Positions 1-64,000 of a stretch of 64,000 nucleotides of DNA are shown here, piece after piece. The notes below the pieces were generated by a model that searched no databases, was not told where the DNA came from, and saw only the letters and a list, made by a program, of their open reading frames with translations. Made by a program: the position numbers and the translations under genes. Source of the DNA: an uncultured Desulfospira sp. (lineage in GTDB: Bacteria > Desulfobacterota > Desulfobacteria > Desulfobacterales > Desulfobacteraceae); contig OY760175.1 of the NCBI GenBank assembly GCA_963663165.1, positions 1,248,001 through 1,312,000 on the forward strand, read 5' to 3'. The first letter of the stretch is position 1. Each line of letters begins with the position of its first letter.

Positions 1-590
1 ACCAGTTCTGAGAGTCCGTCAAGGCCGCAAAATAGATTGGGGCTATCACCTTCACAAGTTCCATCCACATGAAGGATATATCCTCCCCTGCTTGTGAAGA
101 ACTTTCGCAGAGCCGGCCGGCTCTGTCGGTGAGCCAGGGCAAGATAAATGATAAACTTACGGCCCAGAAAGCTGATCTCCCGTTCAGAGATGAATACATT
201 CTTGATCGCCAATTCAGCCATGACCTCCTGATTGCTGAGACAACGGACAAAAAGTGCAAACCCCACCTCCACAATGACATCAAACCCGAAAGTGCCGCCC
301 CTGGGTACAAGGTTTCGAAGCTGTTCGGACCTGAACGTTCCGTGACCGTGGGGGCAATACAATACCGTTTCCTTGGCAAAATAGGCACCGATGTCCATGG
401 TGACCCTGGTCTTCGTATCGGTTTTCTGAACATGGAGTGTAGAATTACAATCAGGGCATTTTAAAATTTCCGGGTAAAAATGCAAAGTCGGCTTTGCTGA
501 GAATAGCACACTAGTTTGGACGGACCCAGTCAGCTTGGAGATAAAGCTTTTGAGCAGTTTTAATGCTTGGAATCCGGAATTTTTTTTAAC
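1..590 (-). CDS. Putative DDE transposase, N-terminal part; runs off the window's left edge and is probably fused to the upstream ORF by a -1 frameshift
   Basis: Manual minus-strand translation is open from ~590 to 1: ...FYPEILKCPDCNSTLHVQ...LYCPHGHG...GFDVIVEVG...RGGYILHVDGTCEGDSPNLFCGLDGLSELV. It has CxxC pairs and an LHVDGT first-Asp-like motif. Not in the ORF track. Confidence 0.65.
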
Positions 591-1306
591 AACTCATGAG
601 ACTCCATAAATCCTTGGATATTAGCCGGCTTTAGTTTGCTCTTTTTGATCTCCGGCAAGCCCAAAATGTCTTCTGCGGATATGCCATGATGCCTGATAAT
701 AGCAACCAGAATCATGACTGCTTCCTGGTCAGAAATGGAAATAGCCGCTTGACGGAGGACAAGGGAACTCCTTTGTTTTACTTGATTTTTAAATATTGAA
801 ATGTTGTCAGAGAAGTAGACATAGACACCAGCGTGCTTTTCTCGACAGATACCCGGACAACTACGGAAATGATGCACAAAGGATTGTGGTGATAACCCAA
901 GAAGTTCACCAAGTTGTCTGCCGGTAAGCCCTTCAGATGAGGAGTTCACTAAATGGATAATGGTTTTTTTTAGATTACCATACTTAGAGAACGCGGCATT
1001 TTTAAATTGCCATATACCATAAACGTCAAATTGAGGGATTTCAGGCAAAGTATAATACTTCCCGTTTTGATTGTAACTTGTGTAGGTCTTCCACTGTTTA
1101 AGTTTTGTTTGGGCAGTTCTGGAGGAACAATCCAGAATTGAAACAAGCTTTTTGAGGGTAAAAATTTTTTGTTTTTTAAGCGTTGATCTGGCCGATTCAA
1201 TTTTTTGAACGTCGATAATAGGCATGACAACCTCTCTTCGTAGTATATGATATTTGTGCCAAATAATATCATATACTACGAAGCAATAACAGGAAAAATA
1301 ATCCAT
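560..1306 (-). CDS. Transposon-associated HTH-like protein (orfA; likely start near 1225)
   Basis: 248-aa ORF ending in an A8 run (LLKKIPDSKH*) that overlaps the downstream transposase frame; TSYNQNGKYYTL motif. Confidence 0.55.
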   Translation of the reverse strand: MDYFSCYCFVVYDIIWHKYHILRREVVMPIIDVQKIESARSTLKKQKIFTLKKLVSILDCSSRTAQTKLKQWKTYTSYNQNGKYYTLPEIPQFDVYGIWQFKNAAFSKYGNLKKTIIHLVNSSSEGLTGRQLGELLGLSPQSFVHHFRSCPGICREKHAGVYVYFSDNISIFKNQVKQRSSLVLRQAAISISDQEAVMILVAIIRHHGISAEDILGLPEIKKSKLKPANIQGFMESHELLKKIPDSKH

Positions 1307-1705
1307 TTCGCCCAGAATCTTAGAGTTTTTCGATTCAACGACTAAAACATATACTTTGCAAATTGAAACAAGTTGTATTAATTGAATTAAAAATCAGTTG
1401 GTTGAAAAAATCCAACTGTCATTTGCGGTTATAGTTTATACTTAAACAAAAACCAATGGGACTATCTATTGAAGGAATTGGTTTTTTGCCTAAAGGCGCT
1501 TTTTTAGCTGCGCTAATAGGAACATTGTTTTGTTTACTGTTATCAATTCCTTGCGCGTTAATTCAAATTATTTCGATAGTAAAAATCCAAACACCTATGT
1601 GGATCCGATTTATTGTATGTCTTACAAGTCTTTTATTAGGGCTTTTGCTAGGAGTTGGCATATCAATAAATCACTTTAAAAACTATTATTTTGTATTACC
1701 TTTAC

Positions 1706-3086
1706 GGGCCTCAGAAAAATTAATATCCACAATTCCATAGTCTGAATTCTGATTTCTATAGACAACATGGAATCGATAGTTTATGGTCAACATGGAAGAT
1801 TACATAAAAAATACAGGAGGACCATGTTTGATCATTCTAAGCACAATTTACCCAAAACTATATCGGAATTAACGCCACCACTAAAGGATTTTCTGAATAC
1901 CACTCGAAGCAAATTAAAAGGCCATGAACGGCGCCAATTCATGGCACGCGTTGTCTCCCTTATGGGGCACGGCGGACAACTAAAGGCTGAAAGAGAACTG
2001 GGTTGGGATCGGAAAACAATAATCAAAGGGCGACGGGAAATAGAAAGCGGAGTTACCTGTGTTGATAATTTTTCCGGACGAGGCCGGAAATCGTGTTTAG
2101 AACATTTTCCGAATTTAAAAGAGGACATAACTCGTATTGTAAACCCTATATGTCAGACTGATCCTACATTCCGTACCCAGAATTTATATTCCCCAATATC
2201 TGCGAATGAAGTATTCCGTCGATTAGTTGACGACATGGGATATGACCCTGAGAATATGCCAACAGTACGGACTCTATCCACCATAATGAATAAATTGGGT
2301 TTTAAACTGAAGAAGGTCGCCAAAGCCAAGGTAAAAAAAAAATTCCTGAAACAGACATCATTTTTGAATATGTGCATAGGACAAACCAACTAGCCGATGA
2401 AACAGATGGCGTTTTACGTATCTCAATGGACGCAAAAGCCACTATTAAAATAGGGCCTTATTCCCGAGGCGGATATAGTCGTTGCAATCTTAAAGCGGCG
2501 GACCATGATTTTAAACCCGATTCCCTTTTGAAACTTTTCGGTATCAACATACCTGCTCTGGATGAAAATTATATGTACTTCACTGAAAGCAACATCACCT
2601 CTGATTTCATGATTGATGCGCTGGAATCACTCTGGCCTTCTTTGAACGCAAGATTCGCCCCACATACACTGGTGATCAATCTTGATAATGGGCCGGAAAA
2701 TAGTAGCCGAAGGAGCCAATTCATTAGTCGCCTCGTGGACTTTGCCAAATCAGCATTTGTAAATATTAGTTTGGTGTACTATCCCCCGTACCACAGTAAA
2801 TACAACCCAATAGAGCGAGTTTGGGGTGTTTTGGAAAATCATTGGAAAGGCGAATTGCTGAACAAAATTGAAAAGGTTCTCGGTCTATGTCGAACAATGA
2901 CATGGAAAGGAGAAAATCCTGTCGTCAAATTAATCAAAGGTGTTTACCCGACAGGGGTACGTTTGGTCAAGTCCGCCGTGAATAATATAGAAAACAAAAT
3001 TATTCGGATTCCAGGGATTGAAAAATGGGCTGTTGATATTCCATGCTATGAGGAATGAATTGTGGGTTTTAATTTTACCACATCCC
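1706..3086 (+). mobile_element. ISAzo13-family insertion sequence, 1381 bp
   Basis: Imperfect terminal IRs (GGGCCTCAGAAAAATTAATATCCACAATTC vs revcomp GGGATGTGGTAAAATTAAAACCCACAATTC); 3-bp TSD TAC at 1703-1705 and 3087-3089. Confidence 0.85.
1824..3058 (+). CDS. ISAzo13-family transposase; two ORFs joined by a -1 frameshift at A10 (2333-2342)
   Basis: Motifs RISMDAKAT, NLDNGPENSSRR and YYPPYHSKYNPIERVW; the -1 frame gives KKIPETDIIF. Confidence 0.85.
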
Positions 3087-3169
3087 TACAAGGAATCTTT
3101 TCTGGATTTCTATTGGCGCTAACGGTTTTATTCATCTGGAAGGACAAATTATGATGACTAATTTAATCG

Positions 3170-3307
3170 CGGGTCGGGCTCACTCAAGTAGTTGGAATTA
3201 AGAGAGGTACGGATAATTGGATAATTGGGATAATTGGGGTCAGAGTAAAATTAAATTGTCGAATGATTCAATGCACCCCGATAATTGGGGTCGTAGTAAA
3301 ATTAAAT
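3170..3307 (+). repeat. GGGGTC-type REP-like junction with GATAATTG(n) stutter
   Basis: GATAATTG-GATAATTGG-GATAATTGGGGTCAGAGTAAAATTAAAT, plus a second copy GATAATTGGGGTCGTAGTAAAATTAAAT. Confidence 0.7.
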
Positions 3308-3313
3308 CATGAT

Positions 3314-3691
3314 TTAAGCCCGAGCCCCCTTTAAAAAAGTATCGATAGTTTTTAAAAGAACCTTCTGCTGTGCCGGCGGAAGGTTCTCTATTTTTTTCAT
3401 CCGCTGCTGTATTTTTAAGTTTGGCTTGCTGACGGCGCCCTTATCCTCTTTAAGGCCCAAAAGACAGTCTGTGGTTTCGCCAAGGGCCATTGCCAGCCTG
3501 ATAATCATCTCGTAATGCGGGCGTATCTTATTGCGCTCGTAGTCAGAGATCAACACCTGTGATATGCCGATCTCATCGGCAAGCCTGATCTGGGTATACC
3601 CTTTTTCTTTTCTTAGCCGGGCAATCCTTTGGCCCAGGCTTTCACTTCCCAAATCCAGTGGCGGCAAATTGTATTTAGACATCCGTGGCAT
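3314..3691 (-). CDS. Xre-family HTH repressor
   Basis: LGQRIARLRKEKGYTQIRLADEIGISQVLISDYER; divergent from the primase operon. Confidence 0.9.
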   Translation of the reverse strand: MPRMSKYNLPPLDLGSESLGQRIARLRKEKGYTQIRLADEIGISQVLISDYERNKIRPHYEMIIRLAMALGETTDCLLGLKEDKGAVSKPNLKIQQRMKKIENLPPAQQKVLLKTIDTFLKGARA

Positions 3692-3842
3692 ACTGCTTTA
3701 TACCATATTTTTTTAAAATCAACCGATTCTCTACTTGACTTGTAAAGTATGATACCGTATTTGTTGATACAGTAAAAAATTTTATTTTAATATAATTTTT
3801 TACTTGACAGGTATTTTTTAAAAGGGGATTTCCGGCTGAAAA

Positions 3843-3891
3843 AAAAGCCATCAACTTTTATGACTTTGGCGGGTCGCAGTTGATGGCTTTT
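3843..3891. promoter_or_regulatory. Inverted-repeat hairpin in the xre/primase intergenic region
   Basis: AAAAGCCATCAACT...AGTTGATGGCTTTT, 14-bp stem. Confidence 0.45.
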
Positions 3892-3995
3892 AAAGGGCGT
3901 CAAAAGAGAAAGCACTCTTTTGATCAGCTTTCTTTTTCTATCGTATCTCCCTTAAGAAATCAAGAATCTGTGAATCCGAAAAAGGAGGTGATCCA

Positions 3996-4334
3996 TTGAG
4001 CACCAACAGCTTAGAGACCACGGATATCTTCAGGGGAGCGTTTTACCTTTGCATGGGAGGTGATCTGGCCGAGATCCGGATGAACCACCGGCAGATTGCA
4101 TCCTTTATGTTTGCAGGTCCGGACCTGGCCAAACATGACAAGGCCTATGTCAACGGCCATGCCCTGGTCAACCCCGTGCAGTTCAGGCAGGCGCTGAACC
4201 ACCTGCGGGATATCCTATTTACGAGATTGAGACAAGGAAGATACGAGAATGATAGAACAAGTAAGGATCGACACCATCAAAACCAGTGTGGACCTTGTGG
4301 CCTATATCGGACAGGCCACCGGAGCCGCATTTAA
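3996..4334 (+). CDS. Small hypothetical protein upstream of the primase
   Basis: Strong RBS AAGGAGGT before a TTG start; overlaps the primase start. Confidence 0.6.
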   Translation: MSTNSLETTDIFRGAFYLCMGGDLAEIRMNHRQIASFMFAGPDLAKHDKAYVNGHALVNPVQFRQALNHLRDILFTRLRQGRYENDRTSKDRHHQNQCGPCGLYRTGHRSRI

Positions 4335-5010
4335 AAAGAACGGCAAGGGGTATGTATGCCGGTGCCCGTTCCCGGACCACGAAGACAAGACCCCGTCCTT
4401 TGTGGTTACTCCCCATGAGAACCTTTGGAACTGCTTTGGCTGCGGCAGGGGCGGTGATGTGTTTGAGTTTGACCGCCTGTATTTTAGCCTGGACTTCAAG
4501 GCATCGGTTCAAAAGCACGAATCCGTTGCCTCGTCCCCAAAGAAGGCAGTTAAAAAGAAAAAGGCCCCAGGCTCAGACAAGGCCCTGACCGTCAAAGAGC
4601 AAAAACTTCTGACCCGAGTGGTATCCTATTACCAGCACAGCTTTGGCGAAGATCCCAAGGGGATGGCCTATCTGAAAACCAGAGGGATCAGAGAAAATCA
4701 ATCGTTCTCGGATTTTGGTGCAGGCTTTGCCAACGGCACCCTGCTCAACATCCTTCCCGAAGATACCGACATTATCAACTCCTTAAAAAAGATCGGGATA
4801 TTGAACAGCCGGGGCAAAGAGGTGTTCATCAACTGCGTGGTGTTCCCGCTGTATGATGACAAGGGATCTGTGGTGAATCTCTATGGCCGGAACATTGACG
4901 ACGGCTGTAGGATCAAGCATTTGTATTTGCCAGGCAAACGCAACGGTCTTGTGAACCGCCAGGCGGCCAAACGGTCCCAGACTTTATACCATCAAAAACG
5001 CCCGGTATGA
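4249..5010 (+). pseudogene. DnaG-like primase (CHC2 zinc finger plus N-terminal catalytic core), truncated before the Toprim domain
   Basis: CPFPDHEDKTPSF...WNCFGCGRGGDVF and VVFPLYD...NLYGR...HLYLPG; primase-like sequence stops at ~4984. Confidence 0.85.
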
Positions 5011-5857
5011 GCTAAGGGCGTTCATCACCTTTATGGCCAAAGAAACGCCCCCGACCCTGGACAACCTGACACGGGAGATCTTGTATGAGTACCAGCAGGA
5101 GCTGGCCTTCAGAGTCTCTTCCAGGGGTAAGCTGTTGAGCCTTCGAACCCAGGGGCAGCGCCTTGGGGTGATCAAATCTTTTACCCGGTATTTAAAGGAA
5201 CATGATTATATGATCCTGGATCCGGGGGATGCCATCAGGTTGCCAAAGACACCCAAGCGTCTGCCAAAGGTGATCCTGAACACTATGGAACTTAAAAAGA
5301 TCATGCAGGCGGCGGACATCCGGACAACCCGGGGTTACAGAAACCGGGTGATCCTGGAGATCCTCTATGATACAGCCATCCGACGATCGGAACTTGCCGG
5401 CATTAAGATCAATAACCTTGATCTGCACTCAGGCTTTATCCATGTTCACGGCAAAGGTGATAAAGATCGTGTGGTGCCGGTGAGTGACCGGGTCAGCCGC
5501 CTGATTGAAAATTATATCGTGATGGTACGTTCGGGATACATTCAGGGGAAGGACACCGGCCACCTGGTCCTGAACCGGTGGGGAGAACAAATGGATCCCA
5601 ACGCCATATGGGCGGTGGTCAAACGATGTGCAGACCTGGCCGGGATCAGAAAGAACGTCTCCACCCACACGTTCCGGCACACCTGTGCCACCCACATGCT
5701 TAAAAACGGTGCCCCGGTCCGGCATATCCAGGAGATGCTGGGCCATGAATCGTTGGAATCCACGCAAGTTTACACCCGGGTGACCATCAACGACCTAAAG
5801 GAGATCCACGCCAAATACCATCCGGGAGAGAAAAAAGGGAATACCTCCACGCATTGA
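4985..5857 (+). CDS. XerD-like tyrosine recombinase, N-terminally truncated by a deletion (first in-frame ATG at 5033)
   Basis: LYDTAIRRSEL, HGKGDKDRVVP, HTFRHTCATH, LGHESLESTQVY; the frame extends upstream as YTIKNARYELRAF. Confidence 0.9.
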   Translation, partial: YTIKNARYELRAFITFMAKETPPTLDNLTREILYEYQQELAFRVSSRGKLLSLRTQGQRLGVIKSFTRYLKEHDYMILDPGDAIRLPKTPKRLPKVILNTMELKKIMQAADIRTTRGYRNRVILEILYDTAIRRSELAGIKINNLDLHSGFIHVHGKGDKDRVVPVSDRVSRLIENYIVMVRSGYIQGKDTGHLVLNRWGEQMDPNAIWAVVKRCADLAGIRKNVSTHTFRHTCATHMLKNGAPVRHIQEMLGHESLESTQVYTRVTINDLKEIHAKYHPGEKKGNTSTH

Positions 5858-5953
5858 CATTGCCAGACTTATGGGTAAATATGGGTAAATTTATGGATAT
5901 TTAATAAGGATGGCCAATGTTGAATCCTAGGATAAAAATCACACCCGAAATCT
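5553..5953 (+). repeat. 401-bp tandem duplication, copy 1 (recombinase 3' end plus fic 5' end); copy 2 is 5954-5996 plus 10208-10564
   Basis: Near-identical copies; differences include TGG>TAG, AAT>AAC and a 1-nt indel. Confidence 0.9.
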
Positions 5954-6134
5954 ACACCGGCCACCTGGTCCTGAACCGGTAGGGAGAACAAATGGATGAG
6001 AATGGTCACAGAAAATCATGGAAAAATTGAAGATAATTTGCAAGATATGTCAGGTTTGAGGCAGAAGTTCCCTTGTTTATCTCGCAAATAATCGTGAAAC
6101 TCCTGCCTCCCCACCCAATAACAGGGCAGGAGAT

Positions 6135-6722
6135 ATGCTATCAGAAGTTCTAAAAAGCGAAAGTCTTTTTTGGAATCTATACAAAATAGATCTGGCAACA
6201 GCCGAACGTTATAGACAGATGAAGTGCCCCCACTGCCAGGGACCGTTGTATTATGCCAATTATCTGCGCAAACCCAGGGGGGAGCCTGAAGGGTTGTCTG
6301 AAGAATGTTTTTTACAATTCAGTTTATGCTGCGGAAGGGAAGGCTGCCGACGGCGTTTGATCCCGCCAACCTGCCGTTTCCTTGGTAAAAACATTTACTG
6401 GTATGCGGCCATTCTGACGATTGTGTCCGACTGGCAGAACCAATCTGTAGGTATCACGATGTCCAGGTTTGCTGAAACAATCGGTATCTCCCGCAACACC
6501 CTTAGACGCTGGGTCGGTTTGTTTAAAGAAATATTTCCAACAAGCGCTCAATGGAAGAAAATCCGGGGCCGAGTGCCTGCAAGCGTGAAAAATGACAGTC
6601 TTCCGGCAAGTTTGGTCAACTTCTATCTGCATCAACAGGCATCCATCAAAGAAACGTTGATCTCCTGTTTGTCATTCTTGTCTCAAGGCAATGAAATATC
6701 ACAAAAAATAAGGGCCGGGTAA
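6135..6722 (+). CDS. Zn-finger plus HTH transposon accessory protein (DUF6431-like)
   Basis: CPHCQG...CCGREGCRRR and IGISRNTLRRW. Confidence 0.7.
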   Translation: MLSEVLKSESLFWNLYKIDLATAERYRQMKCPHCQGPLYYANYLRKPRGEPEGLSEECFLQFSLCCGREGCRRRLIPPTCRFLGKNIYWYAAILTIVSDWQNQSVGITMSRFAETIGISRNTLRRWVGLFKEIFPTSAQWKKIRGRVPASVKNDSLPASLVNFYLHQQASIKETLISCLSFLSQGNEISQKIRAG

Positions 6723-6837
6723 TCTCACGCAGAAGATGGGCGTGGCCTTGGGCGATCAACTGTTCTATCAAAGGGGCCGGGATTTTTATCAGCATTCCGC
6801 TGAAAATTTTAACTTAAAATTGAAAGGACCCCGGCCT

Positions 6838-8283
6838 ATGAACAGTAAAAACCAAAGTCCGGTTGATAAATGGGCTTTGTTTCGCTTCTCAGTCGTTGGT
6901 GGTTTGCTGGCAAATCCGCCGGCCAAGGGTGAGCTGCGTAAGGAACTGGAAAAGCTTTCCAATCAGATTTACACCCATCCCATCACGAACGAATCGACGG
7001 TATTTCATTTTTCAACTATTGAAAGCTGGTATTACAAGGCAAAAAATGCCCAGGACCCCATCATTGCTTTAGGACGGAAAGTTCGTTCAGACTATGGCGG
7101 TTCAATTGTATTCACGCCTGAACTGATCCGGATGCTGGGCAGACAATACCGGACCTATCCGAACTGGAGCTACAAACTGCACGCAGATAATTTCGCAGCA
7201 GAACTTCAAGAAAAAGCCAATTCAGTATCGATACCATCCTATGCCAGTGTCCGGCGGCGGATGGTCGAAAGAGGGTGGACCAGGAAACCCTCAGCCAAGA
7301 AAAAACAGACAGCGGGCATGAAAACTGCCGCAACGCGGTTCGAAAGCCATGAGATCCGTGGATATGAAGCAGAATGTGTTCACAGCCTGTGGCATCTGGA
7401 TTTTCATGAAGGCAGTCTGCGGGTGGTGGATAACAACGGTAACTGGTATACGCCCAAAGCCTTATGTATTCTTGACGACCACTCCCGCCTGTGCTGCCAC
7501 ATCCAATGGTATTCAGGAGAAACCACCCAGGATTTGATTCATGGATTGACCCAGGCCTTTTTCAAAAGGGGGCTTCCCAGGGCACTGATGACGGACAACG
7601 GATCTGCCATGACCTCCCATGAGTTTTGCAACGGGCTTAAGAAAACAGGGATACTTCATGAAACGACATTGCCCTACAGCCCTTATCAAAACGGTAAGCA
7701 GGAAGCCTTTTGGGGCACCCTTGAAGGCAGATTGATGGCCATGCTGACCCGGGTGGACCCTCTGACACTGGAATATCTCAATCACCGCAGTCAGGCTTGG
7801 GTCGAGATGGAATATAACAAAACCAGGCATAGTGACATCGGCACATCTCCTGTTCAACGCATGCTTGAAGGCAAAGATGTTTCCCGGCCGGCACCGGATG
7901 AAGAACAATTACGTTTCGCCTTTACAGTTTGCGAAGTCAGAAATCAGCGCAAGTCTGACGGTACCGTGTCCATCAACGGGGTAAGATTTGAGATCCCTTC
8001 CCGGTTTCACCATATCCCTCGGTTACATGTCTGCTTTGCCAATTGGGATAAATCCATGGCCTGGCTCATGGACCAGAGAACCGGCAAACAGATTGCGCCG
8101 ATCTACCCCCAAGACAAAATCAAAAATGCTTCAGGAAAACGAAAGATCAAGTCGAGACCTGAACATACCATTCTACCGGATGAAACATTGAAAGAATCCG
8201 AGCCTGCATTATTAAGAAAACTGATGGCCGAGTATGCCCAAAGCGGCATGCCCCCAGCCTATCTGCCCAAAGGAGAATCATGA
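6838..8283 (+). CDS. DDE transposase/integrase (rve core, Mu/IS481-like)
   Basis: LWHLDFH, ILDDHSR, MTDNGSAM, PYSPYQNGKQEAFW; C-terminal DGTVSINGVRFE. The track ORF starts at 6736. Confidence 0.9.
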   Translation: MNSKNQSPVDKWALFRFSVVGGLLANPPAKGELRKELEKLSNQIYTHPITNESTVFHFSTIESWYYKAKNAQDPIIALGRKVRSDYGGSIVFTPELIRMLGRQYRTYPNWSYKLHADNFAAELQEKANSVSIPSYASVRRRMVERGWTRKPSAKKKQTAGMKTAATRFESHEIRGYEAECVHSLWHLDFHEGSLRVVDNNGNWYTPKALCILDDHSRLCCHIQWYSGETTQDLIHGLTQAFFKRGLPRALMTDNGSAMTSHEFCNGLKKTGILHETTLPYSPYQNGKQEAFWGTLEGRLMAMLTRVDPLTLEYLNHRSQAWVEMEYNKTRHSDIGTSPVQRMLEGKDVSRPAPDEEQLRFAFTVCEVRNQRKSDGTVSINGVRFEIPSRFHHIPRLHVCFANWDKSMAWLMDQRTGKQIAPIYPQDKIKNASGKRKIKSRPEHTILPDETLKESEPALLRKLMAEYAQSGMPPAYLPKGES

Positions 8284-9107
8284 ACAACAAACAGCTTCTG
8301 GCTTATTACGGCCTTAAATGGAATCCTTTTTTGTCCAATATCCCCGTGGAGGCTTTATGGCATCCGCCATTGATGAACAGTTTTATTTTTCGTCTTGAGA
8401 ATATGACCCTGAACGGGGGCTTTGCTTTGATCAGCGGGGACCCTGGCCTTGGCAAATCCAAGGCGTTGCAGATGATTGCCCAAAAGTTCGGTAAACTTGA
8501 CGAGGTAGTTGTCGGGGTAATGGAACGTCCCCAAAGCAGTGTCGGAGACTTTTACCGGGAAATGGGAGTTTTGTTTGGTGTCAATTTAAGCCCTGCCAAC
8601 CGGTATGGCGGGTTCAAGGATCTTCGGGAGCGCTGGAGGCATCATGTAAAAACCACCTTGTTCCGGCCCATCCTGCTCATAGATGAAGCCCAGGAGATGC
8701 TGACCGGATGCTTAAATGAACTGCGTTTGTTGAACAGCGCGGACTTTGACTCCCAAAACCTGTTGACCACCGTGATTTGCGGCGATGACCGGCTCCCGGA
8801 ACGGTTCAGATCAAGATCCCTGGTATCGCTGGGAAGCCGGATGCAGTTCCGGTTGACGCTGCTTCCCTATGTCCGGGATGACCTGCTGGATTACATGGAT
8901 CACAGCCTGAACCAGGCCGGCGCCCCGCACTTAATGACGAAAACTCTGATCAGGACCCTTGCAGACCATTGCGCCGGCAACCTGCGGGTTCTTAACAGTA
9001 TGGCCGCAGACCTGCTGGCTGCGGGGATTGAGAAAGAACTCAATCAATTGGACGAAAAACTTTTTATGGAAGTCTATTCCAGACAGCCGCCCAATAAAAA
9101 ATCATAG
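8280..9107 (+). CDS. ExeA/TniB-like AAA+ ATPase (transposition helper)
   Basis: Walker A GDPGLGKS, Walker B ILLIDEAQ; ATGA overlap with the transposase. Confidence 0.9.
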   Translation: MNNKQLLAYYGLKWNPFLSNIPVEALWHPPLMNSFIFRLENMTLNGGFALISGDPGLGKSKALQMIAQKFGKLDEVVVGVMERPQSSVGDFYREMGVLFGVNLSPANRYGGFKDLRERWRHHVKTTLFRPILLIDEAQEMLTGCLNELRLLNSADFDSQNLLTTVICGDDRLPERFRSRSLVSLGSRMQFRLTLLPYVRDDLLDYMDHSLNQAGAPHLMTKTLIRTLADHCAGNLRVLNSMAADLLAAGIEKELNQLDEKLFMEVYSRQPPNKKS

Positions 9108-9116
9108 GAGAACAAT

Positions 9117-9299
9117 ATGGGTATTTATGATGATCCGGACATGAAACTGGAAGAAATTACACAGGAATTGGAACATTTTATCCTGGATATGGTCCTTGCC
9201 GGACTTGAAAACTTGAATATGGAATATCGGGCCTTCAGGCAATTCCAGAAACAAAGGCTCACGGAAAAGAACCGTCATAAAGAACACGAGCCGTTTTAA
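9117..9299 (+). CDS. Small hypothetical protein
   Basis: RBS AGGAG, 60 aa, co-oriented within the transposon. Confidence 0.55.
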   Translation: MGIYDDPDMKLEEITQELEHFILDMVLAGLENLNMEYRAFRQFQKQRLTEKNRHKEHEPF

Positions 9300-9336
9300 A
9301 CGTACGCCCGGACTCTAAAGGTCCGGGCCTGCCTCA

Positions 9337-10125
9337 ATGGAAAAAATACTATGGAAAATCGGCAATTATTTTAAGCACCGCTTCAGCCTGGCAGTTCTTG
9401 ATGAAATTAAGGGCCGGTGGCCCGTTCTCCCCTCTTGTAAAAACATCCCTTATCTTAAAGCTGAAAATGCCGGAGGAAGGCACATCCTGATCAGACCTGA
9501 TCCTGTTATTGAGCCTTATTATTTTCTTGCCGACGATTTAAACATTGACCTGCTTATCCGGCATCATCAATCCATATCAAACCGCTTTAAACCAGGCAGG
9601 ATGGTTATGGAAACATCTCCCGGCAATTATCAAATTTGGATTCACAGTGACCGTCCGTTAAGCCTTCCCGAAAAAAAGTATTGGTTGGAAAACATGCACA
9701 GTGATCCCGGCGCCGACCCGAAAAACAGGTGGGGCAGATGCCCCGGGTTCAGGAACAGAAAAGCAAAACATAGAACGCCTTCAGGACAATACCCTTTGGC
9801 AAAGCTATTATGGGTGGACTGGAAATGCCAGGCTATTGTCCCTGAAATAGAATTATCCTCCCGACCTCAAGAAGTCTTTTCCCATCAACCCCGGGGGGGA
9901 GTGTGCCATAACGGTAATATTTCCCGCTCCCTCTATGATAAGGGTGACGAATCTGCCACTGATTTTGCATATGCTCTGGCCCTCTATAGAAGAGGTTTTT
10001 CACGAATGGAAATTTACAATCGCATTATCAATGAAAGGCAGGATTGGATTAATCATGCGGATGAACGAAAAAAAACACAGTATCTGATCAGGACATTACA
10101 AAAAGCTGAAAAAATTATCAGTTAA
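9337..10125 (+). CDS. RepB'-type (RSF1010-like, AEP superfamily) DNA primase
   Basis: FLADDL, METSPGNYQIW, DPGAD...RCPGFRNRKAKH; C-terminal helical DESATDFAYA. Confidence 0.75.
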   Translation: MEKILWKIGNYFKHRFSLAVLDEIKGRWPVLPSCKNIPYLKAENAGGRHILIRPDPVIEPYYFLADDLNIDLLIRHHQSISNRFKPGRMVMETSPGNYQIWIHSDRPLSLPEKKYWLENMHSDPGADPKNRWGRCPGFRNRKAKHRTPSGQYPLAKLLWVDWKCQAIVPEIELSSRPQEVFSHQPRGGVCHNGNISRSLYDKGDESATDFAYALALYRRGFSRMEIYNRIINERQDWINHADERKKTQYLIRTLQKAEKIIS

Positions 10126-10202
10126 AATCGGGCTCTCTTGGCCTCCGGGAAAGCCCTTATTTACCATGAAACGTTGTCCATGAATTATCGTGATTGCTCT
10201 CA

Positions 10203-10469
10203 ATGGATCCCAACGCCATATGGGCGGTGGTCAAACGATGTGCAGACCTGGCCGGGATCAGAAAGAACGTCTCCACCCACACGTTCCGGCACACCTGTGC
10301 CACCCACATGCTTAAAAACGGTGCCCCGGTCCGGCATATCCAGGAGATGCTGGGCCATGAATCGTTGGAATCCACGCAAGTTTACACCCGGGTGACCATC
10401 AACGACCTAAAGGAGATCCACGCCAAATACCATCCGGGAGAGAAAAAAGGGAACACCTCCACGCATTGA
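10203..10469 (+). pseudogene. Duplicated 3' fragment of the tyrosine recombinase
   Basis: Same translation as 5591-5857. Confidence 0.9.
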
Positions 10470-10527
10470 CATTGCCAGACTTATGGGTAAATATGGGTAA
10501 ATTTATGGATATTTAAAAGGATGGCCA

Positions 10528-11577
10528 ATGTTGAATCCTAGGATAAAAATCACACCCGAAATCTTAAACCTCATTGCCAAAATAGACGAGTTCAAAGGGG
10601 AATGGAAAGCCATCGGGAACCTGGCTCCTGATCGCCTCAATGCCCTTAAGCATGTGGCAACCATAGAATCCATAGGGTCTTCCACGCGGATCGAAGGGGT
10701 TAAACTGAGTGATCAGGAGATCGAGTTGCTGTTATCCGGCCTGGACAAAAAGTCTTTTGGCTCCAGGGATGAACAGGAGGTGGCCGGATATGCTGATGTA
10801 ATGAACACCGTGTTTGAATCCTACGGGCAGATCCCGTTTACTGAAAACTATATCAGGCAACTGCACAAGATGCTGCTCCAATACAGCTCAAAGGATACAC
10901 GGCACCGGGGGGAGTATAAAAAGATGACCAATCATGTGGAGGCGTTTGACCATGACGGGAAAAGCCTGGATGTCATCTTTGAAACATCCTCGCCCTTTGA
11001 TACACCCAGAGACATGGAAGAGCTGCTGGCATGGACCAGTAAGCAGTTAAAAGAAAAAGAGCTTCATCCCCTGTTAACCATATCTGTATTTATCGTTCAT
11101 TTTTTGGCCATCCACCCGTTCCAGGACGGCAACGGAAGGCTATCAAGAGTGCTGACAGCCCTGCTGCTGTTGAAAGAGGGATATCTGTACGTTCCCTACA
11201 GTTCCCTGGAAAGTGTGCTTGAAAAAAACAAGGACAACTATTACCTGGCCTTGAGACGGACCCAGGGTTCGTTTAAATCTGAAGAACCGGACTACACTCC
11301 CTGGCTTACCTTCTTCCTGGACGCCCTTGACGCACAAAAGGAAATGCTGGCCCGGAAGATCGAAAGGGAGAACGTTTTTACGAAACTGCCCAAGCTATCC
11401 CGGCAGATCATTGAACTGGTGAAGGATCATGGAGAGCTGTCCATATCAGAGATCGAATCCATCACAGGAGCCAACCGAAACACCATAAAGAAAAAGCTGG
11501 CAGAACTTGTGCGGGACAACCACCTGACCAGGCAGGGCCAGGGTAAAGGGACCCGGTATGTTCCTGGTATAAAATAG
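10528..11577 (+). CDS. Fic-family protein with C-terminal HTH
   Basis: HPFQDGNGRLSR catalytic motif; SSTRIEG inhibitory motif. Confidence 0.92.
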   Translation: MLNPRIKITPEILNLIAKIDEFKGEWKAIGNLAPDRLNALKHVATIESIGSSTRIEGVKLSDQEIELLLSGLDKKSFGSRDEQEVAGYADVMNTVFESYGQIPFTENYIRQLHKMLLQYSSKDTRHRGEYKKMTNHVEAFDHDGKSLDVIFETSSPFDTPRDMEELLAWTSKQLKEKELHPLLTISVFIVHFLAIHPFQDGNGRLSRVLTALLLLKEGYLYVPYSSLESVLEKNKDNYYLALRRTQGSFKSEEPDYTPWLTFFLDALDAQKEMLARKIERENVFTKLPKLSRQIIELVKDHGELSISEIESITGANRNTIKKKLAELVRDNHLTRQGQGKGTRYVPGIK

Positions 11578-11881
11578 CGGATCGTCTCCGGTGCTCGGGC
11601 TCCACCCCTTAGGGGGTTCCGCTGCCTGCGCCCGGAGCCGGCCTTATTATATGCCCGCCCAACCACCCTTTAAATGCGGATGGCTGCGCCGCCTTATTTT
11701 ATATCCCCACCCGCCCGGCGAAAGTGCTGTTCCGGCGCTACGGGCACGCCGGTCGCTCCAACATTGCGTAAAGTCGTTACGTTCGGCGTGTCTGATAAGG
11801 CTGCCTTATCAGACACGGCCGGTCCGTCACAGGTCTTGCAAACTGCCGCAAGACCTGCGCCGGACCGCCTTCCCTCTCTCC

Positions 11882-11909
11882 ACTACACATAACAAACATT
11901 ATGTCTACT
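11882..11909 (+). other. dif-like tyrosine-recombinase site
   Basis: ACTACACATAA-CAAACA-TTATGTCTACT has the 11-6-11 layout and CATAA/TTATGT inner arms of E. coli dif. Confidence 0.6.
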
Positions 11910-12291
11910 TTACGCAATGTTCCGCTTCCTTTGCGCCCTTCGCTGCCTCCACAGCCCTTCCGCTCCCCCTTAAAAAAGGAAGAAGATCCATTTTATATGC
12001 CGGCTGCCGCCGGCAGGCTTCTGCGGTTAAAGAAAAAAAACAGGATAAGCTTGAATATCGGGAAGATATATCATACTACTTCAAATAGCTCTTTTACATG
12101 TTGGAGGCTTTACCAGGAGGGCATTGTGCCATAACCGGACGGTGGGATATCCTTTTCTTTAAAATACCCTCAAATTTGGGTGAAGGGCATTTGAAAGAAA
12201 AGAATATCTTGTGGAATGGGACGATTTAGGTATGGCCGGACAGCTCCGGCACAAAAAACAGCTCTCTAAGAGGGGGAGGTGCATCGCAATA

Positions 12292-12819
12292 CTTCCGGGA
12301 CAATATTGGGATGGGGAGACGGGGCTGCATTATAATTTCCATCGGCATTACGATCCTCATACAGGACGATATCTCGCTGTTGATCCAATTGGCTTATTTG
12401 ACAATGGAGACTTGTTAATAAACCTATTTTTATTCAAAACGAATTCGAAAAAAACTACTTTAATTGGCAACCCTAACCATCAGTATTGTTATGTACGGAG
12501 CAATCCGATCAACATGTTTGATATGTATGGATTGGAGGAAATATTACCCAAAGATTGTAAAGAGGCAAAATGCATAGAAAACTGCGTAAGAGGATGTGGA
12601 GAAAAAGCTACTAAATGCATGATGGGTGCGGTATGGCCATACGGATTCCCAACATGTGAATTGGTATGTGTTGGCTTATCTCTTGGCAAAGGGATTCTGC
12701 CCTGCACTATAATGTGTGGAATATATACAGGTTACATTGTACTTGATTGCGCTTTGGAAGAACAAAGCTGTGTTCAAAGTTGTGAAACAGAATGTTCTGA
12801 CAAAAAACCCGCTACTTAA
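12292..12819 (+). pseudogene. Orphan Rhs core tail plus Cys-rich C-terminal toxin domain
   Basis: PGQYWDGETGLHYNFHRHYDPHTGRYLAVDPIG...NPINMFDMYGL, then a 13-Cys domain; no convincing start. Confidence 0.85.
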
Positions 12820-12853
12820 TAATAAATATTATATTTGGAAGATATAAAAGAAA

Positions 12854-13171
12854 ATGAAAAAATTAATTGTTCGGGTTTTAGGTGCATGTATTTGTTTATT
12901 GTGTGGAATTTATTTTAAAATATCGTTTGAAAGCGTAATAACGAAGTGGGAACATAATGTTCTGAATGTTTGGCCTATAACAACATGGTGTGTTTTTTTA
13001 TTCGGGAACCTCTTATATTTTATTTTTTTTGTTATATCTTTAAGGATGCTTATTTGGGGGAAAATGCCTTCTCTAATTGTAAAAGCTGTATTAGATTTTC
13101 AGAAAATTTGGTTTGTACAATACTTAATTCGATGGACTGAAAAGATCGGGCGTTGGGTCACGCGGTTTTAA
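12854..13171 (+). CDS. Putative membrane immunity protein
   Basis: 105 aa, AT-rich, two hydrophobic segments, directly after the Rhs CT. Confidence 0.65.
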   Translation: MKKLIVRVLGACICLLCGIYFKISFESVITKWEHNVLNVWPITTWCVFLFGNLLYFIFFVISLRMLIWGKMPSLIVKAVLDFQKIWFVQYLIRWTEKIGRWVTRF

Positions 13172-13178
13172 ATTCAGT

Positions 13179-13440
13179 TGACCGGGGACCGGGGGACGGG
13201 CCAAGAAATGCAATGTAACCAATTGATAATAAATGATTTTAATTTTTGAAACACTGGTTTGGGTCTATTATTAGGGCGATAATTGGGGTCCGATAATTGG
13301 ATAATTGGGATAATTGGGGTGACCGGGGGTCGGGCCGCAGCAACCGATTGTAATATAAGAAAAAGAACCAAAATCACACCCCCAAAAACGGCCTTAATCG
13401 CCTCTTTTGGTCTAATGGGGTCAGGCTTGACATTTGGACT
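13179..13440 (+). repeat. GGGGTC/GGGGAC junction cluster with stutter repeats
   Basis: GACCGGGGACCGGGGGACGGGCC; 13292-13320 is identical (29 bp) to 3212-3240; GGGGTCGGGCC; GGGGTCAGGCTTGACA. Confidence 0.7.
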
Positions 13441-13462
13441 TTCTATTCCCCAAAGCAAATTG

Positions 13463-13675
13463 CTATGCCACAGCCATAAGCTTATCTGTCCGGTCTCCTA
13501 GTGTTTTAATGATTTCCTGGATAGCGTCTACTTCCTGTTCATCAAAATAGACCTCTGCGCATTGTTGACACACCCAGGCCGGCACTTTTTCCAAAGTTAA
13601 GTGGTAGCCCTTTTGATCAATATGAAAAGGTGCCGTGCTTTTGATCATTGTTCCCTGGCAATGCATACACTTCAT
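13463..13675 (-). CDS. YgiT/MqsA-type zinc-finger protein (putative antitoxin)
   Basis: MKCMHCQG...VPAWVCQQCAEVYF. Confidence 0.85.
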   Translation of the reverse strand: MKCMHCQGTMIKSTAPFHIDQKGYHLTLEKVPAWVCQQCAEVYFDEQEVDAIQEIIKTLGDRTDKLMAVA

Positions 13676-13989
13676 GGTTTTTTCCTTGTTTTAAAATCGT
13701 TCTCCCACTCCTGTTCGTCGGGCAGGTAAGCGGTTATAATGGCAAGATAGTCCGGTTTGGGAGAACAAACAACATGGATCGCCCGATCAGGGCAGCCCAG
13801 GACAAGGCAACTGTGGCCCCGGACATCTTCCGGATAATCTTCTATGACCTCACCGTTTTCGATCACGTAACGGATATCCCTGGTGCTTATCATCCTGTCC
13901 GGCCTTGACATCTGGCGTACAGCATGGGGAAGAAACAGTATTTGTTTTTCCGCACTTTTCTGTATGCGGTTCAATATGTCATGTTCCAT
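13672..13989 (-). CDS. DUF4258 protein (putative toxin)
   Basis: HAVRQM...GEVIEDYPEDVRGHSCL...IHVVC...IITAYLPD. Confidence 0.85.
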   Translation of the reverse strand: MEHDILNRIQKSAEKQILFLPHAVRQMSRPDRMISTRDIRYVIENGEVIEDYPEDVRGHSCLVLGCPDRAIHVVCSPKPDYLAIITAYLPDEQEWENDFKTRKKP

Positions 13990-13994
13990 AAATG

Positions 13995-14141
13995 CTACAG
14001 GCCTGTTTGGGACGCCAAACGCTGGAAACGGTGTTTAATAATAAATGTATTTAATACCTCTTTTATCGTGGTTCGGTCCTCTTCGGTCAGGTTGTCTATC
14101 TCCTTGATGGTCTGCATCAACGCCCTGTCAGCTAATACCAT
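13995..14141 (-). CDS. 48-aa mini-protein resembling the C-terminus of the Xre repressors, without HTH
   Basis: MVLADRALMQTIKEIDNLTEEDRTTIKEVLNTFIIKHRFQRLASQTGL*; GGAG RBS; similar to the end of 15186-15605. Confidence 0.6.
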   Translation of the reverse strand: MVLADRALMQTIKEIDNLTEEDRTTIKEVLNTFIIKHRFQRLASQTGL

Positions 14142-14234
14142 AGTCACTCCATTGTTTTATTACAATCAGGCTATTTTTGATCATATTTTTTAGTGTGCCT
14201 TTATTTTTCAAGTTGGGCAAGTTTTTTTCAAACA

Positions 14235-14557
14235 AGGCCAGTGAAGACAATGCCTTCCAGATTTACCAGGGGGATCTGCCCCCCTTGGAAGCGCCCGCAG
14301 GCCTTGCCGGAGTCAGTATGCCGGCAGGAAAGATCAGCCTTACATGGAATGCCGTGGATTCTGCCGCAGGATATGTGGTGTACCGGATGGCTCCCGGGCA
14401 AGTTCAACTTTCCCCTTTAACCACCCTTGACACCACACAATATACAGACCAGCCGGATCAGGAAGGCACATACACCTATGCGGTGGCAAGTCTGCGCAGT
14501 GTAAACGGCCAGGAAGCCGAAAGCGGCCAAAGTGCGTCTATTGAAGTTGAGTCATGA
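14235..14557 (+). pseudogene. Fibronectin type III fragment of a large surface/Rhs protein
   Basis: LEAPAGL...ISLTWNAVDSAAGYVVYR...YTYAVAS; no plausible start; ends at a GTCGGGCC junction. Confidence 0.7.
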
Positions 14558-14732
14558 GTCGGGCCATGAGCAAGCAAATGAGTCGGGGTCGGACCAAGCA
14601 AAATGATTTATAATCAATCAGTTAGCCTTAAAAACATCCCCTTTTGGGGGCCTATATTGATGTTTTTGAGGGCAAAAAAGGCGTTTTAAGAAACCAACCA
14701 AGGTCAAGCTTGACAGCTAAACAAGAGTTCAG

Positions 14733-14981
14733 CTAATAATGATATCTACAAGCCAATATCCTGATTTTTTCATCAAAGACCTGGTAGACCAGCCGGTGTT
14801 CCCGGTCAATCCGTCGTGACCAGCATCCAGACAGTTCATGTTTGAGGGGTTCGGGCTTGCCCGTCCCCTCAAACGGTTGGCGTTGGACTTCCTTGATGAG
14901 TTTAACGATTTTTTGGGCCTTCTTTCTGTCCTTTTCGATCCACCAGGCAAGGTCCTCAAATCCGTTGGCATCAAACTCCAA
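14733..14981 (-). CDS. Txe/YoeB-family toxin
   Basis: PFEGTGKPEPLKHELSGCWSRRIDREHRLVY...ACRYHY. Confidence 0.92.
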   Translation of the reverse strand: MEFDANGFEDLAWWIEKDRKKAQKIVKLIKEVQRQPFEGTGKPEPLKHELSGCWSRRIDREHRLVYQVFDEKIRILACRYHY

Positions 14982-15174
14982 GATCCTGGCAGGCTTTATC
15001 AAAAGGTATTCCTTCCGTGCGGTTTTTAGCATCAAGCAGCCGTTTTTTCATCGCGGCACTTTTGAGCAGATAGGCGGTCTCTTTTTCCGCCTCAATTTCC
15101 TTCCACAGATTAATGGGCACTATAACGCCCGTGATATTGTTTCTATCGTCAGAAATATATTGAATCTGGTTCAT
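14971..15174 (-). CDS. Antitoxin partner of YoeB (YefM/Phd-like C-terminus)
   Basis: ETAYLLKSAAMKKRL; overlaps the toxin start. Confidence 0.75.
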   Translation of the reverse strand: MNQIQYISDDRNNITGVIVPINLWKEIEAEKETAYLLKSAAMKKRLLDAKNRTEGIPFDKACQDLGV

Positions 15175-15185
15175 TGTTACGTCCT

Positions 15186-15605
15186 TTAACTGTGTGCCAG
15201 TTCTTCAAACTTGTGGCGTTTTATAAACGAATCAAGGACACAGATAAGGGTGTCCTGGTATTCGGCAGGCAGTTTTTCTATATCTTCGATTCGTTCGATA
15301 AGTTGTGCATTTTTCATTTTTTCTGCACCGGTATTCCGTCCTATCACCAGATAATCCAGGCTGACATCAAGTGCTTCGGCAATTCTAACCAGCGTGGGAA
15401 TGGGAGGAGATGACACCCCTCTTTCATATTTAGAAATCTTTTGCAGATCAATGCCCGCCTTTTGGGCTAACTTACCCTGGGACCAGTCTTTATTTTTTCT
15501 TAACCGCTTCAATATGATTGGAAAAGAAAAGGGACTTTTATTTTTTATTGTATCCACAAGACAACCTCCTTTCTTAATCATAGGGCTTTGAATTCTTGAA
15601 ATCAA
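15186..15605 (-). CDS. Xre-family HTH regulator
   Basis: LKRLRKNKDWSQGKLAQKAGIDLQKISKYERG...LDVSLDYL. Confidence 0.88.
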   Translation of the reverse strand: MISRIQSPMIKKGGCLVDTIKNKSPFSFPIILKRLRKNKDWSQGKLAQKAGIDLQKISKYERGVSSPPIPTLVRIAEALDVSLDYLVIGRNTGAEKMKNAQLIERIEDIEKLPAEYQDTLICVLDSFIKRHKFEELAHS

Positions 15606-15846
15606 ATCAATTTTTTCTTAACTTTGCCATATTAAGACACTAATTATCAAATAATGCTATAGTTTTTTCTAAAAATGAGCTTGAGAAAAGAGAGTCCATC
15701 AATCAGACTTTGCCAAAATAACCGGTTAACGGTCAGACAAATCACAAAGGGCAAGCCCGTTCGGAACCGTTTTCTTTTACATTCATATCTCCGGACATAA
15801 GTTCAATCAAATCAGCGACGATGCCCCTGATACCGGCTGGGGAGAA

Positions 15847-18800
15847 TTGCCCATCCGTATCCAAACCACGGACACAGGCCCGGTGGTAACCAGTGAGCCC
15901 AACCGCATAGAAACCGGCCTTTCCCTGGACCAAAGCATTACAGAAACCCTCACCCTCAAGAACATGGGGTTCGCCCCCCTGGTTGATCCTGCCGTGTCCC
16001 TGGTAAACCGTGACGGCACCCCGGCCCCGGGCTGGGTGTTGCTGAACCTGCCGTCGGACATTGATGCCGTTGAGGTCGGGGAAAGCGTGGATGCCACGCT
16101 GTTGTTTTCTCCCCCCCCCCAGGGGGCGGTATCAGAAGGCGATTATTATTTTTATATCCAGTTGGAAGGCGCCAATTATGCGGCCGTAAACATCCCTGTT
16201 CATGCAGCGGTCACCAGTTCGGGCACGGGCCATATCCTGTTCAAGGTATCGGACATCTACACCGGCACCATTGATGAAAAAACCGGCAAGATGATCCAGG
16301 GGCTGTCCGGAGCCGCGTTGACCCTGCAAAACGAGAATGCCGCAAGCATCACCTACAGCGGCGGTACGGACCAATACGGGGAACTGCTCTTATCCGACAT
16401 CCCCGCAGGCCGGTACAAGTACATCCTGAAAGCGGACGACCATGAGCAATCCATCGGCCGGGTCTGGATCAAGCCGGGCATTACGGCCACCCAGGATGTT
16501 TTTTTAAACAACACCCTGGTGACCGTGGAGTGGTCAGTGGTTGAAACCGGTATTCAGGACCAGTATGAGATCGTATTAAAGGCCACCTATGAGACCAATG
16601 TCCCGGCACCGGTGGTGGTGGCCGATCCCCTGTCCGTCTCCCTTGCGGGCATGTCACCCGGCGATGTCCTGTCCGGAGAAATCCGGTTCACCAATTATGG
16701 GCTGATCCGGGCGGACAATATTGAATTTGCGGCCCCTTCGTCTGACCAATATTTTAAATACGAGTTTTTAGACATCCCTGCCACCATAGAAGCCAAAGAA
16801 TCTGTCAATGTGGCTTATCGTGTAACCTGCCTTTCCAGCCTGACCGGTGAAGATGAGGGCAACGGTGGGGAAACCGGCGGCTATTCGAAATCGGGTAAAA
16901 TGAGTTACTCTGCCAAATGTTACTCCGGGTCTATATCAGTTAATTTCAATGTCCCGGGAACCGGCAGCGGTGGTGACTGGACAATGCCTTGGGGATCGGC
17001 GAGCAGCACAGGCTTTGGCCGTTCCAGCGAAATTCCCGAAGGGGTGAAATGCTGGCCGGGTTTTGACCGTGAAGAACCATCATTTTTTAACGCTGCAAAA
17101 TCAAATCAAGTCCAATGCGTTTTGTCTTCAGTGAATATGCTGCATCGGGAATATAATCGCCACAAAACCGACATCCGGGTCAAGGTGCCCGGCGGGACGA
17201 TAAGTTTTGAACGGCGGTATTACGACAACCAGTGGCACCTGGATTATCTGGATGATAATTTAACCTTTCAAAGCACAGGATCGGACTTAATTATTAAAAA
17301 CGATGTTAAATACAAACCTGTCGCCAACGACAGCCGTATTTTTATCCATAAAAATTATAAAATCATCACTACCGACACCGGGTATACCTGGAAGGCACCC
17401 CATGGCGACTGGAAAAAATTTGACCCGGACGGCCGCATGATGTCTTACGGTGACCGGAACGGCCTGGTGGCCCAACTCATTTACGAAGATGGAGAAAATG
17501 GACGCCTTACAGGCATAGCCGATAAAAACATGCGCCAAATATTCTGGTTTGAATACGACGGGGAAGGAAACCTGGCAGCCGTAGAAGACTTTGAGAGGCG
17601 TCGGATTGAATACTCTCATGGGAATGGCCTGCTTACGGACGTCCAGGATTTACAGGGGAATACAACCAGCTATGAATACGACGATGAGAACCGGATTATA
17701 AAGACAACTACGCCAGACGGGCATTATTCCACAGTGGTATACGACGAATACGACAATGTGACTCAATCCCTGGATGAAAATAACCAGGGGTACGGTTTTG
17801 AGTATGTCTATAGTGAATCCACAAGGCTGTCTTATGCCATGGTCACTTCTCCTGCAGGGCAGGTCAAGGAGGCCTGTTATGACCTGGACGGGTACACCCG
17901 CAGGGTTGACATAAACGGGCGTACAGTCAAGACCATTGATGTATCACTAAGAACCTTTGCCGTGACCGATGAGAACGGCAATGTAACCATAGAAGAGTAT
18001 GATGAATGGGGAAATTTAACCCGGATGAGCTACCCGGACGGCAGTGAAGTAACCTACGAATACGAACGGACCTATAACCAACCGGTCCGCAAGGTAAATG
18101 AAAACGGGGTGGTAAGCTTTTTTGAATATGACGACAACGGCAACCTGACCCAAAAGACGGAAGCAGCCGGAACCGATGATGAACGGATAACCCAACACAC
18201 CTATGATGAAGACGGCAATACCCTGACCATCACCATTTTGGCGGATGCCGATACAAGTGTCTCTCAAACCGTGATGACCTATGATGACAACGGCAACCTT
18301 GAAACCCTTACCGACCCGGCAGGCGGAATTACCCGGTTCACCGATTATGACATTACAGGCAGGCTCCTTACAAAAATCGACGCCAGGGGCAAAACCTGGG
18401 GCTATACCTACGACAACAAGGGCAATCTTAAAACCGCCACCGATCCTTTGGGCAACACCACTGAATATGAATACGATAAAGCCGGCAATCGAACCCGAAT
18501 GGTGGATGCCCTGGGCCGCCAGACCCTGTTCGAATATGATCTCCACGGCAACCTTGTCCTGCAAACCGACCACGAGGGCAACGAAACCCGGTTTGAATAT
18601 GATGCCGGCAATAACCTGATCCGGAAAACCGATGCCCAGGGCTCCACCACCCAAAGTACCTATGACACCGAAGGCCGCATGGTCAGCACGGTTGACGGCC
18701 ATGGGGATGAGACCGCTTTCGAATACAATGATACAGATACCGGCTGCTCGTCCTGCAACGGTTCCCGGGGCCTGCCCTCCAGGATCATCTATCCCACGTT

Positions 18801-20862
18801 CACAAAAACATTCACCTATGACAGACGAAACCGGAAAACCGCAGAGACAGACCATCTGAACGATACCACCGAAACCACCACCCTGTTTGAATATGACAGC
18901 GCCGGCAACCTTGCCGCAAAAACCGACAAAGAGGGGCGAACCACCGCATACACCTATGATGCCCTGAACCGGATTACAAAAGTAATTGACCCGGCCAACG
19001 GTGAAACCATTTATGAATATGACGACCGGGACAACCTGATATCACTGACCGACGCTGAAAACCAGACCACGCTATTTGAGTATGACGCAGCCAACCGACT
19101 GGTAAAGGAGACCCGTCCCCTGGGCAATGAGACCACCTACGCCTATGACAACGCCGGCAGCCTGACCGAAAAGATCGATGCCAAAAACCAGAGAACCGAA
19201 TATGAATATGACGATGCCGGCAGGCTAAATGAAATCCGTTACTTTGCATCTTCAATCGATACTACCCCTGCCAAAACCGTGACCTTCTCCCACGACAAAA
19301 CCGGCAACCTGACCGGCTACAACGACGGGACCACTTCAGCGGTTTACACCTACAACACCTTAAACCAGAAAATCAAAGAAACCATGAACTACGGGGCATT
19401 CTCCCTTGAAACCGGCACCACCTATTACGGCAACGGCATGAAAAAGACCCAGACCGGGCCGGACGGCACCACCTACGGCTACCTGTACGACGCCAACAAT
19501 CAACTTTCTGCTGTACAGGTCCCCAATGCCGGGTATATAACTGTGGGCGAATACCAGTGGAACCGGCCCAAGTCTTTGCTGTTCCCCGGAGGCAGCCAAA
19601 GGACCGTTGAATACGACCCACTCATGCGCATCAAGCAGATCACGGCCCGGGACCAGGCAGACAATCAAAACTTAAGCTTGGCTTATGAGTACGACAAAAT
19701 GGACAACATAACCGCCAAAGCCACGGAACACGGCTCTTATGTTTATGAATACGATGCCCTGTACCGGTTAACAAATACGGACAACCCGGTCCAGGATGAC
19801 GAGGCATTTACCTATGACAACGTGGGCAACCGGCTGACATCGTCAGAGACTTCAGACCAGTGGGCCTACAACCAGAACAACGAACTGGCCGGTTACGACA
19901 GCGTAACCTTTGTCCATGACGCCAACGGCAACATCATCGAGAAGAACAATAACGGTACCATCACCCGCTTTTACTACAATATCGAAAACCGCCTGGAGCG
20001 TGTAGAAAGCGAATCCGGAACTATAATTGCCGAATACTACTATGACCCCTTTGGCCGCCGTCTCTGGAAAGACGTATCCGGAACCCGAACCTGCTACCAC
20101 TACACCGACGAGGGCCTGGCAGGCGAATACAATGCCGCAGGCAACACGGTGAAGACCTACGGCTATAAACCCGGCGGAACCTGGGGAACCGATCCGTTGT
20201 TCATGAAAGTTGGGCCTGAGTACTATTTTTATCACAACGATCACTTGGGCACCCCGCAAAAAATGACGGCTGTCAATGGGGCTGTGGTTTGGTCGGCTAC
20301 GTATAGTTCGTTTGGTGAAGCTGAGGTTGATTCTGCGTCTACGGTTGAAAATAATTTGCGGTTCCCGGGACAATATTTTGATGCTGAAACCGGGCTGCAC
20401 TATAATTGGTTCAGATATTATAATCCTGAAACTGGGCTGTATATCACCACTGATCCTATTGGCCTTTCAGGTGGGATTAATCTTTATAGTTACGCCCTAA
20501 AAAATTCGATTAATTACATTGATTTTCGGGGGCTTGACATAGTTGATGATATTTGGGACGGCCTTGAAGGGCATGGTCCTCTTACTGACCCTATTGATCC
20601 CTCCGATCTATTTGATGCGATAATTTTCGTTATTGAACACGCCTATTCTGCATGTGTGCATTGTGCAGTGAAATGCACTTTACAAGTAGTGTTGCCTTCT
20701 GAGGCTGCAAGTGCAGTTGTAAGGGATATTCTGAAAAATAGAGCTATGGGAGTTGCAAAAGATTCTCTTGAAAAAACTATTCCGTATTATAACACCGTGG
20801 ATGTTGCCGTAACAGCAGCCTTGGTCGCTATATGTACTATTGATTGTCAATCAAAACAATAA
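15847..20862 (+). CDS. Large Rhs/YD-repeat protein with Ig-like/carboxypeptidase-regulatory-like N-terminal domains and a variable C-terminal toxin; probably N-truncated
   Basis: Many YD repeats; core YYFYHNDHLGTP...LRFPGQYFDAETGLHYNWFRYY...DPIG...DFRGL; frame open from 15730 with no ATG, RBS or signal peptide. Confidence 0.92.
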   Translation: MPIRIQTTDTGPVVTSEPNRIETGLSLDQSITETLTLKNMGFAPLVDPAVSLVNRDGTPAPGWVLLNLPSDIDAVEVGESVDATLLFSPPPQGAVSEGDYYFYIQLEGANYAAVNIPVHAAVTSSGTGHILFKVSDIYTGTIDEKTGKMIQGLSGAALTLQNENAASITYSGGTDQYGELLLSDIPAGRYKYILKADDHEQSIGRVWIKPGITATQDVFLNNTLVTVEWSVVETGIQDQYEIVLKATYETNVPAPVVVADPLSVSLAGMSPGDVLSGEIRFTNYGLIRADNIEFAAPSSDQYFKYEFLDIPATIEAKESVNVAYRVTCLSSLTGEDEGNGGETGGYSKSGKMSYSAKCYSGSISVNFNVPGTGSGGDWTMPWGSASSTGFGRSSEIPEGVKCWPGFDREEPSFFNAAKSNQVQCVLSSVNMLHREYNRHKTDIRVKVPGGTISFERRYYDNQWHLDYLDDNLTFQSTGSDLIIKNDVKYKPVANDSRIFIHKNYKIITTDTGYTWKAPHGDWKKFDPDGRMMSYGDRNGLVAQLIYEDGENGRLTGIADKNMRQIFWFEYDGEGNLAAVEDFERRRIEYSHGNGLLTDVQDLQGNTTSYEYDDENRIIKTTTPDGHYSTVVYDEYDNVTQSLDENNQGYGFEYVYSESTRLSYAMVTSPAGQVKEACYDLDGYTRRVDINGRTVKTIDVSLRTFAVTDENGNVTIEEYDEWGNLTRMSYPDGSEVTYEYERTYNQPVRKVNENGVVSFFEYDDNGNLTQKTEAAGTDDERITQHTYDEDGNTLTITILADADTSVSQTVMTYDDNGNLETLTDPAGGITRFTDYDITGRLLTKIDARGKTWGYTYDNKGNLKTATDPLGNTTEYEYDKAGNRTRMVDALGRQTLFEYDLHGNLVLQTDHEGNETRFEYDAGNNLIRKTDAQGSTTQSTYDTEGRMVSTVDGHGDETAFEYNDTDTGCSSCNGSRGLPSRIIYPTFTKTFTYDRRNRKTAETDHLNDTTETTTLFEYDSAGNLAAKTDKEGRTTAYTYDALNRITKVIDPANGETIYEYDDRDNLISLTDAENQTTLFEYDAANRLVKETRPLGNETTYAYDNAGSLTEKIDAKNQRTEYEYDDAGRLNEIRYFASSIDTTPAKTVTFSHDKTGNLTGYNDGTTSAVYTYNTLNQKIKETMNYGAFSLETGTTYYGNGMKKTQTGPDGTTYGYLYDANNQLSAVQVPNAGYITVGEYQWNRPKSLLFPGGSQRTVEYDPLMRIKQITARDQADNQNLSLAYEYDKMDNITAKATEHGSYVYEYDALYRLTNTDNPVQDDEAFTYDNVGNRLTSSETSDQWAYNQNNELAGYDSVTFVHDANGNIIEKNNNGTITRFYYNIENRLERVESESGTIIAEYYYDPFGRRLWKDVSGTRTCYHYTDEGLAGEYNAAGNTVKTYGYKPGGTWGTDPLFMKVGPEYYFYHNDHLGTPQKMTAVNGAVVWSATYSSFGEAEVDSASTVENNLRFPGQYFDAETGLHYNWFRYYNPETGLYITTDPIGLSGGINLYSYALKNSINYIDFRGLDIVDDIWDGLEGHGPLTDPIDPSDLFDAIIFVIEHAYSACVHCAVKCTLQVVLPSEAASAVVRDILKNRAMGVAKDSLEKTIPYYNTVDVAVTAALVAICTIDCQSKQ

Positions 20863-20878
20863 ATAGTCAAGAGAAATA

Positions 20879-21208
20879 ATGGATTACTTTAATCAAAAAA
20901 CTTATTCGCTTTTTATTTTAATAACTTCTATCGTTACATTTTTTTATTTCAGAAACAAGGACAAGGAATTTATTGGCAGAGACAAATTATTTTTTGTTTT
21001 GGGATCTGTTTTTGTTGTTATTAATTGTTTTTTTGTCCAACTAACATATGGTTCTGATGTCCTTTTTGAGTGTTTATTACTAAAAAAACTAATGGTTAGC
21101 GCTAAGTTAATTCCAATAGGATATATTTTCATTCTGCTATCGGTTTTCTTTTTTATTGATGATATTATTAAAAAAATATTTTCATATTACAGATCAAAAC
21201 CCTCTTAG
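20879..21208 (+). CDS. Putative membrane immunity protein
   Basis: 109 aa, very AT-rich, three hydrophobic segments, right after the Rhs gene. Confidence 0.7.
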   Translation: MDYFNQKTYSLFILITSIVTFFYFRNKDKEFIGRDKLFFVLGSVFVVINCFFVQLTYGSDVLFECLLLKKLMVSAKLIPIGYIFILLSVFFFIDDIIKKIFSYYRSKPS

Positions 21209-21270
21209 ACTGGGCTATAGACTGCAGACTGGGCGAGACTGGGTTCAGACTGGGGGGTCGGGCCGAATAT
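21206..21270 (+). repeat. AGACTG(G)n stutter ending in GGGGGGTCGGGCC
   Basis: TAGACTGGGC-TATAGACTGC-AGACTGGGCG-AGACTGGGTTC-AGACTGGGGGGTCGGGCC. Confidence 0.7.
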
Positions 21271-21401
21271 TTACGCCCGCCCCCCCCGAATAATTATTTT
21301 TTGTCCATAATTTGCTTCAACTTTTTTATTTTTCGAAAAATTTTTTCGTTTTCATATGAAGCAACTTGACTCTCTTCTCTCAACAAAACTGCCTTTTTGT
21401 A

Positions 21402-22902
21402 TATAATGGACCCCAGAATTCGAACCAGTTGCTAAGCTACACGTGAAGTGATAAAAGCCCGGTTCGAATTTGTACCGAAAAAGGAGGTCTATGAGAAAAA
21501 ATTACACTGGAAAATTCAAAGCGAAAGTTGTTGTAGATGTGATTCGTGAAAATGAAACGGTTTCTGAGCTGGCGACCAAGTACGAAATTCACAGAACCTT
21601 ATTAACCAGGTGGAAAAATGAGGCACTGGAAGGACTACCGGATCTTTTTTCATCAGCCAAACAGAAAAAGGAAAATGATAATCAGAATTTGATAGACGAG
21701 TTATATAAGAAAATCGGTCAGCTCGAAATCGAGAATGACTGGTTAAAAAAAAAGGTTGACACAATCGGTTGATGACCGAAAAAGCCTGATAGAGCAAAAT
21801 CACCCAAGCATAAGTATTAACAGGCAATGTGAGCTGCTTCAAGTTTCGAAAGGGGCACTGTATTACAGGCCGAGACCGATAGATCCATACACTCTTATCC
21901 TGATGGATCTGATTGATAAACAGCACACGCAGATACCTTTTTATGGAAGTCGAAGGCTGACAGCCTTTTTGAACAGTAGCGGTCATCTGGTCAACAGAAA
22001 GCGGGTGCAGCGCCTAATGCGGCTTATGCGGATCGAGGCCCTTTATCCCAAACCCAAAATAACCAGGAGGAATGAAAATCATAAGATTTATCCATATCTG
22101 TTGAAAGGGGTCGCAATCATGAAGCCTGACCAGGTATGGAGTACCGATATTACGTATATCCGAATCGGCAATGGATTTATGTACTTATCAGCGGTGATAG
22201 ATTGGTTTAGCAGGTATGTCCTTTCGTGGCGGCTCAGCAATACCCTTGAAAATACCTTTTGTATTGAAGCGCTTGAGGAAGCATTGATTGTATCAACGCC
22301 TGAAATTTTCAACACTGATCAGGGCAGTCAGTTCACTTCATTGAAATTTTTGAAAATACTGCAAGCCAGGAATATCAAAATCAGTATGGATTCAAGGGGT
22401 AGAGCCCTGGACAATGTCTTTGTGGAACGACTGTGGAGAACCATCAAATATGAGGAAGTATATTTAAAGGATTACCGAACAGTAAAGGAGGCCCAGGAGT
22501 CGTTGAAAGCATTTATTAAATTTTATAATCAGGAGAGACTTCATCAGGCCCTGGGATATAGGGTGCCGCTGTCAGTCTATCGAGCAGCTTAAATCTTGCC
22601 TCCGGCGGCCCTACGGGGTTATTTATTCCGCGCTAAGGCGCGGGGATTTAACGCTTTAAGGACAAAAACATGGGAAAAGGGCAGCATACAGTTGATTGCA
22701 TACTGCCCCCATGTCTTCGTCACCAGCCACGGCGCTCGGGTTGCTTCCCAGCATTGCCCTATCCTCCGGACCGGCGGCGGGATAGTAACATGATCGTATG
22801 AAATGGCAAGAACAATCTGGCAAGGATGGGTACCGGGAAGATATCCCAGAAAAATGTAGCTTAAAAAATATCAAAATCGGTCTTGACATAGGGTCCACTT
22901 CA
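21402..22902 (+). mobile_element. IS3-family element
   Basis: IRs TATAATGGACCC... / revcomp TGAAGTGGACCC...; orfA/orfB; no TSD seen. Confidence 0.85.
21491..22592 (+). CDS. IS3-family transposase OrfAB (-1 frameshift at A9G, 21745-21754)
   Basis: OrfA HTH; OrfB WSTDITYI, FNTDQGSQF, DNVFVERLWRTIKYE. Confidence 0.92.
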
Positions 22903-23043
22903 GATTGAACAATGAATGAAATAGCTTAGCCGGGACAAAGAACATTGCCTCCCTTGACGTGGAAAAACCCAGAGAACAAATTGAAGGAAACCACAGGAAA
23001 ATACCCGGGATAAAGCAGCAGGACTAACCCCAGGAGAAAATCG

Positions 23044-23343
23044 ATGCTGCCGATAATGTTAACGCACCAGGTAAAACAGCGATTGCAGATGATAGAGGCC
23101 GCCCTGGAGGCAAGGGCACCAAAGACGTACCGGGAATTGAAAAAGAGTCGCTGCCTTCAATCCTTCCTGGAGGAACGGGAAAAACAGATAATGGAATCGT
23201 TCGATCCGGAAAGGGGCCGGATACTGATGGAGACCCACATGCCCGATGGCGGCGATCCGTTAGCCGTAGTTGGAGAGGCAAATCAGAAACTCCTGTCAGC
23301 ATGGAATCAGACGCTGGAAACGTATCTGGATTTCAGCGATTAA
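23044..23343 (+). CDS. Hypothetical protein
   Basis: RBS AGGAG, 99 aa; no recognised motif. Confidence 0.5.
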   Translation: MLPIMLTHQVKQRLQMIEAALEARAPKTYRELKKSRCLQSFLEEREKQIMESFDPERGRILMETHMPDGGDPLAVVGEANQKLLSAWNQTLETYLDFSD

Positions 23344-23972
23344 AATTAAATGCCATGTCAACAGGCAGCCGTTATTACCAGGCCTGGCAGGAAGGAAAGA
23401 ACGGGAGCGGGTATCCGTCCCTCCTGCCCGGTTCCCTGTCCTGGCCCCTGATCCTGACCGGCACTGGCACCAACGTCAGCCCGGTGGAGAATGACAGCCT
23501 GATTACCGCCTGGTTCTCTCCTTTGACCCGGTCCGTCCTGCCCTTCCCCCTCTCCTTTCCGGGGGCATTATATCCACCCATATGCAAAACACCGTCAACT
23601 CCCCTGGTACTAAGCCACCTTCTGAAATTGCCTTAGAATGAAAAATACAAAGTCGGTTTATGCCTATGGTCGATTTATTTGGCCTTGGGCGCTTTGATTT
23701 TGAGTTTATGGCGTAAAGCCGGGTTCATGCCGATATTAAAATTAAATTTGGTGGCGGATTCATTTTCGACCGATTTTCCTTTTCAGGCCAGCCGTTCTGG
23801 TATGAATGACCGGGAATGCCCTGTAAAATAAAGAGAGAAGGACATCATAAATTTTAAAAATCAGCGCATTTAAAAGGGAATCAAAAAAAATCTACTGCTT
23901 ACAATGTGCTTACTTTTTTTATTGGGGAACTAAAAAGGGCTTTGACCGATCAGCCAAAACCCTTGATATTCG

Positions 23973-24060
23973 TGGTACCTGGGACGAGAATTGAACTCGT
24001 ACAGAGATAATCTCCGAGGGATTTTAAGTCCCTTGCGTCTACCAGTTCCGCCACCCAGGC
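23973..24060 (-). tRNA. tRNA-Leu(TAA)
   Basis: Revcomp GCCTGGGTGGCGGAACTGGTAGACGCAAGGGACTTAAAATCCC...GTTCAATT...CCCAGGTACCA; long variable arm; encoded CCA. Confidence 0.97.
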
Positions 24061-24289
24061 ATAATCCGGTTTATCTATATTATTTAAGGCTTATTTTCAA
24101 GTTAAAAAATTATATGGGACTCTCTCCCCGGCATTCAAAAAAAATGGAGACTTCCTTTGCTTTGCCCACATCTCCAGGTTCCAGCTTTCGGTCTTTGACT
24201 TTCTGCTTCGTGGTTTCCGGCCTTCCGGTTTCCGGTCTTTGCTGTTTCTTGCCTGGATTTAGCCCTCAAAATCTGGTACAAAAAGCCCC

Positions 24290-24880
24290 ATGAATGCCAT
24301 TGAACAGCAAAAACTCATCCTGGCGTCCCAGTCCCCCCGCAGACGGCAGATGCTTGAACAGATGGGGCTTAAATTTGATATCAGGCCTGCGGATGTGGAT
24401 GAAAGCAACGGGGAGAACCTGCTGCCCAAGGAGTTTGTTGAATATTTGTCCAGGCTGAAGGCCCGGGCCGTGATGGAAGACTGTCCCGATGCCTGGGTGA
24501 TCGGGGCAGACACCGTTGTGGTGGCGGACGACCGGATTCTGGGCAAACCCCGGGATAACCGGCAGGCGGTTGAGATGCTCAAGTTTTTAAGCGGCCGGGA
24601 GCATTTTGTTTATACGGGTTTTACCATAGGCCACCTTGAGAAACAGATCATAACCACCCAGACGGCAGAAACCCGGGTCCGGTTCAAACCCTTGTCTGCC
24701 GGTGAGATCCAATGGTATGCCCAGACGGATGAACCCTATGACAAGGCCGGGGGATACGGTATCCAGGGCAAGGGCGGTTTTATGGTAGCATCCATTGAAG
24801 GTTCCTATACCAATGTGGTGGGGCTTCCGTTGTGCAAAGTTGTGGACACCCTGGTGGACCTGGGCGTAATTAAATTTTAA
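24290..24880 (+). CDS. maf: Maf nucleoside triphosphate pyrophosphatase
   Basis: LILASQSPRR, GADTVV, DKAGGYGIQG, NVVGLP. Confidence 0.95.
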   Translation: MNAIEQQKLILASQSPRRRQMLEQMGLKFDIRPADVDESNGENLLPKEFVEYLSRLKARAVMEDCPDAWVIGADTVVVADDRILGKPRDNRQAVEMLKFLSGREHFVYTGFTIGHLEKQIITTQTAETRVRFKPLSAGEIQWYAQTDEPYDKAGGYGIQGKGGFMVASIEGSYTNVVGLPLCKVVDTLVDLGVIKF

Positions 24881-24967
24881 AAAGGGACTTGGGCTTTGGG
24901 GCTTGGGGTAAAAAAGCGAAATGCCGCCCCAGATCCCAGGTCATAGGTCGTTTCAAGGAAGATATAG

Positions 24968-25660
24968 ATGGGCAGTGTAGCCGATAATTTTAAATCCATT
25001 CAACATGAGGTCCGGCAGACCGCTAAATCCTGCGGGAGGGATCCCGAATCCGTTACCCTTATCGGGGTGAGCAAACGAAAAAGTGTGGACATTATTACCC
25101 GGGGAATTGAGGCCGGTGCGGACAACTTAGGGGAAAACTATATTCAGGAAGCGGTTGAGAAAATCGACATCATCGGCAGGGACAGGGTCTGCTGGCACTT
25201 TATCGGCCACCTTCAGTCCAACAAGGCCAAGTTTGCCGTCAAATATTTTGATTATATCCATACCGTGGACTCGGCAAAACTGGCCAAAGAAATTGACAAA
25301 CAGGCTGGAAAAACAGGCAAAATCCAGAATATTTTTATGGAAGTCAACATTGCCCTGGAATCCACCAAAACCGGGCTTAAGGCCAAAGAAGCCCTTGACC
25401 TGGCCAAAGAAATCAGCCGGTTTGACCACCTGTCGTTAAAAGGGCTCATGTGCATGCCCCCCTTTTTCGATGACCCGGAAGAGGCCCGGGGGTATTTCAG
25501 GCAGCTGGCCGAAATCAAAAAAGAGATCCGGGAAGCCCGGATTCCCGGGGTCAGCATGGACCATCTGTCCATGGGCATGAGCAACGATTTTAAAGTGGCC
25601 ATTGAAGAGGGGTCCACCATGGTCAGGGTGGGAACCGCCATTTTCGGGAGCCGGAATTGA
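24968..25660 (+). CDS. yggS: PLP homeostasis protein
   Basis: VSK, GENYIQE, WHFIGHLQSNK, LSMGMSNDF, VRVGTAIFG. Confidence 0.95.
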   Translation: MGSVADNFKSIQHEVRQTAKSCGRDPESVTLIGVSKRKSVDIITRGIEAGADNLGENYIQEAVEKIDIIGRDRVCWHFIGHLQSNKAKFAVKYFDYIHTVDSAKLAKEIDKQAGKTGKIQNIFMEVNIALESTKTGLKAKEALDLAKEISRFDHLSLKGLMCMPPFFDDPEEARGYFRQLAEIKKEIREARIPGVSMDHLSMGMSNDFKVAIEEGSTMVRVGTAIFGSRN

Positions 25661-26196
25661 AGCTGCTCTTACATATCTGCTGTGCGCCCTGCTCTATCTA
25701 TCCCCTTGAGGTGTTAAAGCACGAGGGCATGGATGTGATGGGCTTTTTTTACCGCCACAACATTCATCCCTTTACCGAGTGCATGAAACGCGAGGATACC
25801 CTGCGCCAGTACAGCGATGACATCGGCCTTAACATGGTCTGGCAAAAGGGGTATGAACTGGAGAAATTTATCCAGTCCGTGGTGTTCCGGGAAACCACCC
25901 GGTGCCGGACCTGCTACCATGAACGGCTCAAGGCCGCTGCCATGATTGCCAAAAAGGGGAGGTTTGACTTTTTTTCCACCACCCTGCTCTACTCAAAATT
26001 CCAGAACCATGAGCTGGTCCGGGACATCGGAGAATCCTTGGGAAAGCAATACGGCGTAAAGTTCTTTTACCATGACTTCAGGGAAGGCTGGAAACAGGGC
26101 ATTGAACAATCAAAGGCCCTTAACATGTACCGGCAGCAGTACTGCGGCTGCATCTACAGTGAAAAAGACCGGTACTATAAACCTTCTGCCAGCTAA
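25657..26196 (+). CDS. queH: Epoxyqueuosine reductase QueH (DUF208)
   Basis: LLLHICCAPCS, NIHP, RCRTCY, YRQQYCGC. Confidence 0.9.
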   Translation: MKLLLHICCAPCSIYPLEVLKHEGMDVMGFFYRHNIHPFTECMKREDTLRQYSDDIGLNMVWQKGYELEKFIQSVVFRETTRCRTCYHERLKAAAMIAKKGRFDFFSTTLLYSKFQNHELVRDIGESLGKQYGVKFFYHDFREGWKQGIEQSKALNMYRQQYCGCIYSEKDRYYKPSAS

Positions 26197-27629
26197 GTAT
26201 TGTTTGAGGCATAGGTCCCTTCAAGGGGGCCCTGGTGAACAACAAAGGGTAAGGTTTTATCCTGCTTCGCCGCATACATGGCCAAATCAGCGGCGTGAAG
26301 CATATCTTCTTCATTCTTAAAGTCCGGGGCACTGACCGCAATGCCGATACTGGTCGACGCCTGGACACTGTGCCCCTTTAACTTATATGGTGTGGTGCAT
26401 TTCCGGCGTATCCTGTGGACCACGGCCTCAACCTCTTTGATTGAACGCACATGTTTCAGGATAATGGTAAATTCATCACCGCCAAGTCTTGAAACGACAT
26501 CATCATTGCGGACCACTTCGTTAAGGGTGGCCGAAAAGGCCTTGAGCAGTTCATCCCCTACGTCATGGCCCAGGGTGTCATTGATGGTTTTAAATTTGTT
26601 AAGATCCAGAAAAAAAAGGGCAAACAGGTGATCCGGATTCTTCTGATACCGGAGGAACACCTCCTCAAGATGTTCCATAAACTCGGCCCTGTTTTTAAGG
26701 CCTGTGAGGGCATCATGCCCGGCCTGATACGCCAGTTTCCGTTCAAAAAGAACATTGTCGGTAACATCCCGGGCAACAATATAATAAATCATCTGACCCG
26801 AATAGACGGCAATGCTGCAGGAAAACCAATTGTAGACGCCGGATTTTGTACGAAGCCGCAGCCTCATCAGACAGCTTTTTTCCTTGCCATGTAAAGCGGC
26901 CATGGACGAATGGAACTGTTCCACCTCTTCTTTATGAAGCAGACTGAACATGCTGCCGTAACCCGGTTTATGGTCGCCAAAATCAGAAATCCAGCACTGA
27001 TTGCGCTGAATGATATCACCCTGGGCGGTAAAAATGGCCATGGCATCAATGGAGAGCTGATAGAACCGGTCACGTTCCAGCAGGGCACGTTGTAATTCCA
27101 GGGTCAAAAGGGCCTGGGTTGCCAGGGGAGAAAACCGTAGCGTTTTTTTGACCTGATTGGGCCCAAAGTGCCTGAGAGCTGAGTGGGTGACCACCAAAAT
27201 GGCTTTTAAAGCACTGCCCTGCAACCCGATGTGCAGGGCAGAGCAAATTTTTTCGGTGATATGGGCGGGCTGACCCTGCCATTCCGGCACCAGAGAAATA
27301 TCAAAAGCGGCCACGGGCTTTCCTGCAAGTACCTTTCTGAACATGGTCCCTCCAGTCCAGGTACTGTTTTTCAAGGCGTCAAAGGTTGTGGCCAGCACGG
27401 TCATCTTTTCAGGGTCATCTGCCTGAAGAATAAAGGCCTCTTCAAAATCCACCACATTGCGCAACACCCCCACCAGCGCTTGAAACAATGCCTCCTGTGA
27501 ATGGGCCTCGCTCATGGCCCGAAGGCCCTCAAGCAGGGCCTCGGATTCCATGCGGATTTCACGCTCCCGCTGGCGGGACCGCTCCAGGTCCATTACGGTT
27601 TCAAACAATTGTTCAGATTGTATAACCAT
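26193..27629 (-). CDS. Diguanylate cyclase (GAF-like, PAS, GGDEF)
   Basis: HDALTGLKNR, DLNKFKTINDTLGH, RNDD I-site, RLGGDEF. Confidence 0.92.
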   Translation of the reverse strand: MVIQSEQLFETVMDLERSRQREREIRMESEALLEGLRAMSEAHSQEALFQALVGVLRNVVDFEEAFILQADDPEKMTVLATTFDALKNSTWTGGTMFRKVLAGKPVAAFDISLVPEWQGQPAHITEKICSALHIGLQGSALKAILVVTHSALRHFGPNQVKKTLRFSPLATQALLTLELQRALLERDRFYQLSIDAMAIFTAQGDIIQRNQCWISDFGDHKPGYGSMFSLLHKEEVEQFHSSMAALHGKEKSCLMRLRLRTKSGVYNWFSCSIAVYSGQMIYYIVARDVTDNVLFERKLAYQAGHDALTGLKNRAEFMEHLEEVFLRYQKNPDHLFALFFLDLNKFKTINDTLGHDVGDELLKAFSATLNEVVRNDDVVSRLGGDEFTIILKHVRSIKEVEAVVHRIRRKCTTPYKLKGHSVQASTSIGIAVSAPDFKNEEDMLHAADLAMYAAKQDKTLPFVVHQGPLEGTYASNNT

Positions 27630-27671
27630 GGGTTTCCGTTTTTATTTAATTTGACAGGCCTGGGGTAAGCG

Positions 27672-28910
27672 TTATGCTTTCTTAAAAAGCAGAACTGAAA
27701 TCATGAGGTTTCCGTGGCGATTTCCGCCATTGAGAAAACAGCCCTGTTCACCATAGGTAAAGGTCCCGAGAAAAGGGGTATCCGGCAGGGCCGCCCGGAT
27801 ACTGTCCACCACCTCTTCGAGACGGTCATGAACGGTGAGCATGCAGCCGGCACAATACACCACCAGGGCGCCGGCAACCTCCTCAGGCGATGACAGATAG
27901 GTATCAATGGCAGACGTGGCAACCCGGCCGGCCCGGGCGATGAGGCTGTCCACCGTTCCCCGCATCAGAACCACTTCATCTCCGGTATTGATGTCGGAAA
28001 AAAGGGTCAACTCTCCCCGGGGCGTCACAGAATCCGGATGACTGAGCTGAAAATAAGGGATATCGCCAATGTGGCCAGCCACCCGCCCAAGGGGATTTAA
28101 GCTGGTTTGCGAAAGGATTTTACCGCCCGAGGCAAGTTGATCTTTAATGATGCCGCCCGTCCATTCATTATATGTATGTGCCGCGGGGCGGCCATCAATT
28201 TCAGACAGCGTCCGCCGGCCTGTCTGGGTGGCGATTCCTTTTTTCTGCGTCGCTTCATACCCGCCGGCTTTGGTGATAAGCCCTTTTACATCGGTTGGTT
28301 CATAACCGCTGTGAAAGCAGAACATCACCTCAGAAGACGGGAACAGGGTGGTAACCACCACCCCGTTGGTATAAACGGAATGGTTATCAAACTGCTTCCA
28401 TGAACCGTCTAATGCATTATCCGCAGAACTGCCCCCCGCCACCGGGACATCATCGCCAAAGATATTGGCGATGCCGTGGAGAAGCGCCTCTTCACATCCA
28501 GGCGCCGAGGACAACCAGACCATGGCCGGGACTTCACCCGGGCAGTCGGCATTGGCCAGGGCCTGGTTGACGGCTGTTTCAGCCGCCCGGAGCGGGTTAT
28601 CGCCAATGGATGCCGCCCCGACGCCAAACCCGCCCTGGGGATCAGCGATCCCAAGCATGGCCAGCCCCTCATTATTTTCAGATGCAACCCCCCTTTGGGT
28701 CATTACACCGGCACATGATGTACTGCCGTGAATGGCAACATTTGGGGTTAATTCAAGCACAATGTCAACGATACAAGAGATGTCATAGCCAATGGAACAG
28801 TATACAAAAAGCAAATCCGGGGCTGTATCCAGCTCACGCATCAGCTGACGGTAGATTTCTTTTATGGCTTCAGGCTGTATTTTGGTGGTGGACGCTGAGG
28901 CAATTTTCAT
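27672..28910 (-). CDS. FIST (NosP-like) signal-transduction protein
   Basis: GSTSCAG, VAGGSSADN, EIDGRPAA, YCAGC, GTFTYGEQG, HGNLM. Confidence 0.88.
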   Translation of the reverse strand: MKIASASTTKIQPEAIKEIYRQLMRELDTAPDLLFVYCSIGYDISCIVDIVLELTPNVAIHGSTSCAGVMTQRGVASENNEGLAMLGIADPQGGFGVGAASIGDNPLRAAETAVNQALANADCPGEVPAMVWLSSAPGCEEALLHGIANIFGDDVPVAGGSSADNALDGSWKQFDNHSVYTNGVVVTTLFPSSEVMFCFHSGYEPTDVKGLITKAGGYEATQKKGIATQTGRRTLSEIDGRPAAHTYNEWTGGIIKDQLASGGKILSQTSLNPLGRVAGHIGDIPYFQLSHPDSVTPRGELTLFSDINTGDEVVLMRGTVDSLIARAGRVATSAIDTYLSSPEEVAGALVVYCAGCMLTVHDRLEEVVDSIRAALPDTPFLGTFTYGEQGCFLNGGNRHGNLMISVLLFKKA

Positions 28911-29036
28911 TCCGGCCTCCCTGAAAAATATAGTATAGAACTGTCATCACGGGCACGCTAAACACGATGTAAATTAGACGATAAATAAATCCTACCATAT
29001 GTTTTACACAATTTCCATACCTGCAAATCTTGCCCG

Positions 29037-29348
29037 CAGGGCAATCGCATGTAAAAAAAACAATCCATCCTGGAATAGGAAATACGGATAATCCAATAAA
29101 ATGTAATGGAGACCGGAAACCGGAAGAAGGGAGACCGGAATGCATCCTCCAAGGGAATCCAGCATCCGGCATCTATCGTTCCATTTTGGGTCAATGATAG
29201 GTAGGAGCGGGCCATGCCCTCCCGCTCAAACCAGGGAACTTGATGGTTTCGGTCTCCTGTCTCCCTTCCTCCGGTCTACGTTTTTTACATCCATATCCTT
29301 ATCCTCAAAATCGGCATCACCGGCAGGCAAGTTACATACGATCACCCC
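29037..29348 (+). mobile_element. MITE, copy A (same family as 53183-53383), with GGAGACC/GGAAACC heptamer core
   Basis: CAGGGCAATCGCATGTAA...TTACATACGATCACCC; both arms match the revcomp of copy B; no TSD. Confidence 0.75.
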
Positions 29349-29391
29349 AATTACATGGTTGAAGGGACTTTGCCGCCCTGTGTTCACGTTT

Positions 29392-31599
29392 TCAGTTGAC
29401 GGGCTTTTTCTTGATCTGGTTGATTAAATTTACCAGGCGCCGGTCGGTCTGGTGAAGCCGGTTGGCCAGGACCGTGAACAGGTGTTTGGCCACTTCCGGG
29501 TATTTTTCGATGATTTCCCCTAACTTGTCGCCGGGAAACCGCTTAATCTTTGAGCGGCCTTTGGAAATGATGGACGCAGAGCGCGGTTCCCCGGTAATGG
29601 CGGCCATTTCCCCGAAATAATCGCCGGGTTGGGTGATTTCGGCTATTTTTTTGCCGCCCTTGACCACGTAGAGGGCCCCGTGGACCAGTTTGAAAAAATC
29701 AATATCGGTATTGCCCTCCCGGATAATCACATCCTTATCTTCGTATTCCTCTATATCCGGATTCACCAGGTAGGCGGGCAAGGATTCTTTGGTGATGGTG
29801 GTTTTCTTTAGGACCTCTTCCAGTGAGGTTTCCGTTTGCCGGATCTTTTGAAGGCCGGCATCCCTCAGGGTCACCATGCCCTCGGATATGGCGACTTTGC
29901 GAAGCTGGTCTTCGGGGACCTCGGCGCTGATGGCCTTGGCCACCTCGTCGGTCACCTCCATGAGTTCGTAAAGCCCGACCCGGCCCTTGTACCCGGTGCC
30001 GTTGCAGTGGGGACACCCGTTGGGGCCGTAAATTTCAACGGAATCCACTTCGTTTTTGTCAAACCCGTAAAGCTCAAGGTCCTGGGGGTTATGACCGGTC
30101 ACCCGTTGTTTGCACTCCGGGCACAGCCGGCGGGCCAGGCGCTGGGACAAGACCATGGTAACGGCCGAGGCCAGCATGTAGGGCGGAATGCCGATATCCA
30201 CCAGACGGCCGATGGTGGAGGGGCAGTCATTGGTGTGCAACGTGGCAAACACCAGATGGCCTGTCATGGCGGCCTTGATGGCAATCTCCGCCGTGCCGAT
30301 ATCCCGGATCTCGCCCACCATGATGATATCCGGGTCCTGGCGCAAAAAGGCCTTGAGGGCGGCGGCAAAGGTCATGCCCACTTCATCTTTGACCGGCACC
30401 TGGTTGATGCCCTTGAAGTTGAACTCTACCGGGTCTTCTGCGGTCAGGATCTTGATGTCGTCTTTGTTGAGCCGGTTGAGAAGAGAGTACAGGGTAGTGG
30501 TTTTCCCTGACCCGGTAGGGCCTGTGACCAGCAGCAGCCCGTATGGCCTTGAAATACACCGTTTGAGCATATCAAAGGTGGACGACTCAAACCCGAGCCG
30601 GGTTAAGTCAATGCTCAGGGCGCTCTGATCCAGGATACGCATGACAATGCTTTCGCCAAACAGGGTGGGCAGGGTAGACACCCGGAAATCCACCGACTTT
30701 CTTTTGCCCAGCCGCAGCTTGATCCGGCCGTCCTGGGGCACCCTGCGCTCAGCAATGTCCAGCTGGGCCAAAATTTTGATACGGGAAACAACGGCGTTTT
30801 TGATGGTCACCGGCAGGTTCATGGCCTTGTACATGGAGCCGTCCAGGCGGTACCGGACCTGAAAGGACTTTTCAAAGGGCTCAATATGAATGTCCGATAC
30901 CCCGTCGTTAATGGCCTTGGTTAAAATCCCGTTGACTAGCTTGATGATGGGTGCATCCGAGGCCATGAACTCGTCTTTGTCATCATCCCGGTCGGCGTGG
31001 GCCACCTCAACTTCCTCGGCCGCCTCGGATACCAGGCTGCCAAAGTCTTCTACTGCCGTGACCGGGACGTCTTCTTCAACGTCCTCTTCAAAATAAAGAA
31101 AGGTTTTATACTCTTCATCACTGATTTTATAAAAATCCCGGTAGGCCTGGATAATATCGTTTTCCGTGGACACAAACACATTGATGTTCTTGCCCGTAAC
31201 TTTGGTGAGTTCTTCCACAAGGGTGGTGTCTGTGGGTTCTGCCATGGCCACGGACAGGCTGTCCCCGGACAGTTTAAGGGGGAAAACCATCCGGGTTTTG
31301 GCCTGTTCAAAGGGGAGGGCCTTCATGGCTTCAGGCTGGGGCTTGATCTCGGAAAAGCGGATCACATTATAGTTGTAGAGCCGCCCTAAAACATTCACAA
31401 TGGTGTCCGGGTCAATATACCCTTTGTTGAGCAGAATGGAAGACAGCCGCTCCTGGGTTTTTTTATGAACGGCCAAGGCTTCGTCCAGCTGAATACTGGT
31501 AATCTGTCCTTCTTTTGAGAGAATCTCCCCGATCTTGACTTTTCCGGCCCCGGACTGATCCTTGATGGTTGCTTTAAGGCTTGAACCTGATTTTGCCAT
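29392..31599 (-). CDS. pilB: Type IV pilus assembly ATPase PilB with C-terminal cNMP-binding domain
   Basis: MshEN-like N-terminus, SDIHIEP, GPTGSGKTTT, LRQDPDIIMVGEIRD, CxxC pairs; C-terminal IIREG...GDYFGEMA...PRSAS. Confidence 0.92.
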   Translation of the reverse strand: MAKSGSSLKATIKDQSGAGKVKIGEILSKEGQITSIQLDEALAVHKKTQERLSSILLNKGYIDPDTIVNVLGRLYNYNVIRFSEIKPQPEAMKALPFEQAKTRMVFPLKLSGDSLSVAMAEPTDTTLVEELTKVTGKNINVFVSTENDIIQAYRDFYKISDEEYKTFLYFEEDVEEDVPVTAVEDFGSLVSEAAEEVEVAHADRDDDKDEFMASDAPIIKLVNGILTKAINDGVSDIHIEPFEKSFQVRYRLDGSMYKAMNLPVTIKNAVVSRIKILAQLDIAERRVPQDGRIKLRLGKRKSVDFRVSTLPTLFGESIVMRILDQSALSIDLTRLGFESSTFDMLKRCISRPYGLLLVTGPTGSGKTTTLYSLLNRLNKDDIKILTAEDPVEFNFKGINQVPVKDEVGMTFAAALKAFLRQDPDIIMVGEIRDIGTAEIAIKAAMTGHLVFATLHTNDCPSTIGRLVDIGIPPYMLASAVTMVLSQRLARRLCPECKQRVTGHNPQDLELYGFDKNEVDSVEIYGPNGCPHCNGTGYKGRVGLYELMEVTDEVAKAISAEVPEDQLRKVAISEGMVTLRDAGLQKIRQTETSLEEVLKKTTITKESLPAYLVNPDIEEYEDKDVIIREGNTDIDFFKLVHGALYVVKGGKKIAEITQPGDYFGEMAAITGEPRSASIISKGRSKIKRFPGDKLGEIIEKYPEVAKHLFTVLANRLHQTDRRLVNLINQIKKKPVN

Positions 31600-31615
31600 T
31601 TACCTTATGTTCCAA

Positions 31616-31831
31616 CTATAGTGATTTGCGATTTTTATACACCCTGATACCGCCGGCCAGAACCAGCATGCCGCCCAGAATATAAAAACAGATTTTTACA
31701 AGAAGCATTTTCTGGCTGAAAAATTCGATTTGGGCGATCTGGGGCGTCACCTGAGGAATCCGATAGAATACGCCTAATCCAACGGCAATCAGCAGAATAC
31801 CATAATAAAACGCCAGTTTTTTTTTGTCCAT
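31616..31831 (-). CDS. Small two-TM membrane protein
   Basis: 71 aa, two hydrophobic helices, in operon context. Confidence 0.7.
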   Translation of the reverse strand: MDKKKLAFYYGILLIAVGLGVFYRIPQVTPQIAQIEFFSQKMLLVKICFYILGGMLVLAGGIRVYKNRKSL

Positions 31832-31837
31832 CTTAAA

Positions 31838-33679
31838 CTATTCCTCCTCCAGGGCCGCCAGTTGTTCATCAAATTCCCGGGCCCTGGTATCCATTTCGTC
31901 CATGTGGATTTCCAATTCTTCAAATAAAGACTCCACCGCTGCTTCAAGGGCGGCAAGTTCCTTTGACAGGTCCTGGATGGCTTTCACATCCTGGCTGGTG
32001 GAGGCCTCCAACAGCTGTTCATTGACCGTCTGGATCTTGTTCTCGTTTTCTTCAATGCTTTTTTCAAGCCTTTTGATTTTCTTTTGAAGGGGGGCAAGGG
32101 CTTTGGACCGCTGGGCCACAATGGCGGATTTCTGCCGGCGCAGCTTTTTCTTGTTGGGACCGGACGGCTTGGCTTTTTTGCTGCAGGGCAGCTCTTCTTC
32201 CTCCCACCCCTCTTTTTCAAGAAACTCCTGGTAAGTTCCCTCAAACAGGCTGATGCCGTCGGTTTTAAACACCACAAGCCTGGTGGCCAGGGCATGAAGA
32301 AACAGTTCGTTATGGGTGACCAGGATAACGGCTCCGCCAAAATCGGCCAGGGCTGCGGCCAAAGAATCACAGGCCTCAATATCCAGGTGGTTGGTGGGCT
32401 CGTCCAACAGCAGCAGATTTAAGGGGGACAAAAGCAGTTTGCCCAGCATGACCCTTGATTTTTCCCCGCCGGAAAGAACGCTGATTTTTTTTAAGGCCGC
32501 ATCCTGTTCAAACATCATGGCCCCGCAGACGTTTCTGGCCTTTTGCCGGTCAAAGTCAGGATGGGCGTTGATCAACTCATCTTCCACAGTAAAGGTATCG
32601 TTCAGGGTCTGGATGTTGGTCTGCTCAAAATACCCCATGCAAACCCCCGGGTTTAATTTAACACTGCCGGTTTTCTGTTGGAGATTGGCGCTCAACAGCT
32701 TGAGCAGCGTGGTTTTGCCCCGGCCGTTTTTCCCGATAATGGCCACCCGGTCCTGGGGGTAGACGGTCATGGAAAAATCTTTGATCAGTTCATTTTTCTT
32801 GTCCCAGGAAAAGGACAGGTCTTCAACAGCCATCACCTGCTTTCCGGCAAAGGGCAGATGGTTAAAGGAAAATTCCAGGCTTTTGATATGCTCAAGCTTG
32901 TCCTTGGTCTTGGTTTTTTCCAATGTCTTGATCCTTGACTGAACCATGTTGGCCAGCCTTGCCTTGGCCCGGAACCGGGTGATAAAGGTCTCGATTTCCT
33001 TGATTCGTTTTTCCTCGTTCTGCCGGGTTTTTTCGTAGACCTCTTCGTCCTGGGCCACCTGAAGGTAATATTTTTCGGTATTGCCCTGAATTTTCCGGAT
33101 TTTCTGCCGGTGGACCCCGGCGATATGGGTGACCACATTGTCCATAAACCCCCGGTCATGGGTGACCAACAGCACCTCTCGCGGCCATGAAATCAGAAAG
33201 CCTGTGATCCAGCGGATAGAGGTAATATCCAGATAGTTGGTGGGCTCGTCCAGGATCAGCAGATCCGGGTCCGACACCAGGACCTTGGAAAGGTTCAGCC
33301 GGACCTGATACCCGCCTGAAAACAGGGCCGGGGACTTTTTCATGTCTGAAACACTGAACCCTAAGCCGGCCAGGATTTTTTCCGCTTTCCAATAGTGATC
33401 TGCCTCGTGGGCAGGAAGCCCGAGCATGGCCTCATCAAGCACCGTATCTTTGGAAAACTTGATTTTCTGGGACAGCATCCCGATCCGGTAGTTTGACGGA
33501 CAGATGATTTTCCCCTGATCCGGGTGATCGGTCCCGGCTATCATATTCAAAAGGGTGGTTTTTCCGTGGCCGTTTCTTCCCACAAGCCCCACCCGCTCTC
33601 CCGGGTTGATCTGAAACCCGGTGTTGTCAAACAAAATCTGGTCTCCAAACCCTTTGGATATGGACTCAATGTTGAGCAT
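31838..33679 (-). CDS. ABC-F family ATPase
   Basis: Two ABC cassettes (GRNGHGKTT, GKNGRGKTT, LDEPTN) and a C-terminal coiled coil. Confidence 0.93.
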   Translation of the reverse strand: MLNIESISKGFGDQILFDNTGFQINPGERVGLVGRNGHGKTTLLNMIAGTDHPDQGKIICPSNYRIGMLSQKIKFSKDTVLDEAMLGLPAHEADHYWKAEKILAGLGFSVSDMKKSPALFSGGYQVRLNLSKVLVSDPDLLILDEPTNYLDITSIRWITGFLISWPREVLLVTHDRGFMDNVVTHIAGVHRQKIRKIQGNTEKYYLQVAQDEEVYEKTRQNEEKRIKEIETFITRFRAKARLANMVQSRIKTLEKTKTKDKLEHIKSLEFSFNHLPFAGKQVMAVEDLSFSWDKKNELIKDFSMTVYPQDRVAIIGKNGRGKTTLLKLLSANLQQKTGSVKLNPGVCMGYFEQTNIQTLNDTFTVEDELINAHPDFDRQKARNVCGAMMFEQDAALKKISVLSGGEKSRVMLGKLLLSPLNLLLLDEPTNHLDIEACDSLAAALADFGGAVILVTHNELFLHALATRLVVFKTDGISLFEGTYQEFLEKEGWEEEELPCSKKAKPSGPNKKKLRRQKSAIVAQRSKALAPLQKKIKRLEKSIEENENKIQTVNEQLLEASTSQDVKAIQDLSKELAALEAAVESLFEELEIHMDEMDTRAREFDEQLAALEEE

Positions 33680-33881
33680 TCATAAACACCTTTGTATCAT
33701 TTGTATCATTAACGGATTCCTAACTGTCCGTTATCGTTTTTTACGGTACAATATCACCCTGGAACTGATTTATAAACATAAGTTTTTTCTTGACTTGGAT
33801 TTTTAATTTTTTAATATTGAAAAATTGTTCAAAGTATTGTTCAGGACAACGCATGCAAACCGATATGACACAGGAACCAAC

Positions 33882-36602
33882 ATGACTAAATACATTTATG
33901 AATTCGGACCGGAAAGAACGGACGGTGATGCCTCCCAGAACAACCTTCTGGGGGGAAAAGGGGCCAACCTGGCTGAAATGGCAAAATTAGGGCTGCCGGT
34001 ACCTTCGGGCTTTACCATATCCACGGAATGCTGCAACCATTACTTTGAGCTGGGGGGCCGGTATCCGGACACCCTTCAAAAGGAAATTGACTCGGCCCTG
34101 GCCAATGTGGAAAAAGCCATGGGCATGGTGTTTGGCGATCCTGAAAATCCGTTGCTGGTCTCCTGCCGGTCCGGGGCAAGGTCTTCCATGCCCGGGATGA
34201 TGGAAACGGTACTCAATGTGGGGCTTTGTTCCAAAACCATTCCCGGGCTCATTGCCAAGACCGGGAACGAATGGTTTGTCTATGATGCCTACCGAAGGCT
34301 GATCATGATGTATTCGGATGTGGTCATGGAAAAGGCCGAGCAGATTGTGCCCAAAGACGGCATGGGAATCCGGCTTAATCTTGAAATGATGATGAACAAC
34401 CTTAAAAACGATAAAGGGTATGACAACGATACCGATATTTCCATAGAAGATCTAAAGTCCCTGTGTGACCGGTTCAAGAAAAAAATCAAAGAAAATTTAG
34501 GCCTTGATTTCCCCGATGATCCCCATGAACAGCTCATGGGCTCCATTGGGGCGGTGTTTAAATCCTGGAACGGGAAACGGGCCGTGTCCTACCGGCGCAT
34601 TGAGCATATCCCCGATTCCTGGGGCACAGCCGTTAATGTGCAGAGTATGGTCTTTGGCAACATGGGCAACACCTCGGCCACGGGTGTGGCCTTTACCCGG
34701 GACCCGGCCACCGGGGACAACAAGTTTTACGGCGAATGGCTGGTCAACGCCCAGGGCGAAGACGTGGTGGCCGGCATCCGGACCCCTAATCCGTTAAACA
34801 CGGACACCAAAACCCCCCAGAACAGCCACCTGGCTTCTTTAGAAGAATCCATGCCCGACATCTACCGGCAGCTGTTTGCCATCAGAAACCAGCTTGAAGC
34901 CCATTACAGTGACATGCAGGACATTGAGTTCACCATCCAGGAGGGCAAGCTTTACATGCTCCAGTGCCGGACCGGCAAACGGACCGCCACCGCTGCCCTG
35001 AACATGGCCATGGACATGTTCAAGGAGGGGATGATCGATGAACCCACCATGATCTGCCGCCTGGACCCCAAGGTGCTGGACGACATTCTCCACCCCATTG
35101 TGGACCCGGTTGAAGAAAAAACCGCCCCCAAAATTGCCGAAGGCCTGCCCGCAGGTCCCGGCGGTGCATTCGGCCAGATCGTGTTCACCGCTGAAGATGC
35201 GGTCCAGTGGACCAAAACCGGCAAAAAAGTCATTCTCATCAGAGAAGAAACCAACCCCGAAGATATTGAAGGCATGCGCGCCGCATCGGCCATTCTCACG
35301 GCCAGGGGCGGCATGACCAGCCATGCGGCCTTAGTGGCCCGGGGCTGGGGAAAATGCTGCATCGTGGGGGCCGGGGCCCTTAAAATCGACATGGAAACCC
35401 GGCAGGTTAAGGCCGGCACAAAAGTGTTCAGCGAGGGGGATGTGTTCACCCTGAACGGCACCAAAGGCATGGTCTATGAAGGGCAGCTGAACATGAAAAG
35501 CGCCTCTGAGAACCAGCGGTTCAAGGAATTTATGGCCATTGCCGACAAGTACCGGAAAATGAAGGTCAGAACCAATGCCGACACCCCGAAAGATGCCAAA
35601 ACCGCCCTTTCTTTCGGTGCCCAGGGCATCGGCCTTTTCAGGACCGAGCATATGTTTTACGGGGCCGATTCCGACCAGCCCTTATTTCTGCTCCGGAAAA
35701 TGATCTTGAGCCGGTCCACGGATGAACGGCAGCAGGCGTTAGATGAACTGTTTCCCTTTGTCAAACAGGAAGTCTACAATACCCTGAAGGTCATGGAAGG
35801 CCTTCCGGTCACCTTACGGCTCTTAGACCCGCCCCTTCACGAGTTTGTGCCCCAGTCCGACAAGAACCGGGCGGAAATTGCCAAAGCCCTGCACATTGAT
35901 GTTGAGGAGGTGGCCCGGCGCTCCGAATTATTAAAAGAGTCCAACCCCATGATCGGCCACCGGGGCGTCCGGTTGGGCATCACCTTTCCGGAAATTACCC
36001 GGATGCAGGTAAAGGCCATTTTTGAAGCCGCAGCCCAATTGACCAGTGAAGGCAGCCGTCCCGAGCCTGAAATCATGGTGCCGGTCACCTGCAATGAAAA
36101 GGAACTGACCTTTACCCGGGAAATCGTCCTGGCCTGCCACCGGGAGGTGATGGAAAAATTTAACTTAGACGCCCTGCCCTACATGTTCGGCACCATGATC
36201 GAAATCCCGAGAGCCGCCCTGATTGCCGACAAAATGGCCCAGACCGCAGAGTTCTTCTCTTTTGGCACCAACGACTTGACCCAGATGTCCTTTGGGTTTT
36301 CAAGGGATGACATCGGCTCGTTCATGAACGACTATATTGACAACGCCATCCTAAGTGCCGACCCCTTTGAAACCCTGGACCAGGAAGCCGTGGGCTCTTT
36401 GATTGAAATCGCTGCAGAACGGGGCCGGAAAACAAGGCCTGAGATCAAGCTTGGCATCTGCGGCGAACACGGCGGCGATCCGGCCTCTGTGGAGTTCTGC
36501 CACAGGACCGGCCTAAGCTATGTGTCCTGCTCCCCTTACCGGGTGCCCATTGCCCGGCTTGCTGCGGCCCAGGCGGCCATTAAGGAAACCGCGGGGAAAT
36601 AG
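33882..36602 (+). CDS. ppdK: Pyruvate phosphate dikinase
   Basis: GGKGANLAEM, RSGARSSMPGMM, GGMTSHAALVARGWGK, GIGLFRTEHMF, GICGEHGG. Confidence 0.97.
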   Translation: MTKYIYEFGPERTDGDASQNNLLGGKGANLAEMAKLGLPVPSGFTISTECCNHYFELGGRYPDTLQKEIDSALANVEKAMGMVFGDPENPLLVSCRSGARSSMPGMMETVLNVGLCSKTIPGLIAKTGNEWFVYDAYRRLIMMYSDVVMEKAEQIVPKDGMGIRLNLEMMMNNLKNDKGYDNDTDISIEDLKSLCDRFKKKIKENLGLDFPDDPHEQLMGSIGAVFKSWNGKRAVSYRRIEHIPDSWGTAVNVQSMVFGNMGNTSATGVAFTRDPATGDNKFYGEWLVNAQGEDVVAGIRTPNPLNTDTKTPQNSHLASLEESMPDIYRQLFAIRNQLEAHYSDMQDIEFTIQEGKLYMLQCRTGKRTATAALNMAMDMFKEGMIDEPTMICRLDPKVLDDILHPIVDPVEEKTAPKIAEGLPAGPGGAFGQIVFTAEDAVQWTKTGKKVILIREETNPEDIEGMRAASAILTARGGMTSHAALVARGWGKCCIVGAGALKIDMETRQVKAGTKVFSEGDVFTLNGTKGMVYEGQLNMKSASENQRFKEFMAIADKYRKMKVRTNADTPKDAKTALSFGAQGIGLFRTEHMFYGADSDQPLFLLRKMILSRSTDERQQALDELFPFVKQEVYNTLKVMEGLPVTLRLLDPPLHEFVPQSDKNRAEIAKALHIDVEEVARRSELLKESNPMIGHRGVRLGITFPEITRMQVKAIFEAAAQLTSEGSRPEPEIMVPVTCNEKELTFTREIVLACHREVMEKFNLDALPYMFGTMIEIPRAALIADKMAQTAEFFSFGTNDLTQMSFGFSRDDIGSFMNDYIDNAILSADPFETLDQEAVGSLIEIAAERGRKTRPEIKLGICGEHGGDPASVEFCHRTGLSYVSCSPYRVPIARLAAAQAAIKETAGK

Positions 36603-36648
36603 GAATAGGGGTAAGACAGGAGACGGAAGACAGGAGACCGAAAGCTCA

Positions 36649-36779
36649 AGGGTGGGCACGCTGTTTGTGCCCATCGGATGCTGCCATAACATTTGATTTA
36701 TCGTTAAAGAACAACATATTATATGGTCAGTGGTGGGCAACGCTACGCTGCTGCGCTGCTGCGCTTTTGTCCACCCTAC
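36649..36779. repeat. GTAG-type REP doublet (REPIN-like)
   Basis: AGGGTGGGCAC...GTGCCCATC and inverted GGTGGGCAA...TTGTCCACCCTAC, downstream of ppdK. Confidence 0.6.
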
Positions 36780-36942
36780 CGAGCTGACCGGAAACCGGAA
36801 AAAGGGAGACCGGAATGCGAAACCCCTAAGGATGCGCGATCCGGTCTCCTTTTCTCCGATTTTCTTTTTTTACATTAAATTTACCAACAATATCCGAATA
36901 TCATACCGGATTATAACTGCAGTTAGCCTACCAGACTTAAGT

Positions 36943-37986
36943 TCAGACATTCTGGCCAAAACATTCTATCATTTGGAGATAATCCTGAATAAGGGCCTGG
37001 GGCTTTTCCTGATCCGGCTGATCGATAAATTGAACCCCGGCAATGATTCGCTCTTCTTTTATTTTTGCGCTTTTTACTTTGCCCAGAAAATGGATTTCAT
37101 CTTTAAACCCGGGAAATGCGCACTTGAACGGAACAACGGCATTGACCAGGCTGTCCGGAATGTTTTCTTGAATTGAAAAGATCGGAATGCTGCACCGGCA
37201 CCCGCCCTTTCCGATATTTTCTAGGGTTCCGGTTATTTTTTTCCCATTCACCTGCATTTGAATGCCGATGCTGCATTTATACCGTTTATCGGATCGAAGC
37301 TCATGTTGCTCGATTTTCCGGGGATATTCGATAAACATCAGTTTCATTGGCTTGGAAATAATGTCCACAAGCTTTGATCGAAAGGCGTAAATGGTCCCCT
37401 TAACAATGGATTTTATGATCAAATCCTTTACTTTGAAAAGATCATGATCAACCTTTGCAAACATGGCCGGTGTTTTAAGCAGAAGGTATCTGCCCGGTTC
37501 CATTCCGACAAGGGTGCTCTGTAAAGGGGCGGCCATGCCGTCAAAACTGATAAAGAGCCTGGCACCGATTTCCATGTGCAGATCTTCATTTGCAGTTGTC
37601 CGGACCAGCTCTTTTTCAGGGAGCGGTCCGGATGGATGTCCGTTATCTGGTGGCGGGGGGAGCTGTTTAATTTCATCATAGTGCTGGGCACTATCCATTA
37701 ATATATCCATCAGGGAAAGATTGATAACGTTTTCTGTCCTTGAGTCGTTTTTGCCCACCTCAATGACAACGTCGTCCCAGGAAAGGATTTCATAAAGGGC
37801 CTGGACATTCTCTGAACGGGTTGTGGCCCCATCAACAATAACGCCGTTGAGAAAGAAAATTCTGCCAAAGTTGTTGCGGGTAAATACTTTCAGGGTACAG
37901 GTTTTTTCTTCGGTCTCCATCATCTGGAGAAAAGACGTCAGGCTTATTCCCGTAATTTGACCGCTGACTGGAGAAGAATACATCAT
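36943..37986 (-). CDS. DUF4388 plus YcgR-like PilZ-domain protein
   Basis: GISLTSFLQMMETEEKTCTL...GRIFFLNG; PilZ RSDKR and NIGKGG. Confidence 0.8.
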   Translation of the reverse strand: MMYSSPVSGQITGISLTSFLQMMETEEKTCTLKVFTRNNFGRIFFLNGVIVDGATTRSENVQALYEILSWDDVVIEVGKNDSRTENVINLSLMDILMDSAQHYDEIKQLPPPPDNGHPSGPLPEKELVRTTANEDLHMEIGARLFISFDGMAAPLQSTLVGMEPGRYLLLKTPAMFAKVDHDLFKVKDLIIKSIVKGTIYAFRSKLVDIISKPMKLMFIEYPRKIEQHELRSDKRYKCSIGIQMQVNGKKITGTLENIGKGGCRCSIPIFSIQENIPDSLVNAVVPFKCAFPGFKDEIHFLGKVKSAKIKEERIIAGVQFIDQPDQEKPQALIQDYLQMIECFGQNV

Positions 37987-38075
37987 TTTGCTTCTTTGCC
38001 CAAACGAGTTCTTAAGTTCTGTTGATGATACGTTAATTCTTTTTGCAGCACTTGCAAACGGGATCTTAAAAAAAA

Positions 38076-38129
38076 ATGGGGCTGGGCTCTTGAATCAAGG
38101 GCGCCCTTGATTCAAGAGCCCAGCCCCAT
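38076..38129. repeat. Perfect 54-bp palindrome
   Basis: ATGGGGCTGGGCTCTTGAATCAAGGGC|GCCCTTGATTCAAGAGCCCAGCCCCAT. Confidence 0.95.
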
Positions 38130-38169
38130 GACCATCTATATTGACACATTTTTTTTTTGAGAGCCCCGT

Positions 38170-38661
38170 TTACTGGCCGAGCCGTTTAACCATCACAAAA
38201 GCATCCACAAACCCCAGCCGGCTGTGCCGGTAAGCCCCCGGCAGGGTTCCCGCAATCTCAAACCCGTTTTTCTTCCAGAGCCGGACCGCCCCTGTATTGG
38301 TGGAGACCACCAGGTTGAACTGCATGGCCTTAAATTTTCGGGATACGGCTTCCTGTTGGGAGTGTTCGCACATTTTAGATGCAATGCCGCTGTTCCTGGC
38401 CTCAGTTGAAACAATATATCCGCAGTTGCAGACATGGCTTCCCGGCCCCGGGTGGTTGGGTTTGATATAGTATGTGCCCAGAATTTTGTGTTCGGTATCT
38501 TCTGCCACAAAAGTCGCCTGTGGCGTTTCTATCCATGCTTTCCTGGCGCCTTTTTCATCGATATCCACGGGATAGGCATAAGTTTCACCGGCCCGGAAAA
38601 CCGGTTTAATCATTTCCCAGACCGACGGCCAGTCCTTGTCTTCAAATAAACGAATATTCAT
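38170..38661 (-). CDS. GNAT N-acetyltransferase
   Basis: GETYAYP, GSHVCNCGY, MQFNLVVSTNTGAVRLW. Confidence 0.9.
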   Translation of the reverse strand: MNIRLFEDKDWPSVWEMIKPVFRAGETYAYPVDIDEKGARKAWIETPQATFVAEDTEHKILGTYYIKPNHPGPGSHVCNCGYIVSTEARNSGIASKMCEHSQQEAVSRKFKAMQFNLVVSTNTGAVRLWKKNGFEIAGTLPGAYRHSRLGFVDAFVMVKRLGQ

Positions 38662-38894
38662 ATAACCTGCTTGTTTTGTTGGTTGTCACCGGACTTGCCC
38701 CTCAATAGTATAATTTGGTGCAAAATGCCAGGCGAAAACACGGTGAATTTGTTCTAACCACAAATCAACTAATTTTAGGCCCTTCGGATTGTTAAAAATC
38801 GGATCTATACGCTGCCCATCGGCATCGATCATAACCAATTGAATTCATGTCATAATTTTTTACACAGGAGATCAAACTGATTCAAAGCGACCTG

Positions 38895-39352
38895 GACATC
38901 CAATGGATCCGGGCCCAGCACGGGGATACCATCCGCCTGATTCCGGTGGACCATGTGCTGGTGTTTAAATCCGCCGGCAAATACACCCGGGTCATCACGG
39001 CGGACAAAGAATCGATTATCCGCAAAACCATCCGGGAACTTGAAACCGAACTGGACCCGGAAAAGTTCTGGAAAATCCACCGGGACAGCATTGTCAACGT
39101 ATCCTGCATCGGGAAGGTCAGTAAATCTCTGACCGGCAAATCAATGTCATTAACTTAAGCGTTAATACAAGAAACTGGAAACAAGAGACAAGAGGGTGAA
39201 GCGCCGTTGGCGCCCATTTTATAACCCCTGCGCGCTATGCCAAATTTCTTAAATTAATGGCATTGACCGGCAAATATGTCCTTAAAATGAACGGGCTTGA
39301 CGAGCCCCTGATGGTCTCCCGCTCTTACCCCCATCTGTTTAAACAGAATGTA
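38895..39352 (+). pseudogene. LytTR response-regulator fragment interrupted by a MITE
   Basis: IQWIRAQHGDTIRLIPVD...FWKIHRDSIVN...TGK|YVLKMNGLDEPLMVSRSYPHLFKQ; no receiver domain. Confidence 0.85.
39142..39265. mobile_element. 124-bp MITE (IS4-like ends)
   Basis: 18-bp TIR CAATGTCATTAACTTAAG / CTTAAATTAATGGCATTG; 10-bp TSD ACCGGCAAAT at 39132-39141 and 39266-39275. Confidence 0.9.
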
Positions 39353-40929
39353 GTCACCGGCGTTGCCCGTACCGCCTTAATCCCAACAAAAACCCCTGAA
39401 AAATTGGCGGTTGACCTATGAGCATCCTTCATCGGTTTCACCATCACAATCGTTATCCACATCATCGCAAATTTCCGCTGCTCCAGGGTGGATGGCGCTG
39501 TCTCGCCTTCGCATACCCCACTCCAGGCATTATCTGCGGTACAAGTTTCAATACCGGTCTGGCAGGCGCCTTCGTCACTACCGCATATTCGGGTCTCTCC
39601 GGCTTCACATTCTTGCGGAGGACTGCCGAAAACCGGTTCCCACTGGCTGGCACAGTTCTCCCGGATACAGTCAAAATCATATTCAGCCGGATTCTTCCGG
39701 ATCGGACAACTACTGTTCACCATACATTGTCCCAAAGCAATGGCTGCTGCCTGACAATCTGATGAGGCTTGAGAGGCAAAGCAGCCGGCAAGGCACAGAT
39801 CCATATCCAATGTGCATTCCGATACACAGGCCATTGAAAGATTAATATCTTCATCGCTGCACATGGAATTGATGCAATGGTTATCGACCTGGCCGTCGCA
39901 GTTGCTGTCACTGCCATTGCAGCGTTCCCCGAAATAGGGATTCACGGCAAAGGATGTATCATTGCAGTCATCCGCATTGGCCACATATCCTTCCCGTTCC
40001 TGGCAAAGCCCAAGGGATACGGCCGGGTCTCCGGCACCGTCGCCATCCGTGTCTGCATACCAGACCGGTGAACCGGACACATTGTCATCCACGATACCAT
40101 TGCAGTCATTGTCCAAATCGTCGCATATTTCCGTTTCCGGCGTCACCTCTCCGACACAAGGGCCAAACCCGGTACCGTATTCATTGCAGGTCCGGATACC
40201 GGATGTACAGGCCGCCACCCCCATGGTTCCCGAAGGGCCGGTGTAACACTGCAGGAAATCTCCCTCATGGCATGCCGGGGCTGCCGGGGTGCCGCATACC
40301 CATCCGGATGCCGCTTGAACCAGAATTTCTCCTTCCTGGCAGAAACTGGCCAGTTTATCAGGGGTAATCGTCCGGTCGGCTAAAATTTCCCCAGTGACCG
40401 ATTGCTCGGCCAGATCATCTGTGCGGATGCTGTTGTCCACAATCATGTCCGAATGGATGACATTGGTCTCATCAATGTTGATATAGGTTGCGTTCAGGTC
40501 TGTGACCGTCAGACCGCTCAACTGATCGGCATTGCCGGCTTTCAGTGCAAATGCGGTGGAGACAATGGCCTGGCGGGGTGTCATGGGGGCTTCTTCATCC
40601 GCCGCCTGTACTTCCAGCCACAGCTCATCACCGGACAGAATGGCCTCCATTAATGTGCCATAGGCGGCATTGAGTTCGCCGTCCCCCAGAATGATGCTGA
40701 ATATGCCCTTATCAACAGCCACCTCCTGGGTTTCTTCCCAAAGGGGGGTGCCGCCATTGGCCATATCAAACAGCCGGAACGTCATCCCCACAGGGCCGGT
40801 AACCAGTTTATCCGTATTCCGGAGTACCCCTTGAAAGCCAATCCGAACCGGAACGGCATGACTGGTGGCAAACATAAAAAACAGAAGACAAAATACAAAA
40901 AGTGATAACCTCGGGATATGATATCTCAT
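39325..40929 (-). CDS. Secreted Cys-rich protein with MopE-related (ExCDxxDNDCxG) repeats; last repeat frameshifted
   Basis: Signal peptide, FQGVL...LWEETQ domain, EICDDLDNDCNG, WYADTDGDGAGD. Confidence 0.8.
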   Translation of the reverse strand: MRYHIPRLSLFVFCLLFFMFATSHAVPVRIGFQGVLRNTDKLVTGPVGMTFRLFDMANGGTPLWEETQEVAVDKGIFSIILGDGELNAAYGTLMEAILSGDELWLEVQAADEEAPMTPRQAIVSTAFALKAGNADQLSGLTVTDLNATYINIDETNVIHSDMIVDNSIRTDDLAEQSVTGEILADRTITPDKLASFCQEGEILVQAASGWVCGTPAAPACHEGDFLQCYTGPSGTMGVAACTSGIRTCNEYGTGFGPCVGEVTPETEICDDLDNDCNGIVDDNVSGSPVWYADTDGDGAGDPAVSLGLCQEREGYVANADDCNDTSFAVNPYFGERCNGSDSNCDGQVDNHCINSMCSDEDINLSMACVSECTLDMDLCLAGCFASQASSDCQAAAIALGQCMVNSSCPIRKNPAEYDFDCIRENCASQWEPVFGSPPQECEAGETRICGSDEGACQTGIETCTADNAWSGVCEGETAPSTLEQRKFAMMWITIVMVKPMKDAHRSTANFSGVFVGIKAVRATPVTTFCLNRWG

Positions 40930-41454
40930 AGATCACTCCTCGCAAGCTAATTTATAATTTGTCTTCAAGATTAGGACATTACCATAAAACAGGGGGTTTC
41001 TTTTTGTCAATCAAACAATGACAGGAAAAAGTAAACAGAAGCGGGAAACATGGCCGCACCCGGCCAACCGCCGTGCGGTCGATTAGAAAATTTGAATTGG
41101 CAGGAATTGAATCCCCCTGGGTACAAGCAATACAGCTCGCCGGCTTGATGATTTAAAACGTGTAGCCGTACAGGAAAGGTCCGGGGGGGAGGGGGGGGCA
41201 AGCGAAAAGAACTTGGGCGAAAGGTAGTCTTCACCTCAAACCCTTGATTCAATATTTCATATTTTCGATCCAGGTCACCAATAACAAAATTAGTCACGCC
41301 TTTACTGGCAAGGGCTAAACGCCACATAACAGATAAAGTCAACGGTCTTCTGTCCGGCATTGAAAGAGTTTTAATCATGTGAAGTTAAAAAGCTGTATAT
41401 TATATTAAAAGCTATGTATTATATATTGGTATAAAAAAATTTGAAGAGCCTGCC

Positions 41455-41691
41455 ATGCAAAGAAATACCAGTGTCACCTTGGGTGATCATTTTTTCGACT
41501 TTATCAAATCAAAAATTTCACAAGGCCGTTTTGATAATACAAGCGAAGCAGTTCGTGCGGGTTTGCGGCTTCTGGAAGTTGAGGAAACCAAGCTGGAAGC
41601 GTTACGCGCAAGACTGGCTGAAGGTGAAGCGCAGCTTGACAAAGGACAAGGGGTTGACGGCCAATCTTTTATGGATGAATTGATCGGCTGA
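41455..41691 (+). CDS. ParD-family antitoxin
   Basis: NTSVTLGDHF...GRFDNTSEAVRAGLRLLE. Confidence 0.9.
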   Translation: MQRNTSVTLGDHFFDFIKSKISQGRFDNTSEAVRAGLRLLEVEETKLEALRARLAEGEAQLDKGQGVDGQSFMDELIG

Positions 41692-41692
41692 C

Positions 41693-41828
41693 ATGAATCA
41701 ATATATTCTTTCTCTCAATGCGCAAAAGAGTTTGCGTGACATCAAAGCCTATTCACAGGGCAATATATGTTGAACATGAGGATGAGATAATGATTGAAGT
41801 CATAGAGGTGAATAAACATGAGTATTAA
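41693..41828 (+). pseudogene. Fused toxin remnants (ParE-like 5' end plus RelE/HigB-like 3' end)
   Basis: MNQYILSLNAQKSLRDIKAYS, then in another frame RAIYVEHEDEIMIEVIEVNKHEY*. Confidence 0.65.
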
Positions 41829-42117
41829 AGAAACACTTTCCGCAAAATTGGAAAAAGAATATGGGCCTGTCACTTTTGGCCGTGCGCTCTGGCCGTATCG
41901 GAAGGGTGAAGAAATGACTCAGACCGAATTAGCACATACCTTGGGTATATCATCTTCAAGTCTCTGTGACTTAGAAAAAGGACGTACTATACCCACTGTT
42001 CGCCGAGCCGCTAAGCTTGCTAAACAGTTAGGCCAATCTGAGAAAATGTGGGTCCAGTTGGCTGTTCAGGATTCTTTTGACGACGCTGGATTGAATTATA
42101 GAATTTCTGTGGCATAA
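41818..42117 (+). CDS. Xre/HigA-like HTH antitoxin
   Basis: MTQTELAHTLGISSSSLCDLEKGRTIP. Confidence 0.85.
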   Translation: MSIKETLSAKLEKEYGPVTFGRALWPYRKGEEMTQTELAHTLGISSSSLCDLEKGRTIPTVRRAAKLAKQLGQSEKMWVQLAVQDSFDDAGLNYRISVA

Positions 42118-42524
42118 TTTTTATAAAACAAAAAATTGACCAAGCACTTGGTATTTATAGTCACTCGAGCCAATTTAGAATCAGCGTTCAATGACAGAAG
42201 CATTGTAGGGGGTGTTAAAAATTCCTGACGGAGGATTATGTCAAAAATAAAATGCAGTGAAGGCCGGATTCAAAGCCCCGGACTGTTATTAATATTCAAC
42301 TCTCTGAAATTAAATATTTTTAAATGTTTTTGATTTAGGCAATGAGTCTCACACAAACTCTATAAGTCCTTAAAACCTTAAAATAAGGGTTTTGAGCTCA
42401 TCACAATATACAGGGGCAGCCGCTTCCCGACGGCAGGAAGGATTATAAAAAAATTTACAAACGGTATCAGAATACCATGCCGGATTACAAATGCAGCTGC
42501 CTTGTTTGATGTTTGCCCAAACTC

Positions 42525-42553
42525 TTGACATAATCAAAACTTTTAAATATTAC
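42525..42553 (+). promoter_or_regulatory. Sigma70-like promoter
   Basis: TTGACA-17 nt-TATTAC upstream of the AraC leader. Confidence 0.55.
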
Positions 42554-42612
42554 TCCACCAGTATCTGCCTGAAGGCGGATCGTTTATTTCTGCTCAGCAA
42601 TTAAAAAGACTT

Positions 42613-42669
42613 AAGCCACGAAGGTTTAGTGTTCCGGATCCCCCGGATCAGCCTTTGGTGGCTTTTTTT
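42613..42669 (+). promoter_or_regulatory. Leader terminator/attenuator-like hairpin
   Basis: AAGCCACGAAGG...GCCTTTGGTGGCTTTTTTT; similar to 43957-44010. Confidence 0.55.
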
Positions 42670-42751
42670 GTTTATGGCGCGGAACCGGGGGAATTGTTTT
42701 TGTTGCTGATATCAGTTTGGATTTTCCATTGTCCCGTGGAGGAGACACAAG

Positions 42752-43777
42752 ATGATTCGATACACTACTGTAAAAGAAAAGCGTCAGAACGCCTCAAACT
42801 CCGTGAAAACGCCTTCTTCAACCGGAGAGGTCGATATTGCCCATGAAGGCGGCCCCGGCGGTTCAATTTTTAAAACCATGAGCATCCGGCCGGGAATTAA
42901 AATGATCTTTGCCGACCATGAGGTGGGCCAACGCCTTGAAATGGACTATGAAATTGACCTGGCCCCCATCAGTTTAAGCTATGCCATGTCCCAGCGAATC
43001 CGGAGCACCATGACCAGCGGACCCCGGGGAAAAACGGTTATTGAACGGTCTCCGGGCGACAGCGTACTGGCCTATCTGCCCAAAACCCGGGGAACCAACC
43101 AGATCTTGTCTAAGGGACGTCTCTTAGGGGTTTCTTTTCATTTCAGCCCCCAGGTGTTTTATGAACTGTTCACTGACCTGCCCGGGTGCCTGAAAGGCCT
43201 TTGTTCTGTGTCCGGCACCCCTAAAGGACAACGGTTTTATCAGCAGTCCCGCTTTGATAAGGAAACCCTGCTGGTCCTCAAACAAATTCTGGTTTGCCCA
43301 TATGAAGGGGAGATCCAAAGGCTTTATTTTGAATCCAAAGCCCTGGAACTGGTGGCACTCAAGCTTGCCGAACTGGAACAGGGTCACAGGGTCCCGGATT
43401 CAAACCGCCGGGATCTGGACCGGGCAAGAGAGGCATACCACATCCTGCTGTCCGATCTTGACCATCCGCCGAGCCTCATTGACTTAAGCCGCCGGGTGGG
43501 CATCAACCGGAACAAATTAAACCAGGAATTCAAGGCATTATACGGTGATACCGTGTTCAACGTACTCCGGAATGCCAGACTTTCCGAAGCCTGGTCACTG
43601 TTAAAGCAGTCCGATAAGAGCCTGTCGGAAATCGCTTTTTCAGTGGGCTACAACAACCAATCCAACTTTACCACGGCTTTCCGCAAAGAATTCGGGAAAA
43701 CCCCGAAAGAGGTTCGCCAGGATGTGGCCGTCGAGCCTTTGCCGCCCCATGTCCGCAAGCCGGCCCTGGCCCGGTAA
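42752..43777 (+). CDS. AraC-family regulator (PchR/YbtA-like)
   Basis: LYFESKALEL, PPSLIDLSRRVGINRNKL, EIAFSVGYNNQSNFTTAFRKEFG. Confidence 0.92.
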   Translation: MIRYTTVKEKRQNASNSVKTPSSTGEVDIAHEGGPGGSIFKTMSIRPGIKMIFADHEVGQRLEMDYEIDLAPISLSYAMSQRIRSTMTSGPRGKTVIERSPGDSVLAYLPKTRGTNQILSKGRLLGVSFHFSPQVFYELFTDLPGCLKGLCSVSGTPKGQRFYQQSRFDKETLLVLKQILVCPYEGEIQRLYFESKALELVALKLAELEQGHRVPDSNRRDLDRAREAYHILLSDLDHPPSLIDLSRRVGINRNKLNQEFKALYGDTVFNVLRNARLSEAWSLLKQSDKSLSEIAFSVGYNNQSNFTTAFRKEFGKTPKEVRQDVAVEPLPPHVRKPALAR

Positions 43778-43956
43778 ACCAAGCCCGATTGGGGGCTCTG
43801 TGAGACAGGTTGACGGCTGAGCATCGGGAGGGGGCATCCTTCAGCCTGCCCCCCTTCAGTCTAAATCCCTCATGAATTTGTGCGGCATTCATAAAAAAAC
43901 ATGCCGTGTTCAAAAGACAGAACCTGCCGGAATAACGTATCTACATCACCACAAAA

Positions 43957-44010
43957 AAGCCATGAAGGCTTAGCATCGCTGTCACCAGGGGTGCGCCTTC
44001 ACGGCTTTTT
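43957..44010 (+). promoter_or_regulatory. Leader terminator/attenuator-like hairpin
   Basis: AAGCCATGAAGGCTT...GCCTTCACGGCTTTTT upstream of the TonB receptor. Confidence 0.55.
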
Positions 44011-44068
44011 GCATTTTGGGGCAAAATAGTGGAGATCAACTGATTTTTTTTAAAAAAAGGAACAGAAA

Positions 44069-46219
44069 ATGAAGATAAAGAAAAACGTGTTCGCTGCTGT
44101 TTTTTTAGGGATACTGCTGTCCGGCACGGCAATGGCTGAAGAAAAGAAAATCAATGAACTTGAGGATGTTGTGGTCACGGAAACAACTCAGCGAAAGCCC
44201 ATTGCCCATTCCCCGGAAAAGACCGTCATTGACATAGGTTCCTATGAAATCACAGGTGTTGCAAAGAATATCGCGGATATCATCAGGGATCAGCCGGTGA
44301 TCGACTTCAGGGGCGCCTCGGATCTGGTGCCCGGTGACCTGGTGGACGGCGACGACACCGTCTGGATGCGGGGATTTGCCAGCAACCGCTTTGTAACCGC
44401 CGTAGACGGTGCCAATATCCATAAACCCGGCGGCCGGAACACCTTTCATGTGGTGGATTATTCACTGCTCCCGACTTTTCTGGTCGAGGAGGTTGAAATT
44501 CTGCCAGGACCGCACTGCGCCCTGTATCCGGGCATGAGCATCGGCGGGGTGGTCAACCTGATCAGCCGGCCCCCGGGCCGCTATAATTCGGCAAAACCGG
44601 ATGTATCGGTTACCACAAGCTTTAAATCCTACAACACCCAGAACCACAGCGCTTATGTCCGGGGAGGTATGGGTGATTTCATCTATGACGCAGGCTACCA
44701 GAAATACAGTACAGACGGATATCTGAGAAACGCTGAAGCAGATATCGACACATTTTTCGGCCGGATCGGCTATATCCTGCCGTCAGGGGGCTATATCACC
44801 CTGACCGCTTCCCACACCGATGCCACCAAAGAAATTCCCGTAAAAAACGACCTCTCTACAGGAGATTATGACGGCGGTTTTCCCAATGTAACAACCTCGA
44901 GTTACTACGAGTGGCAAACGCCCCAATGGGATGAAACCGCTGTATCTTACCGGCTCAATTACAACCAGCCGACCCCGATCGGTGTCTGGGACCTTAATGC
45001 CTATTATGGTGAGGAGGAATGGGAAAAGACCGTTCTTCGCCAAAATCAATCCGGAGCGTATTATGATGCCGGGTGGACCGGGACATGGTACATGCAGGGG
45101 GGTAAACTTACGGATACCATTACATTTTCAGACCGGCACCAGACCATTATCGGTACAGACATAGAGCAGTTCTTTGATGGTTTTGATACAAAACTGGGCT
45201 CGCCGGCTGCGTTTGATGATGAAAAAAGGGTGGAACTCAAATCCTGTTTTGCCCAGCACAAGTGGCAGATTATTCCGCGCCTGACACTGACTGCAGGACT
45301 CCGGTATGAACAGGCCGACATCCGGATCGACAACATGTCTTCCAGTACCGGAGCCCTGCTGATCACCGGAAAACCCCGATGGATTGAGCGAAGCTTTGAT
45401 GACGTTGCCCCCAAATCCTTCCTTACCTATGAGCTGGATGATATGGCCGAAGGCCTCAGGGACACCGCCGTTTCTGTGGGGGTCAGCAGAATCTTTCGGG
45501 CTCCGATTAATTTCGGCGATTTTAATCCCCGAGGGATGCCGGCCGGCGCATGGGTGGACCCGGAACACGGCATCGGCTATGACTTTGTTTTCTCAAGACG
45601 GCTGGTTAAAGACATTCAGCTGAAAATCAATTACGCCTACTATGAAATCAAAGATTACCTTGCCTGGAACTGGGATTATGCCCGGTACACCCCAAGCGGC
45701 AGCAACCCGGTCACGCCGGGCATGGAATACCAGGACTATATCATCAATCTTGACAAGGTCACCCGGCATGGCCTTGAAGTGCAGTTGACCGGCCATCTCA
45801 TGGATGATCTTTCCTTTTACATCGGATACGCCTATCAGACATTTGACAGCAAGGGCGGAGAACCGGCCGGGGAAACGGCCGTGGATGATATGGCCAAAAA
45901 CAGGGTTAACGCCGGCCTGCGCTGGCAGTTATTTGAAAATACCCTGGTGCTGCTTGATTATAAATACCAGGATGAGCAGGTGGTCCAGAAAGGGGAAGAG
46001 GTCACCCCGGATGAATGGGTGTTTACCCGGATTCCCATGGACGCCTATCATATATTCGACCTGGCAATCCAGCAGACCCTTTTCAAAAACCGGGGACCTT
46101 TAAAAAAGGCGTCCCTGAAGGTCTATGTCAACAATCTGTTGGATGAAGATTATGAAAATCTAAGCGGCTATCCGGCCACGGACCGGACCTTTGGCGCAGC
46201 GTTGAGTTTTGAGCTTTAA
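44069..46219 (+). CDS. TonB-dependent receptor
   Basis: Signal peptide, EDVVVTE TonB box, plug VEILPGP...GGVVNL, terminal NNLLDEDY...LSFEL. Confidence 0.92.
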   Translation: MKIKKNVFAAVFLGILLSGTAMAEEKKINELEDVVVTETTQRKPIAHSPEKTVIDIGSYEITGVAKNIADIIRDQPVIDFRGASDLVPGDLVDGDDTVWMRGFASNRFVTAVDGANIHKPGGRNTFHVVDYSLLPTFLVEEVEILPGPHCALYPGMSIGGVVNLISRPPGRYNSAKPDVSVTTSFKSYNTQNHSAYVRGGMGDFIYDAGYQKYSTDGYLRNAEADIDTFFGRIGYILPSGGYITLTASHTDATKEIPVKNDLSTGDYDGGFPNVTTSSYYEWQTPQWDETAVSYRLNYNQPTPIGVWDLNAYYGEEEWEKTVLRQNQSGAYYDAGWTGTWYMQGGKLTDTITFSDRHQTIIGTDIEQFFDGFDTKLGSPAAFDDEKRVELKSCFAQHKWQIIPRLTLTAGLRYEQADIRIDNMSSSTGALLITGKPRWIERSFDDVAPKSFLTYELDDMAEGLRDTAVSVGVSRIFRAPINFGDFNPRGMPAGAWVDPEHGIGYDFVFSRRLVKDIQLKINYAYYEIKDYLAWNWDYARYTPSGSNPVTPGMEYQDYIINLDKVTRHGLEVQLTGHLMDDLSFYIGYAYQTFDSKGGEPAGETAVDDMAKNRVNAGLRWQLFENTLVLLDYKYQDEQVVQKGEEVTPDEWVFTRIPMDAYHIFDLAIQQTLFKNRGPLKKASLKVYVNNLLDEDYENLSGYPATDRTFGAALSFEL

Positions 46220-46241
46220 ATGCCCCTCTTTTGGAGACCCC

Positions 46242-47378
46242 ATGAACCGGAAAACCATTTTCCCCAGATTTAACCGGAACCTTTATGCGGCCGGGCTGAT
46301 CCTGATCTTTTTTCTGATGTCCGGCTGTACGGACCAGCCGCCGGCCGGAAACCGGCCCAAAGATCAAAAAGAAATCACAGACGCCATGGGCCGGCAGGTG
46401 ATGGTTCCTTCCAAAATTAACCGGGTGGTGGATCTCGCGATGCTCGACGGGACGCGGACACTGCTGGAACTTGGGGTTTCAGACAAAATTGCCGGCGTAA
46501 ATGATGATGTTAAACATTTTATGTACGGGGAACGGGGCCAGAATTTTTCATGCTGGTTTGCCCCGCCAAAGGTGGCGCCTCAATTAAAAGACCGTTTAAG
46601 CGTGGGAAGCTGCCGGGAGCCCAATGTTGAGCTGATCAAATCCCTGGAACCCGATATCATCCTGGCGTCCGGATCTTTTTCGGTACTGGCCGGGCCCCTT
46701 CAGGAACAGACCGGTGTGCCGGTGGTCTGCATTAAAAGTTCGGGATGCCTTGATTTAGAGATGATCCGCCTGGCCGGGGAACTGATGGGCCGGCAGGCAA
46801 GGGCCCGAACGCTTATTGACTATACCCGGGAAAAGGTTGAACAGATAACCCGAATCAGTTCAAAGATTCCGGAAACAAAACGGGTGCGCGTTTTCTTCTG
46901 GGGATGGCCGGTTCAGGAATCCCCTAAAACCATTGCGCCCTATGATCCCATTGACCTGGCCGGCGGGGTGAATGTGGCCATGCAGGCCAGGATCAAGCCC
47001 TATGAAATCTTTGATATTACCAAAGAGCAGCTGGCGGTATGGAATCCGGATATGATCCTGCTTCAGTGGTGGACCCCGAAAAAGATCGGGGTCCGCATTG
47101 AAACGATTCTGTCCGATCCGGCCCTTCAGACGGTTTTTGCGGTAAAAAACAAGCAGGTATTTTATTCACGCAGTTTTATGAGGGGATGGGATCCCGCCAT
47201 GGGGCTGTGTGAAGTGGTTTATATGGCCAAACTGTTTTATCCCGAATGGTATCCGGATCTTGACGTTGAAAAAGAGGGAAACGACATTTTGAAACAATTT
47301 TACGGGAAGGACGGCCTTTATACGGATTTTGTCTCCAAAAGCGAACTTCACCGGTGGACACAGGCGGCAGACCATTGA
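46242..47378 (+). CDS. ABC substrate-binding lipoprotein (Fe-siderophore/B12 class)
   Basis: Lipobox MSGC, PNVELIKSLEPDII, AVKNKQVF. Confidence 0.88.
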   Translation: MNRKTIFPRFNRNLYAAGLILIFFLMSGCTDQPPAGNRPKDQKEITDAMGRQVMVPSKINRVVDLAMLDGTRTLLELGVSDKIAGVNDDVKHFMYGERGQNFSCWFAPPKVAPQLKDRLSVGSCREPNVELIKSLEPDIILASGSFSVLAGPLQEQTGVPVVCIKSSGCLDLEMIRLAGELMGRQARARTLIDYTREKVEQITRISSKIPETKRVRVFFWGWPVQESPKTIAPYDPIDLAGGVNVAMQARIKPYEIFDITKEQLAVWNPDMILLQWWTPKKIGVRIETILSDPALQTVFAVKNKQVFYSRSFMRGWDPAMGLCEVVYMAKLFYPEWYPDLDVEKEGNDILKQFYGKDGLYTDFVSKSELHRWTQAADH

Positions 47379-48502
47379 GCTGCCGGGAAGACGGCATTCT
47401 TTCGGGGAAAAAACAGCCGGGCGCCCGATGGATTCAAGATCAATGTATGCCCGATGTCTTTGCCGAATATAACCGGTATGCCGCCCAGAAGCGGCGGTGG
47501 CTTCTGGCACTTCTGGCGGCCGTGGGACTGCTGGGCACCGTTTTCATTACTCTGGGGCCTTTGGACATGACCGTGTGTGAGGTTTATGCCACCATCCTGA
47601 ACCGGTTTTTCCCGGATTATTTCTCAACTTCCGGTGAGCTTGCCCAAAGAACCGTATGGTACATGCGGCTGCCCAGGCTTCTTATGGGGCTTTGTGCCGG
47701 TTCCGGCCTGGCCGTTGCCGGTGCCGTGATGCAGCCGGTGCTCAGGAACCCCCTGGCAAGCCCCTTCACGTTAGGGATATCGGCCGGCGCCGGCTTTGGT
47801 GCCGCCATTGCCATCCTTTTCGGCAAAGGCCCGGGCTTCGGCAGCTGTGTTGTGGTGCTGAACGCCTTCGTGTTTGCTCTGGGCACCGCCTTTACCATTT
47901 TGGGGCTGTCCCGGTACAAGGGGGCCGCACCCGGGACCATGATCCTTGTGGGCATCGCCCTGTCGTATCTTTTTTCGGCCGGGACAACGGCCATGCAGTA
48001 TTTTGCCGATTCATGGGCGGTGGCAGAGGTGGTATTCTGGATGGTGGGCAGCCTTGCCCGATCCACCTGGGGGAGCCTTAAGTTCGTGATTCCCGTCATG
48101 CTGGTCTGTATCCCGTATCTTCTGTCCAAATCAAGAGACCTTAATGTGATGACTGCCGGGGATGACGTTGCCCAAAGCTTAGGGGCAAACGTTGGGCAAA
48201 ACCGGATCATGATGTTAACGGCGGCCGCCTTTTTAACGGCCACCATTATCTGCTTTACCGGAACCATCGGGTTCATCGGCCTTGTGGCGCCGCATATTTC
48301 CCGGATGATTTTCGGCGCGGACAACCGCTTTGCCGTACCCGGGGCAGGCTTAACCGGGGCCCTGCTGCTCACGGGATCGGATATGGCGGCCATGCATATC
48401 ATTGCGCCCACGGTCATCCCCATCGGGGTAATGACATCGTTTATGGGCGTTCCGCTGTTTATCTATTTAATTATGAAAAACAGGAGCGACTTCTGGCAGT
48501 AG
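47354..48502 (+). CDS. FecCD-family ABC permease
   Basis: RLPR, RNPLASPFTLGISAGA, GTIGFIGLVAPH. Confidence 0.92.
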   Translation: MDTGGRPLSCREDGILSGKKQPGARWIQDQCMPDVFAEYNRYAAQKRRWLLALLAAVGLLGTVFITLGPLDMTVCEVYATILNRFFPDYFSTSGELAQRTVWYMRLPRLLMGLCAGSGLAVAGAVMQPVLRNPLASPFTLGISAGAGFGAAIAILFGKGPGFGSCVVVLNAFVFALGTAFTILGLSRYKGAAPGTMILVGIALSYLFSAGTTAMQYFADSWAVAEVVFWMVGSLARSTWGSLKFVIPVMLVCIPYLLSKSRDLNVMTAGDDVAQSLGANVGQNRIMMLTAAAFLTATIICFTGTIGFIGLVAPHISRMIFGADNRFAVPGAGLTGALLLTGSDMAAMHIIAPTVIPIGVMTSFMGVPLFIYLIMKNRSDFWQ

Positions 48503-49278
48503 AACTTACCATAAAAGATCTGACATTCGGCTACGGCAGCCTGCCGGTTCTTCAGAATATTAGCTTTTCTCTTGGCCCCGGGCAGATACTGGCATTAACC
48601 GGCCCCAACGGTGCCGGCAAATCCACCCTTCTAAAATGCATGAACGGCCTGATCCGGCAATGGAAAGGACGGGTTGAGCTCAATGGAAAAGCCTTAAAAA
48701 AAATACGCCCAAGGCAGATCGCAAAATGCATGGCCTACGTCCCCCAGACCATATCAACCGTTTTTCCGTTTAAAGTCTTTGATATGGTTCTTCAGGGCCG
48801 GTACCCCCATCAGCGGTTCGGATACGGCCAAACGGATTATGAAAAGGCGTTTCATGCGCTCAGACGGATGGGGGTACAGGATCTGGCCATGAGGGATTTT
48901 AAAGCCATCAGCGGCGGTCAGCGCCAGAAAGTGGCCATTGCCCGGGCCATTGCCCAGGAGGCTGATGTTCTCCTGCTTGATGAGCCCACCAGCAGCCTGG
49001 ATATTTTGCACCAGCTTGAGGTGATGGAACTGCTCAGGGGCCTGGTCAGCCAAAAAAAGATATCCGCGGTTGTCACCCTGCATGACCTGAACCTGGCCGC
49101 CCGGTACGCGGATATCGTGGTCATGCTGGACCGGGGGCAAATCATGGCGTCGGGAGATCCGGGCTCGGTTTTAACCAGTAAAACCATCGCTTCGGTATAC
49201 GGTGTCAACGTTGCTGTGACCCGTGTTGAGGGCAGGCCCCATATTGTCCCGCTAAAACCGGTCCAGCCCCCATTATAA
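48493..49278 (+). CDS. ABC ATP-binding protein (probable CTG start)
   Basis: Walker A GPNGAGKST lies upstream of the first ATG (48640); AGGAG 6 nt before the in-frame CTG at 48493. Confidence 0.88.
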   Translation: MAVELTIKDLTFGYGSLPVLQNISFSLGPGQILALTGPNGAGKSTLLKCMNGLIRQWKGRVELNGKALKKIRPRQIAKCMAYVPQTISTVFPFKVFDMVLQGRYPHQRFGYGQTDYEKAFHALRRMGVQDLAMRDFKAISGGQRQKVAIARAIAQEADVLLLDEPTSSLDILHQLEVMELLRGLVSQKKISAVVTLHDLNLAARYADIVVMLDRGQIMASGDPGSVLTSKTIASVYGVNVAVTRVEGRPHIVPLKPVQPPL

Positions 49279-49306
49279 ATGAACCAATTTAAGATGAGGT
49301 TTTCCC

Positions 49307-50065
49307 ATGCTGTTTGAAATTTACAATCGACTTATTGAACCGATCCCGGCCGGCATAAACATACAGGCCTCCTCCCAGGGCCTTTGGTGGACCTGCATTA
49401 CAAGCGATGTGGGGTCCGGCATGGCCATGACCTTTCAGGAAACCATCGGCATACCCTGGGAAAATCCCGAAGACTTGACCCTGCGTGAAGTTGCCCAGTG
49501 GATTTTTGACTGGGATTTAAGAAGATGTTCCTTTGCCATGGCAGCCATCAATGCCTATTGGAACAGCCGCGACATGCTTGAGAAAAATTTTAACGGCGAC
49601 ATCACCTATAACGCCGTTAACCAGGAAACCCTTGAAGGCTTTGTAACCCAGCAGCTTTCCCGGGATCAGGTGGTGGTTTCAGTGGGCCATTTTCCCTTTA
49701 TGGATCATATCGTTCATGACAACTTTTATATTCTTGAAAAAAGACCGCAGCAAAAAAGGGACCTGCCGGATACAGCATGCGAAGACATCCTGCCCAAAGC
49801 CGATATCGCCCTCATCACCGGCGCTAGCTTTGTGAATAAATCCCTTCCCCGGTTACTGGAACTTTCCAAAAATTCGAAGATTCTGCTTCTCGGGCCCAGC
49901 ACCCCTCTTTTCCCGGGGCTCTCAGAATACGGTGTTCAAAAGATTATCGGCGGCGGATTGATTCACCATGCGGATACGGTGCAGCGCATGGTCAGAAACG
50001 GGTCCGGCGGTGAACTGTTTTTTATTGAAGCGTTTTCCCGCCTGGAAATCAATCTGGGCGCTTAA
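49307..50065 (+). CDS. DUF364 Rossmann-like putative metal-binding protein
   Basis: AAINA, VGHFPF, ILPKADIALITGASFVNKSLPRLLEL, LLGPSTP. Confidence 0.8.
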   Translation: MLFEIYNRLIEPIPAGINIQASSQGLWWTCITSDVGSGMAMTFQETIGIPWENPEDLTLREVAQWIFDWDLRRCSFAMAAINAYWNSRDMLEKNFNGDITYNAVNQETLEGFVTQQLSRDQVVVSVGHFPFMDHIVHDNFYILEKRPQQKRDLPDTACEDILPKADIALITGASFVNKSLPRLLELSKNSKILLLGPSTPLFPGLSEYGVQKIIGGGLIHHADTVQRMVRNGSGGELFFIEAFSRLEINLGA

Positions 50066-50112
50066 CCCATGCCCCCCGTCATGATGCCTTAAACGGCGGG
50101 AAATGCCGGGGT

Positions 50113-50559
50113 CTAATCCAGATCAACCCAGTACCGGGACCAGGGGCAACGCTCCTTGTAAGGGTACTTCATCAGTTCCGTGGCCAGGATGGAAAAATCT
50201 TTTTTCCGGATGGTGCAGTAATTGACCTGTTTTTTGCCCATGATGGATTCCACCCCAACGGCCGCATAAAGCACCTCGAACTTGTCCTTGACGCTGCACC
50301 GGACCGTCCCGGTGATGATGGTCAGGTTTCCTTCCTTTCGAACTTCAAACACATCGATCATGGTAATCTTAAAGGGTGATCCGTTAAAATAGGAATCTGC
50401 GCCGGTCCGGGTCATTTCGCAGGTTAAAAAACTTCTAAATTCCCCTTCAACCCCTGCAAATTCATAATCTCCTGCCAGGGAAGGGGTCCCCCCCCATAGC
50501 AACATTCCGGTGACCCATATCAGAAAAGCCGCATTAACCCAGCGCTGTTGAACCATCAT
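50113..50559 (-). CDS. Secreted hypothetical protein
   Basis: Signal peptide, 148 aa. Confidence 0.7.
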   Translation of the reverse strand: MMVQQRWVNAAFLIWVTGMLLWGGTPSLAGDYEFAGVEGEFRSFLTCEMTRTGADSYFNGSPFKITMIDVFEVRKEGNLTIITGTVRCSVKDKFEVLYAAVGVESIMGKKQVNYCTIRKKDFSILATELMKYPYKERCPWSRYWVDLD

Positions 50560-50562
50560 GGG

Positions 50563-51354
50563 CTAAGCCTTTTCCTGAATCAGGTTTTTCAGGTTTTTTT
50601 GAAGGTCCTCAAGAACCATGGGCTTGAGAATAACCGAGCCGGCACCGGCATACTTTTTTTCATAATCTTTCATGGTTTTTGAATCCCGGTAACCGGTCTC
50701 CACCAGGATAGGGATCTGGTTGTCGATTTTCAGAATACCGCTGATAAATTTGCCGGACAGCATCCCGGGCGCCTTGTGGTTGGCAATGATCAGCTTAAAT
50801 TTCTCCGGCTGGTTCTTGAACGCCTCAAGGCCCAAGTCCGAGTCCCTGGCCATCACCACCTGGTACCCTGACGTTTCAATGACCGATGAGATCAGCTTGC
50901 CCCGGGTTTCATTGGCATCAATCACCAGGACGTACCGGTCTCCCTGCAAAACCGTTTCCATGCCCATTTCATACCGCCACTTGCTCCCGTTAAAGGGGTG
51001 GATACGGGTCACGTCAACTTCATAGGCCCGGGATGAAATAAAGGCGTCATTATCCGCATCATCCACTTTGACGATAAATTTTTTGTCCCGGGCAATATAC
51101 TGCCGCAGCCACAGCCGGTACTGATTTTCTTCTCCGGTCAGGATCAGCACTTTTGGACCGGCCGGGCTCATAACCTGGATGGAATGGTAGATCAAAGGCT
51201 GTTTTTCAAATTTGACGGCTGTCTCATTATAGTGTTCTTCCACAAAGTCCAGGATATAATCCCGTGAAAGCCCGGTCCCCGATGAAACCAGCATAAAAAG
51301 AACCATTCCCAGGAACCCCGAAAGCACTGGTTTAACGTTGAATTTTGTTTTCAT
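50563..51354 (-). CDS. Hypothetical protein with a C-terminal receiver-like domain and an N-terminal signal/TM segment
   Basis: YVLVID...GYQVV...FKLII...MLSG...IPILVETGY...KP. Confidence 0.7.
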   Translation of the reverse strand: MKTKFNVKPVLSGFLGMVLFMLVSSGTGLSRDYILDFVEEHYNETAVKFEKQPLIYHSIQVMSPAGPKVLILTGEENQYRLWLRQYIARDKKFIVKVDDADNDAFISSRAYEVDVTRIHPFNGSKWRYEMGMETVLQGDRYVLVIDANETRGKLISSVIETSGYQVVMARDSDLGLEAFKNQPEKFKLIIANHKAPGMLSGKFISGILKIDNQIPILVETGYRDSKTMKDYEKKYAGAGSVILKPMVLEDLQKNLKNLIQEKA

Positions 51355-51535
51355 GGATTTCCTTTCTAAACCGTTATGCCCTCATGGCCGGCCATATTTG
51401 AGATTTCAGGCCCGTTATGATTGAAGGGGTTCGCCTATTGCGGGAGCCGGGCTCCCATCCGAAGCCCCGGGGAAGACGCTGTCTGCTGTCTTTCCTTTAA
51501 CTCCCAATCGGCACTCCCCGCCAACATCTTGAGCG

Positions 51536-51904
51536 TTATCTTAAGAGTAAAGCAAGCCCGATCAGAACCAGCCAGCAAAACCCGAGCATAAACAGGTGGT
51601 GTATATGGTCGGTCTGTCTTCTGGCACGAATCCGCCCTAGCAAAATACTGAGGACCAAAACCGTACACCCCGAAATAATGGTGACGGTCAGGTATTTTAA
51701 GGCCTCATAATCCCGGGAGGTTCGCAAATTCAGCTGGTAAAACCGGTCAAACACCGTTTCATATTCGGGCTGGGCATAATGAAAGAAAATAAGGCTGACC
51801 AGCAGAACAACCCAGGCAAACCAGCTGAAAAACATAAAGAGCCGGGATTTGATGTCCGCTGTCCTTCGTCTGTCCGTTGACTGTTTATCCTGTTCCTGGA
51901 TCAT
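51536..51904 (-). CDS. Three-TM membrane protein
   Basis: Hydrophobic segments; HYAQPEYET. Confidence 0.7.
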   Translation of the reverse strand: MIQEQDKQSTDRRRTADIKSRLFMFFSWFAWVVLLVSLIFFHYAQPEYETVFDRFYQLNLRTSRDYEALKYLTVTIISGCTVLVLSILLGRIRARRQTDHIHHLFMLGFCWLVLIGLALLLR

Positions 51905-52027
51905 GGTTATAAAAGGGATTTAGACTGAAGGGATTTAGGCTGAAGTATATCAATCATTTTTCGTTCCCCGGTTTTTTTCCTTTTCTTGCCTTTAGTCTTC
52001 AGCCTATCCACCTTCAGCCTGCCCGTC

Positions 52028-52873
52028 CTAAAGATGCGCCTGTCCCTTGAACCGGCGGGTAATCATTTCAATAATTTCCTCGGCACTGGTTTCAATGGGT
52101 TTGTTGCTCACATCAATCATGGAGTATCCCCTGGTGATATAATATTTCTGGGCATCTTTAACCTCATTCTCCACCGCGGTCAAAGATGAATATTTCCGCA
52201 TATCCGGCGCCCCTAAGCTTTCCTGCCGCATCCGGCGATGGGCCAGAAGCTGTTCCACATTGATATTCAGGGCAATCACCCGGCGCCGGTCCACCTCATC
52301 GAGCCCGGCCGGCATGGGCACACCCGGCACATAGGGAATATTGGCGACCTTCCAGCCCATGACGGCCATATACATGGACAACGGGGTTTTGCCCGCCCTT
52401 GAAAGGCCGACCAGGGCAATTTCAGCCTCGTTGAGGGTATCCGGATTCATCCCGTCATCATGGGCCAGGGAAAAATCAATGGCCGACACCTGCTTGAGGT
52501 TGATATGGTGGGTTTCCCTGTAGAGTCCCGGCCGCTCAAGGGGGTCCTGATTCAAAAACGCCTGGATTTTGGACAGGATGGGCCCCATCAGGTCAATGGT
52601 GACAATATGGTATTCCATGCCCTTCCGGGTCAGGTACTGCCGTAATTCCGAATTCACAATGGTATGGACGATAAGGCTTTCAACATCCCGGACTTTTTCA
52701 ATGAGTTCATCCACCTGGCTTTCGGTCCGGATATGGGGCACTTTGACCACGGTGATTTTGTTGTTGGGAAACTGGACCAGGGTGGACTCCACCAGGTGAA
52801 ACCCGTTAATGCCCTCTCCGCATGAGGCCACATAGATCATCTGAAAATCATGGTGTTCAAGCGCATCAATCAT
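52028..52873 (-). CDS. PPDK/PEP-synthase regulatory kinase-pyrophosphorylase (DUF299)
   Basis: AIDFSLAHDDG, LVGLSRAGKTPLSMY, KVANIP, DVSNKPIETSA. Confidence 0.92.
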   Translation of the reverse strand: MIDALEHHDFQMIYVASCGEGINGFHLVESTLVQFPNNKITVVKVPHIRTESQVDELIEKVRDVESLIVHTIVNSELRQYLTRKGMEYHIVTIDLMGPILSKIQAFLNQDPLERPGLYRETHHINLKQVSAIDFSLAHDDGMNPDTLNEAEIALVGLSRAGKTPLSMYMAVMGWKVANIPYVPGVPMPAGLDEVDRRRVIALNINVEQLLAHRRMRQESLGAPDMRKYSSLTAVENEVKDAQKYYITRGYSMIDVSNKPIETSAEEIIEMITRRFKGQAHL

Positions 52874-53182
52874 GGAAATATCCTTTATTCCGGTTTTTAT
52901 TTACGGTATAACGGCCACGGGCCGCTTTGGTTATCCAACCAAGAGCCGCCCACAACAAATAATGAAACTGAAGATACCGGGAACGGCAGGCTATAAACTG
53001 GGCACCGCAGGTGCCTCGCCCTCTTGTCTCTTGTTTCTTGTCTCCAGTTTCTTATAAAACTGTCACGGGCGGCCTGGGGTTCAGGACCCGCTTTATTGGC
53101 AGCAAATATCGAAACTTTTTTACCGGCTTGTGCCAAAAGTTTCATATAAACCATAACGGGGAACAATGCAAACATGACGCGC

Positions 53183-53383
53183 CAGGGTGATCGCATGTAA
53201 CTTGCCTGCCGGTGATGTCAATTTCGAGGATAAGGATATGGGGACTTGGGATATGGGATATGGGACTTGGGTAGGCCACGGATGCTGCAATCCCCAAGTC
53301 CCATATCCCAAGTCCCAAGTCCATTATATTGATCCTTATTTTCCATTCCAGGATGGATTATTTTTTTATATGCGCTTGCCCTG
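53183..53383 (-). mobile_element. 201-bp MITE, copy B, with GGGACTT/GGGATAT heptamer core
   Basis: TIR CAGGGTGATCGCATGTAA / TTATATGCGCTTGCCCTG; 10-bp TSD CATGACGCGC at 53173-53182 and 53384-53393. Confidence 0.9.
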
Positions 53384-53418
53384 CATGACGCGCCGCAATG
53401 GGGGACAATAAACAAACC

Positions 53419-53706
53419 ATGGTGGTTGGAACCGGACAGATTAAATTCAGACTTTTTGATGTGCATTCCCTTAAAGCCAAACGATCCATTGTGAAATCCA
53501 TCATTGCCAGGATTCAGAACCGGTTTAACATCAGTGTGGCGGAAACCGGCCTCAATGACAGCCATGAATGGGCTGTAATCGGGTTTGCGCTGGTGGGAAA
53601 CGATGCCAGGGTGATCAACTCCAAGGTGGACAAGGTCTTTAACATGGCCGATGAGTTGGGATTGGCCATGGTGGCCGACACCCATATGGAAATCATTCAT
53701 GTTTAG
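53419..53706 (+). CDS. DUF503 (YlxP-like) protein
   Basis: HSLKAKRSIVKS...RFNISVAE. Confidence 0.88.
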   Translation: MVVGTGQIKFRLFDVHSLKAKRSIVKSIIARIQNRFNISVAETGLNDSHEWAVIGFALVGNDARVINSKVDKVFNMADELGLAMVADTHMEIIHV

Positions 53707-54088
53707 ACTGAAGGCTCAAGGGGGGGCAGGCTGAAGAAGGGGAATCCAGTTTTTTGCGGGTTTTTCGTTTTCTTCGCTGTTTTTGTTTTTTGATTTTTTC
53801 CATCAGAACGGCCTGTTTCCCCGGATTTCCCGTCAGTTTGGCCTCAACCTGGTCGGCTAACAGCCGCAGGGCCATGAACCGGTTTAAATGCTGGGACCGG
53901 TGTTTGCCGTATTTGACGGCAATTCCCGTGGGGACGTGGCGGATAAACACCGCCGATGAGGTCTTGTTGACCTTCTGCCCTCCCCGGCCCGATGACTTGA
54001 TGAATTTTTCTTCAAGGTCGGTTTTCCGGATTCCTAAGCCCGCTATCCGTTTTTCAAGGGCCTCAAGTTTGCTTTTATCCGGTCCCAA
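53693..54088 (-). CDS. RF-1-domain peptidyl-tRNA hydrolase (ArfB-like)
   Basis: SSGRGGQKVNKTSSAV, RSQHLNR, basic tail. Confidence 0.88.
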   Translation of the reverse strand: MGPDKSKLEALEKRIAGLGIRKTDLEEKFIKSSGRGGQKVNKTSSAVFIRHVPTGIAVKYGKHRSQHLNRFMALRLLADQVEAKLTGNPGKQAVLMEKIKKQKQRRKRKTRKKLDSPSSACPPLSLQSKHE

Positions 54089-54162
54089 TACGGTTTCCTT
54101 TTCTTTTATTCAGGTTAAAAATCATATACCATACCCGTACTGCCAATGGATATTAAAATCAT

Positions 54163-54651
54163 TTGAGGAATGTTATGACTGAAAAAATAAGCCGATGGGG
54201 GGTTGGACCGGTATTTGCCTTCTGGTCTGTTGGATATGGAATCATCATGCTGGCCATAAGCAGATGGTTTGCACCGGTATTTGAGATAAATTTTATACCG
54301 CGCCGGGTGGTAATGGGTGTTGGGATCGCCCTGCTGGCCATAGGGGTTCCGTTTTTCATCCGATCGGTGAAAACGGTGATGAAAGCGTATAATGCCGACA
54401 GGCTTGTTATAGACGGCACCTTTAAATACTGCCGACATCCCCTTTACGCATCGTGGGTGGTGTTTCTGGTTCCCGGGATCGTCCTTTTAGCCAACTCCTG
54501 GCTAGGTCTGACCACACCGGTATTCATGTATGCTGTTCTGCGAAGCCTGGTGGGAAAAGAAGAAGTATACCTGGAATCCGTATTTGGCCAGGAATACCTT
54601 GAGTATAAAAACAAGGTGCCCTGTATTCTGCCTTATGGGATGATGAAGTGA
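54163..54651 (+). CDS. ICMT/PEMT-family methyltransferase
   Basis: GTFKYCRHPLYA, EEVYLESVFGQEYLEY. Confidence 0.88.
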   Translation: MRNVMTEKISRWGVGPVFAFWSVGYGIIMLAISRWFAPVFEINFIPRRVVMGVGIALLAIGVPFFIRSVKTVMKAYNADRLVIDGTFKYCRHPLYASWVVFLVPGIVLLANSWLGLTTPVFMYAVLRSLVGKEEVYLESVFGQEYLEYKNKVPCILPYGMMK

Positions 54652-54681
54652 TACCGTTAACCTTTTATTGAATATTTTAAA

Positions 54682-54713
54682 CAGCGGCCGGAAATGGTAT
54701 CTTCCGGCCGCTG
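54682..54713. terminator. Hairpin between convergent genes
   Basis: CAGCGGCCGGAA...TTCCGGCCGCTG. Confidence 0.55.
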
Positions 54714-54744
54714 CGGTCAGTGGATCACTTTAAAACAACGAATG

Positions 54745-56664
54745 CTACAAAGACTTGTACAACAATATCAGTTTACGGGCATCCCGTACGGTAATGGCTC
54801 CGTCGCCGTCAAGGTCAGCGGCCGGATTAACCGATGCCGACTGCCTCAGAAGGCTGCGGATAGCACTGATGTCGCTGCGGTCAACGACACCGTCACTGTT
54901 GAGATCGCCGGTCACCTTGATGATGGTGTAGGTATCCATCAGTGAGCCATCCGCTGTACGGTAGGCGGAAACCGTAAAGGTGTCCCCATTTTCAACCTCT
55001 TGTACCTCTACGTTGAGGTAGGAGGGTTCCTTGGGCTGGCTGTATGCCGCAAAGTATAAGTTGGTCCAGCCGTCGATGTCGTTAAAATTGTAGTATTTAC
55101 TGCCTGAGGCTGAATCAGCGGTAAAGTAGACGGTTCCAGTGGGGTCAATAATCCTGCCTGCCTCATCTTTATTGGAATTATCCTCAGCCACCTCAAAGTT
55201 GGTGAGAGGATAAGTCCTGGCATAAAAATGATCATGCCCGGCAAGGACAACATCTATATTATAATCGTCCATAACCGGAACCAGGGAGGTCCTCAAAGTA
55301 GCCACATCGGTTACATGACTGGCTGAGCTGTAAAGAGAGTGATGGAAGACCACAACTCTCCACAGGGCGCTGGGATTTGCTCCAATAGCCTCACCCATGA
55401 ATTCACTGTGTGAAGCGGCACTGCTGTTGTTAGAGTTTAAGACCATAAACAAAACCTTGCCGTAGGTAAACCAGTAGTCGCCGGCATAGGTAATGGTCTC
55501 TTCGTCTATGGTAGATGAGAGTTTGCCGTAGTCCGACTCATTGGGAACATTAAACTGGTATGAGTAGAGAATACTCTTGTCATGGTTTCCGTTGGCAGGA
55601 GCCAAGGGCATGGAAGTAAGCTCTTCTGCACTGAAGAACCCCTCGTACTGAGTGTCCGAAGTGGCGGTTTCCACCTGGTCGCCGGAGCTCAGTATAAAGC
55701 TGGTATCTTCAAATTTGGTCAGGGCTGCGGTGACCGTTGTGGCCCAGCCTTCTGCATCACCGGTGGTGTCCCCGCTGGCACCGATCTGGGGATCACCCAC
55801 AAAGATGAAGTTATAGTTGTCTGATCCTTTGGTACGGAAGGTGTCCATGTCAGTGTAAGTATCATCATATCCCACGGCATAGACATATGTGGTGTCACTG
55901 TTAATATTGGGCATGGTGACTTTACAGGAATAGACAGTGGGCTTACAACCGTATTCGTTCACTTCAGTTCCTGATGAAGTATCCGGGCACTGGTCATCAT
56001 CGTCTGCCACTCCGTCACCATCCTCATCAGGACAGCCGGCATCATTCACTGTTGATCCCAACGGTGTTTCGGAACATGTGTCCACATCATTCAGAACACC
56101 GTCGCCGTCAGCATCATTGGCCAATTGACAGCCGTCTTCCCCCACCACGGTCCCGGCAGGCGTTTCAAGGCATTCGTCACTGGTGTTTGCAATACCGTCT
56201 TCATCATCATCCTGGCAGCCGTCTTCATTGACCGCAACACCATCAGGGGTATCTTCACAAAGATCACTGGTATCATAGACACCATCTCCGTCAGTATCGG
56301 TACCGCCGCCGGGGCCGCCGGGACCACCGGGGCCACCGCCGGGGCCACCGCCGTTAGGTGGGGCACCGCCGGAGGAGGAAGATTCCTCAAGAACTTCCGT
56401 CATTACAGCATCAAAAATTGTGGCTGATGCCGGGAATTCTCCGTCTTCAAGCTCGCTTTGTCTGCAGACTTTCACCTGGACAGGGGTGGGGTCGATGGTC
56501 AGCCAGCTAAAGTTCAGCTCAGCTTCATCACCGCCCAGCTGGATGGTTAGATTGTCAGCCTCATACGGGGTGGTCGCCGACGCCATTGAAATTGCTGTGC
56601 CGGAGATGCCCAGTACGAGGGTTGCGGATAAAAATAATCCGCAGGCCTTCAGTTTTTTGTTCAT
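54745..56664 (-). CDS. Secreted purple-acid-phosphatase-like metallophosphoesterase with TSP3-like repeats and a C-terminal dockerin
   Basis: GDPQ, GDQV, GNHD, VFHH, GHDH; DxDGDGVxD...C repeats; GDLNSDGVVDRSDI...ADLDGDGAITVRDA. Confidence 0.88.
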   Translation of the reverse strand: MNKKLKACGLFLSATLVLGISGTAISMASATTPYEADNLTIQLGGDEAELNFSWLTIDPTPVQVKVCRQSELEDGEFPASATIFDAVMTEVLEESSSSGGAPPNGGGPGGGPGGPGGPGGGTDTDGDGVYDTSDLCEDTPDGVAVNEDGCQDDDEDGIANTSDECLETPAGTVVGEDGCQLANDADGDGVLNDVDTCSETPLGSTVNDAGCPDEDGDGVADDDDQCPDTSSGTEVNEYGCKPTVYSCKVTMPNINSDTTYVYAVGYDDTYTDMDTFRTKGSDNYNFIFVGDPQIGASGDTTGDAEGWATTVTAALTKFEDTSFILSSGDQVETATSDTQYEGFFSAEELTSMPLAPANGNHDKSILYSYQFNVPNESDYGKLSSTIDEETITYAGDYWFTYGKVLFMVLNSNNSSAASHSEFMGEAIGANPSALWRVVVFHHSLYSSASHVTDVATLRTSLVPVMDDYNIDVVLAGHDHFYARTYPLTNFEVAEDNSNKDEAGRIIDPTGTVYFTADSASGSKYYNFNDIDGWTNLYFAAYSQPKEPSYLNVEVQEVENGDTFTVSAYRTADGSLMDTYTIIKVTGDLNSDGVVDRSDISAIRSLLRQSASVNPAADLDGDGAITVRDARKLILLYKSL

Positions 56665-56828
56665 TTCTTTTCCTCCTTATTGTTTCTTGTTTGTATGAAA
56701 ACCCTTTCCATAGGCTTTCATTTATTTGTTATGGGCGAACCCGGATTTTAGCTTCCCGGGGTTAGGCCCTTGACGCTTATGGGGTTAAAACCGCAATCAA
56801 AGAATAGAAATTCGGATTTATTTTCAGT

Positions 56829-57992
56829 CTAAGGTTTCTTTTTTAGTAATCTTGCCGTAACCGCAGCGGTCAGCGGGATGGTCAGCACCACGGCCATGCT
56901 CCCTGACAGGGCCTGTGCCGTTTCAATGGCAACAAGATTTGAACTGATCAGCTGATTGTACTGAACACAATAAAAATTAAGGATCAGGATGGTGGACAGG
57001 GCCGCCCCCACAAATGCCAGTATCAACGTGTTGGACATGGTCCCGATCATGTCCTTGCCCACATTCATGCCGGCCTTAAACAGGTCCATGGCGCCGAGGT
57101 CCGGCCGGTTGACATGCAGTTCATTGATGGCCGATACAATGGACATGGCCGTGTCCATGACCGCTCCCATGGAGGCAATCAGGATGCCGGCAAACAGAAG
57201 ACGCTCAACCCCGAGCCCTGTTTTCTGCCTGATAAACAAAAGGCTTTCCGCCTCCTCTAAATTAAACCCTGACACATGAACCAGGCGGCTGAAAATAAGC
57301 AAAATGATCCCGGACAGAATGACACCGCAGGCGGTTCCGGTTATGGCACAAAGGGTTTTTTTGCTGACGCCGTTCAGAAAAATCATATTGGCAGACGTTA
57401 CCAGTATCACCAGGCCCACAGCACTCCAGGCCGGGGAATATCCCCTCATGATCAGCGGCAAAAATATGAACAGGATACAGACAAAAGTGTATATCAGATT
57501 CAAGCATGACATCAGCCCTTTCTTTCCGCTGACAAGGGTCATGGTCAGTAAAAAAATCAATACAAATAAATATATATAGGGGGCCCGGTCATAGTTATGG
57601 ACGCGAACCTTGAGTTTTCCGGAATCCAGCTCATCGACCACGACAACAAGTTTTTGGCCTTTTTGGGCAGTCACACTGTTATAAGTGGTCAGATAATTGT
57701 TTGCGGTCAGGGTTTCTCCTTTGTGCCTGCCTGAGAGCATCTCAACTTCAAGCACCTGTTTGCCAACCGGGATTTTGCTTGAGTGGGTGCTTTTTCTAAT
57801 GGATTGGTCAACAACAGATAAAACCCGGCATTTTTCATAATCGACGGTGGCTTTGGCAAACCGCCGGGTGTATTTGGTGTATTCTATCCGGCTGACGGCA
57901 AGAATAATGGCAGCGGCAAGAAGAATTAGCCCCAATGAAACAAGGAAATTCAAAATTTTAACATTGGTAAAAACAGGCCTTTCCTTTTTCAT
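56829..57992 (-). CDS. YibE/F-family membrane protein
   Basis: GILIASMGAVMDTAMSI, GMNVGKDMIGTMSNTLILAF. Confidence 0.9.
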   Translation of the reverse strand: MKKERPVFTNVKILNFLVSLGLILLAAAIILAVSRIEYTKYTRRFAKATVDYEKCRVLSVVDQSIRKSTHSSKIPVGKQVLEVEMLSGRHKGETLTANNYLTTYNSVTAQKGQKLVVVVDELDSGKLKVRVHNYDRAPYIYLFVLIFLLTMTLVSGKKGLMSCLNLIYTFVCILFIFLPLIMRGYSPAWSAVGLVILVTSANMIFLNGVSKKTLCAITGTACGVILSGIILLIFSRLVHVSGFNLEEAESLLFIRQKTGLGVERLLFAGILIASMGAVMDTAMSIVSAINELHVNRPDLGAMDLFKAGMNVGKDMIGTMSNTLILAFVGAALSTILILNFYCVQYNQLISSNLVAIETAQALSGSMAVVLTIPLTAAVTARLLKKKP

Positions 57993-58108
57993 CTAAGATC
58001 ACCTGAATTTTTATGGTTGTGCCGGATCACAAGGGTAAAAGGGTTTATTTATTACCGGCAGAGACAAAAAGACCGCAGCCTTGGCTTTTCATCTTTGCCG
58101 TAAGGATG

Positions 58109-58146
58109 ATGCCAATGCCCTGTGTCGGCTCACAGGGCATTGGCAT
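58109..58146. terminator. 16-bp stem hairpin downstream of the cohesin gene
   Basis: ATGCCAATGCCCTGTG-TCGGCT-CACAGGGCATTGGCAT. Confidence 0.6.
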
Positions 58147-58170
58147 GACACATGATATCTTTTGCAAAAA

Positions 58171-58719
58171 TTAATTTTTACATTTTCTGGAAAGACCGGC
58201 CAACCCCATGAGGCCCAGGCTCATCAGGGCAAACGCGGAGGGGACGGGTACCGGGCTGGTTGTAACGTTGATGGTAAAAATGATGGATTCGATATCAATT
58301 GCGGCATTATCTGAAACACTGCCGATGGTAAGGCTGAATCCCTCGCCCAGGCTGTCCCCTATAAATGTAAGGGTTGCAAGCACAAAACTGGCGGATTGGC
58401 CATCAAAGACAGCATCGTCTTCACTTAAATTAGAAATTGCACAAAGATTAACCACACCGGCGCCATTGTCGCCATAACTGTAATCACCAACATCACCAAG
58501 ATCAAAACTGCCCAATTCGTCAGTGAACACATAAGTGTCAAACGTCAAGCTTGCATCATCATAATTGAGATCCAGATCAAAACCCGCCAAGTCAGCGTTT
58601 TCCAGCCCTGAGACATTAATCTCAACCTGGTATACCGCTGCCATAGAAGCGGACGCGTTAAAAAATAAAACGGCTGTAAGACAGAGGATGGTAGTGGCGA
58701 TTTTCTTGATTAATAACAT
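58171..58719 (-). CDS. Cohesin-like domain protein with a PEP-CTERM/VPLPA-type sorting signal
   Basis: Signal peptide; VEINVSG...LAGFDLDLNYDDASLTF...VLATLTF; C-terminal PVPVPSA, TM helix, RKCK. Confidence 0.78.
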   Translation of the reverse strand: MLLIKKIATTILCLTAVLFFNASASMAAVYQVEINVSGLENADLAGFDLDLNYDDASLTFDTYVFTDELGSFDLGDVGDYSYGDNGAGVVNLCAISNLSEDDAVFDGQSASFVLATLTFIGDSLGEGFSLTIGSVSDNAAIDIESIIFTINVTTSPVPVPSAFALMSLGLMGLAGLSRKCKN

Positions 58720-59469
58720 GAGTTTTTTCCTTTTTTGTTTTTAAAATTCTTTTGGGTTGTTTCTCTAAGAGCTGTCAGCCCTTAGCTGCAAGCCTTTGGC
58801 TGCTGGCAGGATAAGGCAATCCTGAACGCCAAGGGCTGGCAGCTAAAGGCTAATGGCTTTCAGCCTTCACTTCCTTCATTTGGTCCATACGGCCACCCTT
58901 GTCAGGGGTGGCCAACTGCTGGTTCAATTTGTAACGCTGTGCTTCGAGATCGCACTACACCACAGGAAAATTAGCGGACCGTTAGTGAAACATTAAATCC
59001 CTCTAACAAATTGCTGACGAAACTCTGACAAACGGACTAACGTCAAAAGAAGATTCAGAATTCAGATACTGTGTGTTTATATTCACATTTTAGCGGGGAT
59101 TTTGATGCATTTAAGGTATGGTTATTGCTTTCAGTATAAAAATTGCCAATATCGCGAAGCGTTAATCACCAAAAATAAAAAAAGGGGCGTCTCCGGTCTC
59201 CGTCCTTCCAATTTCCCGCCTAAGCCCCAAAATTCATCTGGACCAAATTTTAAACATTTGATATAGATTTTTTTAATGGTAATTGGTAAACTAATTTCCT
59301 ACTGAAATATGCAGCATTCATTCACCCCGCTATATTAATAATGGATTTCAAGGGGGCGTGTGGGCCGGTAGAAGGCAGCTTAAAAAATCAAGTCCGCACT
59401 CATACTGGATAAAACAGGGGTTGATGTTTTAATGGGAACCCAAGATTACACTTAAGAAAGGAGAAATAA

Positions 59470-60795
59470 ATGGCAGAAACTGTCATCAAGCTTGGTAAAA
59501 AGAAAAAAACCAACACATTCCTGGAAAAGGTCAAGGAAATCCTGCCCGAGGGCGGGAATCTGAATGCCTGCCTGACCTGCGGCGCCTGCTCTTCAGGGTG
59601 CCCGGCAACGGGGCTGGCAGACATGGATCCCAGAAAATTCCTGCGCATGGCAGCCCTGGGCATGGATGAAGAGATCAAAAATTCCGACTGGCCCTGGATG
59701 TGCACCATGTGCATGCGTTGCATCTATGTCTGTCCCATGAAAATTGACATTCCCCAGCTGGTCTACAACGCCAGGGCGCTCAGGCCCAGGGAAGAACGGC
59801 CCAGGGGTATTTTAGGTTCCTGTGATGCGGCCCTCAAGCACGATACCGGATCAGCCATGGCCGCCTCTGAAGAAGACTTTGAATTTGTTGTGGATGATGT
59901 CCTTGAAGAGTACCGGGAAGCCCAGCCCGAGTTTGCTGAAATGGAAGCGCCCATTGACAAGGAAGGGGCTGAATTTTTTCTGAACCAGAACTCCAGAGAA
60001 CCGGTAACCGAACCCGATGAAATGGTCCCCTTATGGAAAATTCTTCACACCGCCGGCGTTGACTGGACTTACGGGTCCAAAGGCTGGGGCGGTGAGAACT
60101 ACTGCATGTTCCTGGCAGACGATGAGTCCTGGAAAAAACTGGCGTCCACCACCATCGGACAAGCCAAAAAGCTGGGGTGTAAAACATACCTCAATACCGA
60201 GTGAGGGCACGTAACCTTTTCGGTCCGGGCCGGAGCGAAAAAATTTGGTATTGATCATGAAGGTATGGAAATCAAAAACATCTACGAGTACTACGCAAAA
60301 TGGATCCGCGAGGGCAGACTCAAACCCAGTTCAGACTGGAACAAGGACTTAAAGATTAAGTTCACGGTCCAGGATCCCTGCCAGATCGTTCGGAAAAGCT
60401 ATGGTGATCCCATTGCCGATGACCTGCGGTTTGTGGTCAAATCCATTGTAGGCGAAGAAAACTTTGTGGACATGCAGCCCAACCGTTCCAACAACTACTG
60501 TTGCGGCGGCGGGGGCGGATTCCTGCAGTCAGGCTTTAAAGACGAACGGCTTCAATACGGAAGGATCAAAGACCAGCAGATTAAGGCCACCGGCGCAGAT
60601 TACTGCATTGCCGCCTGCCATAACTGCCATGCCCAGATCCACGAGCTGTCCGAACATTACGGCGGCGAGTATCCGGTAGTTCACCTGTGGACCCTGCTTT
60701 GCCTGTCCCTTGGCATCCTTGGTCCCAATGAAAGAGAGTACCTTGACGACCGGCTCAAGGACGTGGCGGTTTTTCATCCGGAAACGGAAATGTAA
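59470..60795 (+). CDS. HdrD/GlpC-like Fe-S protein (2x[4Fe-4S] plus CCG domains), selenocysteine at TGA 60202-60204
   Basis: CLTCGACSSGCP, CTMCMRCIYVCP; NTE-U-GH in place of ECGH; in-frame QDPC, CCGGGGG, CHNC; hairpin after the UGA. Confidence 0.88.
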
Positions 60796-60903
60796 GCAAG
60801 AAACTAGAGACAAGATACAAGAAACAAGATTCGAGCAAGAAACAAGAGGGCGGTCTCTTCCCCCTCTTGTTTCTTGTTTCCAGTCTCTTGTTTCTTGTTT
60901 CCA
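60795..60903. repeat. Inverted heptamer arrays (ACAAGAA/ACAAGAG)
   Basis: CAAGAAACTAGAGACAAGATACAAGAAACAAG...CTCTTGTTTCTTGTTTCCAG. Confidence 0.8.
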
Positions 60904-61040
60904 GCAATCCTGAAGGCGGCCACCCCAAAGGGGATTCCCACCACTGTTAGACACAAAAGCCCGCCGAGCAGCAGCCAGAGAATCCATGAAAAAAATCCGC
61001 CGCCCAGGACAAACCAGAGAATATTGAGCAATAATGTCAT
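60900..61040 (-). pseudogene. YccF-domain fragment truncated at the heptamer array
   Basis: LLNILWFVLGGG...CLTVVGIPFGVAAFRIA, then runs into repeat-derived sequence. Confidence 0.75.
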
Positions 61041-61351
61041 TGGGGTTTCCTTTTACCATCTGTCTTTTTTTTCCGTTAAAAAGGACCACATGGGGTAAAA
61101 CTTTAATCACTCTGACATTGATTGGCAAGGTATACTCTTTAGGCTTTAGACCCTGGACTTCAGACTTTAGACTAAAAGGCCCTAAGACAATCTCAAGTCC
61201 CATATCCCAAACCCCAAGTCCCCCCCATGTCCCATGTCCCAAGTCTCTAACACAAATCAGTTGACAAAATCCACACAAACGAGTAATCCATTACCGTTTT
61301 GTTCTTTTATACCAGTACAATCATTAACCTATTGAACAAGGAGCAGGGAAA

Positions 61352-62392
61352 ATGAGAAAAGGAATTTGCCAAAAAGCCCGTTTGGTGTCGATCTTGGCTG
61401 TGGTTTTGTTTTTTGGTGCAGGCTGTTTATCCCCGGTGTTTGCCGACAGGCCCAAATTCGGGCACGTGGCCCCGCCCTTTCACGGCCAGGCCAAAGGTGC
61501 CGAGGCTTTTGCCGCCTATATAAAGGAAAAGACCCAAGGCAAAATCGACATGGCCACTTTTCCGGCAGGCCAGCTCGGAGGAGAACGCTCCCTTGCCGAA
61601 CAGGTTCAGGCCGGGACCCTTCAGGTGGCCACCATTACCACAGCCGTCCTTCAGAATTTCATTCCCCAGTGCGCCATCATGGACATGCCCTTTATTTTCC
61701 CCGACAGGCAAACCTTGTACGCCACACTGGACGACCAGGAGGTTCAGGACAAACTCTTTTCCCTGTTCCCTAAAAAAGGGTTCATTGCCATTGGCTGGAC
61801 GGAAAATGAAATCCGTGATTTCACCAACACCAAAAGGCCTGTCAGAACCCCTGACGATATCAAGGGCCTTAAGGTCAGGGTCATGAATTCCCCAGTCTAC
61901 CTGGATACCTTTAAACAGCTGGGGGCATCGCCTGTGGCCATCCCCTTTCCTGAAATCTACAACGCCCTTCAGACCGGCGTGATCGATGCCCAGGAAAACC
62001 CCATCATGACATCCATTCTCATGAAATTTACCGAGGTCACCAAATACGTGACAAGAACCCAGCATTGCGTAACCGAATGCGTCATTGTGGTCAGCCCGGC
62101 CTACTGGGCCACCCTGTCCAAGTCGGAACAGGAAATTTTCCGGCTGGCCGCCAAGGTATGCGTTGAAACCAACCGGAATGTGAATGCAGACCTTCACCAG
62201 GCCCTTCCCAAGTCCAATATCTCCGTTGATGAGTACGCCAAACAAAACCAGATCGAGATCATTGACCTGACGCCGGAGCAGCGGGAAAACTTCAGACAGG
62301 CCATGACACCGGTATGGGATAAGTATCGTAAAAAAATCGGGGGCGACCTGTTTGACTTTATCCTGGAAAAAATCAAATCCCACAGCCATTAA
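61352..62392 (+). CDS. dctP: TRAP transporter substrate-binding protein
   Basis: FPAGQLGGE, DIKGLKVRVM, EIYNALQTGVIDAQENP. Confidence 0.93.
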   Translation: MRKGICQKARLVSILAVVLFFGAGCLSPVFADRPKFGHVAPPFHGQAKGAEAFAAYIKEKTQGKIDMATFPAGQLGGERSLAEQVQAGTLQVATITTAVLQNFIPQCAIMDMPFIFPDRQTLYATLDDQEVQDKLFSLFPKKGFIAIGWTENEIRDFTNTKRPVRTPDDIKGLKVRVMNSPVYLDTFKQLGASPVAIPFPEIYNALQTGVIDAQENPIMTSILMKFTEVTKYVTRTQHCVTECVIVVSPAYWATLSKSEQEIFRLAAKVCVETNRNVNADLHQALPKSNISVDEYAKQNQIEIIDLTPEQRENFRQAMTPVWDKYRKKIGGDLFDFILEKIKSHSH

Positions 62393-62449
62393 TGGCACAC
62401 AGGGTTTAATTCACCCTCTTTTTTTCAACCATTACACTTTTTTTTAAAC

Positions 62450-62929
62450 ATGTTAAATAAAATTGAAAAGGCAGTCCTGGTATGGACCATACTGGGACTT
62501 GCCTTTATTGGATTCATTCAGGTCATCACCCGGTACGCCTTTAACTATTCGTTTACCTGGTATGAGGAGTTTGGCCGGTATGCCGGGGTGTTTGTGGCCT
62601 ATGCCGGGGCCTGTACCGGGGTTAAAACCGGCGGCCATTTTGCCATGGACCTTATGGTCACCCGGTTGAGACATCCCTGGAAGACCGGGGTAAAAACATT
62701 TACCGCGCTCCTTTCCGCCGCCTTTTTTGTGGTGGTGGCGTTTTACTCCTGGGAAATCGTTTTCCGCATGTACGGTTTCGGGACCACGTCTTCGACCATG
62801 CAGATTCCCATGTACATCGCCTATCTGCCCATTCCGGTTTTTTCAGGCTTTGCCGCCATCCGGTACCTGATCCAGGCCGGCACCACAGGCCGCCACTTTT
62901 TCAATTCCCCCAAAGAGGACGTCCGATGA
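62450..62929 (+). CDS. dctQ: TRAP transporter small permease
   Basis: QVITRY...WYEEFGRY...GHFAMD. Confidence 0.9.
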   Translation: MLNKIEKAVLVWTILGLAFIGFIQVITRYAFNYSFTWYEEFGRYAGVFVAYAGACTGVKTGGHFAMDLMVTRLRHPWKTGVKTFTALLSAAFFVVVAFYSWEIVFRMYGFGTTSSTMQIPMYIAYLPIPVFSGFAAIRYLIQAGTTGRHFFNSPKEDVR

Positions 62930-64000
62930 TCCTGACCATCTGCCTTTGTTTTTCTATTCTCCTGTTTTTAGGCCTTCCCATTGCCATTATCCTGGGCGTG
63001 ACCACCCTGGTCTGCCTGGTGGGCTTTACCTCGACGCCGCTGCAGATCATTACCCAGCAATTGTTCAATGCCCTGGATAAATTTGTGCTCCTGGCCATCC
63101 CGTTTTTTATCCTGGCAGGGGCCATCATGACCCGTGGGGGGATTGCCAGAAAGCTGATCAATTTTGTCAATGCCATGGTGGGCTGGTTTCCCGGGGGTCT
63201 TGCCATGGCCGGTATCCTGGCCTGCATTTTTTTTGCCGCCATTTCAGGATCTTCTCCGGCCACGGTGGTGGCCATCGGCTCCATCATGATTCCGGCCCTG
63301 GCCCGGGCCGGGTATGACCGGCGGTTTTCCTTAGGACTGATAACGGTGTCCGGATCACTTGGCATTGTAATCCCGCCGTCCATTCCCATGATCCTTTACT
63401 GCCTGGTCATGAACACGTCGGTGGCCAGGATCTTCATGGCCGGGATACTGCCCGGACTGCTCATCGGGTTCTTTTTAATGGTCTACACCTATTTCATGGC
63501 CAGAAAACACAACTGGCGCATTGAAAATAAAGCCTCCATTCGGGACCTTGCCAGAACCGCCAAAGAGGGGATCTGGGCGTTGCTGCTCCCCCTTATTGTT
63601 CTGGGGGGCATCTATTCAGGGATGTTCACCCCCACCGAGGCGGCCGCTGTCTCCGTGGTCTATGCCCTGTTTGTGGAGCTGTTCATTTACAAGGAATTCA
63701 AGTTTTCCCAGATCACGGATATCTGTCAGGAGGCGGCGGTCCTGTCTGCCTGTCTGCTGTTTATTTTATCCACGGCCATGACCTTTATCTGGCTGCTGAC
63801 GGCCCAGGAAATCCCCCAGCAGATGGCGGATATCATTATCCGCCACATCCACAGCCCCTGGGTTTTTCTTTTTACGGTCAACGTTCTGTTTCTTATCATG
63901 GGCTGTTTCATGGACGATGTCTCGGCCATGCTCATTCTGGCCCCGATTTTTCTGGAAACCTTAAACCGGTATCACATTGATCTTGTCCACTTCGGGATTA
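62926..64000 (+). CDS. dctM: TRAP transporter large permease (runs off the window)
   Basis: LLAIPFFILAG, AISGSSPAT, GIVIPPSIPMI, GMFTPTEAAAV. Confidence 0.92.
   Translation, partial: MILTICLCFSILLFLGLPIAIILGVTTLVCLVGFTSTPLQIITQQLFNALDKFVLLAIPFFILAGAIMTRGGIARKLINFVNAMVGWFPGGLAMAGILACIFFAAISGSSPATVVAIGSIMIPALARAGYDRRFSLGLITVSGSLGIVIPPSIPMILYCLVMNTSVARIFMAGILPGLLIGFFLMVYTYFMARKHNWRIENKASIRDLARTAKEGIWALLLPLIVLGGIYSGMFTPTEAAAVSVVYALFVELFIYKEFKFSQITDICQEAAVLSACLLFILSTAMTFIWLLTAQEIPQQMADIIIRHIHSPWVFLFTVNVLFLIMGCFMDDVSAMLILAPIFLETLNRYHIDLVHFGI

Follow-up and report, generated by a model that had tools for sequence, protein, structure and literature searches.

A decayed copy of a probable family of integrative elements that insert into rhs genes and exchange toxin tips

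The model that explains rhs evolution by C-terminal displacement invokes homologous recombination and postulates a circular intermediate (Jackson et al. 2009, PMC2935791). XerC/D genes have been reported as neighbors of polyimmunity loci (Zhang et al. 2012, PMC3482391), and in bee-gut bacteria integrase-like genes recur beside rhs loci, for which a role in the capture of Rhs sequences has been suggested (Steele et al. 2017, PMC5727410). The rAID of Bacteroidales consists of a single tyrosine recombinase upstream of a co-oriented array of orphan immunity genes with conserved intergenic motifs (PMC12247911).

Here we analyze a locus at positions 3314–13171 of a 64,000-nt stretch of DNA from an uncultured Desulfospira sp. 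(the window). We consider it likely that this locus is a dead copy of a small (about 6.7–8.3 kb) integrative element, one of a kind that targets rhs genes and swaps their toxin tips, leaving the old tip behind as an orphan. The family is widespread and apparently undescribed, and literature searches returned no description of such an element family.

Anatomy of the window copy

The features that an earlier note had listed from this DNA (an Xre repressor, a small ORF, a primase, a recombinase, Fic, a structured region and an orphan Rhs piece with an immunity ORF) were all found where it had placed them, and the nested transposon and the duplication that it had mentioned were confirmed (Table 1).

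Table 1. Features of the window copy and its surroundings
Feature	Position	Strand	Evidence or remarks
Exact 29-nt direct repeat, left copy	3212-3240	.	8-9-nt tandem units; IS-end-like motif follows
Xre-type HTH, RstR-like repressor	3314-3691	-	Pfam HTH_3, E 3.6e-14; divergent from the replication-recombination operon
Divergent promoter region with conserved hairpin (stem GCCATCAAC / GTTGATGGC)	3692-3995	.	Three-way alignment: the window's two copies and L002
Small protein, basic C-terminal tail	3996-4334	+	Conserved; 14-sequence alignment
Primase remnant: CHC2 zinc ribbon, DnaG_N and first part of catalytic core	4249-4987 (Pfam-bearing ORF 4249-5010)	+	Pfam
Int2-type (second-position) Xer-like tyrosine recombinase, first ~26 residues missing	4988-5857; ATG ORF 5033-5857	+	Pfam Phage_integrase, E 1.6e-42
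401-bp tandem duplication	copy 1 5553-5953; copy 2 5954-5997 and 10209-10564	.	Copy 2 interrupted by transposon
Nested 4.2-kb transposon, foreign to element	5998-10201	+	195-aa ORF, rve transposase, AAA_22 ATPase, RepB-type primase (Pfam)
Fic protein, C-terminal winged-helix region	10528-11577	+	Pfam Fic, E 1.7e-17
Conserved non-coding block (SR)	11579-12041	+	91% identical to SR of L002
SR core: ~190-nt multi-helix structured motif	11760-11950	+	RNAalifold, model R1
attR, PGQY class: conserved arm motif, then imperfect inverted repeat ~12287-12307	12250-12307	+	Flank alignment with L106, L109, L116, L114, L107, L082, L117
Rhs-core remnant, PGQYWD to DMYGL, 80 codons	12295-12534	+	Translation; TIGR03696
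Orphan toxin tip, 94 aa, Cys-rich, hydrophobic	12535-12816	+	Translation
Presumed immunity protein, 105 aa, hydrophobic	12854-13171	+	ORF; sole support is its position directly 3' of the tip
Exact 29-nt direct repeat, right copy	13292-13320	.	
Second family relic: Xre2 with promoter region	15186-15605 (Xre2); 15186-15846 (total)	- (Xre2)	Promoter region homologous to Xre-small intergenic region of L002

The proteins of the window copy are closest to those of locus L082, with which it shares the order Int2, SR, PGQY junction; the two Xre proteins are 73% identical and the window recombinase is 70% identical to the L082 Int2. An intact paralogue, L002, lies in the same genome, 556 kb away, and its proteins are only 41–49% identical to those of the window copy, compared to 91% for the SR. 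Further intact copies, L050 and L053, are present in the complete genome of Desulfosarcina alkanivorans. In NCBIfam, the window Xre matches the RstR repressor best, with 69.6 bits, which is below the cut-off of 80 for that family. The small protein shares 43–69% identity with 13 homologues that occupy the same position in related loci. Searches of Pfam, NCBIfam and PHROGs gave no match for it, and its AF2 model (pLDDT 80.4), in which a predicted beta-alpha-beta-beta-alpha arrangement is accompanied by a long helix, had no match in the PDB at E≤0.001 (Foldseek).

The window primase aligns solely to residues 1–246 of its ~880-aa relatives (residues 1–237 of that of L002), and a tblastn search with Int2 residues 26–308 finds a match that starts at 4988. 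A deletion of ~3 kb has joined primase codon ~246 to recombinase codon ~27, so that the first-position recombinase is absent from the window copy. The remaining recombinase scores 222.7 bits against XerD (NCBIfam equivalog cut-off 329.6) and 220.5 bits against XerC (cut-off 335), and Int1 and Int2 of L002, at 222–252 bits, also fall below these cut-offs. By these scores, the recombinases are Xer-like enzymes, predicted to be neither XerC nor XerD proper.

The window copy was inactivated by this deletion, the transposon, the duplication and the Fic gene. The transposon is bounded by a 7-bp target duplication and has about 11 whole or partial copies in the genome, at 97–100% identity. The Fic gene, which the earlier note had counted as part of the element, was found 3′ of the recombinase in the window copy only, among the matches listed in a tblastn search over 78 related loci. 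L036 has a Fic gene too, on the opposite strand.

The left cargo of the window copy was lost among IS elements, and neither a left junction nor cargo is identifiable in the window. Comparison with relatives, proposed earlier as the way to find the boundaries, did define the unit and its junctions for the family; position 3314, given earlier as the left boundary, is not an element end. Nor is the 29-nt direct repeat a recombinase crossover site. Its 21-nt core occurs at just these two sites in the 6.74-Mb genome, and in L002 and L042 similar short tandem units, together with a GGGGTCAG motif, are located where cargo and backbone meet. The window region is dense in IS elements and relics. The copy occupies one end of a co-oriented rhs array of ~45 kb, and the second family relic is joined to a 5′-shortened rhs gene (15847–20862).

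At the right end, the ORF that spans the Rhs-core remnant and the tip (12211–12819) matches TIGR03696 (Rhs_assc_core, E 6.3e-15), and over 43 nt the core remnant shares 84% identity with the full rhs, in the core of the latter at 20365–20407. A core piece ending in DMYGL (DPxGL-type), a 94-aa tip and a 105-aa ORF make up what is, by its sequence, a putative Rhs orphan tip/immunity module. Neither the tip nor the 105-aa ORF has a Pfam or NCBIfam match, and the tip has no relative among longer proteins. Rather than cargo, this orphan most probably represents the resident tip after its displacement, or else a tip that came with an older insertion.

Related loci and conserved gene order

At least 4,726 of 8,000 candidates scored in a search with the primase are relatives at E≤1e-10, mostly on contigs of 4–10 kb. 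A related-locus search with the primase gave 147 confirmed stretches, from which 78 loci were retained. Their conserved unit consists of a divergently transcribed Xre gene (5′ of the primase in 47 of 50 loci), the small protein, a primase of ~880 aa with a P-loop C-terminal half and two Xer-like tyrosine recombinases, both of which lie 3′ of the primase in 54 of the 56 loci with room for them. The 3′ end of the unit is often formed by the structured ~190-nt motif, present 3′ of Int2 in 19 of 51 eligible loci, followed by an Rhs-core fragment.

By tblastn, the Rhs-core fragment was found 3′ of the second recombinase in 18 of 39 loci, and of the 20 tblastn-negative loci that were inspected, 14 have a shorter remnant, of the NNPxxxxDPxGL type or of a long core. 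The other six (L066, L072, L084, L089, L094 and L111) have no Rhs remnant 3′ of the recombinases; L089 and L111 carry a 440–460-aa ORF of another kind in its place. The earlier note had proposed a mobile element with primase and integrase that transports or shuffles the tips of polymorphic toxins, a proposal that was to fall if homologous loci lacked an association with Rhs. As Rhs remnants are common at these loci, that refutation fails, and the proposal is supported at the level of the family by the 78 loci, their conserved order and the junctions mapped below.

Junctions, mobile unit and proposed mechanism

The limits of the mobile unit emerge from different genes that carry identical elements, from a tandem dimer and from terminal overlaps on two contigs. 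The dimer, in L040, consists of two copies, 99.985% identical, of an 8,344-bp unit whose start coincides with the ..LNNP codons in a gene for a 2,134-aa Rhs. The same element, again at 99.985% identity, interrupts a second rhs gene at the same codons in L042, where it lies between 47-bp repeats encoding ALNNPVMFIDPLGLC. L002 has 47-bp repeats encoding SNNPLRFTDPDGLMA (246–292 and 9759–9805). Two further loci of one genome, L094 and L095, carry a 6,888-bp element (99.985% identical), which in L095 resides in an rhs gene and in L094 in a repeat-domain gene. In both pairs the upstream tip is the same and the downstream tip is different.

Exact terminal overlaps were present in 2 of 53 whole-contig loci: L061, whose contig bears the name k151, has one of 151 nt, and L107 has one of 121 nt. 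When L107 is closed, its primase is restored to 878 aa and the resulting unit is composed, in order, of primase, Int1, Int2, SR, core fragment, tip and Xre, without an Rhs shell; the closed unit of L061 also contains a core fragment and a tip. Such overlaps suit a free circle and a tandem array alike, and assembly may have produced the L040 dimer. For the intact copy in the window's genome, no excision or circle junction was found among the assembled contigs, which drop rare variants. No empty site was found. The mobile unit comprises the attachment site, its own tip, its own immunity gene, Xre, and the replication and recombination genes. The cargo consists of the tip, shared by identical copies, and the immunity gene, both of which lie upstream of Xre; it is not the downstream orphan to which the earlier note had assigned that role. 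One element found at several loci, with the same junction and short repeats, is the general mark of a site-specific integrative element; the family bears it, in L040/L042 and in L094/L095.

The boundaries of the identical elements fall on Rhs codons. The attachment site imitates codons that are conserved in Rhs (NNPxxxxDPxGL, RxRYYDP or PGQY), and insertion therefore fuses the tip of the element in frame to the resident Rhs. The ORF across the left junction is an Rhs of 1,074–2,134 aa in 9 of 17 loci; among the remainder, three extend beyond the contig end and five are short orphan ORFs. On the element side (attP), 11 of 15 class-iii junctions have a left arm of the GGAT(T/A/C)A type opposite an AAT(A/G)ATCC right arm, and L047 has a perfect 10-6-10 inverted repeat at the junction. 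The PGQY-class junctions, that of the window among them, have a common arm motif and an AATAYTT / AATATT repeat. In the window, the recombination core lies at ~12287–12307, with the Q-Y codons of PGQY as the right arm of the repeat. Because the left arm of the core is weakly conserved on the chromosomal side, recombinase binding there is an assumption.

Pairs of Xer-like recombinases classically resolve dimers, and a dif-like palindrome is present within the element. Both points would suit a mechanism in which the recombinases only resolve circle multimers and integration occurs by RecA-dependent homologous recombination through the Rhs-core fragment, as in the Jackson 2009 model, and long-core lineages indeed have repeats of 89–171 bp, 82–88% identical, at both junctions. 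In the NNP class, however, the shared stretch is only 43–47 bp at 79–94% identity. Every mapped junction coincides with the left edge of the homology, and an inverted repeat with the geometry of a recombinase site is located exactly at the element-side junction. Furthermore, the non-rhs target in L094 has just ~6–9 nt in common with the site, which fits site-specific and not homologous recombination. We consider homologous recombination an unlikely route.

Another reading takes its cue from the repressor, primase and integrase genes, which form the core layout of phage satellites: an ordinary integrative island or PICI/P4-like satellite would land in insertion-tolerant rhs arrays, and the nearby tips would be unrelated resident orphans. 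The many IS elements and relics of the window region agree with this, as does an upstream Rhs core in just 10 of the 18 loci that have >4 kb of upstream sequence. It is nevertheless hard to reconcile with junctions that are codon-precise and in frame with full-length Rhs, with closed units that include a core fragment and a tip, and with identical tips taken into different genes by identical elements. The family lacks phage structural and conjugation genes, as the earlier note had stated, and no packaging, capsid or other phage gene was found among the scanned ORFs of the window element and L002 (Pfam, PHROGs). We regard such a satellite as highly improbable.

The structured motif bears on a third alternative, in which the downstream orphan tip and its immunity gene are the cargo and recombination takes place at the structured region and its dif-like palindrome, in an integron- or shufflon-like capture or inversion of tips. 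The palindrome, ACATAA-N6-TTATGT at 11887–11904, is the fourth hairpin of the motif, and its arms are the same in all 13 aligned sequences. The window, L002 and 19 of 51 eligible loci have the motif between recombinases and orphan tip; inverted copies flank the backbone in L085, L089 and L111; and in L031 a motif copy is found between two successive orphan tips, in reverse orientation and with no recombinase nearby. However, the boundaries of identical elements lie 200–700 nt outside the motif, and identical copies differ in precisely the downstream tip. The palindrome spacer ranges from 4 to 8 nt among relatives, as suits a hairpin loop but not a crossover region of fixed length; covariation is free in the other helices, and the G-U pairs single out one strand. 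The dif-like site of the earlier note is thus a hairpin of the structured motif, and tip capture at it is quite improbable.

RNAalifold found 15 of the 37 pairs of the motif to be compensatory. Model R1 scores 197 bits at the window motif; 93.9% of cells are paired, compared to 34–47% when slid, and the G-U pairs fall on the + strand. No Rfam 15 covariance model matched 11579–12041 at E≤1. Each element has a single copy of the motif, either after Int2 or close to Xre; L031, with its copy between successive orphans, departs from this placement. It was also seen elsewhere, at other positions, in reverse orientation, or alone beside toxin-antitoxin genes.

From the directly observed gene order, junction positions, identical elements in different targets, the dimer, the two circular-or-tandem contigs and the in-frame Rhs fusions, we propose the following model for rhs-targeted integration and tip exchange. 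The circular element would carry, in order, attP, its own tip and immunity gene, Xre on the opposite strand, the small protein, the primase and the two recombinases, and would close from the recombinases to attP, often via the structured motif. The attP core would be an inverted repeat whose right arm consists of the conserved codons of the Rhs shell end, which depend on the lineage (NNP of NNPxxxxDPxGL, RxRYYDP or PGQY). The recombinases, probably as a heteromer, would cross attP with the matching codons of a chromosomal rhs gene. The crossover would join the resident Rhs shell in frame to the new tip, with the new immunity gene behind it, and the old tip and immunity pair would end up downstream of the element as an orphan. 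Successive insertions would build the familiar orphan arrays. The elements probably replicate on their own, and we infer that the two recombinases catalyze integration and that the primase replicates the excised circle. The structured motif may act as RNA, for example by governing operon read-through into the tip and immunity genes. The family has no candidate genes for cell-to-cell transfer.

Comparison with known systems

The earlier note knew of no named element class with this layout, and comparison with integrons, IMEX, GMT, rAID and phage satellites bears this out. Integrons resemble the family in that they gain promoterless cassettes site-specifically beside a recombinase and have a structured site. 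In the family described here, by contrast, no attC follows each cassette, and the whole element integrates together with its replication genes; the motif occurs once per element and not after each tip/immunity pair. The recombinases reach 99–123 bits with the integron integrase model TIGR02249 (cut-off 265) and 61–78 bits with NF011946 (cut-off 435). Membership in the Gamma-Mobile-Trio (GMT) class requires the GmtY recombinase together with GmtX and GmtZ, and the GmtY model NF040693 yields 23–31 bits compared to a cut-off of 340.

IMEX such as CTX phi resemble the family in Xer-type chemistry, an RstR-like repressor and a two-arm site around a short center. Unlike IMEX, the family encodes its own recombinase pair (two genes in nearly all loci with room for them), and its target is a set of protein-coding rhs codons.

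IMEX elements encode no recombinase and integrate at the chromosomal dif site through the XerCD of the host; CTX phi is also a precedent for folded single strands that serve as sites. Phage satellites (PICI, P4-like) are small and have a divergent repressor beside an operon of primase-type replication genes and an integrase, and they carry packaging or capsid-redirecting genes and depend on a helper phage. No gene of the latter kind was found in the window element or L002, and, unlike satellites, the family has two recombinases and an intragenic target whose 3′ end is swapped for a different functional module.

The integrase-like genes beside the rhs loci of bee-gut bacteria are uncharacterized, and the accessible text describes no unit, att site or primase for them (PMC5727410). 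With rAID and the polyimmunity loci, the family shares a tyrosine recombinase linked to orphan arrays of interbacterial conflict genes and conserved intergenic motifs. As described, rAID has one recombinase and immunity genes only, with no primase, Xre or toxin-gene fusion; the order Xre, primase, two recombinases and tips with core remnants sets the family apart from rAID in layout. An identical outcome is reached in the C-terminal displacement model, in which an incoming tip with a core piece replaces the expressed tip and the old one remains downstream, giving rise to strings of orphans (PMC2935791). Unlike in that model, the circle proposed here would be a replicating element with two recombinases of its own and a defined attachment core.

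The window copy, its intact paralogue and their surroundings

Every ORF and domain that the earlier note had listed at 3314-13171 was found again in ORF and domain searches, and the substance of its interpretation, a mobile element with primase and integrase genes, is supported, although several details have to be corrected. The window copy of the element is dead. Its primase can be aligned to residues 1-246 of relatives only, and its recombinase is of the second-position type (Int2), with a match that begins at about residue 26 (nucleotide 4988). A single deletion of roughly 3 kb has therefore taken away most of the primase, all of the first-position recombinase (Int1) and the start of the second. 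The 4.2-kb transposon, present in about 11 whole or partial copies in the genome, is flanked by a 7-bp target duplication. The 401-bp tandem duplication extends from the 3′ end of the recombinase gene across the spacer into the Fic gene, of which it includes the first 37 nt; only its second copy contains the transposon, and the same copy has a G-to-A change that creates a stop. The nearest relative of the window proteins is found at locus L082 (73% identity for Xre and 70% for Int2).

Features of the window copy, its surroundings and the intact paralogue L002
Locus	Feature	Position (nt)	Strand	Description
Window	Exact 29-nt repeat	3212 and 13292
Window	Xre-type repressor	3314-3691	minus
Window	Leader hairpin	3848-3893
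Window	Small ORF	3996-4334		112 aa, no family
Window	Primase fragment	4249-5010		CHC2 zinc ribbon and DnaG_N
Window	Tyrosine recombinase	5033-5857
Window	401-bp tandem duplication	5553-5997 and 10209-10564
Window	Transposon, 4.2 kb	5998-10201		Between recombinase and Fic; 195-aa ORF, rve transposase, AAA_22 ATPase, RepB-type primase
Window	Fic protein	10528-11577
Window	Non-coding block (SR)	11579-12041
Window	Rhs-core remnant and tip	12211-12819		Remnant from ORF residue 29 (PGQYWD...DPIGL...DMYGL), then 94-aa Cys-rich tip
Window	Recombination core	about 12287-12307
Window	Hydrophobic ORF	12854-13171		105 aa
Window	Second relic	15186-15846		Xre paralogue and promoter region homologous to that of L002, fused to rhs gene
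Window	Leader hairpin	about 15700-15760
L002	Left of Xre			3′ end of rhs gene, then 239-aa ORF
L002	Xre		minus	Followed by 103-aa ORF
L002	Leader hairpin	about 3700-3760
L002	Primase			890 aa: zinc ribbon, DnaG_N, Toprim, C-terminal half of ~520 aa
L002	Recombinases			Two in tandem, Xer-like, 325 and 311 aa; SR next
L002	After SR			Orphan tip, then MORN-repeat ORF

A whole-genome BLAST search with the region revealed a second copy of the conserved non-coding block (SR), 91% identical and 556 kb from the window copy, which belongs to the intact paralogue L002. Beyond residue ~376 the L002 primase has no family match and no PDB sequence match; Walker-type motifs were recognised in its C-terminal half by eye only, and primase relatives carry the precomputed Pfam accession PF27228. 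The small protein matched nothing in Pfam, NCBIfam or PHROGs, and its best Foldseek match to the PDB had an E value of 0.13. Homologues of the 103-aa small ORF of L002 sit after the second recombinase in L050 (14770-15069), L053, L054, L056 and L035, and the window-type small ORF retains its place before the primase. The L002 orphan tip bears a weak similarity to YwqJ deaminases (24.3 bits, under the Pfam cut-off of 25.9).

The rhs genes and rhs fragments around the relic form a co-oriented array of ~45 kb, and the window is located at its downstream end. Because three IS elements and small ORFs occupy the 8 kb left of Xre, the cargo and left junction of the relic are not identifiable. The 29-nt repeat was considered as an attL/attR pair and rejected since the junctions of the family lie at Rhs codons. 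Short tandem units beside an IS-end-like motif, GGGGTCAG, similar to those found here, occur at cargo/backbone borders (L002 and L042, the latter a further locus of the family) and at IS ends elsewhere in the genome.

Several further repeats and genes surround the relic. A GGGGTCAGAGTAAAATTAAAT-type motif (3229-3307 and 13278-13320) occurs eight times in the genome, often preceded by 8-9-nt tandem units, and in two cases is paired in inverted orientation, at distances of 0.75 and 2.6 kb, in the manner of IS or MITE ends; together with tandem units, it also marks the cargo/backbone border in L002 and L042. An ISAzo13-type IS at 1767-3088 has a frameshifted transposase, and its last 88-89 nt recur at more than 20 places in the genome with 99-100% identity. 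An 85-nt repeat at 13326-13410 has at least eight more genome copies (80-84% identity), several of them within the upstream rhs array. Between the two relics, a DUF4258 protein (13672-13989) and a small MqsA-like zinc-ribbon ORF (13463-13675), both on the minus strand, probably constitute a toxin-antitoxin pair. The rhs ORF at 15847-20862 (1,671 aa) has a TTG start directly behind the element-type promoter region, and its 5′ end is ~200-300 codons short of its paralogues upstream of the window (1,862 and 1,962 aa). In all three copies the leader that separates Xre from the small ORF contains a conserved hairpin with the stem GCCATCAAC / GTTGATGGC, a possible operator or attenuator.

Gene order of the family and delimitation of the mobile unit

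Among 8,000 candidates scored, 4,726 primase relatives had E ≤ 1e-10, mostly on contigs of 4-10 kb. The locus scan, which took one genome per species, confirmed 147 stretches, and 78 loci were kept, labelled Desulfobacterota, Nitrospirota, a Spirochaetes MAG and other groups; one genome often carries several of them. In a tblastn map, the primase is followed by both recombinases in 54 of the 56 loci with more than 2.3 kb downstream and preceded by a divergent Xre in 47 of the 50 with more than 1.2 kb upstream. The search of genomes for the primase and tandem recombinases beside an Rhs core, proposed in the earlier note, bore out the association: of 39 loci, 18 have, by tblastn, a fragment of Rhs core no more than 2.5 kb past the second recombinase, and among 18 loci with more than 4 kb of upstream sequence, 10 show an Rhs core on that side. 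Re-examination of 20 of the 21 tblastn-negative loci (the omitted L041 being a second record of the isolate that carries L040) recovered, in 14, an ORF that opens with a short NNPxxxxDPxGL-type remnant (a longer core piece in L081); no Rhs remnant was found in the other six (L066, L072, L084, L089, L094, L111). L089 (7662 onward) and L111 (7621 onward) have, after the recombinases, a 440-460-aa ORF of another kind, starting ..HILGRGHNQILVQ.., and a backbone bracketed by inverted copies of the structured motif of SR; they may represent a lineage with a different target or cargo.

Three arrangements agree on the limits of the mobile unit. The first is L040, a tandem dimer of two 8,344-bp units with 99.985% identity. 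Each unit starts at the ..LNNP codons that end a 2,134-aa Rhs, and its order is tip (the variable C-terminal toxin part), small ORF, Xre, small protein, primase, Int1, Int2 and non-coding block. The second is L042: another rhs gene of the organism that carries L040 holds the same element at identical codons, between 47-bp repeats whose translation gives ALNNPVMFIDPLGLC; L002 has equivalent 47-bp repeats at 246-292 and 9759-9805, which encode SNNPLRFTDPDGLMA. The third is the pair L094 and L095 of one genome, which have a 6,888-bp element in common (99.985% identity). It is inserted at RxRYYDP codons of an rhs gene in L095 and inside a gene of tandem ~75-aa repeats, not an rhs gene, in L094 (7890-14777); this second location has ~6-9 nt in common with the site and appears to be a secondary-site insertion.

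By these sequences, the mobile unit comprises the attachment site, a tip and an immunity gene of its own, Xre and the genes for replication and recombination; the orphan (a tip, with or without its immunity gene, lacking the Rhs shell) behind the recombinases is pre-existing resident sequence. The claim that the element carries toxin tips thus holds for the tip upstream of Xre, which is identical between L040 and L042 and travels with the element, but not for the downstream tip, which differs between them and is not cargo. The ORF at the left junction is a full-length Rhs of 1,074-2,134 aa in 9 of 17 loci, runs off the contig in 3 and is a short orphan in 5; these five would be insertions into earlier insertions. 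Comparison with relatives for boundaries and empty sites succeeded as to the boundaries, at Rhs codons, but the L002 orphan tip matched only itself among 301 genomes of the order. The search for a longer protein carrying a relative of the window tip returned five candidates, none of which scored.

Exact terminal overlaps were present in 2 of 53 whole-contig loci, L061 (151 nt; the contig name carries k151) and L107 (121 nt). When L107 is closed, its primase ORF is whole again at 878 aa and the unit measures 6,724 bp, in the order primase, Int1, Int2, structured motif, a PGQY core fragment that carries a tip, and Xre; closed L061 is a 7,385-bp unit with a NDPVNWIDPWGL-led tip between Int2 and Xre. 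Neither contains an Rhs shell. Both units match the form predicted for an excised element, and a tandem array would assemble identically. The assembled contigs of four runs, compared with L002 1-12500, held no joint between its two attachment sites. One joint that goes back (9516 to 2657) came from a run of another organism, with unknown letters in between, and further joints fall at a 227-bp repeat and are read as alternative paths through repeats.

The recombination core and the structured motif

Three target classes, named after their Rhs codons, were seen: PGQY, RxRYYDP and NNPxxxxDPxGL (NNP class). On the element side of the NNP class, a GGAT(T/A/C)A-type arm stands opposite an AAT(A/G)ATCC arm in 11 of the 15 junctions listed, the latter arm being formed by the N-N-P codons; in L047 the two form a perfect 10-6-10 inverted repeat. 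This is the geometry of Xer-type sites. In the PGQY class, which includes the window, a conserved arm motif precedes the series AATAYTT, seven nucleotides and AATATT, with the final AATATT block within the Q-Y codons. The left arm is poorly conserved on the chromosomal side. If, as in the reading proposed below, different lineages have retargeted the system to these three conserved codon blocks, the recombinase/site pair would seem able to evolve new targets.

The dif-like site, which the earlier note had set in the structured region, was not borne out as a recombination site: the palindrome is hairpin 4 of SR, with invariant arms and a loop that varies from 4 to 8 nt, and zero junctions mapped there. 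SR is composite: other genomes contain its first ~95 nt on their own, so that its treatment as a single unit was rejected. The core (window 11760-11950) can be aligned across families and shows many compensatory changes, RNAalifold giving 37 pairs, with double changes in 15. From 13 sequences a covariance model was built, and it found 51 matches in 89 sources. On the model alignment, which is itself fitted to the model, 93.9% of cells are paired, versus 34-47% with the partners slid, double changes affect 22 of 37 pairs, and none of 500 shuffles reached the observed score. Rfam returned no match to SR at E ≤ 1. Helix 2 contains many G-U pairs on the operon strand, an observation in favour of this strand being the one that folds, with RNA as the simplest form.

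The motif lies within 1.2 kb after Int2 in 19 of 51 eligible loci, is inverted and left of Xre in six loci (L053, L085, L089, L111, L062, L088), and is solo in L030, L031 and genome G065. The notion of SR as strictly element-bound was rejected on account of these solo copies. The copy in G065 (L126, contig C1, 12290-12488) is full-length (89.6 bits) and lies beside a YoeB-like toxin gene and housekeeping genes, with no element or Rhs gene within 10 kb. When 150 other genomes of the order were scanned with the covariance model under stricter filters, 5 had the motif, and BLAST with the block found SR matches in 14 of 300 genomes. SR is 91% identical between the window and L002, far above the 41-49% of the proteins, which suggests that the two resident copies have recently exchanged sequence. 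In the reading that we prefer, the motif would be an RNA element on the route by which read-through from the operon reaches the tip and immunity genes that follow; a role as single-stranded DNA in priming or recombination is a possible alternative.

A proposed vehicle for the displacement of Rhs tips

Combining these observations, we regard as evenly balanced the proposal that these elements are the missing vehicle of Rhs C-terminal displacement, acting through self-replicating circles, heteromeric recombinases, an attachment core that doubles as codons and RNA control of read-through. The heteromeric Xer-like recombinases would recognise a core that doubles as conserved Rhs codons, and integration would amount to a natural in-frame swap of a protein domain that re-arms the resident toxin. 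The structured motif, as RNA, would control read-through of the element operon towards the tip and immunity genes that come next; if so, the displaced immunity gene would stay expressed after the swap. A family with mapped junctions would then account for how arrays of orphan tips arose in these bacteria and would provide a natural case of site-specific recombination that exchanges a protein domain in frame. It also brings a structured motif of ~190 nt with strong covariation that is absent from Rfam.

Full-text searches of freely available papers yielded no description of an element that targets rhs and carries both a primase and two recombinases, and the family is undescribed as far as these searches reach. 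Earlier work mentions integrase-like genes, not characterised further, in the neighbourhood of rhs loci in bacteria of the bee gut (Steele 2017, PMC5727410) and XerC/D genes beside polyimmunity loci (Zhang 2012, PMC3482391), and a 2025 preprint defines rAID (PMC12247911). How Rhs and other polymorphic toxins gain new tips has been an open question ever since Jackson et al. (PMC2935791) put forward their displacement model in 2009, which had to postulate a circular intermediate and noted that no integrase was known to accompany rhs. To this long-standing question the family offers a concrete mechanism, which can be put to the test now that both recombinases, their attachment core and the codons they target have been defined.

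Follow-up and report, generated by a model that had tools for sequence, protein, structure and literature searches.

A compact Tn6049-family DDE transposon with its own RepB'-type primase gene

A 4206-bp transposon occupies positions 5997-10202 of the window, the whole 64,000-nt stretch of DNA that was analysed and to which all coordinates refer. The sequence reads TGAGA...TCTCA at the ends, the left end beginning TGAGAATGG and the right end closing with GATTGCTCTCA. Sequence reading and copy comparison place an unstranded target-site duplication, ATGGA, at 5992-5996 (left copy) and 10203-10207 (right copy). The left terminal inverted repeat (TGAGAATGGTCACAGAAAATCATGGA..., 5997-6026, + strand) starts at a base common to all copies, and the right one (TGAGAGCAATCACGATAATTCATGGA... 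on the reverse strand, 10173-10202, - strand) was delimited from the sequence, the copies and a MITE. These repeats are imperfect, with ~20 matches counted by eye over their first 30 positions, and a TCATGG motif is found in one copy at the left end and in two at the right (reverse strand). On reading the sequence, we recovered the TG...CA ends, imperfect repeats and TCATGG repetition described in the initial annotation. All 10 full-length matches in the same genome start and stop at the same bases as the window element, contigs from other sequencing runs have breakpoints at 5996/5997 and 10202, and depth is ~10x higher within the element than in its flanks. Since copy ends, contig breaks and depth agree, the boundaries are independently backed.

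The element contains five co-oriented ORFs, as earlier described, all on the + strand (6135-6722, 6736-8283, 8280-9107, 9117-9299 and 9337-10125). ORF1 (6135-6722) encodes a 195-aa protein with a Zn-ribbon (C31, C34, C65/C66, C71) and an HTH, assigned from the ORF list, Pfam and alignment. Its Pfam HTH matches are weak (E about 0.009) and it has no PDB or fold match; the Cys pairs are conserved, and a homologue is present in 69 of 80 transposase-centred loci. Folding and repeat analysis revealed an 8-bp inverted repeat, CTCCTGCC...GGCAGGAG, directly before ORF1 and over its putative ribosome site (6100-6132, + strand). The second ORF, open from 6736, encodes a DDE transposase of the rve type (Pfam E 3e-13; also NCBIfam and alignment) that probably starts at M34, the conserved start, giving a coding region of 6835-8283. 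Numbered from M34, the catalytic residues D189, D254 and E290 are invariant in the alignment, and the N-terminal region matches TnsB (E 2e-4). With a threshold of E 1e-5, the transposase family numbers 7898 proteins or more. The transposase core is closest to IS481/IS3 models; membership of the IS481 family was rejected, the score being 106 bits against an NCBIfam cut-off of 224 and the element having five genes where IS481 is a single-gene IS. The third ORF (8280-9107) encodes an ExeA/GspA-like AAA+ ATPase (AAA_22, Pfam E 1e-16). In a profile search its best PDB match was 8XVB, the Mu 'target DNA activator B' (E 2.4e-13), with weaker matches to TnsC; the protein is MuB-like. As this ATPase matches AAA_22 and not IstB_IS21 in Pfam, the IS21 family was ruled out. 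The 60-aa ORF (9117-9299) is kept in closer relatives only and has neither a family match nor any resemblance to Tn6049's short fourth ORF.

The genome holds 10 full-length copies of the element, three of them 100% identical, and one interrupted copy. All five ORFs are open in both diverged copies compared (97% and 98%). A search for copies with other target duplications, suggested in the initial annotation, was productive: the duplications measure 5 bp in four full-length copies, 6 bp in three, 4 bp in one and 3 bp in two, and those of three of the 10 copies were checked against empty sites. The 5-bp duplication ATGGA therefore holds for the window copy and not as a constant of the element, whose duplications range from 3 to 6 bp. 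A 373-bp MITE with ends near-identical to those of the element is present in the same genome in three copies, all of them bordered by perfect 5-bp duplications. Recently active and multicopy, the element is a DDE transposon of the Tn6049 family, and the earlier description of a compact mobile transposon with a Mu-type transposase and ATPase pair was borne out by the ATPase profile match to MuB.

The last ORF (9337-10125, + strand) encodes a RepB'-type, AEP-like primase composed of two domains, one catalytic and one a helix bundle. Its stop at 10125 lies 77 nt inside the right end, coordinates that agree with the previous assignment of the gene to the element. The Pfam RepB_primase N domain scored E 3.8e-15 (56.7 bits, curated cut-off 24.3) and the RepB_primase_C helix bundle E 1e-7 (32 bits, cut-off 26.1), and the protein matched the RSF1010 RepB' structures 3H20/3H25 at E 1e-11; the proposed primase identity was confirmed by these HMM and structure comparisons. 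D66, D67, D123 and R134 align with D77, D78, D134 and R145 of RepB', the roles of which have been described (PMC8567376). All 7 relatives aligned (53-98% identity) have these residues unchanged, and the primase, judged by its intact catalytic residues, looks competent.

To place the gene in its family, we surveyed 80 transposase-centred loci, relatives found via the transposase, of which 55 were assessable for the slot after the ATPase. This slot holds a RepB' primase in eight loci, a DnaG-type primase in five, an AAA_25 protein in 38 and none of these in four. The sole PDB match of the AAA_25 slot protein is the RSF1010 RepA helicase 1G8Y (E 7e-11), and a winged helix is present at the C terminus of these helicase variants. 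Primase and helicase do not occur together in any element. Retention of the primase across homologs, raised in the initial annotation, is thus divided: all 10 full-length copies in the element's own genome keep the reading frame intact, whereas only 8 of the 55 relatives have the gene. That annotation also held that variable content at the primase position would count against its reading. The content is, formally, variable; however, in 43 of the 47 remaining slots the occupant is a DnaG-type primase or a RepA-like helicase, and this makes a replication role stronger instead of taking it away. From these gene neighbourhoods, the position following the ATPase appears to be a seat of replication-initiation proteins, and this is the new part of the finding.

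In a complementary set of 72 primase-centred loci, 54 have the transposase and/or the ATPase directly upstream and co-oriented (both in 38, transposase only in 10, ATPase only in six). The primases are 51-57% identical between elements whose transposases are only 25-34% identical. The same four-gene layout, in 4028 bp, recurs in a second deep lineage (L055-L057), with 5-bp duplications in 3 of 3 copies. The same primase clade is also found beside IS21-type genes (L062, L076) and a tyrosine-recombinase trio (L058). The closest non-transposon primases (45-46% identity; L090-L092) adjoin ssb, parA/parB and a coupling protein, and a quick tree separates the transposon-borne primases, as a single clade, from the conjugative ones (SH-aLRT 97).

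A GC-rich hairpin with a 9-bp stem (9306-9328, no strand assigned; -11.8 kcal/mol, z -3.35) ends 8 nt before the primase start and is a candidate cis site (ssi-like) or regulator. Terminator prediction on the element did not call it. Among distinct 48-nt stretches upstream of primase starts, 30 of 59 fold at <= -8 kcal/mol, whereas among control stretches the figures are 3 of 88 for those upstream of ATPase starts and 7 of 59 for those within the primase gene. The stem sequence varies between primase clades and the position is kept. A second hairpin, after the primase stop (10130-10156, no strand assigned), is weak and no better than shuffles (z -0.56). Two loci (L035 and L037) have primases 77-78% identical to that of the window and transposases just 48-49% identical, and the two transposase lineages are intermingled in the primase tree. 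Because of this discordance, the primase with its GC-rich hairpin behaves, in sequence comparisons, as a cassette moved between distant transposase lineages.

The most likely reading, which we put forward tentatively, is that DNA synthesis on the intermediate formed by the transposing element is primed by its own primase. Transposition in the Tn6049 family would pass via an intermediate that needs replication, either a Mu-type strand-transfer fork or a copy-out form with one element strand displaced. On this intermediate the primase would begin complementary-strand synthesis, probably at the hairpin adjoining its gene, by analogy with RepB' at ssiA/ssiB of RSF1010. Phage Mu depends on the host restart primosome for replication; the element would no longer wait for it, and relatives would handle the same step with another primase or a helicase. 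Several observations argue against self-priming. End-to-end joints, as direct evidence of an intermediate, were absent from assembled contigs of public runs. In about half of the elements (29 of 59) the hairpin is absent or more distant, in some (L072, L078) a T run follows it as in an ordinary terminator, and it can fold on either strand, with flanks that offer no checkable match to the ssiA geometry. A primase on its own is also unable to open duplex DNA. Target 3'-OH ends could in principle prime both strands of a Mu-type strand-transfer product, in which case a primase is no logical necessity. Tn6049, with 12 copies in CH34 in the available part of its description, and the 4 of 55 relatives that have no replication gene are nevertheless multicopy; the function is therefore dispensable for transposition as such. 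The occurrence of the primase clade next to IS21-type and tyrosine-recombinase genes suggests a role not bound to a single transposition chemistry.

The primase could act instead on an excised or copied-out double-stranded circle, which would replicate briefly through it (or through the helicase in relatives) and so raise the number of integration-competent copies. The slot proteins are homologous to two of the three IncQ replication proteins, RepB' and RepA, and the winged helix of the helicase variants could bind an origin. The IS481 and IS3 families, whose models lie nearest to the transposase core, use circles, and the IS21-type and tyrosine-recombinase genes beside related primases can also yield them. 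We nonetheless consider a transient mini-replicon unlikely, given that a RepC-type initiator and iterons were not seen in the 4.2 kb by repeat search and reading, that primase and helicase never share an element, and that assembled contigs of public runs, which drop rare forms, contained no end-to-end joints of the element.

The conjugative-type neighbours of the nearest non-transposon primases are consistent with a cassette that is cargo acquired from conjugative elements, which would help DNA arriving in a new cell as a single strand to become double-stranded, or would simply hitch-hike, and would take no part in transposition. Its movement among unrelated backbones and the ability of Tn6049 to manage without it point the same way. 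Ordinary cargo slots, however, hold varied host-benefit genes, whereas here 51 of 55 hold a replication-initiation protein; the separate clade of transposon-borne primases, and a primase that is intact in all 10 full copies and more conserved than the transposase, also make such a passenger or establishment role improbable. Very unlikely, in our view, is a function in target selection, in which the slot protein, by binding replication forks or single-stranded DNA, would direct the MuB-like ATPase to them, with catalysis secondary. The slot immediately follows the AAA+ regulator, at the place taken in Tn7 and Tn5053 by TnsD/TnsE/TniQ, and is swapped modularly, as are Tn7 target selectors; all three slot occupants by nature bind forked or single-stranded DNA. 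This function fits poorly with invariant catalytic residues and with primases beside IS21-type or tyrosine-recombinase genes that have no MuB-like partner. It also fits poorly with the insertions: 10 of the 11 copies in the genome lie on the + strand, spread over both sides of the GC-skew turning points, and their orientation showed no relation to the replichores.

Beyond priming on the element's own intermediate, it is possible, if speculative, that the Tn6049 family is a large overlooked DDE transposon class with its own replication-initiation module, which is a RepA-like helicase, a primase of DnaG type, or one of RepB' type together with a cognate hairpin start site. Such a module may perform the replicative step in transposition, or a brief plasmid-like phase, without the host primosome. 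Primase plus hairpin would then be an exchangeable cassette that other small mobile elements have as well, linking IncQ-type plasmid replication and transposition in evolution. The recruitment of DNA synthesis is the least understood mechanistic step of replicative and copy-out transposons, and Mu requires the whole host restart pathway for it. A 4-kb element with its own primase, and sister elements with another primase or a helicase, would offer a minimal and genetically tractable system for this recruitment. For annotation, RepB-type primases and AAA_25 'RepA' proteins are often taken as plasmid markers; in these lineages they lie inside chromosomal transposons. Many 4-kb metagenome contigs are entire copies of this transposon family.

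Compared with RSF1010 RepB', the element primase has both domains, the three catalytic Asp and the Arg in common, and keeps an aromatic residue at the W50 position and an equivalent of R285; it is shorter (262 versus 323 aa) and about 25-30% identical at most. We rejected an IncQ replication system, as the other four ORFs are transposition genes or lack a family match, and no RepA, RepC or oriV iterons were seen beside the primase in the 4.2 kb by Pfam, repeat search or sequence reading. The Mu/Tn7/Tn5053-like character assigned initially stands in part. Mu (MuA/MuB) and Tn7/Tn5053 (TnsB-TnsC, TniA-TniB) likewise pair an rve DDE transposase with an AAA+ partner just downstream, here of the MuB/TnsC/TniB type, and have TG...CA ends. 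They differ in a fixed 5-bp duplication, found in just 4 of 10 full copies of the element, and Tn7/Tn5053 have further modules, whereas Pfam and NCBIfam identified no TnsA, TniQ/TnsD, TnsE or TniR resolvase among the five ORFs of the 4.2-kb element. Phage Mu uses the host primosome for replication, whereas the element encodes its own primase. IEE of E. coli O157, the 'insertion sequence excision enhancer', is, in the accessible part of its description, a precedent in which copy-out transposition is acted on by an AEP enzyme (bioRxiv 10.1101/2023.06.07.543989). As described there, IEE is a PrimPol-helicase fusion rather than a RepB'-type primase; its gene lies outside the IS, and the enzyme works in trans on several IS families and promotes IS loss.

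The initial annotation knew of no characterised IS-sized transposon of this architecture, a statement that is qualified by Tn6049, a named relative with the same first three genes. The available portions of the literature describe Tn6049 in Cupriavidus metallidurans CH34, with 12 copies (PMC2864759), and give its ends as TGTGC...GCACA with a 4-bp repeat (PMC4739549). Its genes for a small Zn/HTH protein (the 'Mob prot' or small 'transposase', counterpart of ORF1), an rve transposase and a GspA/ExeA-like ATPase follow the same order, and in tblastn against the pMOL28 copy the element's proteins were 32%, 47% and 50% identical, respectively. PGAP labels the Tn6049 transposase 'IS481 family'. Both transposons have TG...CA ends and short target duplications and are multicopy. 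Tn6049 differs in its length of 3.5 kb and in a fourth ORF of 71-72 aa without similarity to any protein of the element. For 'Tn6049-related transposons', the portion of Table S5 available gives a variable fourth protein of 'unknown function' (PMC3414803), and the parts available of PMC2864759, PMC3414803 with its supplement, and PMC4739549 identify no replication protein in the fourth slot. In a quick transposase tree Tn6049 is nested in a helicase-bearing clade (SH-aLRT 97) and therefore looks like a reduced form. Tn6049 has neither primase nor helicase, whereas the element has a RepB'-type primase; as its transposition genes are homologous to those of Tn6049, its core belongs to a named but uncharacterised family.

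Sequence reading and ORF listing bore out the unit proposed in the initial annotation, a 4206-bp element at window positions 5997-10202 with five ORFs, all on the + strand. Its left end is TGAGAATGG and its right end GATTGCTCTCA, with ATGGA present on either side. A DNA search of the source genome, a single 6.74-Mb contig (C1), recovered ten full-length copies, three at 100% identity, one at 98% and six at 97%, one of the latter straddling the contig origin. Other insertions interrupt an eleventh copy. Comparison of the flanks within this genome revealed identical start and end bases in every copy. In four public runs, contig breaks occur at 5996/5997 and at 10202, and contig depth within the element is ~10 times that of the flanks. 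We conclude that this is a genuine mobile element with recent activity. Promoter and terminator scans of the element gave sites no more numerous than in shuffled sequences. Ten of the eleven copies, located to either side of the GC-skew turning points (~3.95 and 0.7 Mb), share the contig + strand, and this bias is therefore independent of replication direction; dnaA, at 2.12 Mb, is distant from both turning points.

Two other repeats were seen in the same genome. A non-coding element of 373 bp (C1:5266572-5266944, 2726987-2727359 and 4409221-4409593) has ends (TGAGAGTGATCACGATATTTGATGGA...) near-identical to those of the transposon and a perfect 5-bp duplication at each of its three copies (TCTGA, CTTGT and CAGAT), and is probably a MITE mobilised in trans by the element's transposase. 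A repeat of ~4.5 kb is present in five near-identical copies (C1:5260948-5265491 and four more places), each with a 268-aa frame matching the DnaA ATPase domain. IstB-like proteins match this domain, and the repeat is probably an IS21-type element.

Pfam detected rve in ORF2 (E 3e-13) and AAA_22 in ORF3 (E 1e-16). The best solved relative of the ATPase profile was MuB of phage Mu (8XVB, E 2.4e-13), followed by Cdc6/ORC and TnsC. The transposase profile matched retroviral integrase cores and, in its N-terminal part, TnsB (E 2e-4), while IS481 was the nearest NCBIfam model, with a score (106 bits) below the cut-off (224). These results show that a Mu-type two-protein transposition module is present in the element. 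Conserved pairs of Cys residues and a weak HTH were seen in ORF1; no PDB sequence was matched by the single protein or its profile, and its AlphaFold2 model (mean pLDDT 60) had no Foldseek match in the PDB at E <= 0.001.

Duplication lengths were determined from the flanks of all copies and from empty sites in the source genome and in two congeneric genomes. The 5-bp target-site duplication claimed initially holds for the window copy (ATGGA) but is not a constant, being found in only four of the ten full copies. Three others have 6 bp (ACAAAT, ATATCC and CGATAG), one has 4 bp and two have 3 bp (ACA and GCA), a range of 3-6 bp, unlike the length in Mu and Tn7, which is fixed at 5 bp. For three odd junctions, a 5-bp duplication with an additional base was considered and rejected: one is a plain 6-bp duplication when compared with empty sites in the source genome and in another genome (G001), and the remaining two fit a 6-bp duplication when their flanks were re-read. 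For copies 1, 5 and 9, the search yielded no empty site that could be used.

The insertion target of the window copy is a 401-bp tandem duplication (5553-5953, and 5954-5997 plus 10203-10564) that spans the 3' part of a tyrosine-recombinase gene, a spacer and the opening codons of a Fic gene. The insertion lies 44 bp into the second 401-bp copy, so the recombinase gene (5033-5857) is intact in the first. The short left piece of the second copy has TAG in place of TGG, and contig depth over the repeat is ~2 times that of the flanks. Just upstream of the recombinase gene, a 253-aa ORF (4249-5010) combines a zinc ribbon of DnaG with the N-terminal portion of the DnaG catalytic core, no Toprim domain being detected by Pfam. 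This primase gene is truncated or unusual, and its surroundings look like another mobile region.

The claim that 9337-10125 encodes a RepB-like primase was upheld. In the 262-aa product of ORF5, Pfam recognised the RepB_primase N domain (E 3.8e-15) as well as the helix-bundle domain at the C-terminus (E 1e-7), and the solved RepB' of plasmid RSF1010 matched it at E 1e-11. Residues D66, D67, D123 and R134 of ORF5 align with D77, D78, D134 and R145 of RepB', which mutagenesis has shown to perform nucleotidyl transfer (PMC8567376). None of the four varies among seven relatives that are 53-98% identical. As judged from sequence, these results show that ORF5 is a competent-looking primase under strong constraint. 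A 1148-base contig of run X5 matches only 9312-9492 of the window (181 bp, from the hairpin loop described below into the initial third of the primase gene). Unrelated sequence flanks this match on either side, and the contig may carry a fragment or recombinant of the primase cassette.

A protein search of plasmids revealed 47%-identical transposases on the plasmids of C. metallidurans CH34 and on P. aeruginosa pHS87a. The pMOL28 locus, with ends TGTGCATAAGCA...TGCTCACGCACA and a length of 3517 bp, is Tn6049, and its first three genes are like those of the element. Tn6049 is described as a 3.5-kb transposon present in 12 copies in CH34 and known for its 'gspA' ATPase gene (PMC2864759; PMC4739549). 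The supplement of PMC3414803 lists related transposons as 'Mob prot, TnpA, ATPase, UF', calling the fourth gene, which differs between host groups, one of unknown function. From this gene order and these listed relatives, the backbone of the element belongs to a known, uncharacterised family. The initial remark that no characterised IS-sized transposon of this architecture was known is not quite right, a named relative existing in Tn6049, which has no primase. The 60-aa ORF had no similarity to the small fourth ORFs of Tn6049 and the PsJN copy.

A profile of twelve transposases was run over metagenome contigs, and 80 of 588 confirmed loci were retained. The order ORF1, transposase, ATPase recurs, with ORF1 in 69/80 and the ATPase in 73/80. 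After 25 loci that end too soon beyond the ATPase were set aside, 55 were assessable. Directly after the ATPase gene and co-oriented with it (slot 4), 38/55 encode an AAA_25 protein with a C-terminal winged helix, 8/55 a RepB' primase and 5/55 a Zn-ribbon-DnaG plus Toprim primase; 4/55 have none of the three. Of these proteins, 22 were typed by Pfam and the others by local profiles made from those 22, so that 17 assignments are circular. The sole solved relative of the AAA_25 protein is the RSF1010 RepA helicase (1G8Y, E 7e-11). The slot is therefore variable, an outcome that the initial annotation had named as refuting its reading, but a replication-initiation protein is encoded in 51/55. This shows that a replication-starter slot runs family-wide.

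Another survey, using a profile of seven primases and one genome per species, gave 72 loci. Co-oriented transposase and ATPase genes lie upstream of the primase in 38, a transposase alone in 10, an ATPase alone in 6 and neither in 18, nine of which have <1500 nt of upstream sequence. Two deep transposase lineages accompany the primase: one, of 16 loci, is 46-97% identical to the window transposase, and the other, of 32 loci, 25-34%; primases of the latter are 51-57% identical. This second lineage has the element's layout (Zn-ribbon ORF, transposase, ATPase, primase) in 4028 bp, with ends TGTT...AACA and 5-bp duplications in 3/3 copies. Primases of the same clade also occur beside a ParB_N protein and IS21-type IstA and IstB (L076, and similarly L062) and directly after three tyrosine recombinases (L058). 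No convincing terminal repeats were found on these three contigs, and the primase may lie inside or outside those elements. At another locus (L047), two tandem tyrosine recombinases precede an rve fragment and the primase; it may be composite, since Tn6049 relatives are known targets of recombinase-trio insertion (PMC3414803).

On a quick transposase tree, at least 10 changes of slot type are needed, and Tn6049 nests within a helicase-bearing clade (SH-aLRT 97), suggesting that it lost its slot-4 replication gene. On a quick primase tree, the transposon-borne primases form one clade (SH-aLRT 97) in which both transposase lineages are intermixed. Two loci (L035 and L037) have primases 77-78% identical to that of the window and transposases only 48-49% identical.

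A 9-bp GC-rich hairpin (9306-9328; -11.8 kcal/mol, z -3.35) ends 8 nt before the primase start. Among 59 distinct 48-nt stretches upstream of the primase in relatives, 34 have z <= -2 and 30 have a folding energy of -8 kcal/mol or better, compared with 3/88 upstream of the ATPase gene and 7/59 within the primase gene. Stem sequences vary among primase clades (GCCCGGAC, GCGGAAGTGC, CAGGCAAAGGC, GACAGGCGG, GCCCCGGAG and others) while the position is kept. RNAalifold on a MAFFT alignment of 28 of these regions, in which the stems are out of register, gave zero consensus pairs. The DnaG and helicase genes of relatives abut the ATPase gene, leaving no space for such a hairpin. The element's hairpin lacks a T run and was not called a terminator; the hairpins of two relatives (L072 and L078) do have a T run. 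The hairpin could act as a site of priming, as a regulator or, in certain elements, as a terminator. Between it and the primase ATG (9329-9336) there is no Shine-Dalgarno-like sequence, and many relatives carry a T/C-rich motif there (e.g. CATCTCA, TTATCTC, TTTATCC).

As the best reading we tentatively propose, at somewhat less than even chances, that DNA synthesis on the transposition intermediate is started by the element's own primase. An excised circle with a short plasmid-like life is unlikely. The assembled contigs of the four public runs have no end-to-end joints and are uninformative on circles. We likewise doubt that the primase is cargo for establishment after single-strand transfer; 45-46%-identical primases that adjoin ssb, parA/parB and a coupling protein (L090-L092) are set apart from the transposon-borne clade on the quick primase tree. 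Targeting of the element to forks by the primase seems very improbable. Tn6049 and the 4/55 relatives without any of the three slot-4 replication genes argue against an essential role.

A search of freely available papers turned up no description of an IS-sized DDE transposon that encodes a primase. The nearest functional precedent is IEE of E. coli O157 (for 'insertion sequence excision enhancer'), encoded outside the IS and described in a preprint as a PrimPol-helicase acting with the transposase on copy-out-paste-in elements (bioRxiv 10.1101/2023.06.07.543989).
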